NCBI RefSeq assembly: GCF_964355755.1
Contig: NC_092673.1
Location: forward strand, 2,914,001-2,978,000
Direction: 5' to 3'
Length of the DNA stretch: 64,000 nucleotides
DNA from: Antedon mediterranea
Lineage: Eukaryota; Animalia; Echinodermata
The translations under genes were made by a program, and so were the position numbers. Shown piece after piece: positions 1 through 64,000 of this stretch. The notes below the pieces were generated by a model. That model made no database searches, was not told the DNA's origin, and was given only the letters and a program-made list of their open reading frames with translations. The stretch's first letter is position 1. Every line of letters starts with the position of its first letter.

Positions 1-1214
1 AAGAAATTCCAGACATAGCCTCCTCTTTGTTTTGGTCCTCGGAAATCTCTTGCAACTCTCTAGTCTGCTGTTCTGCATGAATTTCATTGTTCAAATCTTT
101 ATTACTATTGTCTTGACAATGTTCTCCAGACACTATTCTCTCATCACTCTCATCTGGTGATGTCATCTCATGTGATGGCACTCCTTCTGGTGATGTCATC
201 TCATGTGATGGCACTCCTTCTGATGATGTCATCACATGTAATGACACTCCTTCCGATGATGTCATCACATGTAATGGCACTCCTTCTGGTGAAGTCATCT
301 CATGTGATGGCACTCCTTCTGATGATGTCATCACATGTGATGGCACTCCTTCTGATGATTGCCTTTTCTCTAACACACCAGCATTGTCACTGTTAGAATC
401 ATTAGCTAATTCAGACGCAATTGGTATAGAAGTTTGGTGGTCTTTTCTAACAACATCCTCCGCTTTTTCATCGCTTTCTTGTGCCTTTGGTTCACTACCA
501 ACTGATGCCATGATTTGTGATTCACTTTTGTTAATCGTCATTTTCTTCAGTGGTGGTTCAATCTTCTCATTCTCCGATGTGTCTGTATTTGTTTCAATGT
601 CTCCAATTTGGTTTGTTGTTGGATCAGTAGTTTCAGATGGTAAGGTATCTTGGTTTCTCTTAGATCGAGGCACATACAGAGCCTGATCAGGTTTCCGTGA
701 TTTTGGAACATATAATGCTTGATCAGGTCTTTTTGATTTCCTTTATACAATAACAAGATAATACATTTTTATTATTTTTTGCATTACACTATAAAGCTCT
801 GACTACACTATCAAACTTTATGCGAAAAAAAAAAATGTGATGTGCTCATATATGGACATGATGATATACACTACTATATTTGGGTATATCACAATATTTG
901 GGCACATCACACTTTTTTTGTCAAACTAGTTTGATAGTGTAGACTGCGCTTTAGATATTTCATAATTCAAGCTTATCAATACACACCAATACAGATCAAA
1001 CACTTGATACTGGCCTACATTACCTTGCTTTATCTGTAACTTTCTTTCTCTGTTTTTCATTTGTAGACTTTTGGTGCGATGCCATTAAATAGTCTTTGTC
1101 ATTTGGTGAGGTTTTACTTTCCACCTCTCTGTCACCGGTGGTGGTATTATATACCTTTTTTTTCCCCCTTCCTCGTCCCCTACCCACTGGTTCCTTGTTG
1201 GATGCACTCTGCAT
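1..1214 (-). CDS. R3HCC1L: R3HCC1/R3HCC1L-like protein, N-terminal part (gene continues past the left edge)
   Basis: ATG at 1214 in exon 1218-1024, which has a phase-2 GT donor. AG acceptor into exon 740-<1, which is open wherever I translated it, including the window end. Translation contains KRPDQALYVPK and RKPDQALYVPR, matching the RRPDMALYVPK N-terminal motif of human R3HCC1L, followed by a long acidic disordered region. A probable non-coding first exon ends at the donor at 2051. The diagnostic C-terminal RRM lies outside the window. Confidence 0.72.
156..358 (-). repeat. 33-bp coding tandem repeat, about 6 copies, encoding SSEGVPSH(V/E)MT-like units
   Basis: Unit gtgatgtcatctcatgtgatggcactccttctg lies in frame within the R3HCC1L-like exon. 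Confidence 0.9.
795..950. mobile_element. MITE family A (PIF/Harbinger-like), about 19 copies in the window
   Basis: TIR AGCTCTGTCTACACTATCAAAC with TWA flanks and an internal gtgatgtgcccatatatggacatgatg core. Other copies at about 4373, 7243, 8955, 10502, 19511, 21689, 27278, 30099, 37106, 40217, 46669, 48741, 53554, 54392, 56248, 57433, 60687 and 62138. Confidence 0.85.
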
Positions 1215-2050
1215 ATTTCTGGAAGTCAGTAAAGCATACATTTTAATGTTCAGTAAATTAAATATCAATGCATTACAAACACAATAATTGTAAAAGATAT
1301 AAAATATTATAGATTTTTATTTTATAATAATAGGCTACTCTTTCATTTAAAAAAAAGCATTATACTTTAGCTTACATATAGTTTGGTAACTCAAATATGA
1401 ATGGAACTTAAGTACCTTAAGTAATCTGAGCAGACAACAGTTTGCCTGTTGTCGCCCTCACCAACAGAGAAGCTAGACAGGTTACAAAAATCTTCTTGAA
1501 CTATTTGATGAGTCAAGAACCGATAATGGCTAAATAAAGGTGGGAAAACGAGAACGCTACAAAATACAAATTGATGATGGGGAAATTAGTGGTTAATATT
1601 AATTCATATAATAATTGTGAATAGAAAAGAGAAAATTATACATTTACTTAAAATTACATTTTTTTTTATAATGATAATGTAATGAAAAAAAAATACATAT
1701 TTTAAAAATGTTTATTATTTTAATACAGTACTAGGCTAGCCTAGGGCTAGTCTAGGCCTAGCCTATACTGTTAACTAGCCTACCTAGTAGATAGGTCTAG
1801 ACTAGAGTCTAGGCCATAGGCCTCTTTATTTAATTAAGAAATATATTTGTGTCCAAACAACATAAAAAGGCCGTCAGCGTCCCGTAACCACTTGACGACG
1901 GGCTAGGCTATCAAATTGTACTTGTCAATCAGGCAGCCGGACAGGGAATGACGGCCTCGTCGCTCGACAACTAGGAAAAATATTTAATTAATAGGCTCTA
2001 GGTAGGCCGCGCCTAGGAAGGACTAGCCAAGTTCTGACAAATCAAAATAC

Positions 2051-2340
2051 CTTTGTTTCAGGTTACAGTTTTCAACAAAATGTGTTATATCTAACAGAAC
2101 AAGATCATAAAATATACACTCTTCTGTAGAAAGATATCGGTTGTCAATAACGTACGCCAGTTTCACTAACTAATAAAACAGCAAACACAAAACAAAACGA
2201 ACAATAAATATTTTTTTGTAATAAAGTTTTTTTTTGGTTTAATTGCGCCCTCTTTATTATTTGGCACGAACTACTTACTGAAACGAACATGTGGTGGTCT
2301 AAAACGGTGAAACACTGTGAAGCGCTACGAAGTAAACAAA
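2051..2340. promoter_or_regulatory. Bidirectional promoter shared by the R3HCC1L-like gene and POLL
   Basis: Head-to-head genes. A - strand donor at 2050 and a + strand acceptor at 2829 imply non-coding first exons on either side. GCGCCCTCT motif at about 2245, with TAGGCCTA-rich sequence in both first introns. Confidence 0.6.
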
Positions 2341-2958
2341 CTAAATTTTTATGTTTTTATTTGTATGCTTTTTTATTTTTAAATGTAGAAAAGTGTGTTC
2401 TAAATGTGTGCTAAATAATTTCAGAGTAGATCCGCTGCTTTGTTTGCAGTAGGCCTAGGCCACCAGCTCTCTATCTTAAGAAAGTAGGCCTCCTAGGCTA
2501 GGCCTCTAGGCTAGTATACTATACTAGTATACTGCAGTAGGCCTACTGTACTACTCTAGGCCTCTAGTCTAAGCTTAGGACTAGCCTTTCTAGCTAGCTA
2601 AGTAGCCTAGAGGGCCTTTTAGTAGGCCTACTAGACGCATTCCTAGGCTAGCCTAGGCCTACCATAAAAGTACAACATAAACCCGAAACTGAAACTAAAA
2701 CTAAACTGCAATATAATTAGATCCTAATTGAGAACAGTGATTTGCTCCGTTCCCAAATTTTATAATATTTTATGTTCATATTTAAAAAATATTATTAATA
2801 ATTAATATAGGCTATTGTTTTTTTTCCAGAGGAGCATGTTACATATTACGCATCTGTATCATTATAAGTAACTCATATGTATTCTAATCTTAAAATGTAG
2901 ACCACATCTACAATATAATGGCCATAACAAAATTGTTTTAAACCAACCTGATTAAACT

Positions 2959-5900
2959 ATGGAGGCTTCTGGAGGTATTGTGAAAAGTCCAAAAAATAAA
3001 AGAAAACATTGTGATGACAAGCCATTAGAACATTCTGGTGGTTTCACAAAAAATAAAAAATTTAACCATAAAAAACAGAAAATTGAAAAAGACCATGCTA
3101 TGGGGTCTTTAGGGGTGGATGTTCAATCAGGTTTTCTTTCAGGAATTGTTGTACTAATTTTAAAAGCGAGTTTGAGTAAAGCTCGGCATGAAATATTTTC
3201 CAAACAGGTACTTAAAAATGGCGGAAAAGTAATGACAGAAATCACCTCAAGTACAAGTCATGTGATAGTTGCCGAGGAAATGACCCCAGAAAAACTGTAT
3301 AGAATTTTAAATCTCGATAAATGCGTTTATTTGAATGAAATTAAAATTGTTAAAGCAAATTGGCTGAGTGAATCTTTGGCTGAACGTAAATTAATTGATA
3401 CTCATGAATTTGAAATTAATTTAAATGCATATATTGCTAATATTAATGATAGTAAAAAGGTTGAAACCGATAAAGATGACGATCATTTAAAAAATATTGC
3501 CCCGGCTTCAGGATCAAAATGGACTAGTCCCAAAAAATATGAGCCTAAAGCTAATGATATAGATAGTGATGATAGTAGCTATGTTCCAAGTGAGGATGAC
3601 ACTGATAACTTAAATGATCAACATCAGTTAGACAATGATCATGATGTTTCAGAAAGCTCTTCAAATGTTTTTATAAAATCTGCAAATAAATTACCAGTAA
3701 GTGTTCATGTTATTTTTTTATGATAAGATAAGATAAGATAACTTTTATTGATCCTCAAAAAGGAAATTCATTGCTCGTCATAATAACAAAGAAAACGCAA
3801 TAAAAACAAATATAGCATAAAACCATTCATATAAAAACATCTAAAAAAATACAAGATAAATTATCTTCTTGACTTCCTGTTGTACTGGATGATACCGGAG
3901 GGAATAAAGGATTTGGCATATTTGATATTTGAGTTTATTTTCAGAAATGTCGATAATTGAGTTTATTGTCAGAAATGGGTAATAAGATCTTTAAGCAATT
4001 GGATGTTAAGCGTCAGGATTTAGTCTAATGACAAATTACAACTCCACTCCCTTGTAATAAAACTTTGTTTATGTAGACCATCTTGTATATGTTTGTCTAG
4101 TAAACAGGATTGCCACCTTTAAGAAGGATAGTGAATGAACTCGCTTGTGGTTATCCTTGGCAATTTTCCTAAATATATAAACCAGGAATTACAACTCCCT
4201 GTTTAAACAAAACAAACATTGATAAATATCAGATTTAACTGTGTTATCTTTTTCATTTTACAGAAGGGTGATTGGGCCTGTGCAAAACCATCAACCAACC
4301 AACCAGTCAATCTCAACAAACATATTACGGATAAATTACAGGTTTAGATTTCTCTCTCTCATCATAATATTAAGCTCTGTCAACACTATCAAATGTGACA
4401 AAAAAAATGTGATGTGCCCATATATGGACATGATGATGTCATATCATCACTGTACCACATCTTTTTTGTCAAACTAGTTTGACAGCGTAGACAGAGTTTT
4501 ATACTACTGTATTTACTGTTTTTTATAACAGAAATTATTAAAAATAAACATTATTGAATTAATGCAATGTTTAAAATGTATACTTTACATTTAGGTATTA
4601 CAAAATGCATATGAAAACACGAAAGACCAATGGAGAGCATTTGGCTACAAGAAAGCTATCAATGCTCTTAAAAAACACCCCACTAAAGTGACAACGTGGG
4701 AGGTAAGCTTCAGATTAATTTATGCTAGCACGATAAACAGTCGATGATAAGTTGATAAATATGTATTTTTCCTACAGAAAACAAATAAAATCGAAAAGGT
4801 TTTCATCCTAGAACTATATATGATAACCATTTACGTTGACATTGATGAAAATAATATTTTCACAAGTGTAATTAGATGATTTTGACAAGACAACAATTTT
4901 ATTGTTCTTATTGATCATGACATCATTTGACAGGAAAGACAGCATAAATGGTTATCCTATATAGTTCTAGAATAAAAATTAATAATTTGTCACATTTCAT
5001 TAAACCTTAAGTTATCTTTGACCGTTGACCGAATACTAGATAGCATGCCCTCTGTTGCTCTCTTCATTTTGCCAAGTATTTCGTCCAGTAATTGCATAAT
5101 TAATTTATTTAAAAATTTGTTTAAAATCATTGTTAGGAAGCAAGTCATATACCAGGCGTTGGATCAAAACTTGCAGATAAGATAACCGAGATAGTTGAGA
5201 GTGGTCACTTACGAAAGATAGATCATGTTTGCAAAGGTGAAGAAATGGAAGCATTGAATAAATTCAATAATATTTGGGGAGTAGGACCAACAACGGCTCA
5301 AGGCTGGGTGCAACAGGTAAGTATTGTACATATAAATAAAACACTTCAATTAAAGACCACATTTTGAACCGAAACTGAAAAAGGCTGCTCCCAAATATGT
5401 ATATTCCATTTCTTGAAAGTTTGTAAGGAAGAGTTCATTCATTTAGAGGGGTGTTAATTCAATGAGGACGGAGGTATGCAACCCAGGATGCTGTCTACCG
5501 ATTGCCATATATAACATATATACAGAATCCACTTCTACTTTAGAGATTCTCTCATTATCGTAAACTTTATATTTTATTCTCTTAAATTTTGATTTCATGA
5601 ACATCTAAACTAAAGTCCACCAACATAGCGGTAACAAAAATAAAGTCCACCAACATAGCGGTAACAAAAATAACTAACATAATCGTACAAAATCTGTATC
5701 CGTAACATACAAACACCATCTCCGGTTATCGCGTACGTTGGTTAGGGTCCTTGCGTTGCGTCGCTAGTGGGAACCACGCTTTAGGGTCATGTCAAAAAAA
5801 TATGATGATGATAATAGTAATAAATAATAATGTTTTATTCAGGGATATCGTAGTCTGGATGATGTGATGAAAAATATAACGTTAAATCGACAACAGACAA

Positions 5901-8900
5901 TTGGTATGAAGTATTATGATGAATTTCTTGAGCGTATGCCAAGGGAAGAAGTCCAAGAAATACAAACAGTTGTAAGATTTTCTAGCTATTATAAAAAAAC
6001 AATCTTTTATCGCTGCTTTTTTTCATTATGGTGATTTCCGAGCAATTCAAGCATATCAAAGTAGAGCGATACTTGATGTAAGGATTTAGTTCAAAGCAAT
6101 CAAAGTTAATTTACCTTACCAAAAGCTCATTATGTTTATGAAAAATCCCCAGAGAACTCGGTGTTTGTTTCGCAATTAAATCATTTTAATAACTTTGAAA
6201 ATTTATTCCTCTGAGACTGATATTGTTTAGATTAATATCACGGAATATCACCATTGATGATATATAGATAGTATTAAATTATTGTATCTAATTCTTACAA
6301 GTTTTATGTTCCTCTTTTAAGGTTACTAATACGGCACATGAAATCAACTCTGGTTATGTTTTAACAACATGTGGATCATTTCGTCGAGGTAAACCAACAT
6401 GCGGCGATATTGATATATTAGTCTCTCATCCAGATGGCAAATCGCATAAAAATGTTCTTGGAAAACTGCTGGATGCACTAAGGCTAAAAGGTAAGAAATT
6501 TAATATTCTATTGTAACACGTAAATAAAATTGCGTAAGTTTGCTGTACCCATCATTTTCGTGGAATAACTACGCAAATATTCAACCAATTGGAACGCTCG
6601 CCTTGGAAAATAACTATGCATATATTCAACCAATTGGAACGCTCGCCTTAGAATAACTACGCAATTGTTCAACCAATTGGAACACTCGCCTTGGAATAAC
6701 TACGCATATATTCAACCAATTGGAACGCTCGCCTTGGAAAATAACTACGCATATATTCAACCAATTTGAACGCTCGCTTTGAAATAACTACGCAAATATT
6801 CAACCAATTGGAACACTCGCCTTGGAATGACTATGCAAATATTCAACCAATTGGAACACTCATCTTCATGGAAATGAGGTGAATAGTATATCGCCAACCT
6901 TCGACCTCTTCGTCATGAATTAAATTGCAATACTGTTATCATATCGTTACAACAGCCTTTCGGCTAAGTCCCGCATTTCCCCTATTTCACATTATTTAAA
7001 CAGGATGTCAGAATGGAATTTTGTATTTCTGCTATTTCATGCAAGTTACTGTAATATATATGTTCTTTAAAAGGGATTACTGTTTGTTTTTAAATTCTAA
7101 AGAAATAGGTTGAGAGGAATTGAAACATATACATTATCTAAACTGAATCTTGTTGCCACCCCAACCTTCTTATCATCTGTCATACTAGATGATACTGTCT
7201 AAAAAATAATTGCTGTTAAAAACAAAGCCTCCAGTCCAGCTTAACCTCTGTCTACACTATCAAACATTATGTGACAACAAAATGTGATGTGCCCATATAT
7301 GGACATGGTGATGTCATATCACTACCATATTTGGGCACATCACACTTTTTTTGTCAGACTAGTTTTATAGTTTAGACAGAGCTTTACAAAAGACTTACAG
7401 TGGGTAACCTTCAGCAAAATTATGCGTACTGCTCTTCAATTTATTCTATTAACTTTTTCACAGTAATCTTGCATGTATTGAAGATTATGAATCAAATTGC
7501 TTCATTTTAAACCTAATAGAAAGTGAAACGAAAATGATAAAAATTTTCCTGTGGTTCTGCATAAATCAGTTATAATGCAGCAGTAAAGTGTAAAAGGAGG
7601 TTTGGCCAGATGTGGGCCTGGCGAATCATTAGGCTTTTAATTGTAAATCAAAATACAATTTAAATGTATGTGGACCAGCTTGATAACCTTTGGCATTAGG
7701 CCTAATTTATTCCATTCATTATTTTGCTTGAATTAAGTTGGTCTAGGTTCTTCTAGACCGAAATTAGTAAAAAGATAACAATTTTGGCACATATGGCGTT
7801 TCATACGTATAATACATGAGCTCATTTTGATCAAATTTTTGACTGCTTACAAAAGACAACTTGGGGCAAGTCTAGTATTAAGGTTAAGAAGCAAATTTCT
7901 TCATTTGAATTAACGGAATAATCGTAGAGCAACATTATTGCTCCATTTAATAATAATAATAATAATTACAGTTTTACTTTGTTGTGGTCTATCCAAAATA
8001 AATCCATAATAGTAGATTGATTCCATTTATGTGCAATAAATTAAATATTGTTTGTTCATTCAATTAATCTAAACTAATTCCTTACCCAAGGCTTTAAACA
8101 AATCACCTAAAGACTTTATTATACCAGATAATGTTTCAATAATAATAGATTATCTTTGCTAACTTTATCACTTTAATTTAAAAATTTAATATCATGCGAT
8201 TAATCATGACGTAAGAACAGTATTATTATGAACATTTCTGTAAAAAAAATAAACTCTCATGCAGGTGTAATATTTTAAAATGAGAGGAGATGAATCTAAT
8301 GTGCAGTTAGTTGGTTAGTGTAATTTATATAACACCTATATAAATTCCTGTCATTTGATTGGACGAATGTGGGTCACATGGCGTGCAATAGTACGCACTA
8401 TTCAACGATCGTTAAATAGTACTTTTTGAAACATTTTTGTGTACGAAAAAAAAACGTCTAGATGTTATATAAAACAAATAATGAATGTTTTGTATTCGTG
8501 TAATGGTACAAATAATGGCACTTGGTGAATGATGAAAGGTTATATCAACTCGGCTTTGCCTCGTTGATATAACCTTTCATCATTCACCTCGTGCCATTAT
8601 TTGTACCATTGCACTCATAAACATTCATTATTTGTATAATATTCATATTAGGACATGGTCTGATTTCTTAGTGAAATACTTACTGTTATCATTCATTCCC
8701 AGAGCACAATATATAACAGTTAGAACTTAATTTTGTAATAATTTATTGCATTTTTATGTAATAAATATTTTTTTTAAATTTTACATTATTTTCTCTATGA
8801 AGGCAATGTATGTATGTAGTTTTAGGGTAAACTATAGTAAATTGATTGATCATTTTAATCTAGCCTATTATTGAGTTTATGTATTTTGATGAAAGAGTCT

Positions 8901-11900
8901 CAAGAGGCAGGTAGGGAGGGGGGAGGCAGATTTTACTTGAGTTATCTAATACACCATGTCTACACTATCAAAGTAGTTTGACAAAATAAGTGTGATGTGC
9001 CCAAATATGGTAGTGATATTCCTAAATATGGTAGTGATATGACATCATTATGTCCATATATGGGCACATCATATTTTATCACATAAAGTTTGATGGTGTA
9101 GACAGAGCTTCACACCCCTAGTTAAAGTAGGTTTATTGTTTCAAATTCTGTATTCATGGAGTAGTAGTCATACACTTTGATTGACATAATCAACTTGTAC
9201 AAAGAGAGATGGATGCCGGCATTTACTAATAAATGTTTCTGTTACAGCATCCGCAGGCAGGTAATCTCAAATTTCAAAACAACTTCGTTTCGTTGCACTA
9301 CAGTAAAACAAATTATTATCTATAGTGTCATGACTATTTACTGGTTTGACATTTGTATTTCGCCTGCTGCTTCTGTAGTACATCATGATCGTCATCAACT
9401 CACTGGTATTCGCACCCTGTGGATATAGCCAATTGATCATTTAAGTTGCTCATCCGTGTGGGTTTTCACGGACATTCAACTTTTTTTAATTACAGAGCTT
9501 GTTTTTATATATTGTGTGACAATTAATCGGTGATTCCCTTCGTTGTTGTTAATCCAGTGTGTGTAATGATGTTATAACTACCAATATAATTCGCTGATTA
9601 TAAAACCGCATAAAGCTTGGTTCCCACTAGCGACGCGACGTAACGCAACCTACGCAACGTACGAAAATGCCCTTCTAAAGCGTGGTTCCCACTAGCGACG
9701 CAACACAAGGACGTAACGCAACGCAAGTGAATTGACCAATATCACAAGCGATGGCTTATTCGCTTGTGATTGCTAACTGTCTATAACTTCGCTTGTCATT
9801 GGTTAAAACGCTTGCGTTGCGTTTACGTCCTTGCGTTACGTTCTAGTGGGAACCAAGCTTAATAATTGTGTTTGCCCCGGCCGTAATACGTCGCTGCGTT
9901 GCGTCCTAGTGAGAACCACGCTTTAGAAAGAAATATAGAGAATAAAAAAAATGGTATTGAAATTTAATATTATACAAATACGTACGCTAAAAAAAGCACT
10001 ATTGAACGACCGTTCAATAGTTCGCTATGCACGCCATGTGACCCACAGTCGTCAGGAATCTATTTAGGTGCTATATAATATCAAATATTACGTATATATC
10101 CAATAACATTTATTCAATTAATAATAATTAATTAACTCTTATGCTATGATTTTATCCAAATTCCCTCACTTGCACTGATGAAGGGCTAGTGTTGCCCGAA
10201 AGCTCTGCTAACTTTTCTGGCTGTTTACTTTATCGTTTTGATTTAGCTTTTCGCTTTTTTTTTTGTATCTCCATTGAGATCCAGCCACTGATACCCACAG
10301 CATTGTCATTTTTTTCAGTAATTTGCCTTTGGATTCAATTAATAATAATATATATCTGTAATCGTTGCACGTAATACCGTCTTACATAATCATTTTCTAA
10401 CACAATTAATATTATAAGTAATGCCCAGCTACAGGTAATATGTGTGTAATAATGATTGATAGATGCAGCTTACACGAAGCATAAATAAATGAGCCATGTT
10501 AATCTCTGTCTACACTATCAATCTTTATGTGACAACAAAATGTGTTGTGCCCATATATGGACATGGTGATGTCATATCACTACCATTTTTAAGCATATCC
10601 CTACCATATTTATGTAAAACTAGTTTGATAGTGTAGACAAGTGCTTTATACACCAAGTGTTGTAGATCGTATGTGTAGCCTACGTACAGTTTTTTTTTTA
10701 AATATCATTTCATTATTTATTCGGTCTGTTTCAGTATATACATAACAAAAAAAACTGAAATTGGGGAGACCAGGGTCAACCTAAGGGAACTTAATCACTG
10801 TAGCTGTTAATATTTTAAATCTTAAAATCCCAATTGACTTTTACCTGGGACCATTTATCATAGTAGACCTAAGTTTAATCGTGGGTCTAATTGATAGGTG
10901 CATGCTTTATAATCGTATTAAGAACCATATCCGGATTGTGCACACGGATGATGCGGACACAAATGATGACACGTCACATGACGTAATCACCAGAATACGT
11001 GTTGTCAAATAGATAAAGAAATAATAATAAAAATGATGAATGATCTTTACCTCACTATTATTCCGACAAGTTGTGAGAAAAAAGATAATGATTTGTTTTG
11101 ATTAGAATATGGTGACGTTGGCGACGGTGTCATGTGACCATACCCTTTGATTTTAGTAGTATGACGATTGTGATATTATTATTGCGAGAAAAATGTGATA
11201 TACTGAAATTTAATTAATTTGAAACGATACTGATGAGGAAATCTGTGAGAATGAGAAAAAGTCGCCCAACCGAGGCTCGAACCGGAACCTTCTGCTTGAT
11301 ATGCAGATGTCCTAACCATTAGACCACTGGTGCTTTCATGGTATTGTTCAAACTCGATTGGATAGCGACTCTTTAAAATTCTCGTTTATATATATAAATA
11401 TGGAACACCGTTTACGCAACATTTCGATGATATGAATTTTATGACGCGATATGTGAATGAAATGCATCGATATGAATTGAATGGCGCGACATATGAATGA
11501 AATGTTTTGAATTGAATACTTTGAATTGAATGTTTTGAATGAAATGTTTTGAATGAAATGTTTTGAATTGAATGTTTTAAATAAAATGTTTTGAATGAAA
11601 TGTTTTGAACGAAATGTTTTGAACGAAATGTTTTGAATGAAATGTTTTGAATGTAATGTTTGAATTGAATTGAAAAGTCAAACTATTGGCGGCGTATGTC
11701 ATTCCCGCTCGCGATTTTTTTTCAACCTCTTAGGCCTAAGCCTAAGCCTGGACACCCTCATCTTCTTTCCACGCTGTCATCAATATGGATCCTTTACAGA
11801 GAATCCTAACAGACCTGAAACATTGGAATATTTATTTTCGAACCCAGATCTGTTAGGATTCTCTGTAAAGCAAACACCTATCAAGTGATGATTATTAAAG

Positions 11901-14900
11901 TAGCCTAAATATTTAAATGTCTTGGGTTCGCCTGCCATTTTTTTAGTTCACGGGTTGTGTCCACTTAATCGGTAGAACCATACCCTTCAAAACAACCTTA
12001 GATCCGCCACTTCGATATCCCTCAAGCTTGGTTCCCACTAGACGCAACGAAAAGACGTACGCTACGCAAGCGAATTGACCAATTACATGTGACAGTTGGA
12101 CTAAAGGCCCATTTACACTAGGGCGATAACCATCGACGACAAAAAGATAAATATGCATTTTTCATACCTAAAACAAAAGAATTTTAAAAAGTTTTCATCC
12201 TAGAATTAGAGGATTATCATCTATGCTGCCTTTTATGAAAATAATATTTCCACACGTCCAATCAAATGACGTCATGATTAGTAAGAGCAATAATATCGTT
12301 ACAATACAACGATTTTATTGTTTTCATTGATCATGACGTCATTTGATTGGTTTTTCAAAAATAATATTTTTATTAAATACAGCATATATGATTATCCTAT
12401 ACTGTAGTTCTAGAATGAAAAATGTTCTAATTTCTTTCGTTTTATCAAACAAAAATCTATGTTTATCTATTTATCGTCGATCGTTATCGCCCTAGTGTAA
12501 ATGGGTCTTAAACTTGTGATTGGTCATTCGCCTTCGTTGTGTTGCGTCCTTGTGGAAACCAAGCTTTACTTGATAGTATTGCAATAAAAATGATAAATTT
12601 GTTTGCGGAAATATTTGGATTGTTGTGTATGTAGCGGTTTTATTCAGATGTATCGTTCTATAATGTCTTCCTCCCAGCAAAACCTTGGTACCGTCAGTAA
12701 AAGAACCTCACAGTGTTACGTTTGTTAGGCTATTAATTAAATCAAAGACTAATACCCGTTTGATTAATAGTTTACGTTTCAATGTAGGTTAGAGAAATGG
12801 ATATTACAGTTGATATTGACTCGTTTTAAACGGAAGTCTTCACAATTAATTTGGATTACACAGTTTTATGTGGCCGTTCTGTCACTTTTAAATACCCAGT
12901 GGCGTTAATATGTAGAATGTTCTTTGAAGAGCCTCGACCGGTTATCTCAGGTTAAGCACGTAGTGTATGTAACATTGAGGAGAAAATTCCGTTTTATGCT
13001 CTTAAAAAGAAAACATGCTTTATTGTTGTTGTAATGAATATGTATCAGTTTGTTTGCCATTGACTACGGTAATTTTTTTGGGCAATCTTTTCATATAATT
13101 TGTTATGTTCTGGAAGTTAGTGTTAGAGTGTGATAGATATCTACCCTTGACTCCGCAGTCCTCTTCCATTGTGTTAAGACCAAATTACACAGACGAGCGG
13201 TAACGGTAAGCGGAAAACCGCGTAGTTTGTCCCATGTAAATCTGCATCTATCTACCTTTAGCAGAAACCGCCCGTCCATTCCGTGTTGTGTGTAAATGGT
13301 CATAAAGAATAACATAGATTCTATATGTTTGTTACCGTTACAGCTCGTCTGTGTAATTGGACTTTATGCTCTGGCCGCCAGATTTGAAGAGTCACATCAC
13401 CCCCCCCCCCCCCCCCTTAGCAGCACTCATTCATTTATGTGTTGTTTAATATTATGTAATGTTTGCTGAAGAAAACTAAAATTTAATATCGTCACTTTGA
13501 CGAATTATAGTGATCATTTTTATAATTTTTTAAAATATGCACGTACGTTAAAATACGATCGCAAAAAAAAATAAACAAAACACGTGAATAACTATAGGTT
13601 TTTATGATGTATGGTCGTTTCATCATCATGGTGTTATAAACTCGTATATTTTTTTTTGCTGATTACTTTTTTAATTGTTACTGTAACCTAGGGTAACCAA
13701 GGATGAGCATATATTAAGTTCATTACCTAGTTTTATCAGTGACTTGTAATGTCAATTAATACCATTCTTATTTTTTAATGCTTTATTTCTTTTCACAAAT
13801 GCTTTGCATACGTTTTTTATTTTCATTTGTACTTGACCGGAAAATCATAATGAGCCATTTTCTGACAGTAATGATTAATTATCGGCGTGTTTCGTAGCTA
13901 CACGCTTAGAAACACACTACACTTCCATAATATACGGTTTCAAATATAATTATAAATTTAGATTTTTAAAATACGTTTTCTGAACAGGTCATTATAAGGT
14001 GTAGTCAATAAGTGATTAATTGATATGTAACCTAGGTTACGGTGCGTCGTTCGAATGATGCACGCGTGAATCATATATAAATATAGCATAGTAATCAATG
14101 ATATTTTATTTGCTGTATTTCACAGAAAATAGACACGTAGAATTGAATAGTTAAGATTAAATAAATCTAAAATCTATATTGTATCTGTAATATGCGTTTA
14201 GTATGGTGGGCCGACGTTGCCTAAAGTATCATGTCAATCATTTTCCTATAATTGCTTTGAATTATTACATCACGAGTTTAGGGCGAATTGCATGTTAAGA
14301 ATTGTTATGATGTTATTTGATTTTTAAAATAGATTTTCTTATATTTGGATGTAGGCCTAATTATTTTTCCAAATGTGTTTCGATTATTGAGGAACCCCCT
14401 GCCTCAGCTGCTAAGCTCCCGTTCCGGGCCAACAAAATTCTAATTCATGAAATATCATAAATGGTTAATCCAAATCAACTCGCTAGCTTTGTATGGTTTA
14501 ACCCAGTTAACTGATTAGTGATATTTAAGCTTGGTTCCCACTAGGACGCAACGTAAGGACGTAAAGGCAACGCAAGCGAGTTGACCAATGACAAGCGACA
14601 GTTCGAATAATCCATCGGTTGTCATTGGTCAAATCCATTACGTTTCGTTACGTCGTTGAGTTACATTTTACGTTACATTACGTCACGTCGTTGTGTTGCG
14701 TCTCTATAGGGAGGGAACAACGCATTACACAGCTGACTATATAGTCTGTGATTATTCCGAATATTTTAACTACATCGTTGGCAAAGAGGAATTCCATTAT
14801 TGAATTCTCATTAATACCCATTCTGACATGATAATGAAGTTATTAAATTATGTATACAACTAGTTTTTAATACACTAGCACCGCAATGTGAACGTGACAA

Positions 14901-17900
14901 CCAGCCGCAGTATACCTAACGTTTGGCATTAAAATAAAGCAAAGAATTAGAAAAATAGTAATTAAAACGCCATAAACCGTCTGCTCAACAACTGCTTGGA
15001 TGTCGCGCGTGCCCAGCTCTGAGACCGACAAATCCCTGGGCTTTACGGAAGGATTAACCTAACAGGGTTTTCCTACGAGACTGCGTTAAGTGGATCAACG
15101 CCCTCGCCAGATTATTCGGCTAAATTTAGTATTTATTAATGATTTTTACTGTTTAACTACTGTAATTGTTCTCTGCAGCAAGGCCTTTTCTAGGTTTTTA
15201 AATTCTGCGTCTTCCGAGTAGGCCTATGCCTGCTCGTATGCCTTCCGAGTAGGCCTATGCCTGCTCGTATGCCTTCCGAGTAGGCCTATGCCTGCTCGTA
15301 TGCCTTCCGAGTAGGCCTATGCCTGCTCGTATGCCTTCCGAGTAGGCCTATGCCTGCTCGTATAAGATAAATTAGATAACACGTTAAGCTTGGTTCTCAC
15401 TAGCGACGCAACGCAAGGACGTAACGCAACGTAAAGCTTGGTTCCCACTAGAACGTAACGCAAGGACGTAAACGCAACGCAAGCGTTTTAACCAATGACA
15501 AGCGAAGTTATAGACAGTTAGCAATCACAAGCGAATAAGCCATCGCTTGTGATTGGTCAATTCATTTGCGTTGCGTTACGTCCTTGCGTTGCGTCGCTAG
15601 TGGGAACCACGCTTTACGGCTGGGGCAAACACAATTATTAAGCTTGGTTCCCACTAGAACGTAACGCAAGGACGTAAACGCAACGCAAGCGTTTTAACCA
15701 ATGACAAGCGAAGTTATAGACAGTTTGCAATCACAAGCGAATAAGCCATCGCTTATAATTGGTCAACTTGCTTCGTTGCGCGTACGTCCTTGCGTTGCGT
15801 ATCTAGTGAGAACCACGCTTTACGTTGTAAATCTACACATTTATTTTGGAAATTAACCCAAATTAAACTGGCCTATCTCGATTTATAGATCCTTTAAAAT
15901 ATACCATGAGAGGATAAAACATCTGGTCATGAATACCAATTCTGTAATAATACGCTCAGATTCAAGCACGCCCTCTTAAGCTTGGTTCCCTCTAGAACGT
16001 AACGCAAGGACGTAAACGCAACGCAAGCGTTTTAACCAATGACAAGCGAAGTTATAGACAGTTAGCAATTACAAGCGAATAAGCCATCGCTTGTGATTGG
16101 TCAATTCACTTGCGTTGAGTTACGTCCTTGTGTTGCGTCGCTAGTGGGAACCACGCTTTAAAAAGGGACTACTTTTGCCCAATAAATGTCTATGCGTCTT
16201 AAAGGAATATCTTTTTTCAGTATAAGATCTTTACTTTCTTGATTACAAATAATACATTCACTTGTCAACATCCGATGACGTCTGGATCATCAGAATGTTT
16301 CCCCAGTCGCGCGTATATACCTACCAGTAATTTCGTTTAATAGCCTGCCCTTTGTCGCGCGCGCACTTTTTAACTATATAAGGAGGTGCGTCAATTTGCA
16401 GACAGATTAATTTAACTTGATAAACCAGCGAGGAACCTAACAATTAAAAAACTGAATTTAATTAATAATAATCACCTTTCGGATATTATTTTCTAGATTC
16501 CATCTCTTGTTAAATGTGACTGGCCGTCTGGCGGATTATGCAACGTCCCTTTGCTTACTGCAACCGACAAAATGAAATTGTTCAAGTCGAGTTTCTACGT
16601 CAAACTAGTCTAAAAAGTCATTAAACTGTACAAGTTTGTCGCCCTAAAGTTCAAGTTTACAACGCTGATAATGAATCATTTAATTAAATAATGGCCTGGT
16701 ACAAATGCTTTCTTTTAGTTGATAATAAAAAATAAACTTTTCTTTTTAATAATTTTCATTTTTTCCAACTGAGCATTCATTTTTTCCTATTGTAAATATA
16801 TGCAAAATGATTTATGTTCAACAATGCATAGTAAAGCTTGGTTCCCACTAGGACGAAGCGCAAGGACGTAGACGCAACGCAAGCGTGTTGTTGCGTTACG
16901 TCCTTGTGTTGTGTCTCCAGTGGGAACCAAGCATAATAAAAACATTGTTTTAACAGAACTCGATAATAATTGTGAATTATAGGGTGAGGGATGTTGCGAG
17001 TATGGTAACAAGATACGAATCAGGCGAAATCTGTACCGCCGCATTTACACAGACGAGCGGTAAAGATAATAAACATAGAGAATCTATGTTATTCCTTATG
17101 ACCATTTACACACCGCGTGGAGTGGACGGTTTCCTGCAGGATAGATAGAGATTTTACGTGGGACAAGCTACGCGGTTTGCCGCTTACCGTTACCGTACCG
17201 CTCGTCTGTGTAAATTGGCCTTCATCGTGTGTTCATTTATTTTGTCAAACATAGGCCTATAATAATAATACAATAGAAATGTGTTTTTATCATAGCAGTT
17301 ATAGAATTGATGTTTGAAAGTTGTTGTAGATAACAACCTTTGTCTTGTCTGATTATGAAATACATTCTAATTGTAATTCCATGTTTTAGAGACTTAGGAT
17401 ATTTAATTATTGATGCCTTGTAAAACCACTGTCTACAAAACAACAACATTATTGCACAAGTTACACTTACAATAATGCGTCATTCATGGATGAGCTGTGT
17501 TCATACGCATTGCAATGTATTATTAATGAGTTGGGTCCAGTCCAATTATTAATTACCCCCTCCCCCTCCCTCCAAAGAAAAAAAAAGAAATCATCTCGGC
17601 AGCGTAGCCATATACTATTCATTTTCACCTCATTATTTAGTTTATACTTTTAATTAAATTAATTATGACCGAATTGGGTCACTCTTTCCTGGATCCTCGC
17701 TCGTTCATAAAGCGTGTTTCCCACTAGCGACGCAACACAAGGACGTAACGCAACGCAAGTGAATGGCTTATTCGCTTGTGATTGCTAACTGTCTATAACT
17801 TCGCTTGTCATTGGTTAAAACGCTTGCGTTGCGTTTACGTCCTTGCGTTACGTTCTAGTGGGAACCAAGCTTTAATTTAAGGACGCAACGCAAGGACGTA

Positions 17901-20900
17901 AACGCAACGCAAGCGTGTTGACCAATGACAAGCGACAGTTCGAATAATCCATCGCTTGTGGTTGGTCATCTCACTTACGTTGCGCATTAGCAGTATACAC
18001 AAGTGTTGTTGAATAAAGAATTCAATGAAATGTTGACATCTGCATCATGTGTGTTTAATCTGGCGAACTGTGATCTAGCGTGCTGCTCAACATCCTTCAT
18101 TCATCCGTTCGTCGGACGCAACTTATCAACTTTCATTATTTTCTTCTTCCATACAACTTTCGGTTTCGCTACACTGTTACGGAATGAATTATAAAATGAA
18201 TGGTTGTTCAATTCCTCCGTGTTAACATCTTTGTTTTTAGTGTACTGGAGTAAATTGAACACGCATTTAGTACATTACTTTTATTACACAACGCATTGTT
18301 GATTTTGAACACTGCTTAAAGATGTATTGTCCCCCTGAAAAAAATGATTTTTTTAATTTGTTTTGTATATGGCATTTTAATGTCACATAATAGTTATGAA
18401 CAAAAATTAAATCGAAAGAAAATTTATTTAACTGAAAAAGTCAAATAGTCAAATTGACTGCCAGCAATGGGTTTTTGGTTGGATTTGACAACAACAAAAT
18501 TGTCATTTTATATGATAAAACATTTTTTTTCCCGTTTTTTTTTTTACGGAAGGGATTAACTTTGTTTAAAATACAAAATAACATATTTAATTCAAGGTCT
18601 GATTTAATTAATCTTCATTTTTCATGTTTTAAGGGGAAAAACATTTTTTGTATAACAATTATTAAAATAGTAAAGTACCATAATTCTACAATAACAGAAT
18701 GAAGACTTATTTTTTATTCCTTGGTAAAATGCTAATTTTATTAGGAACTTACTGCAGTATAGCTAAGACCTTGTTCACACTGCCAACACACAACTTGCGT
18801 CACGATGCTTATAAAGAACATTGTATGCGACCCATTTTAGGTTTTAACTAACAACAACAATAACATTAAGCGTCAAAAAATAACATTTGTCTGTTGATCC
18901 ACGGATCTAGAGGGGGTAGGATTGTATGATGAGAGGCAGGGGAGGCATGATTTTAAACGCTTGCAATAATATATCAACTCGTCCACAGCAGCGATATGCG
19001 AACTGATTCAAATTTGTGTATGAATTGAACGGAGCTGAGCTAGATTAAAAAACAAGGCAGGCTCTGACGTCATTGATATTAAATCGCATTTGTAAGTGCT
19101 TTTAACTAAGATTAAGGCCATATTCATACAATATGTATCGTTTTCTCTGTGTTCACACTTAAGGTTTAGATGCATACACGTCACCATCTCCGTTTGGACT
19201 GTAAATCAAATTCAGCATTTTGCCTAAAATGTTTTACTTTTTTCGCCTTCTACAAAGAGCTTTGAAATGCATCGATTGTTATTCCAGTAAATATAATACT
19301 GTATGTTTTATATACGTTAGGCTTAGATGAAAGATTTTGGTAACAGGTCGGCCCTATAGCAATATCAAAGGTGGTAACCTTAAAGCTTTGTTCTCACTAG
19401 AGAGTGAGAACCAATCTTAATGTGTCCGTTTGCTATGCGGTTATGTCCGTATTCAACGGTTATCAAATTTAGTACCATTTGGCGCTTTACATTTAGACCA
19501 TTTAACTTTAAGCTCTGTCCACACTATTAAATGTTATGTGACAAAAAATGTGATGTGCCCATATATGGAGACGATGATGTCATATTACTACCATATTTAA
19601 GCATATCACTACTATATTAGGGCACATCACTACCATTGGGCATATCACACTTTTTTTGTCAAACTAGTTTGATAGTGTAGATAGAGGTTAAAGTCATGTA
19701 TCATGGTGATTTTAATACGAATGAAGCAAGCGTGTGTATTATGTTGTAGTTTGGTGTGAACCATGCCACTGTAGTAATGTAAGCCTGTATCGTATGTTAC
19801 ACGCGTCGATATTCGTTATATCAGGCAAGTGCTTTTCTTAATAAATTAATTGATGGATGTTAGGACACGTTTGAGATTAATGACTTGTTTTCAGTTGTTG
19901 TCTTCAACTGTTGGATATTCAGCATATTGTTTTTTATTAAGTGCATTGGATTTTTATCTTCACATCCCTTATATAATTTATTGTGAAACGTATTGAAAAT
20001 TAACATTGAAGACGAATCAACGCACTTTTGCTTTACCGTAAATGACCGAAGCGCCGCGCGGTATAATATGCGCCGCGGTAGAATAAGCTCCGCAGTAGAA
20101 TAAGCGCCGCGGTAGAATACGCGCCGCGGTATAATAAGCGTGCACGGGTGGTGTAGATAAACACCGTATCATTCGTTATATTAAGAGCGCCGTGGCTGAC
20201 CATAATGTGTATATGGGTGTTATAGAGGAATTGTTTAGGCTATGCCATATAATTATTATAATATATAGAGAGGCCTATTTATTATATTATCAATTGAGGG
20301 ACTTGTGCTGTTCCTCCGTACCACGCCGAGAGTGTTAAGAGTCCTTATCCAATCGAATTTGAACAATACCATAAAAGCCCTAGTGCTCTAATGGTTAGGA
20401 CATCAAGCAGAAAGTTCCGGGTTCGAATCTCGACATTCTCACAGATTGCCTCATCATAATCGTTCCAAATTAATTAATTAGATTTCAGCATATCACCGGG
20501 CTGTTTTATTAGAATTCATCTGTGCCTGTTTATTTATTATAGAATATATATAATAGTTATGAAAACAACACACGAGCGTAGCGTACTTCATCGAGTAGTA
20601 GTTATGGGTATGTTGCATCAGCGATTGTGGTTGTGAAATATATTGTGTATACCGTTTAATCTGGGAGTTGTTATTAGACAACTCCCTGGTTTAATACTAT
20701 GCACGGTCAAAGCTTGCGTTTTTGTTGTAATTTCGATTTCGAAGAAAATGAAAAAAGTGCAGCCACCGTCGAATAAAATCCACACTTCGACAAACGTTTA
20801 TTGTTTTTGAATGACTATACAGAATTATCAAGAACTTGTTTAGTTCCAAACACATTAAGTCAAAGATCAATTAGCAATTATTGGTTAATTGGTAATACGT

Positions 20901-23900
20901 CATTACATGTTTGTTGACTTCATGGCATTGGAAGCCTTTTTATTATTGGAGAATTGTTATGTAACGATGAAGCAATATATGATTCTTTGCTGAGATGTTA
21001 TGGGCATATTGGTGGTGGTGGTGGTATTTACGAAGAAATATATATATTTTTTCACAATTGTTATTGTTCATGAGTAGGCCCTATCCCAGTTATTCAAAAA
21101 GACAAAAGACATTTTATTTTAAACAAAAACTATTGTTTGCCAGACAATTTAAGTATTTTTTTGCTTTAATTTACATTCATTCAGGTAAATAATTTTTTTT
21201 CGATACAGTTTTTGGTCAAAGTGAATAACTATTATTTGACATTAAAATGGCATATTTAAAAAAACAATTTTAAAAGATAATTTTTTAGGAGGACAATATA
21301 TCTTTTAAACTGTTACGTCAACAAGTCGAGCGGCGTTTTTTTTTGTAAGAAATATTTCGTTATTTATAAACAGGGAGGTTTACATATCCCTGATGAATAA
21401 GCTTATTTTATGAACAGTAAATGTGGCATGTGTATTGCCATTTACAAACATCTCCAGCGTATTTATAATCGATAAAAAATATACCAGCAACATCTGTATG
21501 TCAATAATACCTTGAAAACAGTTAAAATGATTTAATGTATTACAACGACGAAAATACAAATTTACCACCAAAACAACAATTGTGAACATACATAACATAA
21601 TACAAATAATGTTGCCGCACTGCGTTGTTAAGTGATTTACATCTGATTTACATATTTTTATACCGTATTATTTGTGTTTTTTTTATATAGCTCTGCCTAC
21701 ACGATGGAACTAGTCATCATGTCCATGGGCACATCACATACATATTTTGTCACATACAGTTTAATATAGTGTAGACAGAGCTTTAAACACTTGTCCGTCT
21801 ATATTTTTAGGGACTCTACAGCTCACTGTCGGTCGGTTGGTCGGTAAACACTAACTTGAGAACGCGACATGGCCTTGTTTATTATGGTTTTGATGAGAAT
21901 GTTCTTCAACCCATTTGAAAACAACATTTTAGTTAATTCTATATGTTTTTGCTTGGTTCATCATTAGGCCTACATCTAAATTGTATTTAATTGAGATTTC
22001 TAAAAGTAAATCGATCAAAACCGATTTGGTTTATTTTTTATTTTTCTAGTCGACAATACTTTACCATAATATCTTACACGATATTTATTTATGAAAATTA
22101 AAATGAGTTCTTTTACCTTAAAGATGTATTGTCCCTTGAAACACAATAAAATGAAGGTCAAAATATTCTAAATTTAAAGTGGCCATATCAAAGTAATACA
22201 GGTATTAAAGTTATTCACTTTAAGTCGAAAATTCGAGCCAAAAACAACAAGTTTACGTAATTAACAGGTAAATTAGTTTGATTACATTTCATCTGGAAAA
22301 TCGTCACGAGCAAAAGTAAACAAATATTTCAAACCATTAGTACGCATTATGCATATGCTAAATAAGGATATTATACAACTCGTCACGGTTAAGAAGGTAT
22401 TTTCACACAGATCATGAGTAAGTTTTATGATTATGCATACAGAGTAGCCAAACAAGCGCGTTTCATTATGGGATATGTTTTGATTGAAAACTTTGACTGG
22501 AAGTCAAAGTTATTTTTTTAACAAAAAAACGTCTGTATTTCAGTTAAACAATTTTTTTTTCGAAAAATTTTTGGTGATAGTTAATAATTATTATGATACT
22601 TCAAAATGACCCACGTTTTTTCGAAATCTTTTATTTTTTATTTTTTTGGAATTAGTCAAAGGGACAATACATCTTTAAACATAACAGGTTGTAGATATTA
22701 AATACTTCCGGACTGAGAAGATTTTCATAGTATTCTTATTATTACGAACAATCATTAAAATTAAAACTATTTTTCTATGTAAAATTTATATTAATAATTT
22801 CGATCCGTGAATAAGAATATCGAAGGCGGTAGTGCATACTTCCGGATAGATTCCGTTTCTATTCTATGAATTTTCGTAAATCTGAACAATCGGATTAAAA
22901 ATGTGTTTCTATGTAATGTTGTAAATAATAAATATTGTTTGTTTGTTGGCAAGATATTATATTATCGTAATTAATATTTATTACGTCATAACCTGGTGTT
23001 ATAATTGTCAACAACTAAAGAGCCGAATAATTTGAGAAATGTGACGGATTTTTACAAAACGAACGAACGTCGTTCAACCGCCGTCAACCCGCACGCGAGT
23101 TCAACCGCCGCCAACCGACGCACGTTGAACCGCCATCAACCCTGCACGCCGTGCGTTGAACCGCCGTCAATCCTCACGTCGCGCGTTCAACCGCCGTCAA
23201 CCAACACGCGCGTCGTTGAACCGCCGCCGTCAACCCGCACGCGCGTCGTTAAAGCGCCGCCGTCAACCCGCACGTACGTGTTAAATTTACCTGCATTTTT
23301 TTAATGAATTCTTTGAATACTATTTTTAGTAACATCATTATTATCTATAATAATAGGCCTACGTACATGTGTATTATTTCCTCATTATTTCTTCATTAAG
23401 TCTTTCAAAATAGACTCAGTTTCGTATGGCTTAGTTCTTGGTATAACAGTCGTAACTATAGACTTATTTCAATGGTCATTGTCCTACCAATTATTAAAAA
23501 AATATATATTTCTTTGAATATATATTTTTTTTTATACATCGTATCTATCGTTTCCTTCAATGAATCCTGGCTCTTCCAAACTTTGAAAAATAAAATCTTC
23601 ATAATTCTTTAAAAAAAAATAATGTGGTTTGTATTTTAAAAAAAATATTAATTCGATCTAAACTAATCTGCGTTTTTGTAAAAATCCATCACATTTCTCA
23701 TACAAAATAATTACATAGCATGTTGTGTTGTTGCAACCTTGGTGTCAGTGCCATTTCACTCGTCTACCACCCTATAATCTTTCTCCAGTAGCATAGGAGT
23801 AGGCCTACTTATAATACAACATCACATGTGTTTCACATGTATCTCCTACTATCTCAAACTATAACATAACCGTAAATGATTCACATTATTTGTGATACAA

Positions 23901-26900
23901 GATTATATTATTCCTGATATACTGGGCACATATTTTACTGTAGTAATGTGGAGATAGGCCTACAGTGGTTGAATAAGGGTATCTCAAATACTGTAATTGT
24001 TATTAGAACGCCGTTTTTGTTTGTTTGGAGGGTTTTTTTTCTTGGATATAAAATACACACTTCGTACCCGGTAAATCATGTTATAATAATGGGTTATAGT
24101 TCTCACTGATTATAAATTGTCTTCCGATAATCTTTCGAATCGTACAGTTACATTCTAGGAATACTCAATGTTTCTTACTAGTATACGTATAATATAACAA
24201 TATTAGTGTAGTTGAATACCATCCCGAGACTACCTGCGTTTAGAGGTCATGTGATTGTGGAATAATGTTCCTCATCTTTCTCGTTATACGTGTTTGTGCC
24301 GAGTATAGCTTCCAGTTGTTATAGGCTATATGAATATAATAACGGATTAATGATTATTTCTCACTCCAGCTTGCCGATTTCCCTTTCTATGGCGCTTTTG
24401 AAGTGTGAACAACCACTATTTTCCCTCCTCTTTTTCGTTATATTTTTCTCCTTTACACCACTGCGTCATTTATATCGCTCTTTAAATACTTTTGTTTGAT
24501 TGGAAAATTAATGTCAAAAGAATTTTTTGAGTACACACTTATCTCAATCAAACCTCTGTCTCCTATGAGCCGAACTCATTAAAATAAACAAATACGGTTG
24601 TAGGTCGTGTTTGACTGTCGATTTTGTGAGAGCAGAATAGTCGTTTATTCCCACTCCTGCTTATTCCAGGACAGTATACCTCCTTAATTGGCATAAGGAG
24701 TGCCCCCTAAATTGAGGTGTCCCACTAGAACGCAACACAGTGACGCAAAGTGCTGTCTTGCGTAATCACAAGTATACAGTAGGAACCGACGACGCAATAG
24801 TGCTGCAAACATCGTGGCAGGCGCAAACACAATGATTGGAAGGGTATTTTCTTACGTTGCGTCGCTAGTGGGACCCAAGCTTTAAGAACGGGTATACAAT
24901 ACTTCCTATGTTATGGCATGATGATCATCCTCCTGCGTTCCTCTTTTATATTATATGTAGCCCTAAAATATAAGCATATATTGTGTTTTTTATTTCCGTA
25001 TTTGATACTTATCTTTAGCTCTTTAAGTTAATGCAAATGTATTTATTAGATATCAAAAACAAGAAATAATGATTGATTCGTGTTATAAGCCATGATTCTT
25101 ATCAGCGTACGATCGTAATGGATTTAATCAATTAATACTATATTGAATAATATAAGATCCGCCAGGGATCTGTGTTCGTTGGTGAAGCCATTATCGATGT
25201 AATGAAAGTCTACATTAAAAAATAATCAATTGTAATTTTTCACAAATCCATTATTGATATTCCAATTGCGTCATTCGTTTTATATTATCGTTGTTTAGTT
25301 CGCTAGCATTGTATTACATGGATGTGATATTTGTACTGAATAATGCGTCTCTGGAGACTGTGAAACGGATTGAACTTCGGTTTCTGGTTACAAACTTTGA
25401 TCGGTGCATGGCTTCCATTCGCTCTTCCTTCTTGTGGAATATTTCGATAGTCCTGTGATGATCCTAATTGGGTTGCAGAATCTGCATCAGCTCATGTCAA
25501 CATCGCATCCTCTTCGATTGTATTATCTCAGCTCATGTCATGTCATCATCGCATCCTCTTCGATTGTATCATCTGCATCAGCTCATGTCATGTCGACATC
25601 GCATCCTCTTCGATTGTATCATCTGCATCAGCTCATGTCATGTCAACATCGCATCCTCTTCGATTGTATCATCTGCATCAGCTCATGTCATGTCAACATC
25701 CCATCCTCTTCGATTGTATCATCTGCATCAGCTCATGTCATGTCAACATCGCATCCTCTTCGATGGTATCATCTGCATCAGCTCATGTCATGTCAACATC
25801 GCATCCTCTTCGATTGTATCATCTGCATCAGCTCATGTCATGTCAACATCGCATCCTCTTCGATTGTATCATCTGCATCAGCTCATGTCATGTCGACATC
25901 GCATCCTCTTCGATTGTATCATCTGCATCAGCTCATGTCATGTCAACATCGCATCCTCTTCGATTGTATCATCTGCATCAGCTCATGTCAACATCGCATC
26001 CTCTTCGATTGTATCATCTGCATCAGCTCATGTCATGTCAACATCGCATCCTCTTCGATTGTATCATCTGCATCAGCTCATGTCAACATCGCATCCTCTT
26101 CGATTGTATCATCTCAGCTCATGTCATGTCAACATCGCATCCTCTTCGATTGTATCAACTGCATCAGCTCATGTCATGTCAACATCGCATCCTCTTCGAT
26201 TGTATCAACTGCATCAGCTCATGTCATGTCAACATCGCATCCTCTTCGATGGTATCATCTGCATCAGCTCATGTCATGTCAACATCGCATCCTCTTCGAT
26301 TGTATCATCTGCATCAGCTCATGTCATGTCAACATCGCATCCTCTTCGATTGTATCATCTGCATCAGCTCATGTCATGTCAACATTGCATCCTCTTCGAT
26401 TGTATCATCTGCATCAGCTCATGTCAACATCGCATCCTCTTCGATTGTATCATCTGCATCAGCTCATGTCATGTCAACATCGCATCCTCTTCGATTGTAT
26501 CATCTGCATCAGCTCATGTCAACATCGCATCCTCTTCGATTGTATCATCTCAGCTCATGTCATGTCAACATCGCATCCTCTTCGATTGTATCAACTGAAC
26601 CAGCTCATGTCATGTCAACATCGCATCCTCTTTGATTGTATCAACTGCATCAGCTCATGTCATGTCAATATCGCATCCTCTTCGATGGTATCATCTGCAT
26701 CAGCTCATGTCATGTCAACATCGCATCCTCTTCGATTGTATCATCTGCATATAGCTCATTTCATGTCAACATCGCATCATCTTATCTTCGATTGTATCAT
26801 CTGCATCAGCTCGCTTCTTTTATATTTTAGTATTCACATCTCCCCCCCCCCCCATTGTTATGTGTGTTATAATCAATCATCAATACAATGTCTCTTAATC

Positions 26901-29900
26901 CTTCACATTTCAAATTTTCCAAACAAAAAATTTATACCATATTCTTTTTATTATGTACTAAAGAATACTTGAAAACAAGGGATTAAATTAGTTCCGATCG
27001 TCATGGTAACTAACTCCAAGGTATTAAATATTGTATTAACACATAATATAGTTTAATGCTTGGATGAAAATGAACGAGTTATGCTACATAAATCAATCAA
27101 TGCGTCCTATATCAATTTCTCAATTTACTTACTGAGCCAAAATGAAGGTAATTTATTGCTATTTATTAGAATTAGCTATAGTGATGATAAGTGAAGTTAG
27201 CTCCAGGTATTATTTTGTTTCTTGGGATGGGGATGGGAATGGTATTAGCGGGAGGCCGACGACTGAACATCGTCTAAAGCTCTATCTACACTATCAAACT
27301 TTATGTGACAAACAAAATGTGATGTGTTTATATATGGACATGATGATATCATATCATACCATATTTGGGCATATCACTACCTTATTTGTGTATATCACAC
27401 CTATGCCTAGATAGTGTAGACTAAGCTTTAGTTTGGGAGTAAACTGGTAGTAGCTACCCATGGCGTATAATGTCTTCATACAGCTTCTCTAAACGAAGAA
27501 CAATTCATATAGGCGTAGCCTAATACATTAAGCCAAGGTAGATATTGGAACACCTTGTACAAAATTCTCAAAAATACGGATGTTACGTCTATAATGTGAA
27601 ATTATGACCTGTTTTTGAAAGTGAAAATTAATAGCGTGTCGTGTCCTGATCATTATGTTTGTCATTATAGACTCATGTTCCTTCCGCTCACTCTGCTGTT
27701 TGTTTTAACAGTTATCTCATTTTTCATCATAACAATAGGTTGCTGCTATTATTCATAAATCACGAACCTTTACAAAAATGTAGTTTTTACTTTAAAGACT
27801 TTATACCTCCATGTTTAACAAAATTGCATGGAAACGGTAAATGAATACATACACACCCCGGAGCCGTTCAAAAGGTGGCAAATAAAATTACAGAGAAAAT
27901 GGGCTTTTAGATATTTAAAATTTCAATAAAATTCATATAAAATTCCAAAAATGCTTTGCAGGAGATACCATTATACTGTTTACAATTAATAATATTAATT
28001 AATTAAACTTTTGGAAACCAATATTTATATTTCTGAAAAGGTCTGTAGGAACGAAACACTGGGTGAGAAGAGAGCAGGTTTATGTACATTTAGAGTTGAT
28101 TATTCAATTAGAAAAAGAAAAGTTTGGCAGAAAATCCAGAAAAGTAGGCCTAACTCAATATATCAAAATATCTACAGCTATATAATGTAAAATCCACTTT
28201 ATGGGAAGCTTCTAAATGGTTGCATTTACTCACTCCATGTAATGTATTCGTTTATTACTGTAATAATTATTGATTGTTTGAAAATTACGAAAATGCATGT
28301 ATAATGACATAATGACTGAGTCGTGTGTAAAGACGTTACAATGTGATTAACAATCTTTTGTAGGCTTTGATGTTTTCTATGAAATGTTTTCAACATGTAT
28401 CAGTCAATGTCACGCAACCTTTCTTACGTAGATAAATAACTTTATTAACATCAAAACATAGTCATTAATTTGCTTTCGGTAAAGTAATTTGTTTTGTTTG
28501 TTTGGGGATTTTTAAAAATTTTTCTCGGTATTAGTTTTGTATTTGATAATATCATTTTGATATTAGGTTTTTTTTATTGTCATTGTTATCTGTTGATAAC
28601 GTTATATCATAGTTTTCAGAATTCTTGCGGAATTCCTGTGGCCTAGTTATTGCAATCATTCCCGGACAAAAACACATGAAGGCTGCCTACGCTTTGTTGA
28701 ATTTAGGAATGCTCTCCGAATATATTCATACATATTATGTTGTACTGTTTAGTTAGCATACCTTCTTTTTTCTGAGTGAGATTCTGGTGGTATAGTTATA
28801 TGTCTAGTTCTTAATTCTGTGAGTGGGTATTGTACCTCCACGTTTATCTGCGCTTGTATTAGGACCTCTCGGAATACTAATTAGGCTACTCGTGTAACTT
28901 CTCCTGCTTTAAGAGATACTGGTAGGCATATAGGTGTTTGTTTACGTTTAAGGTCCATTTACACTAGGATGATAACGATCGACGATATAAATAGATAATT
29001 ATGCATTTTTCATATATATAAAAAAAGAAATCTAACAAGTTCTCATCCTATAAACTATAGTAATGTTACCGGTGGGAATAAAGGACGCCTTGAAACTTTC
29101 ATCCGTCGGGCTGGTAAAATGATTGGTCTGGAACTGCCTTCCATTACCGATGTGCACCTAGAACACCTCCAGAAAGATTTCGAACGCATTGAGTCGGATG
29201 CCTCTCATCCTCTCCACAAAGTGATCATAGACCAACTTAATCCAAGTGGTAGATTGAGGCTCCTCAGTGTGAAAACAAATCGATATGCCAAATCCTTTAT
29301 TTCCTCCGGTATCATCCAGTACAACAGGAAGTCAAAAAGATAATATTATCTTGTATTTTTTTAGCTGTTTTTATATGAATGGTTATATGCTATATGTGTA
29401 TTTATTGTATTTTCTTTGTTTTTTTTATTATGACGAGCATTGAATTTCCTTTTTGAGGATCAATAAAAGTTATCTTATCTTATCTTATCTTATACTACTA
29501 TATTCTTCCTTTGATGATGTTCACACGTCCAATCAAATGATGTCAAGATTGATAAGAAAAATAATATCGTGACAACAATTTTATTGTTTTTAATAATCAT
29601 GACGTCATTTGATTGTGATTAAAAAATATGGGTTTTTTTTATCAAAGACAGCATAAATGGTTATCCTATAGTTCTAGAACGAAAAACCTTTATTATTTAT
29701 TTTGTTGTGTAATAAAAATGCATGCTTATCTTTCTCGTCCTAGTGTAAATGAGTCTGTATTTCTATGAGAATGACCTTTAAATTAAAAAGGAGATTTTTT
29801 GGTGTTCCGCCATCCAAACAAAGTTTTAAAACGTTATTATAATCTTTGTTCATCAAATAAAGGATTGACCCACTAATTTATTATATGAATTGAATTAGGT

Positions 29901-32900
29901 CATGTTTCATTCTGTCACACTTGACTGCTTTCAATATATTGCATATGTTATTAATCATTTGAAATCTTAACATCCGGGTTTTGGGTATCAATACTTCCTT
30001 ATCAATAATTCCACACGCAATAGTCTCCTTGTGGGGATAGTCCGATGAGACCGAACAAGGTAAATGGACTTGTGCCAGTGCCTTTGGATGCAACGTAAAG
30101 CTCTGTCTACACTATCACTTCAAATCAAACTTGACAAAAAAATGTGATGTGCCCATCATAATAGACATGATGATGTCATATCACTGCCATATTTGTGCAC
30201 ACCACACATTTTTTTTAACTAGTTTGACCTGGCACATCTTTATAAGCCTTTAAGCAGCTACGACGAGAGAGGTGGACATTTTGAGAACATTCGAGTTGTT
30301 TTTTGTTTTCATTTTTAAATTTTAAATTCTTTACTGTGATCACTTCGATATTTAAATGTCTTGTCAAAGTCACAGTGGTCGGTGGTTTTCCTTGATTTAC
30401 CATATCATTCAAGAACCGTAAAGATACATATTATGACTATGCACTATAATGTGTCACTATAATAATCACTAGTAGAAGATTATTTGGATTTGATATGGAT
30501 TAATATGTCGGGATTTGATAATAATCCCAAGTTAGTTTTAATTGCTCCTGATTTAAATAATCTTGAGTCGGCACACTTTCTTTCTTCTTCCCCATAATAT
30601 TGTCTTATTTTAAAAAAAATTACGATCTTTACCAAACACATTGAAATAATAGCACGACAACATTGTGGCAATTTAAGGACATACTTTAAAGACCAATTCT
30701 AGATCTCCTTAAAATCTGGCGCTTTTTTGCACGCCCCTTCTTTCGACGACAAAGGGCGTTAAAGACTTTCTAGTATAATTTTAGTTTGGGCCCATTGCCT
30801 AGCAGATCACTGTCTGCAAGTAATGTAATAATTTACATAACAAGACAACTGAAATCATGTTGATCAAAGACAATAAGAACGAAATATGAATCACTTAACA
30901 TCTAATAACGAGAGGATGTCTTAAAGATTTAAAATTCCAGTGAGTCAAAATGACTGTGCAGCGGCATTTAAGTTGAATTGACGTTTTGTGGGCACCATGG
31001 CTGCTTGTTGACATTTTGTATCACAGCCACGTGGATTACACACCGGCTTGACTAATTGACAGAATCGAAAGAAAGGGGGCTTTCAAATTCTTTATAATTA
31101 AGTTAATTAAGCAGTGGAGATATGGCTGTTGTTTTCTTTCCCTTTAAACAGATATGAATTATGTTGTAGCTGTTAGTATTTAGGCGTGCTTTGTTAAAAC
31201 CGAATGTCACTAACCAACGATATTATATATTGTAGGCCTGTAGCTAAAGCTTGGTTCCCACTAGAACGTAACGCAAGGACGTAAACGCAACGCAAGCGTT
31301 TCAACCAATGACAAGCGAAGTTATAGACAGTTAGCAATCACAAGCGAATAAGCCATCGCTTGTGATTGGTCAATTCACTTGTGTTGCGTTACGTCCTTGT
31401 GTTGCGTCGCTAGTGGGAACCACGCTTTAGGACGAACATTTTCTGCAGTTTTGTAGTTCTGTTGGGAAGAAATACAGCCCCCTACTAGTGGCTCTTGCAT
31501 GGAAGCCTACATCAGCTAAAATATAAATCTGTATAATAAAGAAAGAAAAATAACAGCCAAAACAGCCAATCATATTTCCTGCATAGCCTAATTAACTTGA
31601 TTATAAAGAATTTGAACCCCTTTCGTATATTAACATAGGCTGTTAGAGTTGGCCCTTACGCCTAGTTATATTGCGAAATCAGATTTTTAATTGATGGGTT
31701 TCAATGGGGATTTCAAAACATACCGTATGCCTTAAATAATAAAAGGACCCGGGGCGAGTTATATCTCAACCCCTGGATCCACCTACGTTTTTTCTCTGAG
31801 ATTCTTGATCTGTGTTGTGTTTATTGCAAGTTTATCATTCATTATGTGACTTTAGTTTGTAATATGAGCGTTAGAGACATCGATATTTTATTAGGCCTAC
31901 TGGTCCTTGATTTTAGAAATAAACTACGAAGCGGAATACAGTAGAGTATTAGGAGTTGGGTAGTTGAGTGGTTAGGACATTTGACTGTCACACAAGAGAG
32001 ACCGGGTTCAATTCTACTCGGCTGTAAATGAGTACCTGATTAAAAATACTAGGGAGGACAAGGCGCTGTGGAAAGTAACTGGCCACCCTCCACATAATGC
32101 CGAGGCAAAATGAGCTCCCCGATGAGCTCCTAACAGTTCATTACTCATTATGTTCAGAATTGAATACGGGACCTTTACCTGTTTTTGTTTTGTTGCTGTT
32201 GTTTTTGTATAATATTATGTACCATTATATGAGCGTGATGGAGATTGCGTTAACACTGGATAACTACTTATACCTGGTCTTGCATTATTTAGACTATAAC
32301 AGATGGCATTTTGATATAATATTGATTGATAATACAACAGCCATCATGATATTGATGATACACACGACGCAGGTAGTGAGTTTAGTCCAGATATAATCCT
32401 CCCGACTGTACGCGCTTAAATCACGCAGTTTTAAGTAGGTGCTTATTCGATGCGAACAAGCAGAACACGTCATAACGTGAAAATGATTAATGTGTGATAT
32501 TTAGGTGACAGACAGTGTACTGTTGTCAGTTTGTTAACTAAATACACGAATTGTAAAATATGATAAACACAATCTATTTGAGTCAAAGTGCAAGTCCCTG
32601 GTAGGCCTACAAAAATGTTTCAATTTCTTATGCAATAATTCTCGTGGTGTCGCTGACGAAATTACACTTTTCCCTGTGACAAAATAATGGTCTACTATCA
32701 TGCCTGCTTGAAAGTAAACCTGCGATGTTTGAAACACTATTGCGTCGTCGGTTTCTACTTGTGATTACGCAATATTTTGCGTCGATACGTCGCTGCGTTG
32801 CGTTCTCTAGTGGAAACACGCTTTAGCTCCAGAACGCAAGGATGTGGACACAACGCACGAGTTAACACGTACACGCGACAGTTTGGATAAGCTATCGCGT

Positions 32901-35900
32901 CATGGCTCAGTAGTCACTTGCGGCGCGCTTGCTTCAGTGGGAACCATTGAATTTAAATTTAAATTTATATTTATACTGGGTAACCTCTTCAGTCAAAGAC
33001 TGGTCTCCCAGAGGGCCCAGTTGGTGATAAGTGGCTGTGATGTACTAACTAACTAAACACCGGGGTAACCCCCTACTCGTCTCGAAAGATGTACTAGGTT
33101 CTTTAAAGTTCACACGAGCTAGATGTGTACACTGGACCTACGGTTTATAGTCCTTATCCGAGAAGACTCGTTCTACCACCAGAACCATGGAGTGAGTGAG
33201 CCTCGAACCCCTGCCGATGTTATGGCTACGTAATTACGGTTCCACTGTCTTAACCGCTCGGCCACTCACTCACTCACCAAGCTTTTAAAATTAAATACAC
33301 GTCATCGAAAGCAAAACTATGTTTCAACATTTGTTTAGTAAACATGCGTTGTCATAAATGAAAAACTTATGCCATGGAACATGGAAGATCGGTTCTCAAT
33401 ATGATTATCTATATAGGCCCTAAATGGCTGGTGAAATCTTAGGGAATGCACCGCCCAAATCAATTGGAATAACAAATGATTCACGAGTGCTACAACGTAC
33501 TTTTACCTACTAAAAATGATGACATTATGAATATGTGTTTACATGAAATGTTTTGATAAAATAACCAGACAAGCACTTGATTTGCTTGTTGCAATATATG
33601 ATTTAAACTGTATACAGTCAAAGTCGTTGACTCCGCCCACTGTCTTGCCATTGGCTCGAAATATTGGCTTTGATTACGTAATGATCCTTTTTACACATGC
33701 CCGTGACTAACCGTGACGTCATAGTTCGTAATCTATAAAGCACTGGTGCTTTACAAAGAGCTCATACACTAAAGCAACCTGACAAACAAAAGAGCTGGAA
33801 AATACGAGATTACATCATACCTAAATACAGACGTGTTTTATACTTGTGGGTATATACCAGCTTTTATTTCAGACTTTATCATTTGATATTTTCATCCAAC
33901 GAATTCAAGTAACTAATACTATAAACAACACAGTTGAAATGGAAGAATTTGGCCAGGATACAACATGCTACTCTGAACGAAGAATGGCAAGGCGCAACGC
34001 ACTGCCGAATGTGATGGAAGGTATTGAGCCTAACCAGTTGCAGAACCTGAGAGTACCTCTTCTTGGTTTGCCGAACTATACCAGTGACGAGGAACACGAT
34101 GAAACCTGTGATTTACCCCATGTTACCACCAGTTCATCTGAATGTTTCTTGTCGATTTTGTCATACGATGTCGCCAATAACAAGCACAACGCAGCAGATG
34201 AACACAATGTGAGCATAGGAGGACAGCATTCGAATGTCATGGATAAGGACATTATGAACATTCCTTGTTATCGTCGTCGAAGGAACGCGTTACCCGACGC
34301 GTTAGCCATACTTGACGACAAAAGCCGACAGAGAATAAGCTCACTGGGATCAAAGCACCGCGGGAAATATGGATTAAGGCCGTGGTAAAAGAAACAGTTA
34401 TTTTCTTGCAGGACTTTTTTAAATGCATAACTCGTTTATTATAAACAATGATATATAAATACAAGTCAATAATCACAGCGGTATAATGTTCAACTAATGA
34501 TTTATAAGCAGGACTTATGTTCAACCAAACTTAGCAGACGAACTTTGAAATTTTAGAAACACACAGACTAACTACTGTACAAGTTACATACGTCAACATT
34601 TTCTTCACTCAAGTTCTTTTTTAGTCGGCAAGTTTTGTTCTTGGCGAGCCTACTTGACATTTCCAACTCGCATAAAGACTTTGAATGCACGGTCCAAGTC
34701 ACGGGGACTGTTTTTCTGGCGCCGCTTGTCTTACATTATATTGTAGTAATTGAGCATTAATGTAAAACCAATACTGTACTAACAAACTAAAATATTCGTA
34801 TATTTAAATTTTTAAATCACTAAATCACTGAATTAATATTATTTAATAACACGTACATTATCTTTAATATTATGTAAACATATGATAAGTCATATTATAC
34901 TACTATAGGAACAGAGAAATATTATATTCTTGGGATAATGCGAACAATGCAATCTTTATCATCGATAAGGCTCTGTAATCAAGTTGTTTTATTATTGTCT
35001 GTCTGAACCATTATTGCTAAACTTCATATTTCACGTGAGTTTTGCTGCCCTTATCTTATGTTGTTACGATTAGGCCTAGGTACATTTTGGAAAGTAATAA
35101 TACTGTACAGCAAGTAATAAAAGCTAAGCTTATCTTGGCAAATAAATGTCTTCACTTTCAACGTTGTTCATCACAAAACGGCCAGTTTTTCTGAGTAATT
35201 GCTATGGTATATAGCCGTAATGCTGCTATATACTCTAAATGAATATAAATCACAGATATAGACGAGTTTATTTCGCCTTCCGACAAACCGTTTATATTAT
35301 GTATGCATATGTGTCTTTCATGTTTTAGGAAAGATAATTTCGATATTAAAAGCATTTTTTCACGAATTGATTAATAAAGAATAAACTATTTAATATAAAT
35401 TATTCTGATTGTTGTAATATTTTGTTATGTATGTGGGCGTGACGGTTGCTAGACCTAAGGTGGGAGGTGTTCGTTGTCGAGTCATAGTGAGGTGTTCGGA
35501 CGTTTCTTAAGTAAACTCGGATATAGGCACAGTAATCACTTCCTCGTCGGTATCCAGAACACAGGATAGATACAGGTAGCAGTCCGTTCAGATGGGTATT
35601 AACGGGTATATACCTTAGTCCGTTCAGATGAGTGTTGTTATACTACAACGATGAAGCAGCAGAGTGTGTATGGTGCGCTAGATAAAACATAATTATCATC
35701 ATTACAGTGTGAACGTTATACAATGCAGTATTGATATTAGACCACATTGACGAATGTCAAATAGGCCTACCATAATAGTCATAATAATCATGGTATAATG
35801 ACTATCATAATAGTCATTATATCATTTGACTGATAGTTTGTGGTTTTTCGGGTTTTTATTAGTAACTCTATATCCCACAATTAATTGCAAGATTCCAGTT

Positions 35901-38900
35901 TTTGATGATTGGGGTATATCTTGTTTTCTTCTACAGAGAGTATGCTATGTTGTGTCGCACTGAAATTGCGTTCATTTAACATACAGCAACAATATAGTAT
36001 TGAAGCCATTGCCACTATAAATGTGCTATGTTGTTTTGGAGTGTTTTCCTCGGCCCAACGTCTCTGTTATATTGATACAGTGTGGTAAATGATTTAAAGT
36101 AAAGACGTCATTTCCGTTCTACAGGTTGAATGTTTTCATGTCTCTAGTAGTGCATACGATATGGCAACATTCGATAGCCCGATGTAGGCTAACAATTATA
36201 AGCAAGCCAATCTTTAACACACGTTTGTGCTTTTTTTACCTATATGTCAAATTACCAAGCACATATTTGGAATATTTAATGATTATATTCTTCACTCTCG
36301 GCAAACTGAGATTCAATTTTATATTAAAAACATTGAAAAACACGGACAGTGAAATGTCATTTATATGTATCACTTTTGCACCTCATTTCACAACAGTAGG
36401 CCTAAATGCTAGATCTTATTCAAAATAGGCCTACTCGTCGCGTCGTCAAAATTAATAGACAAGCGGTCGTTTAAAAAAAACTACTAATTGCGTGGCGCAC
36501 CTGTAGCGCGACGCAGTTATATATTTGTAAACGTCGTACGTCATGGTAACTTTACAGCCTACTCTATGAGAGCTATAGGCCTACCCAGAAATATTTCAAC
36601 CATTATTTACTGGTAGTCCTATCACAAATCTCAATACACACACTCTGAATAAGTTAACTTATTTCTCTATGCTTTCACCGATTAAGCTAGTTATGCCATC
36701 ACCGGCAGGCCTATCTACCGTAGGCTACACCATCAATTAAAAAAAATCATCCCTCGTTATTGAATTCTGAACGAGTAATGATAATTCGTTCCATATCATT
36801 AAACAAGATAACTATATAAGATTACAATGTACTTTATTGTAGACTGTATTGCTACTGTTGCCATGACTATTGTTGATTGCAGTAGCGGCATACTTCAGTA
36901 CCGTACCTAAACAAGTTAATATTACTGATTAGTTGAATTTCCTGAACATCTGGCACTTTGCTTGTTGTTAATAAAAGTGAATTCATGTATGGTTTCGGGC
37001 CAAGGTTGATAATAATGTTATAATAATGAATAACCTACTTTCAGATTGTTCATGTAAAGAAAAAAACAATAAACAAACATCTATGAGACATCTATGAGAG
37101 CTTAAAGCTCTATCTACACTATCAAACGTTATGTTTGATGTGCCAAAATAGTGATATGCTCAAAAAGGTATAATAGTCATATGACATCATCATGTCCAAA
37201 TATGGGCACATCACACTTTTTTTGTCACTTTAGTTGTAGGTATAAAAAATGCATATTTATCTTTCTATCGTCGACTGTTATCGCCCTAGTGTAAATGGCC
37301 TTTAAAGATCCATATTTTGCGCGCGTGCACACGTAGTTCGTGTGCACGCAAAATAAATCAAAGTTATCAGTGTTGGTGGGACCGGGAAGCGTTTCGTATG
37401 GTTAGGGTTTTAATTCATAAACATTTAAAATATAAATTGCAATTGAGTGCCACTTTAAAAAAGGACAAGGTGACAGTGAGTTTGGAAAACCAAAAACAAA
37501 ATTGAGTCGAATGATGATATGGTCTGGGGAATAATTCCCTGGGAAAGTAGGCCTACCCTTTTCTTTTTTTTATTAAAAAAAGAATAAAACGGTTTTTTTT
37601 TTTATTTCCGTCAGCAATAAAAAAATTATGAAAACCACCTGATGTATTATATGGCAACCAATGAATGGTATTGTTCAGAAACTAGGTGCGTAATAACGAA
37701 TCCCTGATGAATTGTTATGCAATGACTCTACCACCAGAATACTTCATATCAAAATTCCCCTATAAAGAATCGGTTATTGCTTGCAGGCTCGATCATGTAG
37801 AGGCCTAACATTCCAGTAGTTCTGTGAAATCAAATACTGTAATGCGCTTCACATGTGCTCCTCAAGCATTCACCAATGAAATATATAGAACGGTAAATCG
37901 GTAGCACTATTTGGGGTAATACATACCCGTCCTACTTAAACAAACTGTTATTGATCCAAAAGAAAACCGTAAGATACATAGCAAATGCTCCTTTATCCCA
38001 TTCCAATCCTTTATTGGTTATCCGCAACGAAGTTGCAGGATAACCTCTTGTGATTGTACGAAATCATTCTGTATGATTTTTGTGTAACGCTTTTCTCTAA
38101 AACTCGCAAACATAACATTTCGGTAACTATCTTAACATATTGACATTTACGTAACGTCGTCAAGCGAAGCTTTTCATGACGTTTACAATTGCGCAACGTG
38201 ACTTACGCGCGATTTAACGATTTTGTCGTATTTAACATAGCTCGACAACCAAATAACATTTCAACTTGAAACTTTGCAAAAGTTTAATTTATATCATGCG
38301 CTAACTTTCTGTTGAAAAAAAATTCCGTGTTTTAAACAAAGTTACGCGCGCACGCGCATTTAAAATTTCAAAATGCGCAAAATTAATTTCTAATCAACTT
38401 TCTACGCGTTTCATGTCGTTTTAAGCATGTCAAAAATTCCCGCGCGTGCGCACATTTTTACGTGTGCGGTGCACACGTAGCATTGAAAACGTATTTTTTT
38501 TCGTAATTTATGTTTTTCCAGCCTTTTCTAGTAATTTTACCAAATTTTAAACAATTTCGACTTAAAGATACGTCATACGAGCACGTCGAATTGAACAATT
38601 TGCGCGCGTTTTTTATGAAAAGGTTAAACAATTCGTTTAAAATATGCCTTTTTTTAAACAGTCGTAATTTCTAAACTAGACGGTCAACTTTTTGTGGATG
38701 ACATATTCTAGAAGTAGATGAGTTGTAGATATCGGATCAGGTATTAATATGGCTAACCGGACATTGTGACGTCATCGTATGGCCACGCGAATATAAAATT
38801 TAGGATTTTTGTATCTTTCGTCATAGCTCATCACATTGAATAGAGCGCATCTCCACTTATCCGTTTTCTATTTTCACCCCGATTTTGATATTGTCTAGGT

Positions 38901-41900
38901 CAATCAACTATCTTTCGCATGAGTTAAAAATATTTTAATTTTTTTGACGTCATCATGCCTAAAAATTTAAATCACGTGTGGCATTAATTTCATCTTTACA
39001 GTAAATTTTAATCTGTTATAGCTCGTAAGAATAAAATGTGATAATCACGATTAAAACTTTTCCTGGAAGCTATTGGATTGTAGATACGAAATTATGTAAA
39101 AATGTTGCCAATCGGATGTTGTGACGTCATCATATGGCCAGTTAAATAAAAAAGGTCGTATTTTCATCTTTTGCGTCATAATTCATTACATTTAAAAGAG
39201 CGCGCATCAATATTTAACGTATTCAAATTTCTTCTACACGCTAATACGTTGTTGCTGAGATAATTTCCTTTCGGAATTGCTAACTTCGCGTTTCATTTTA
39301 AAACCGTCAACATGTTAAAAATTGCAATAAATAGCGGGTCCCGTAATTTCACCTATTCTACACTGTATGTGATATGGATACAGATTATACTGTGTATACT
39401 ATATATGAATTTAAATAATAAAATTCAGCAATAACAACATATCATATTCTTCAGTTCAGGTCATAATGCCAACGTGAACACTTCCTTTTGTCCTCAACCT
39501 ATCCCTTTAATGTTAATGTTGCACCACTTGCGCGGCGGATAACCAAACTCGTCAAAGTGACGAGTTACATGTCTAGTTTTCTTCTTTTGGTCTTCTTAAA
39601 ATTCAGGATATTAACCATCTTCAACAAAGTGTTTTCCTCTATTCATGGCTAAACTCGATCCTGCCATCACACTTTGATGATTTATTTAGTTTCAATCTTA
39701 ATTTTCATAACCACAGTACTCGGAGCGCAAATCAAATACGTATTCCTTTTTTTAAAACTACTTCTTTTAAACATAGCATTAAGTTCACTGGTCCTAAACT
39801 TTGGGATAACGTACCAGTTAATATAAAAAGTGCTTTGTCTAAGAAGATTTTTTCTTTTAAATTGAAACGGCACCTGTTATCTAGTTATGTTTAATTATCC
39901 TTTCACTCATTGTAGTTTTGATATTTAGTCTTTTCGGTACCCTGAATCTAAAAGTCTTCATTACTGTTTTTGTCCTGTTTCCGGTTCCCGTGTTGTCCTG
40001 TTTTTGTTTTTTTTTTCATTTTCTATGGGCTGCCTTATACAAGCTTTGCTTTTTAGGAATGTTGCCCCTCTTATTTTAATAATTTTTACTGTTAATTTTT
40101 ATTTTCTATGAAAGACAAGAGAAATAAATGTTACTTTGATTGATTGATTGATTGAAAATCCTTTAGGGCACAATTTATTGAGAGACCTACTGTACCTTTA
40201 TAGTATGATGTATTTATGCTTTGTCTGCACTATCAACATGTATGTGACAATGTGATGTGCCCATGGACATGATGATGTCATATCACTACCTTATTTGGGT
40301 ATATTACTACCACATTTGGGCACATCACACTTTTTTTGTCAAAATAATTTGATAGTGTTATAGACAGAGCTTAAGGCCTATTTGAGAATTATCATCTAAA
40401 GGCAGAGTATTGGCAAAAATACGTTAGGCCTATATAGTTTGTAATTGCTAGGCCTATATTCTTTTATACTATTAGTTTGTAAGCCACAATATACACTAAT
40501 ATAAACATGGTAGACCTACGGAGACAACTCCTGGAGTCGATGGAATTGTTATAACCGTGTCGTCATCCATTCATACCAATGTGTTGGTGTTTTTGAACTG
40601 AACTGAACTTTTATTGTATCTCTTTTAAATCAGAGGCACAGTCTCAATGAGATGTGCAACAAGTTTACAGTGAAAAATAATACATACACACTTAAATATA
40701 AATACAAAACAAGAAATTAGACATGAGAACAAAATTACAAAAAAAAAAATTTAAGAAAACTGAGACAGATTAAATACTAAGAAAATGGATAAATTAAGTT
40801 TGAGAAGGAATTGTATTATATATATCATTTCGTGTGTTCCAAGCCATGGTCAGAAAAATTTTGCAATGTTTGTCGAAAATAATACTTGCTGGGTGTTGAT
40901 CAACTGAAAGTAATCCTTCTTACTGCGCAGCTTGAGGCTAAAAACTGAATTCCATGCCGCGGTGCAATTCTTCTTCTTGTAGTTTCTACGTAAGTAGCCT
41001 CTGTAGTACATATCCTTTCTAATTTCCATGGTTTTATTCATTTAAAATAACCGCAAAGAATGTCTATTTTGTTAACAAACGTTTGTGGCAAAAAAAAAAA
41101 AAAAACGTTTTTGCTCGTAATTTATGATTCATATCGTTGCTTCCTAATGTCAGATTTGCATAAAAATGTACTTCCAACTATTATTAGATATTCTTCTAAT
41201 CAACTAACACAATTTTTAAAATTGAAAATAAATATTCGTGCGCTTGTCTCTTTAAATGTAACATTATAGAAAGGTAGATTGATTTATCAATAAAAAAAAA
41301 CCTTCATTGAATGTTTTTTTCCATCTAAAATAACAATTCTGTGAATTTGTCAAATTGGAAGCTCACATCCTTGTGGTTTCAATATATAGGCCTATGTTGT
41401 ATTGACCAATAATTGTATTTTATACCATAAACTTTCCTTGCTTTGTGATTACATCATGTGATGACGTCACAATACGGAACACGGATTGATTTTTATTATT
41501 GGTTGTAATTTGCCACATTTTGTCTTTTCCCATGAGTAATGGTATAATGCATGGTACTGTTGGTATATCAAGGATAACGAGTATGGAGCGCCAAATACCT
41601 GCTATTTACTTTAACCCTAACGCTTTCAAACTGGATGCGATGGATATGTATGGCGCGCTAAGTAAAATAATTTGTCCGTGCTTACTCTAAGGTATCTCTA
41701 TTGCAATCTTAAGATATTTCTATTAAAAATAAGGAACCTTTATTGAACCAAGATATCTACTATCTTCCGAATAAATGACAGTGGCGCGCCATACTATATA
41801 CGGATGTTGTAGTGGATCTCTTCTTAGGCTTGTAAATCTTGTAGAATGGTCTGAACTTAGCGGCCTACTTTCCTCAGTGAATGTTTGCAAAATCGCCGTT

Positions 41901-44775
41901 ATCTGTTTGTCTATAGTCAGTTTTTATGTAAATCGATATAACATTTGTTTATTTTAATATTGTATCAATAACACGGCCGGTCGTGAGAAGTGTGTTTACA
42001 TTACGATAATTATAATTGTTTGTATACTAAGATTAGGACATCCTAAACAATCGACACTTATACAGATCCGCAAGTAGAGACAAAAACCATATTGCACAAA
42101 CCACTAATTCTTTAAGATTATATATTTCCGCTGGTATTTTTTGTTGTTTTAGTGTTCAGGGCTTAGGCCCATAGGAGCGTTTGGGAGCAGACTGATATTA
42201 TGTAAGACCTCTGTAAAAGGGAAATATAATAATTTTAATATACGTTGAATATTCATGAAATTAGCCCAGTTACTCTATTAAATACCTGTTAAATATGTCC
42301 ATACGTCTACCAAAATGACTATCATAGCCTAATATATTTAGTGTGAGTACCTTTATATTTTGTTGATTCTAGTATAGGCCTACATGTTGCATTCCGTGAT
42401 TCACGTAAAAGTGTTTCAATTAGATCTGTTCATCCCATAACACGAAAGCTATACATTATCAGGGAAGAGTGATCTGATATTATCATCACCATTTCATCAT
42501 GTTTTCATCACTCATTTTAATTTTGCATTAATTATTGAAAGAGAGTACGTCTAATTTATGGCACCTTTGGGCGCGGTTCTTGCTCGACTTCCCCTCGAAT
42601 TTAACTGATTTGTTAAAGCCAAACACAAACGAGCGGTAATAATGGTGAAACTATGTTATTTCTTATGATCACACACAACGCGGAGCGGACGGACGAGATA
42701 GATACAACAGATTCTACGTGGGACAAGCTACGCGGTTTTCCGCTTGCCGTTACCGTTCGATCGTATGAGTATATGGGCCTTTTTGACCATACAACGCGGA
42801 GCGGACGAGCGGTTTCGCTGGATAGATACAGGTTCTACATGAGACAAGATACGCGGTTACCGCTCGTCTGTATAAATTGGCCTTTAACCATCTGGGAATC
42901 AAGTTAATTGATAATTGTCGTCTGATTATTGACTACGCGTCATCGAATGCGCAATAGCGCTCACTTGGGACAACATTAATTAGGTTGTGAGTCGTGATGA
43001 TTTACTGTTCCTGCTGAATGGATGAAGGACCTTTAGCAAAGTTCATTTTAAACCGTCGTTTATTTTGATATTTCCCTTCCTCCTACTATAACTATACTGA
43101 CGTTAGTACAACCAAGGCAATCTAACAGGATGCTGAGCTCTGGAGATCAAACGGTTTATATATGGCTGCCTGCTACACGATGAGTTCCACGCCCCTTAAC
43201 AGACATCGCGCCTCCGGTGAATATGTATATAGTACTGTTGGTATTATTTGTCCTGTTGGTATTATTTGTCGCAGCCAGACATAAGATCAAAGGACTGACG
43301 AGGCAAACCCAGTTTCATGCTGTTCGATCTCAAAGACATGCATGCATCTAATCATTATTGAATATTCTGATCTTCTGTGAAGAAGAAATGTTAAGTCTAC
43401 CAAAACCATTACATCTCATGTTTGTGCAATGAAGTATGGTTGAGGTTGATAACCACACCAAATGATTTTTTTCACAGTATAGTTTAGGTAAACGATAAAA
43501 TTAAACCCGCACGTGTTTATTGCGTAGATATCTCTTGATGGATAAACAGTTCATATACGCGCCACTGATTGCGACGCGTCCTAATTGAAAAAAATATATC
43601 CTACATTTTACAGATATTCTGACTGATGACTTGGTTAGACAAGAAGATAACGAAGAACAACGGAAATATATGGGAGTCTGTAAGCTGAATAAGGAAAACG
43701 CTAAGGTAAGGTAGCTATGTTTAGTGGATGGGGAGAGTTCAGTCGTAATATTAAAGCGTGGCTCCCACCAGTGACGCAACGCAGCGACGTATTGACGCAA
43801 ATTGATGTATTGCGTAATCACAAGTGGGAACCGACGACGCAACAGTGCTGCAAACATCGCAGGTTTGATTTCATACAGGAGGGAGAAAACACAATTATTG
43901 GAAGGGCATTTTCGCACGTTGCGTCGCTAGTGGAAACAAAGCTTTAGCCATCTACCTTTCAGATAAAAACTTTTACAGTTTTGTTCAAAGTTGTTTATTT
44001 TCTAGCCTTCAAACAAATTTTTGTCCAACATTTGTAATATTCTGGAGATAACAATGGGATTAATGATGTGTTGTTGTTGTGAAGAAGATGACGTTGATGA
44101 CGTAGAAGATAAAGACATTGGAGATAATTACAAAGATAATGTTGAAGATAAGGCCAGGGGGACAATGATAGATCGAATGCAATATCAGGGAGTTGATGAC
44201 GATGATGATAATGCCGATGATACAGATGACAAGACACCTTTATGCATTGTTCATACACCGAACAATTTCAATTTAATCTAATGTAATAAATAATAATTTA
44301 TGGTAATCTATTTTTATTTAGCATCGCCGCTTGGATATTATCGTGTCTCCATGGGATGAGTATCACTGCGCGCTTGTACATTTCACAGGTTCTGACCATT
44401 TCAATCGCTCATTGAGGGCGCTTGCCATAAAGAAGGTTTGTTCAATTATTACCTACTGTATATTGTTTTTTTTTAAAGTGTACGATATCATTTATTATAT
44501 AACACCTAAATAAATTCCTGTCATTATATTGGACGATTGTGGGTCACATGGCGTGCAATAGTACGCACTATTAAACGATTAATTATTTGTATAATAATAT
44601 CTGTATTTAAATTCTGCAGGGTATGTCATTATCTGAGCATGCACTGAGGCATGGAGTGATACGAAGAGGCAAAGTAAAGGTTCATAATGGAACACCTTTA
44701 CCGGTCCACTCGGAGGAAGATGTGTTTACTCACCTTGGCTTGGAATACAGAACACCTCATGAACGCGATTACTAA
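2959..44775 (+). CDS. POLL: DNA polymerase lambda (family X; BRCT, 8-kDa lyase and Pol X catalytic domains), 587 aa
   Basis: Coding exons 2959-3696, 4264-4341, 4595-4702, 5137-5316, 5843-5971, 6322-6490, 43614-43705, 44322-44435 and 44620-44775; all GT-AG with consistent phases. Motifs [63 protein letters not shown] and GMSLSEHAL are colinear with human Pol lambda. Confidence 0.96.
3722..3925 (-). mobile_element. 3' end of a Rex1/Babar-like LINE with (TATCT)n tail
   Basis: Reverse complement closely matches about 29280-29492 (end of ORF2, 3'UTR, AATAAA, microsatellite tail). Confidence 0.75.
6559..6862. repeat. Minisatellite, about 43-45-bp unit, about 7 copies
   Basis: Unit aataactacgcaaatattcaaccaattggaacgctcgccttgg repeated head-to-tail. 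Confidence 0.9.
8325..8640. mobile_element. Non-autonomous element with a long terminal palindrome (possibly Crypton-derived)
   Basis: About 80-bp-arm hairpin centred on aactcggctttgcctcgtt. Its 5' part (aacacctatataaattcctgtca...gtgggtcacatggcgtgc) recurs at about 9960-10078 (-) and 44497-44595. Confidence 0.55.
9614..9921. mobile_element. MITE family B (TIR AGC(T/G)TGGTTCCCACTAG); young copy 9679-9859 nested inside a related copy
   Basis: TAA/TAA target duplication at 9676 and 9860. Near-identical 180-bp copies at about 15435, 15640, 15979, 17710 and 31248. Variants at about 12024-12566, 14527, 16834, 24718, 32740, 43755 and 44776; collapsed TIR pair at 19384. Confidence 0.88.
10171..10209 (+). 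ncRNA. Minimal type I hammerhead ribozyme motif (Penelope-like element remnant)
   Basis: GCA-CTGATGA-A-GGGC(tagtgtt)GCCC-GAAA-GC-TC-TGC gives both conserved core boxes, a 4-bp stem II, a palindromic AGCT mini stem III and a short stem I. Confidence 0.65.
11262..11333 (-). pseudogene. tRNA-derived (Asp-like, ATC loop) sequence embedded in a dispersed repeat
   Basis: A box TGGTCTAATGG, anticodon arm TCTGC-ATATCAA-GCAGA, GGTTCGAGCC B box and T5 terminator, but a defective acceptor stem. Second degenerate copy with shared flanks at about 20325-20497 (+). Confidence 0.7.
11495..11672. repeat. 14-bp tandem repeat (gaatgaaatgtttt)n
   Basis: Direct inspection; about 12 imperfect copies. Confidence 0.9.
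12105..12508. mobile_element. MITE family C (Harbinger-like) inserted in a family B MITE
   Basis: TIR AGGCCCATTTACACTAGGGCGATAAC and TAA/TAA TSD; carries two TGACGTCA. Other copies at about 28951-29757 (split by a LINE), 4725-4980 and 37236-37302. Confidence 0.85.
13177..13363. mobile_element. MITE family F
   Basis: TIR (A)GRCCAAWTTACACAGACGAGC with TWA flanks; further copies at about 17043-17221 and 42617-42883. Confidence 0.8.
15211..15363. repeat. 31-bp tandem repeat, 5 copies
   Basis: cttccgagtaggcctatgcctgctcgtatgc starts at 15211, 15242, 15273, 15304 and 15335. Confidence 0.95.
20051..20140. repeat. GC-rich tandem repeat of about 17 bp (gcgccgcggtagaataa), 5 copies
   Basis: Direct inspection. 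Confidence 0.85.
22122..22674. mobile_element. Non-autonomous Kolobok-like DNA transposon
   Basis: TIR AGATGTATTGTCCC...GGGACAATACATCT flanked by TTAA on both sides. A related left end sits at 18320 and a related right end at about 21303. Confidence 0.8.
23068..23283. repeat. GC-rich degenerate tandem repeat of about 30 bp
   Basis: Recurring gtt(c/g)aaccgccgtcaacccgcacgcg units. Confidence 0.8.
25480..26811. repeat. 50-bp satellite array, about 27 monomers, with higher-order structure
   Basis: Monomer cgattgtatcatctgcatcagctcatgtcatgtcaacatcgcatcctctt, with 45- and 46-bp deletion variants. Confidence 0.97.
29062..29492 (+). mobile_element. 5'-truncated Rex1/Babar-like LINE inserted in a family C MITE
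   Basis: ORF end MIGLELPSI...DASHPLH...[19 protein letters not shown] resembles the Rex1-type ORF2 C-terminus; followed by AATAAA and (TATCT)n. Confidence 0.75.
31070..31625. mobile_element. Old long-TIR element with a family B MITE (31248-31426) in its centre
   Basis: gaaagggggctttcaaattctttataattaagttaatta at about 31071 is inverted relative to about 31588-31624. Confidence 0.6.
31950..32185 (+). mobile_element. tRNA-derived SINE (Deu/Nin-like body)
   Basis: tRNA head with A and B boxes and GTC loop, then ctcggctgtaaatgagtacctg, and tail gggacctttacct. Confidence 0.65.
32949..33277 (-). mobile_element. Full-length tRNA-derived SINE (V/Meta-like central domain)
   Basis: Head gtggccgagcggttaag...ggttcgagg; body taaaccgtaggtcc...taaagaacc...gagtaggggttaccccggtg; AT-rich tail. 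Partial copies at about 47383-47580 (+) and 53041-53249 (-). Confidence 0.8.
33631..33770 (+). promoter_or_regulatory. TATA promoter with proximal CRE for the nested PKI-like gene
   Basis: GC box 33631-33640, inverted CCAAT at 33650 and 33663, TTACGTAA 33674-33681, TGACTAA 33704, TGACGTCA 33714-33721, TATAAA 33734-33739, and Inr-like TCATAC with its A at 33764 (30 nt from TATA). Confidence 0.75.
33939..34388 (+). CDS. Intronless PKI-like (cAMP-dependent protein kinase inhibitor-like) protein with two pseudosubstrate motifs, 149 aa, nested in POLL intron 6
   Basis: First ATG after the TATA/Inr, in strong context gaaATGG. Motifs R15-x-x-R18R19N20A21L22P and R112RRRNALPD; LRVPLLGL at residues 37-44. 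Non-repetitive sequence. AATAAA at 35116 and 35141. Confidence 0.8.
   Translation: MEEFGQDTTCYSERRMARRNALPNVMEGIEPNQLQNLRVPLLGLPNYTSDEEHDETCDLPHVTTSSSECFLSILSYDVANNKHNAADEHNVSIGGQHSNVMDKDIMNIPCYRRRRNALPDALAILDDKSRQRISSLGSKHRGKYGLRPW
38011..39360. mobile_element. Helentron/DINE-1-like (HINE) non-autonomous element
   Basis: Terminal hairpin GGTTATCC-GCAAC-GAA-GTTGC-A-GGATAACC after a T-rich site, and internal diverged repeats about 355 bp apart (38765 vs 39120). Confidence 0.55.
39675..40154 (+). mobile_element. 3' fragment of a CR1/L2/Crack-group LINE
   Basis: Translation [18 protein letters not shown]...[18 protein letters not shown]...KLKRHLL (one frameshift) is typical of the ORF2 C-terminus; followed by AATAAA and a (TTGA)n tail. 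Confidence 0.75.
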
Positions 44776-45791
44776 AGTAGAGACGCAACGCTACGACGTA
44801 ATTGACGCAAAGTGCTGTATTGTCTAACAAACATCGCAGGTTTGATTTCACGGTGGCGGGTGAAAACACAATTATTGGAAGGGCATGTTCTTACGTTGCA
44901 TAGTTTGCTTCGCTAGTGGGAACAAAGCTTTAGCTGCCAAAAATTCCTGTGTTTTGTAAACCAGTATACTAACTTTGACTGCTATTTCTCACTATGTGTT
45001 CGAGGAGCATTACACATATTGATAAACCAGTAGTAGACTGCAGAGTAGACTGTTTAACAAAAAGTTTATTTGGTGTAAATAATACATATTTGTAATTGAT
45101 AGAAACATCGTATATACTAACTATAATTAATAATTTTCTAATTTACCATTAAATGATGATATATAATTAAAATGAATTTATTCACGACTATCATGAATTA
45201 AAGATCAGTTTGAAAGCGTAATCTTTAATCTGAACGTTTGTGGTTTCTTGGCGGTTTTTATCGTGGAGATACACTAGCGTAACATTAGCTGAATGGAGTG
45301 TGAACTAGAGCTTCTTTCTTGACGCACGTCAAGTTAGCTAACTTTGTAGAGGGCGACAAACAAATATTTGTTCATATTCACTGAACAAAACGTTAATTTT
45401 GATCATAGCGAATTACATATTTGGGATTTATTGCACCTCCCTGAACAAACAATTGTTCAATTGGCAATTTTAATATCGCATAATATTAAATATAATTCTA
45501 GAGTGAGATTTTGTTTTGAGGACAATACATTTTTTAAAAATACATATTTTATTGTTCCTGGCTGATAACATTTATTGGATCCACACCTTTTTAACAGTGG
45601 CATACAGTCCATACAATTAAACAATTTAACGTTAAAAATATACAAAAACAAGAGAAAAGAAATATTTAAAAAACTTTTTCCATAGCCTAGATTAAAACTG
45701 TTTGTCGCCCTCTAGTTTTTCCTATTTCAAAAGATTTGATTTTGTATTGGGAATATAAATATGACATAAATTGAAAATTTTACCTCATTAA

Positions 45792-48700
45792 ATGACGCTT
45801 AGATCAGCAATGACTGCAACCGTAGATATCAGCAAAGCATTGAGATCAGTATTAGAACGAATTGAAGTGGCAAGTCTCAAAAGATCAGACGTAAATACCT
45901 TTCTATTTATTGATTCTAGCTAAGCCTAACTAACTAAAAGGGCCAGACTGTGGCCGGGTGCCAGCCAGGCCTAGTAGGTAGGCTAGGCCTGGCCTTGATT
46001 GACCCTGACAGTGACACTTTAAACTGGCTAAACTGCATTAGGGGTGTATGTAGGACCTGGAAACATCCACATGACATTATTAGTAGGCCTTTTATGTATA
46101 ATGAACAAATCAAAGTGGACCCCAAAGAATCAACACAAAACAATCCCCATAAATGAACGAATTACGCGTAGATAGTAGACACACAGCGAAATATTGGTTG
46201 GGGTAATTTGTCATTTGTTTATTGGGGTTCGCTATGATTTAAATACATTGTCAGATGCTCACGCCAAATCGTATTTAGTAAAGTAAGTAAGTAATATTTA
46301 TTGCTTTCCAAATACAGTACAAATATATATAACAGTATAATGTAAATGCAATATAAAAAGAAACATTAAATATAAAAATACAAGACTAGACAAGAAAATA
46401 AGCATGGAAAGCAGGGGATGGCCCTTTAAGCCCAGAGGCTTGTTTCCAAAGGGGTCCCCAATTTATTAATTGATTAATTTCTACTTCCTTAGGGCATTCC
46501 AAAAATTGAACCTCGATTGGTTGCTGTGTCAAAGACGAAGCCTAAAGAAGTAATCCAGGTTGCATTCAACGCAGGGCAGCGTCACTTTGGTGAAAATTAT
46601 GTGAGTTAAATTATACACATAAAAATTAAAAATAATGCTATCGTTATGCAATCCATCCACCATTTTAAATTCTGTCTACACTATCAAACTAGTTTGACAA
46701 AAAAAGTGATGTGGCCAAATATTGCAGTGATATGACATCGTCATGTCCATATATGGGCACATCACATTATTTTGTCACACATAGTTTGATAGTGTGGACA
46801 GAGCTTTAGGAAACATCGTGATTAATATTTGCATTATTTGTGTAAAGGTTCAAGAAATACTTGAGAAGGCATGGGATGAAAATGTGCAAGAAACTTGTCC
46901 AGACATCAAGTGGCATTTTATTGGACATTTACAGACAAATAAAGTGAAGAAACTTCTAGGTAGGTACACATTTTCACAATAAATGTAATTTTAATGTCAT
47001 TTTTGTTTGATTCTGTATTGTGTTTTGATTTTTATGTTCTTTCCATATTTTTTTAATACTTTTTTTATATTTTTATAACATGTAAATACAACGCTTTCAG
47101 CTTCTGCTGTATTTTTTGTATACCGCAATAAATAAATAAGATTATTTTGAACAATATTCCATATTCATTCAACACTTTTTATTAAAACTTTAACAACTTA
47201 AAGGTGTTTTTCAAAATAAATTGTGAGTGCATGCGCAAACTTTTAATATGTTCTTGCTCAGCCGATTGTCTGACAAAATGTCATCTATGTTTTATTTTGA
47301 TGATGTCATCATGTTAAAAATTTGTAATATAGGTGGGACACTATAAACATTATGCACATTGTCACAGAATAACATACATCACCTGGTTCTGGTGGTAGGT
47401 CCAGTGTACACAACTAGCTCATGTGCATTTTAAAGAACCTAGTACGTCTTTCGAGACGAGTAGGGGGTTACCCCGGTGTATTAGTACATCACAGCCACTG
47501 ATCATCAACTGGACCCTCTGGGAGACCAGTCATTGACTGAAGAAGTTACCCAGTATAAATATATATTTCAATCAATCAATTGTATGTACAGTATTCTGTA
47601 TAAATAGTAAACTGTATAAATAGTAAACTGTATAAATAGTAAACTGTATAAATAGTAAACTGTATAAATAGTAAACTGTATAAATAGTAAACTGTATAAA
47701 TAGTAAACTGTATAAATAGTTTTCTCTCTAAACGGTAGATATACCAAACTTGTATATGGTTGAAACGGTCGATAGATTTAAACTAGCCAAAGAAATTGAC
47801 AAACACTGGGGATTGTTACAACGACCTCAGAGGTTAAAGGTCATGGTTCAAGTAAACACAAGTGGTGAAACAAGTAAGTTTAATTGCAGATATTGTCTGC
47901 CCCCACCCAGGAGTTTCACAATAATTGAATCATCTCCTGATTGGGTAAAACAAATTAGCACACCCATTGTTTTGATACTGCAAATGCCTTATTTTGTTCA
48001 ATAGCACCCTCTATGGTTTGGTGTATTTTTAAAGTTGTCATTATGCCCTCTATTGTTTGGCAATGCTTTCATGAAGTCTCCTGATATTTTTCATATAAAG
48101 AATGTTTATTTTTCTTTAGATAAAAATGGTGTAGCACCTGACAATTGCTGCACCCTTTATGAGGAAGTGAGAGAAAAATGTTCAAACCTAGAAACAGTTG
48201 GTTTGATGACTATTGGTGCATTTGACCATGACCTTAGCACTGGACCGAACCCTGATTTTCAGGTAACTTAATGTTATACATTTATCACTCCCAAATACCG
48301 GACTCTATAAAGACCAGAAACTCTCCCAATACCAGACACTCTCCCAATACCAGACACTCTCCCAATACCAGACTTTTCTTGAGGTTCAAAATGTCCCAAA
48401 TTCATTTTTACCATTAAATACACGTTCTGAATACCAGATTTTCCAGAAAACCAGACATAGTACGCCAGCCCAAAGGTGTCTAGTATTTAGAGAGTTGACT
48501 GTACAAGTTATTAAAGAAATGTATGGATTACAGTGTTCATAGCTGATATACAATTTATTTTTAAATATGTGTTTATTAAATTGAACGATAAATTGTTTTC
48601 CTTTTAGTGTCTTTTACAATGCCGTGAAAATGTTTGCAAGAAATTTAATCTAACTTCTGACCAGGTAGAACTTAGTATGGGAATGTCTAATGACTTTGAA

Positions 48701-49366
48701 CATGCAGTAAGTAACTACATACAAATTGGCGTATTTCTTAAGCTCTGTCTACAACTAGTTTGACAAAAAAAGTGTGATGTGCCCAAATGTGGTAGTGTTA
48801 TACCCAAATATGGTAGTTATTTACCCAAATATGCACATCACATTTTTTTTTCATAATGTTTGATAGCATAGACAGAGCTTTAAAACTAAAATATTATTTT
48901 TTTGTTATAAATCTAACTCTGAACCCATTTTTCAACAGCAAAACCTCAAGAGTTAGCTTGTAAATTGTGTAAAAAAACTTGTTTACACACAATCTTATTA
49001 CTGTACTATAAACCTTCTAGATGTATACAACTTATATGGTTGTACTGTATGTGCTAAATCCTTTATTTTTGTGTGATTACAATACCCCAGATACCAATAT
49101 ATTGTGATAATAAATTCATCACTTATATATTTCAGATAATCCATGGAAGTACAAATGTCAGAGTAGGTAGTACTATATTTGGCGCTAGAAACTATGGGCC
49201 CAAAAGCGAGGAAAAACAAATAACCGGCAACGAATTAAAGGACAAGAACGTACTACCCAAGAACGAGGAGATATCGACAACCAGCAACGACGAATTAAAG
49301 AATGCTACACAAACAAATCATATATCAAATCAAGTTGAAAAACTAGATATAAATGATAGTAAATAA
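45792..49366 (+). CDS. PLPBP: Pyridoxal phosphate homeostasis protein (YggS/PROSC family), 308 aa
   Basis: Exons 45792-45890, 46493-46600, 46848-46959, 47739-47873, 48120-48262, 48608-48706 and 49136-49366. Motifs [10 protein letters not shown] (PLP lysine), [37 protein letters not shown] and [13 protein letters not shown]. Confidence 0.97.
47596..47720. repeat. 16-bp tandem repeat (ctgtataaatagtaaa)n, 7-8 copies
   Basis: Direct inspection; ends about 18 nt before the PLPBP exon 4 acceptor. Confidence 0.92.
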
Positions 49367-50250
49367 ATAAAATGGTTTTTTTAATGTAGATATGTTAAAT
49401 ATAAATGATTTTCAATGCAATACGAGTAGTTTAAGAATAAGGCAGGAACAACCAATCATATTGAGGATTGAAGTTATTATGTGTGCTAATAGTATATATA
49501 TATATATTGACATAATACTGCTTGAAGGTTTGCATGGCGAAATCAAATGTTATATAAAGTTTGCGGTACACCACATATATTAGTTCTGAAATGAACTGTT
49601 GAGTTTCTCTCCATTTCAGAACTAATATATGTGGTGTACCATAAACTTTATATCTACGCCATATTCTGCGTTATCATTACTGTGTCATAGAACCAAGTTT
49701 CATAAAATAACTAGGAAAAATACCTAAAATATTTTCTTTCCAGAATTCAGTCATTATGTACCAATATTGCTATGTTTATACTGCATATATATGACCATAC
49801 ATTAGAATATACCTGCTTCTTTTATTTAAAGAACATGATTAAACAACTTGATTAGATATTAGAATTACTGCAATAAGGTATTATATTACAAATGTGTACC
49901 AAAGATCTTAGTAGTAAATTGTAAGATTATTTATCATCCTCTTGCTCTAGTTTCTCAAAACAGTAATTTCATCTTGTAGGCCTAATACCAATACTGTATA
50001 TTCTGTCTGTTGTTATTTTTTGTGTTGAAATATCAAGTGTTGTTGTGTTCGAAATGAACCAAGAACTACAGAATTAAATCTATTATTTATATCAACATAC
50101 TTATGCTCTGGTGTGATATTATTTTCATTCTCATGTAAAATGTAAAATTAGTTTATGGCAAAATGATATTTATAAATCATTTTAACTTTCTTGTATATAC
50201 TCGAACCATGTACACTTATAACTGCAATTAACTTGGTGTGTAGTTTTAAT

Positions 50251-50647
50251 TCCAGGTTACACTTGTAAGAACCAGTAACCAAATCATGTTCTAAACTCCA
50301 ATGAAACCAATTTTACTGAGTTATCATACAACCAATAAACCAGTTACTACAATTAACTGGTTTTAATTGGCTTTTAACTGGAATTTTCTCCTGGGTCTGT
50401 GATAGTAGTTGATTGGTAGTTTTAATTCCAGTTCAAAACCAGTTAATTGTAGTAACTGATTGATGGTACAATAACTACCGACTGAGAACAAATACCAAAG
50501 TCCAGTTAAAATTCCAGTTATTGAAGTAGCTGGTTTAGTAGTAGTACGATAACTGTTTAAAACAGGTATTTAAGCATCCAATTGGTCCCAGTAGACTGTA
50601 GGGTTTAGAACATTAAGGTTACTGGTACTTATATGTGTCAACTGGGA
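50251..50647. mobile_element. Non-autonomous TIR element with CCCAG-type ends (possibly EnSpm/CMC)
   Basis: ccaggttacacttgtaagaaccagtaacc is inverted with ggttactggtacttatatgtgtcaactggg; many internal aactgg/ccagtt motifs. Confidence 0.55.
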
Positions 50648-51779
50648 ACCGCTCAAGGACTAATTTTAGAGGTAAAAAAATCTCTGAGCTAAAGCCCAGA
50701 AGTTTTTCTTTCTTTTCAATAATACAATACTGTACCACACAAACATCAATGCATAATGATTGATTAAAGGTCTGATTCTGATCTTATATTTCAATATAAC
50801 ATGACGACAATGCAATACAGACACATAAGCACATAATTTAAGTTTCTTTATGGGTGATTTTAATTTACAAAATTCCAATACAATAAGCTACTGTATTATG
50901 TACGACATTGCTAGTAGCTTGTACTACAAGTACTGACACAGTTATAAGCCCATACTGTAAGCACCAACCCAGTTACAAGCCCAGTCATATTTTAAATATC
51001 TATTTCTGTACTAAAAACAACACAAAATGCACAAAACACAACTTGGATTTTACTCTTGTTTATATTTCTGCCAACAATTAAATTGTAATACATTATTCAT
51101 GTTCACAGTTTTCTTTATCTGATAAGTGTTTTATTTACTAAATGTTATACACCCCAAACATGGTAACCAATAGCTGGAATTTCAAATAAATCTATATCAT
51201 TGTAAGACCAACAGAAGAATTAGTTTAGTAGATAATGTATATTTATAACAGATGACAAAAAGCATCATCAACTTGCTTATTTACACTGTAGATCTCAAGA
51301 ATTAAATATTGAATATATTTCGTACATTGCAAGCTGGTTAACTTATTTAAATTGTTTCTTTTTTCAGAATAGGATATTCTTTAATACTCCTAGTGTTCTA
51401 CAAACTCATATTTAACAATATTTATTAAATTATTTATACCAATTGCTTAATCAATTATAAAATATAGCAATGTTGAACTAGAAATGCAGACTGTATGCCT
51501 GATAAATGTAAATATGGAAAAGGAAATGTGGGTAACAACAAAGACAAAACAAGACACATTATAATGTATTTGCAATACAACTAGTTTGATGCAATGTATT
51601 AAGATATAAATCCAATATAATAAACATTGTATTATTTGAGAGTTGTATCCTTTACCCCAAAACACCCCCACAACAAACCGCTACAATAAACTATATTTCT
51701 TAGGGTGCCTTGTTTGTGGTAGGACGACTGGGGCGATTCAAGATGAGGAGATTCAAGAAATTATATTGTAGTCACTTGG

Positions 51780-60157
<8,378 letters not shown>

Positions 60158-61334
60158 TTTGTATAATTTTATATAATTTATTTTATTCTACTTTATCAGA
60201 ACTCACATGTGTGTAAAGACAACACGCTGATGAAATTTCTTTTTCGCGAGAAGGATTGAAATAGAGGGCGCACTTGACAATCGTTGCCGGCACATATTCG
60301 ATTTTTTTACAAAAAGTAATATAAATTTGTGTTTTTAATCATCATCAGATCTAAAATTATGATAAACTACTTTGACTACTATATTCCTGATAAAATATAG
60401 GTAATTATTTGAAGGTATGAAATATAACTGTATACTAAAATAACAAAATACATTATATAATAAACCTACAACTGTCTGGCAATTAAAGAAAGTTCTAGTA
60501 AATTTAAAGGGCATGCATGACCTGGATACATGAACAATGCTTTATTATTATATGACGCAACAGTAGTTGACTATTGGTTGCAAGTGAAACTCAACTGCAC
60601 AATATTGGACATTTTGAGTTAATATTGATACAATAGCATAAAATCTGATTGAAGCACATATTATTCATAAATTGGTTCCATTTCCACTGTCTACACTATC
60701 AAAACTTTATGCGACAAAAAAAATGTGATGTGCCCATGGACTTGGTGATGTCATTTCACATATTTGGGTATATCACTACCATAATTTGGGCATATCACAT
60801 TTTTGTTGTCACAGATTGATAGTGTAGAAAGAGCTTAAGAAAAAAAGATTGAAGACAAGACACGGACAAATTTAACATAATAAATATGTAAAACAAATTC
60901 ATAATTTCAATCCAATTTATTATATATAATACATTGTTTGTTGATATTGCTCTAATGATGGGCAGACTGATGACAAGACATAGAAATTACTGAATCCTCT
61001 TCGCCAACCCACAACACTACAATAGCTAAAACGTAGTGTATTATTTCAGTAAAGTAACTCTATTTATTATTTTTAAAGACTTCACCATTTGAAAAACATT
61101 TATAATTTAAGATTTTAAATAATAGATGTTACACAGCTATTAACAGTTACTATAATTTAAGTGTGACACAGTAGAGTCGTAAGTAAATTTAATAAAAATT
61201 GAATACAACAGGAGCATTGTGCATTGTGGTACTCTATGTGTACAAACAGCCTGCTTTTGTTTTTATGATTATATATCTTGCCTAAATTTATTCATTAAAA
61301 TCAACATTCAATTTCTATCGATCACTCCTCGCAA

Positions 61335-63656
61335 TTAAAGTTCTCTTTTCTTGAATTCCTGAAATAGAAAAAAAACAAACATTCTTTGTAAGTTCTTTTT
61401 TAGCTATAACTATGAGTTGTATTTTGAGTCATTTTATACCGATTATATAAACAAAAATAAATTCTTAAAATAATATTTATATTCATTATTTATTAGAGAA
61501 TGTTACATGGTTTTAAGCAATTCAGGCTATGCAAGATTTGCACAACAGAATTTTCACAATTTGAACCCAAACTAATATTATAAAACCTGTGATTCATACA
61601 AATATTTATAAATATATTAAAAGATTACATTTTTATTAGTTACAAAAACAATGGAAATCTGAAAAACCTTATGTAGGCGTAACCAGACCGACCCTAAAAA
61701 TATTTCCTATCCTTAACATTTTTTGGTCTGCTACGCCAACATAACCTTTTTTTTGTTGGCTTTGGGAAAAATTTAATTCTTCGATTATAGGAAATAAGTG
61801 CCTGTCATTATTGTAAACCAAATTAGTGATTCACACAATGCAACCATAGGATCCTACGCTGCCTCGGTACTTGGTTATAAGCAAGTAAATTATTCTATCT
61901 ACTGTACCTCCGCCATCAAGGATCCCATTTGAGCCGGAGACATCGTAACTGCCACGCCAGCTGCTCTTAATGCTTCAATTTTAGCCTCTGCACCTCCTTT
62001 GCCACCAGAGATGATGGCACCAGCGTGACCCATTCTCCTACCTGGTGGCGCCGTGAGGCCTGCGATGAATGATACTACTGGTTTACGATTTTCACCCTAG
62101 GATACAAGTGTCAATTTTAGATATAATGTCCATCTAAAGCTCTGTCTACACAATCTTTATGTGACAAAAAAGTGTGATGTGCCCAAATATGGTAGTGATG
62201 TGCCCAAATATGGTAGTGATGTGCCCAAATATGGTAGTGATGTGCCCAAAAATGGTAGTGATGTTCCCAAATATGGTAGTTACAGTATGTGCCCAAATAT
62301 GGTAGTTATGTGCCCAAATATGGCAGTAATTTGACAACATCATGTCCATATATGGGCACATCACATTCTTTTGTCACATAAAGTTTGATAGTGTTGACTG
62401 AGCTTTATACATTTTGAAAATGGATTTGTCTGGTTATGGTATATGCTGCTGCTTAATACCATAATAAATGTTCTACTAAACAAACCATGTTGTTAGCCTT
62501 TAGGAAATCAGCAGCTTTCTCTTCAGCTCCTCCTCCAATTTCCCCAATAAGAACGATGCCTTCTGTTTCTGGATCCTTAAGGAAGACATCAAGACAATCT
62601 ACAAAGTTGGTTCCATTGAATGGATCTCCACCAATACCTGTCAAATGAAATCAGACTCATTCTTAAGCTTGACCTCCCAGCAAATGTTTGGGTTATACAA
62701 GAGAGGATGGGGTTATACAAGAGGGGATGGGGTTATACAAGAGGGGATGGGGTTATACAAGAGGGGATGGGGTTTACAAGAGGAGATGGGAAGAGGCTCT
62801 GAAAGATGTGTACCCACATGCAAGGAAATCAACAGGATGCTGAGCTCTGGAGTGATCTAAACAGGGACAGCGCAGCGAAGAATATGTACATACTGTAGTA
62901 CAGTACTGTTGGTATATGTCGCAGCCAGACATAAGATTAAAGAACTGTTACCATCCTATCTTGGCAAGGCGAGCTCAGTGTCCTGTTTTTAGATTGCCTT
63001 GCCACATGTATCGTTGGCAGAAAAAGTATGTTTTTAATTTGTTTCCAACCTACCAACACACAGCGACTGGCCAAGTCCAACTGCAGTTGTCTGTGCTACT
63101 GCTTCATATGTTAATGTACCTGATCTTGATACAATACCTATGTTACCAGGTTTGTGGATGTGCCCTGGCATAATACCTATCTTACAAGCACCGGGCTAAA
63201 AAACAAAATAAATTAAATAAATACCAATTAGGTAAAAAATAATTGAGAAAAAAAATTATCTTAAATCTTGAAATAATTATTAAAGATTAAATTATTATTT
63301 TGTATTCTTTATACTATTTACAAGATTTGAAGAAAACTGCTAATTTTGTACTGTATTAGTGTAGTAGTGTATATTACCTTACCTGTTTTTTTGAGCATTT
63401 TAGTAGTTTTGGGAAGGATTTAATAATTAGCATACATACTTACTTTTATTATACCTGGACAGTTTGGGCCTACTAGTCTGGATTTACTTTGCCTTACTAA
63501 CTGATGTTTTACTTTCACCATATCCAACTGTGGAATTCCTTCTGTAATGCATACAATTAGGCCAATCTCAGCATCCATTGCTTCAATAATGGCTTTGGCA
63601 GCAAAAGGTGGTGGAACATATATAACAGTGGCGTCAGCACCAGTCGCTGACTTTGC
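61335..63656 (-). CDS. SUCLG1: Succinate-CoA ligase alpha subunit, last five coding exons (5' exons beyond the window)
   Basis: Exons 63656-63444, 63195-63054, 62637-62486, 62096-61908 and 61358-61335. Motifs [39 protein letters not shown] and [11 protein letters not shown] (phospho-His). Confidence 0.97.
62686..62790. repeat. 20-bp tandem repeat (ggggttatacaagaggggat)n within a dispersed repeat
   Basis: About 5 copies; the adjacent caggatgctgagctctggag...gtcgcagccagacataagat segment recurs at about 43127-43298. Confidence 0.8.
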
Positions 63657-64000
63657 CTAAAAAAGATTTAAAAATAAATGACGTTCAATACATATTTCAT
63701 TTACAATAAATTATTAATTAAAATCAAGATTGTGAGCCATTTGATAAATAGGCAAAATGCCTTAAAATGCCTCACAAGTTTGGTGGTGACATATACAAAT
63801 TATTAATTGTAAATGAATGGTTACAATATATTGCTTACTGTGTAGTCTAGGTTCTAGACCGTAATTAGTAAAAAGATAAATACATTGGCACATATGGCGT
63901 TTCATACGTATAAGACATGAACTTGTATTTTCGTTCTAGTGGTGAGGATGAATATTTCAAAATGACTATTAATTTCGCTATAATAGGTGGTTTCAGTAGG

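Follow-up and report, generated by a model that had tools for sequence, protein, structure and literature searches.

A CRE-TATA promoter on a crinoid gene without introns that lies inside a POLL intron, and its product as a candidate tandem-pseudosubstrate brake on PKA

The locus described here, from a window of Antedon mediterranea DNA (the whole stretch that was analyzed, 64 kb), raises the question of whether a gene with a promoter of the cAMP-inducible type encodes an inhibitor of protein kinase A (PKA), and could thereby shut off the very signal that would induce it, as the initial annotation had proposed. The promoter is of the TATA type, lies in single-copy DNA, and serves an intronless crinoid gene nested in an intron of the DNA polymerase lambda gene (POLL).

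POLL exons were recognized at 2959-6490, an in-frame exon resumes from 43614, and thumb-domain exons lie near 44322-44772 (from a scan which took in 150 of 332 open frames); one POLL exon of the window is 100% identical to the Antedon mediterranea protein. Since POLL exons stand on either side and in frame, the gene encoding the protein designated P0001 sits inside a POLL intron and reads in the direction of its host, and this nesting is an addition to the account given in the initial annotation. The gene and its host intron comprise:
6491..43613, + strand, host intron of POLL (about 37 kb), delimited by the flanking POLL exons
33764..33938, + strand, predicted 5'UTR, free of ATG, with unspliced X1 cover from 33784
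33939..34388, + strand, single-exon ORF of 149 aa (P0001), for which homologues were found
34389..35595, + strand, 3'UTR of about 1.2 kb, its extent given by RNA-like X1 cover

In both Antedon (P0002) and Anneissia (P0003), the named short POLL isoforms end just past the exon before the intron, each with a short tail of its own, and these sequences hint that a long POLL intron with alternative ends may be common to crinoids. An alternative last exon of POLL (X2) lies inside the intron at 16497; just upstream of it, in the region 16276-16700, a near-CRE TGACGTCT (~16276) and TATATAAG (~16375) were observed, and this region may be a further transcription unit nested in the intron, its short ORF having about 28 aa. 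HSP70 exons, probably from the mitochondrial gene (54700-58700), and succinyl-CoA ligase alpha-type exons (61900-63700; Pfam Ligase_CoA, CoA_binding) occupy the minus strand further along, and no paralogue of P0001 was found within the window.

No run is recorded as RNA; run X1 was taken as probable RNA from its depth pattern. Its depth is about 630-1240 over 33784-35595 vs 0-6 in the unique flanks, distributed over contigs at 33784-33896 (depth 632), 33867-34678 (depth 1238) and 34726-35595 (depth 1025); DNA runs are flat across the locus, and run X3 covers the stretch as a single piece at depth 38. The earlier description of the gene as intronless is borne out by the X1 contigs, for which no splice joint is listed over 33784-34678 and 34726-35595, save for the unbridged 34679-34725. 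The leader holds no ATG in 179 nt (chance ~0.02). In the 3'UTR, AATAAA occurs at 35116, 35141, 35373 and 35380, and ATTTA at 34500, 34802, 34841 and 35388. The three ATTTA sites named earlier as part of an AU-rich 3'UTR are thus present, but their density and the AT content are at chance: four ATTTA in 1207 nt vs 4.6 expected, on which ARE enrichment was rejected, and 67% AT vs 65% for the window.

Upstream of the transcript, 107 bp of single-copy DNA holds a GC box, two reverse CCAAT boxes, ATTACGTAAT, TGACTAA, a CRE and TATAAA, and the motifs claimed initially (GC box, two CCAAT, TTACGTAA, AP-1-like site, CRE, TATAAA) were all found as placed:
33633..33638, - strand, GC box CCGCCC (GGGCGG on the minus strand), by motif scan
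33648..33656, - strand, NF-Y-type CCAAT box, full CCATTGGCT, with the ATTGG core at 33650-33654
33663-33667, reverse, second CCAAT as a bare ATTGG, by motif scan
33673..33682, no strand assigned, ATTACGTAAT palindrome, a PAR-bZIP/NFIL3 or C/EBP-type site, which has no counterpart in the related locus L001
33703..33710, + strand, GTGACTAA, an AP-1-like or second bZIP half-site, with TGACTAA at 33704-33710
33714..33721, no strand assigned, perfect CRE TGACGTCA, by motif scan, within GTGACGTCAT that is common to L001
33734-33739, + strand, TATAAA of the TATA box TATAAAG, by motif scan
33761..33766, + strand, initiator CTCATA with the predicted start A at 33764, by initiator consensus

The TTACGTAA motif occupies 33674-33681, within ATTACGTAAT, and the PAR element RTTAYGTAAY has a perfect match in the promoter, three such matches being present in the 64-kb window. 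GTGACTAA sits 10 bp ahead of the GTGAC of the CRE, and the gap between CRE and TATAAA is 12 bp, which places the promoter in the proximal CRE/TATA layout. Among the variants listed, from a small sample, none falls inside 33631-33770, an observation given no weight here. Because contigs can fix neither start nor strand, we infer the transcription start at 33764, and from the sequence this position is very probably right: the initiator A at 33764 lies exactly 30 bp from the TATA box and RNA-like cover sets in from 33784, in agreement with the start proposed earlier near 33764. The RNA-like X1 contig has no loose end on its 5' side, and the absence of X1 cover over 33450-33783, a gap in a single study, does not prove where transcription starts.

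Systematic counting was used to judge how unusual this arrangement is. The window contains 9 perfect CREs vs 0.65-1.6 expected, and five of them belong to sequences repeated within the window; those in dispersed repeats stand at 12267, 12334, 29600, 38767 and 39122, and such copies explain much of the CRE excess. TATAAA lies within 60 bp of three of the nine perfect CREs and a pair of CRE and TATAAA arises in 33 of 150 simulated windows; the pair alone is weak evidence and is not rare. Outside the promoter, no 150-bp stretch in the window brings together at least 4 of 6 motif classes, and as many classes around a CRE were met in 0 of 150 simulations, a significance which is overstated since the classes were picked after the finding was seen. 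A repeat origin of the promoter CRE was considered and rejected, as the DNA is single-copy and run X3 is flat at depth 38. Two abundant short inverted-repeat (MITE-like) families populate the window (for example 56270-56370, 57430-57560 and 15434-15824), of which the first contains internal 21-bp units and the second CCAAT-box matches, with up to ~29 overlapping self-matches; a tandem array at 25492-26812, with a 50-bp unit in ~27 copies, is open in three frames and probably non-coding.

A comparative footprint was available from one relative with upstream DNA, in which the CRE is kept (1 of 1). This relative, L001, encodes P0012 with 31% protein identity to P0001, is also intronless, and within 2216 bp holds a single perfect CRE, placed 21 bp ahead of its only TATAAA; the distance from TATA to ATG is 224 bp vs 205 in the Antedon gene. 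In 3000 dinucleotide shuffles, a CRE appeared in 105, within 400 bp of the ATG in 18 and with TATAAA in addition in none. GTGACGTCAT is common to both promoters and the remainder does not align; L001 has a GC box at -161 from TATA in the other orientation, an NF-Y-type box at -195 in the same orientation, and a GTGAC lying 11 bp before the GTGAC of its CRE (spotted after the fact). The phylogenetic footprinting suggested initially thus came out in favor of the CRE-TATA layout, which recurs at this degree of divergence, and from the comparison of the two sequences the CRE can with good confidence be presumed functional. Between -330 and +230 of the L001 TATA no PAR match was found, a C/EBP-like ATTGCACAAT being present at -230, and the clock or light input which had also been suggested is consequently left without comparative support. 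Circadian input was rejected on the ground that the D-box element is not conserved in L001; the PAR site is lineage-specific, and a circadian input to this promoter is improbable.

The product, P0001, carries two copies of a core resembling that of PKA inhibitors:
33990..34007, + strand, repeat 1 core RRNALP with Ala21 at the phospho-acceptor position, followed by a conserved N-V-M-x-G...L-x-x-L
34278..34295, + strand, repeat 2 core RRNALP with Ala117, followed by predicted helices at residues 117-123 and 127-140

Five of the six codons differ between the RRNALP copies, which argues for selection on the peptide, and two RRNALP-type motifs arose in 0.016% of 200,000 shuffles. AlphaFold models P0001 as mostly disordered with short helices after each core (pLDDT 54, pTM 0.19). 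Upstream of the cores, repeat 1 has Cys at P-11, Tyr at P-10 and Arg at P-6, and repeat 2 has Met and Tyr. No leucine-rich nuclear export signal (NES) of canonical spacing was found in P0001; residues 36-43 resemble PKIa 37-44 minus the last hydrophobe and are not conserved in relatives. Right after the core of repeat 2, R-Q-R-I-S-S (residues 130-135; window 34326-34343), which we take to fit the RxRxxS kinase-site consensus, was observed and is not kept in relatives.

A full HMMER search of 1.84 billion proteins returned 3 relatives (E 1e-5 to 3e-4), and a profile of those relatives gave 7 matches at E<=10, among which P0010 (E 0.12) and P0011 (E 4.2) are weak; a word search with the single sequence yielded no relative at E<=1 (21 candidates, 81-261 aa), and nothing usable came from querying the Atlas with P0001 and P0004. 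The exact P0001 sequence is not in the collection that has the species' POLL, from which we infer that the gene is probably unannotated. Locus scans retained one of 211 candidate stretches from metagenomes, and none of the 161 from prokaryotic genomes or the 24 from viral contigs. Thirteen sequences, cluster members included, align in four groups with ~30% identity between groups; members are of 114-265 aa with two repeats each, and three in P0009. RRN stands at both places in all 13 aligned relatives, and 15 of 15 repeats from 7 representatives (6 near-duplicates left out) read R-R-N-(A/G)-hydrophobic, an invariance partly built in, as repeats were chosen by the RRN[AG] pattern. After the core come N/D and a pair of residues that are mostly hydrophobic, in many cases a Gly, and then Leu/Ile at ~+13 and +16. 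The conserved segment thereby reaches P+16/P+20, 13-20 residues past the decoy site, and PKA inhibition alone would not need conservation so far past the decoy. Downstream of the core alone, likeness between N- and C-terminal repeats is weak (E 0.007-1.3; 7 targets, 6 reported). No PKI chain was recovered from the PDB, whether the query was the whole protein, either of two fragments or either of two profiles (family profile at E<=10); the only PDB matches of the family profile are to cardiac troponin I residues 144-191 (E 0.085-1.2), weak and without RRN.

It can be deciphered from the Pfam scans that both matched families are touched weakly, with every match below cut-off (PKI in 6 of 13 sequences, TC1 in 4 of 13), and scans of single repeats added nothing. 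P0001 reaches 14.4 bits against PKI (PF02827; E 0.047; family best E 0.012), where the gathering score is 25, and the match is in register, with residues 15-39 on model positions 15-39; five of the six PKI matches belong to one near-identical group. PKI proteins (PKIA/PKIB/PKIG) are likewise small and disordered with an RRNA-hydrophobic decoy core. They differ, however, in having one site in 70-75 aa, whereas the tandem family has two and up to three in 114-265 aa; in having the P-11 aromatic and the P-6 Arg, the former being absent here (0 of 15 repeats) and the latter mostly so (1 of 15, repeat 1 of P0001); and in the tandem family lacking a canonical NES and possessing an extra conserved helix segment after the decoy. 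With the PKI 5-24 peptide as the reference for upstream determinants (PMC7723848), the rarity of P-6 Arg and the absence of the P-11 aromatic suggest that PKA affinity may be low. Last repeats mostly carry Ile-Leu at P-12/P-11; that of the P0010 group, the most PKI-like member, parallels PKI 5-24 up to and through the core with a one-residue insertion. Filing the gene under PKI was rejected, since its Pfam score, its number of sites, its size, the residues upstream of the core and the lack of a canonical NES all speak against membership. The earlier label of "PKI-like" is therefore incomplete: the core fits it, whereas a score of 14.4 against 25, the presence of two sites in a 149-aa protein, the lack of a canonical NES and the closest relatives matching TC1 rather than PKI do not.

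The TC1 family (PF15063; gathering score 27) is matched at 11.7-18.8 bits by one clade (P0004/5/6/7), in which both repeats of P0004 are matched; the TC1 profile found no match in P0001, P0008, P0009 or the P0010 group. Model positions ~15-42 weakly match repeat 1 of the four relatives, some 28 of 75 positions. Presumably, the TC1 domain opens with a basic-Ala-hydrophobic motif and AVPI1 shares the domain. TC1/TCIM (C8orf4) resembles the P0001 gene in being single-exon with a disordered product, which are generic features. TC1/TCIM genes are cAMP- and stress-induced, and induction of the P0001 gene is a prediction; the repeat is tandem in the P0001 family and not in TC1, and TC-1 is reported only from jawed vertebrates (PMC5349172). 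Judged from these sequences, the gene is best placed in a family of tandem decoys that weakly resembles PKI as well as TC1. No paper on an RRN tandem family or on a PKI-TC1 link was found in the limited literature covered, mainly the main texts of papers outside subscription journals, and none among the matches listed combined a TC1-family term with "pseudosubstrate".

Proximal CRE/TATA promoters form the inducible class in neurons (PMC5740062), and acute CREB targets are described as enriched in feedback inhibitors (PMC12262311). In the proposed brake, CREB-type factors on the CRE would, upon a rise in cAMP or calcium, recruit coactivators at the TATA promoter, a short unspliced transcript would be made fast and translated into the 149-aa protein, and its two Arg-Arg-Asn-Ala-Leu decoy sites would plug the free PKA catalytic subunit at its active site, such that the signal is damped by delayed negative feedback. 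Both repeats fit R-R-X-(A/G)-hydrophobic, which PMC5059767 gives as the PKA inhibitor consensus, and RRN-Ala-hydrophobic is the PKI-type core according to PMC4674680. The latter also describes the PAK4 inhibitor Inka1 as disordered, with a pair of inhibitory boxes between which little is conserved; by analogy of design, two weak decoy sites could offset the missing high-affinity residues, Inka1 differing in kinase and in motif. RR-x-A-hydrophobic motifs outside the PKI family, in ARHGAP36 and Smoothened, are described as binding and inhibiting PKA-C, but these are single and inside large proteins, whereas P0001 would be a stand-alone gene with predicted induction. Fos, Nr4a, Dusp1, Sik1 and Rgs2 likewise have a proximal CRE and TATA and a feedback logic, and the P0001 brake differs in being, by prediction, a direct active-site decoy. 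On the sequence evidence, induction of the gene by cAMP or activity is probable, binding and inhibition of PKA by its product is somewhat favored, and the whole loop of a CREB-induced tandem-pseudosubstrate brake is a tentative proposal at a little below even confidence.

The same data allow other readings, and the repeats, taken as basic patch plus helix, might bind a non-PKA partner in a TC1/TCIM-like immediate-early gene whose loop is not closed on PKA. The TC1 matches (best E 0.0016) and the conserved segment beyond the decoy are consistent with it, as are the single exon of the human TC-1 gene (PMC5349172), the disorder and stress induction of human TC-1 (PMC4061086), and the rise of TCIM and AVPI1 under cAMP-raising stimuli (PMC12073449, PMC9346484). 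However, those matches stay below the cut-off of 27 and within one clade, and the strict RRN-Ala/Gly-hydrophobic core suits a PKA decoy, for which reasons we hold this reading unlikely, though deserving of serious attention. CREs also serve ATF/AP-1 stress signaling, and a PKA-type decoy could sit behind a promoter that is mainly constitutive or that answers to bZIP factors of the stress response (ATF, AP-1, C/EBP) with NF-Y and Sp, without cAMP feedback. GC and CCAAT boxes in both promoters fit this, and X1 cover is deep with no known stimulus, depth being a poor measure; against it, handling stress at dissection can itself induce such genes. Mammalian PKIB is reported as regulated via HIF1a, ERa and cFos (PMC11083500), but a full CRE less than 30 bp from TATA in both genes is the inducible layout of PMC5740062, and we regard a promoter without cAMP feedback as distinctly unlikely.

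The repeats might instead dock into a basophilic kinase other than PKA (PKG, PRKX, PKC, CaMK), or into calmodulin or some other EF-hand protein, which would suit the basic-plus-helix layout and the troponin I matches; as the latter are not significant and without RRN, and RRN-Ala-hydrophobic is PKI-type (PMC4674680), this is very improbable. A cluster due to chance or repeats, with an ORF that has no function or belongs to a POLL isoform, could draw on the enrichment of CREs in the window (often in repeats), the absence of P0001 where POLL is present and the alternative exon at 16497, but is already largely refuted by single-copy DNA, homologues at E 1e-5 to 3e-4, synonymous repeat divergence, the L001 layout and the contig without a loose 5' end, which makes it exceedingly unlikely. 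A speculative and rather unlikely extension of the PKA-brake reading is that the PKI inhibitors and the cAMP-induced vertebrate TC1/TCIM (and AVPI1) genes both derive from an ancestral module preserved in this intronless CRE-TATA family.

Overall, CREB-induced feedback inhibitors and PKA pseudosubstrates are already known; what is new is an apparently unannotated family with tandem PKA-type decoys and a CRE-TATA layout that survives ~70% protein divergence. Were the common module true, TC1 would not be confined to vertebrates, proteins of the TCIM type would be kinase pseudosubstrates that have gone unnoticed, and the feedback loop from CREB to a PKA decoy would be an old animal design. The overlap of the PKI and TC1 profiles in one repeat questions the reported restriction of TC1 to jawed vertebrates, and offers a testable mechanism for TCIM, a cAMP-induced gene linked to cancer and stress. 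For the crinoid itself, the finding bears on whether transcription-coupled shut-off of PKA exists in echinoderms.

Follow-up and report, generated by a model that had tools for sequence, protein, structure and literature searches.

The window analyzed here, the whole stretch of 64,000 nucleotides of Antedon mediterranea DNA, contains the gene for DNA polymerase lambda (2956-44775, + strand), the coding exons of which are spaced by some hundreds of bases up to roughly 1 kb except for one repeat-filled 37-kb intron. Disregarding frames in tandem repeats, the longest ATG-started plus-strand frame (at least 90 codons) in this intron is an ORF of 149 codons. Given that the flanking exons match polymerase lambda and that a GT..AG intron between them keeps the frame, the 149-codon gene is nested within the polymerase gene on the same strand (Table 1). 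Elsewhere in the intron, a 50-bp tandem array of about 27 copies (25492-26812) leaves all three plus-strand frames open for 376-523 codons, and is likely a repeat rather than a gene. Downstream of the polymerase (46785-64000), the translations of three sets of exons read like a PLP-binding protein (PLPBP/PROSC; ~46800-49400, + strand), a mitochondrial Hsp70 (~51800-60200, - strand) and a succinyl-CoA ligase alpha subunit (~61900-63700, - strand). The intron-rich genes of the window, together with its GC content of 34%, suggest an invertebrate animal.

Table 1. Features of the nested gene and of the polymerase lambda intron that houses it (positions in the window).
Feature	Position	Strand	Basis or remark
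Coding exon of DNA polymerase lambda on the 5' side of the large intron (matched part)	6313..6490	+	phmmer E 3e-17, human pol lambda 400-452; GT donor at 6491
Polymerase lambda intron of 37,123 bp housing the ORF	6491..43613	+	GT..AG ends, frame kept across the joint, flanking exons adjacent in the human protein
Upstream motifs: GC box 33633, reverse CCAAT boxes 33650 and 33663, bZIP palindrome TTACGTAA 33674	33633..33681	+	Motif scan
Full palindromic cAMP-response element (CRE) TGACGTCA, 225 nt before the ATG	33714..33721	+	Motif scan; recurs in L001
TATAAA box, 205 nt before the ATG	33734..33739	+	Motif scan
High-depth stretch of X1 contigs, likely transcript	33784..35595	+	Depth 632-1238 vs 0-5 in flanks; contigs give no strand or ends
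Coding sequence, 149 aa	33939..34388	+	Translation, homologs; mostly disordered by prediction
Module 1 pseudosubstrate, R15 to L22, P-site Ala21	33981..34004	+	RRN kept in every relative
Module 1 helix (31-37) and L34/L37/L41/L44, putative class-3 export signal	34029..34070	+	AlphaFold2, module table
Acidic, poorly conserved linker	34071..34262	+	12 D/E and 2 K/R in the linker as cut
Module 2: Y111-RRRRNAL, P-site Ala117, then helices 117-123 and 127-139	34269..34355	+	Alignment, AlphaFold2
Following polymerase lambda exon	43614..43705	+	E 2e-5, human pol lambda 457-479

An earlier note on this DNA had called the ORF at 33939-34388 (+) on account of two RRNAL motifs, and translation places these at residues 18-22 and 114-118; R15, R18, R19, N20, A21, L22, L37, L41, G43 and L44 likewise stand where that note had put them. 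The second module that it described is present, but its range of 112-120 is one residue off (the tyrosine is residue 111 and the P-site alanine residue 117). All six frames of the 64-kb window contain no RRNA[LI] string other than these two, and no paralog of the 149-aa protein was detected within the window. Only two coding variants were seen, namely a synonymous one at codon 121 and H53Y in the linker. Among 200,000 shuffles of the ORF protein, two RRxA[LIMV] motifs arose at a frequency of 4e-5; since this motif was picked post hoc the shuffle test is weak, and conservation constitutes the real test.

Five sequencing runs from two studies, none of them recorded as RNA, contain the locus, with X2-X5 representing a single sample, possibly the one from which the window derives, and X1 belonging to the other study. 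In X1, which is RNA by guess as its type is unrecorded and whose contig depth is a poor guide to expression, the stretch listed in Table 1 stands out against a depth of 2-7 in other unique parts of the polymerase intron; depth in X2-X5 is flat across the locus. A single X3 contig corresponds to 33340-36800, and an X1 contig (33867-34678) crosses the ORF without a joint; hence, the coding sequence is uninterrupted. Thus, of the earlier description of a nested intronless gene, the nesting and the uninterrupted coding sequence stand, while the 5' UTR may be interrupted. The X1 depth fits an abundant unspliced transcript whose leader has no ATG codon and whose 3' UTR measures 1.2 kb or more, and the gene is likely expressed. 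The X1 contigs are split at 33866/33867, beside an acceptor-like tttcag (33872), and the upstream contig has half the depth, a pattern that two alleles, or another first exon spliced onto this tttcag, could each produce. A read-through product joining the polymerase exon to the ORF can be rejected, since it would be out of frame: the donor is in phase 1, whereas the site at 33872 is in phase 0 relative to the ORF. The upstream X1 contig also has 27 extra letters (33757-33783); if these continue the locus, the contig would end about 23 nt past the TATA box, near the expected start. At 35571-35616 an X1 contig departs from the window sequence with letters that resemble a local short repeat; hence, the X1 sample differs in its repeat allele within what is likely the 3' UTR, and the 3' end is provisional.

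A word-index search with the single protein retrieved no homologs. HMMER searches of 1.84 billion representatives yielded three matches (E 1e-5 to 3e-4), and profiles combined with cluster look-ups raised the relatives to 15, all of them unnamed. These fall into three groups, each 23-33% identical to the 149-aa protein (8 of the 16 proteins compared); the weakest link to the family is that of the P0008 group, which was retrieved at E 0.11 and the later, better score of which is circular. The proteins range from 114 to 265 aa, with two modules in 12 of 16 and three in the remaining 4, and their P-sites are 46-142 residues apart in the relatives and 96 apart in the 149-aa protein; the linkers are acidic in the 7 proteins counted. 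No PKI chain was recovered from the PDB by sequence searches with the protein itself or with profiles of the family and of the module, and the ESM Atlas gave no usable match for P0001 or P0009. The conservation of both RRNAL-type motifs, which the earlier note had named as support for its reading, extends to all 15 relatives, and in 8 full-length proteins, aligned independently of the module anchor described below, neither RRN motif varies; as the relatives were retrieved through RRNA-type motifs, this conservation is partly selected. The locus carries an intact nested gene of an unnamed conserved family with repeated modules.

The module spans about 25 residues and consists of R-R-N-A/G-hydrophobic followed by a helix, with Ser or Thr never occurring at the phospho-site. 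Module statistics were drawn from 15 modules of 7 non-redundant proteins, which were cut on RRN[AG]; hence, Arg at P-3 and P-2 and Asn at P-1 (each 15/15) and the P-site residue (Ala in 14, Gly in one) are anchor positions fixed by design. Outside the anchor, P+1 is hydrophobic and P+3 is Asp or Asn in 15/15 modules, while P+5, P+8, P+13 and P+16 are hydrophobic in 12-14 of the 15, and conservation extends some 17 residues beyond the motif. The alignment of first with last modules has an hhalign probability of 94%, and downstream of the motif they are more similar than in 4999 of 5000 column shuffles; by these profile comparisons, the modules are true repeats. In a module tree the first and last modules are mostly separate (support of 0.99 for a last-module clade when P0008 is excluded), suggesting that they have kept distinct features. 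An AlphaFold2 model of the 149-aa protein, from 8 sequences, has three short helices in a disordered chain (pTM 0.20, mean pLDDT 56).

The earlier note had interpreted the protein as a divergent PKI that could bind two catalytic subunits of PKA, and had proposed a comparison with the Pfam PKI family (PF02827). PKI is indeed the best Pfam match, but at 14.4 bits (E 0.047) it lies below the gathering cut-off of 25 bits. It is also the best Pfam match of 5 relatives, all in one group (E 0.012-0.051, at best 16.4 bits), and a PKI match of any kind is seen in 6 of the 16 proteins, with the other 10 having none. Both modules of the 149-aa protein contain the PKI-type arginines at P-3 and P-2, P-site Ala and hydrophobic P+1, and the protein is predicted to be intrinsically disordered with short helices, as is PKI. 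The PKI-alpha spacing pointed out earlier holds in the 149-aa protein but is partly particular to this species: the P-6 Arg (R15) of its module 1 is found in 2/15 family modules, 12/15 having Arg or Lys at P-5, and an aromatic at P-11, the position of PKI-alpha F10, in 0/15. A tyrosine is seen at P-10 in the 149-aa protein and at P-9 in 4 first modules, and AlphaFold2, at low confidence, predicts no helix in residues 1-13.

The missing last hydrophobic residue of the export signal, likewise recognized earlier, is a family feature: it is N46 here, and P+25 is hydrophobic in 0/7 first modules. For PKI lacking this residue, the part of PMC5358978 on which we draw gives CRM1 binding at 150 uM versus 35 nM. 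The class-3 CRM1 spacing (i, i+3, i+7, i+10) fits L34/L37/L41/L44, with L37, L41 and L44 as far from the P-site as their counterparts in PKI-alpha (PMC7234811, in part), and is complete in 5/7 non-redundant first modules, 4 of those belonging to one related group. Pro40 breaks the module 1 helix, and the class-3 pattern is also matched by known non-binders (PMC5358978, same part). It is therefore possible but doubtful that the helix following module 1 mediates nuclear export. Given its PKI score, size, number of sites, lack of the P-11 aromatic and incomplete export signal, the 149-aa protein is, as judged from its sequence, not a formal member of the PKI family. What survives of the earlier assignment is that the nested gene is real and conserved and encodes two pseudosubstrate motifs; its product is likely PKI-like in action and may share common ancestry with PKI.

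Examination of the upstream DNA revealed features that were not part of the earlier reading, which also lacked the three-module relatives and the weak TC1 link discussed below. A full CRE is followed by a TATAAA box with a spacing of 20 nt, and no ATG occurs in the leader. CRE and TATA together are a mark of cAMP-inducible promoters. The same layout is found in L001, an intronless homolog with 31% identity that was retrieved with a search pattern built on the final motif of the protein, its promoter playing no part in the retrieval; here a full CRE and a TATAAA box lie 253 and 224 nt before the ATG, accompanied by a GC box and CCAAT boxes. The CRE-TATA layout is thus present in 2/2 members with upstream DNA, a small sample with one homolog. 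The pattern occurs in 0/200 shuffles of L001 and is expected about 0.002 times per 300-nt leader by an empirical rate that derives from the sole other CRE-TATAAA match in the window, itself situated in a repeat. Global alignment of the window and L001 promoters does not align the CREs, only the order and spacing of the motifs being common to the two, and the GC and CCAAT-type motifs, being short and common, are weak on their own. L001 also displays, at 1210-1300, one site resembling that of NF-kB and one resembling that of C/EBP, together with additional CRE-like half sites. Full CREs are over-represented in the window (9 in 64 kb); the eight others, at 12267, 12334, 19065, 29600, 38767, 38945, 39122 and 41462, lie in several cases within repeats, and the window's repeats may spread CREB sites.

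A PKA pseudosubstrate makes its contacts through the P-3 and P-2 arginines, the P-site Ala and the hydrophobic P+1 (PMC13186710 and PMC4674680, each in part). Where a chain otherwise drifts but keeps, in repeated copies, a site that cannot be phosphorylated, the best reading of that site is a decoy; we consider such a role highly probable and, were it correct, PKA would very probably be the main target. Together with the promoter, the sequence evidence leads us to favor, on balance, a multi-site PKI-type decoy inhibitor of PKA that would be induced by CREB through the CRE-TATA promoter as a delayed negative feedback. Under this proposal, cAMP would free the catalytic subunits of PKA, which would activate CREB at the CRE; the newly made inhibitor would then plug the active site through its P-3/P-2 arginines and the hydrophobic P+1 residue, one catalytic subunit per module, and turn PKA off. 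PKI(14-24), which lacks the upstream helix, has a Ki of 340 nM versus 7-19 nM (PMC7723848, in part). As the upstream high-affinity helix is missing here and the P-6 Arg that PKI-alpha also has is absent from most of the family, each module is probably weaker than PKI-alpha and of moderate affinity. Free PKA-C is a monomer, and combined with weaker sites this suggests that additional modules would raise capacity, not avidity.

An unlikely but serious alternative is that the modules are decoys aimed mainly at some other basophilic kinase (Akt, RSK, SGK, PIM or dimeric PKG), or at a different kinase each; it is the main rival because P-5 is basic in 12/15 modules. Combined with the P-3 Arg and the hydrophobic P+1, this residue fits R-x-R-x-x-S, the consensus of Akt/RSK-type kinases, and the modules for the most part lack the P-6 and P-11 determinants of PKI. 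The separation of first and last modules in the tree would also agree with separate targets, and a CRE responds to RSK/MSK and calcium signals as well. Two linked sites would, furthermore, gain real avidity against a dimeric kinase. Nevertheless, as in PKI, neither the P-2 Arg nor the P-1 Asn varies, the best Pfam match is PKI, and module 1, with Met at P-5 and Arg at P-6, suits PKA over a kinase that requires Arg at P-5. Scans for kinase activation-loop motifs returned fragments and one cNMP-domain kinase only. The latter type of architecture was seen by eye in L002 (1123-2559, - strand), a contig of a giant-virus bin with a 479-residue frame that fuses a cyclic-nucleotide-binding domain to an AGC-type kinase; six further contigs in bacterial genomes or bins (L003-L008) have fragments of eukaryotic PKA-like kinases, several apparently broken by introns, which are likely contamination.

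We regard it as improbable that the module is instead a helical docking unit of the TC1 type (TCIM/AVPI1) for a non-kinase partner, with RRNA serving as a basic anchor or import signal. TCIM/C8orf4 and AVPI1 are members of the TC1 family (PF15063). Positions 9-42 of the PF15063 model match module 1 of P0002, P0003, P0004 and P0005 (E 0.0016-0.27), one of 8 isolated modules matches as well (E 0.076), and the conservation downstream of the motif would be in keeping with a docking helix. However, all these matches fall short of the 27-bit cut-off and extend over less than half of the 75-position model (the best has 18.8 bits over positions 15-42), the 149-aa protein has no TC1 match, and the strict Asn-Ala/Gly-hydrophobic after two arginines exceeds the needs of an import signal. 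That the ORF is a chance frame or a non-coding intron stretch with two accidental motifs is scarcely credible. Such a reading could draw on the lack of a named homolog, of a Pfam match above cut-off, of a usable ESM Atlas match and of a word-search match, but it is largely refuted by homologs that have both motifs, the shared promoter layout of L001, the high-depth X1 cover and the GC content of the ORF (46% vs 33% in the 3' flank).

Full-text searching of the open-access literature found no report of a multi-site PKI, of a CRE-driven invertebrate PKI or of a PKI-TC1 link, and no paper on TC1 proteins as PKA inhibitors. To our knowledge, the PKIs described so far have one site each. Endogenous kinase-inhibitor proteins are few, with six classes in a 2015 count, and PKI homologs occur in many invertebrates (PMC4674680, in part). 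As invertebrate PKIs and the two-box Inka1 are known, neither idea is new alone. On a more speculative note, the favored PKA decoy inhibitor might represent an old multivalent branch of PKI that served as a CREB-induced shut-off of PKA in invertebrates, with a module that bridges PKI and TC1 and with vertebrate TC1 proteins possibly being hidden PKA inhibitors; we hold this wider scenario to be unlikely. If true, the poorly understood vertebrate TC1-family proteins would become distant relatives of PKI. The favored multi-site inhibitor with its conserved CRE-TATA promoter would by itself amount to a direct transcriptional feedback loop by which cAMP signals are ended in animals used for the study of cAMP-dependent memory, oocyte maturation and metamorphosis. 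The weak TC1 link offers a testable function for vertebrate proteins of unclear mechanism.

In comparison to known systems, the family resembles PKI-alpha/beta/gamma in its disorder, the R-R-N-A-hydrophobic motif, the Asp/Asn at P+3 and the leucines that follow module 1 at P+16, P+20 and P+23. It differs from PKI in having two or three sites rather than one, in its length (114-265 aa versus 70-75), in lacking the high-affinity helix with Phe at P-11 and in the placement of the basic residue at P-5 rather than P-6. Invertebrate PKIs include K09E9.4 of C. elegans (PMC4674680, in part). The likeness to TC1 (PF15063) is a weak profile match to the module-1 region in 4 of the 16 proteins, below cut-off and over less than half of the model, with no match in the 149-aa protein. 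A precedent for a two-headed kinase inhibitor is Inka1 (FAM212A), an inhibitor of PAK4 with an iBox and an iBox-C (PMC4674680, in part), which similarly has a duplicated pseudosubstrate box in a single, otherwise poorly conserved chain; it is set apart, by description, by its P-site Pro, its target PAK4 and an unrelated motif. Finally, the PKA pseudosubstrate in the C-tail of Smoothened also lacks the salt bridge of the P-6 Arg and is assisted by extra helices (PMC13186710, in part). As described in that portion, however, it is part of a membrane receptor and is gated by phosphorylation, whereas the protein reported here is a free small protein with repeated sites, likely under transcriptional control.
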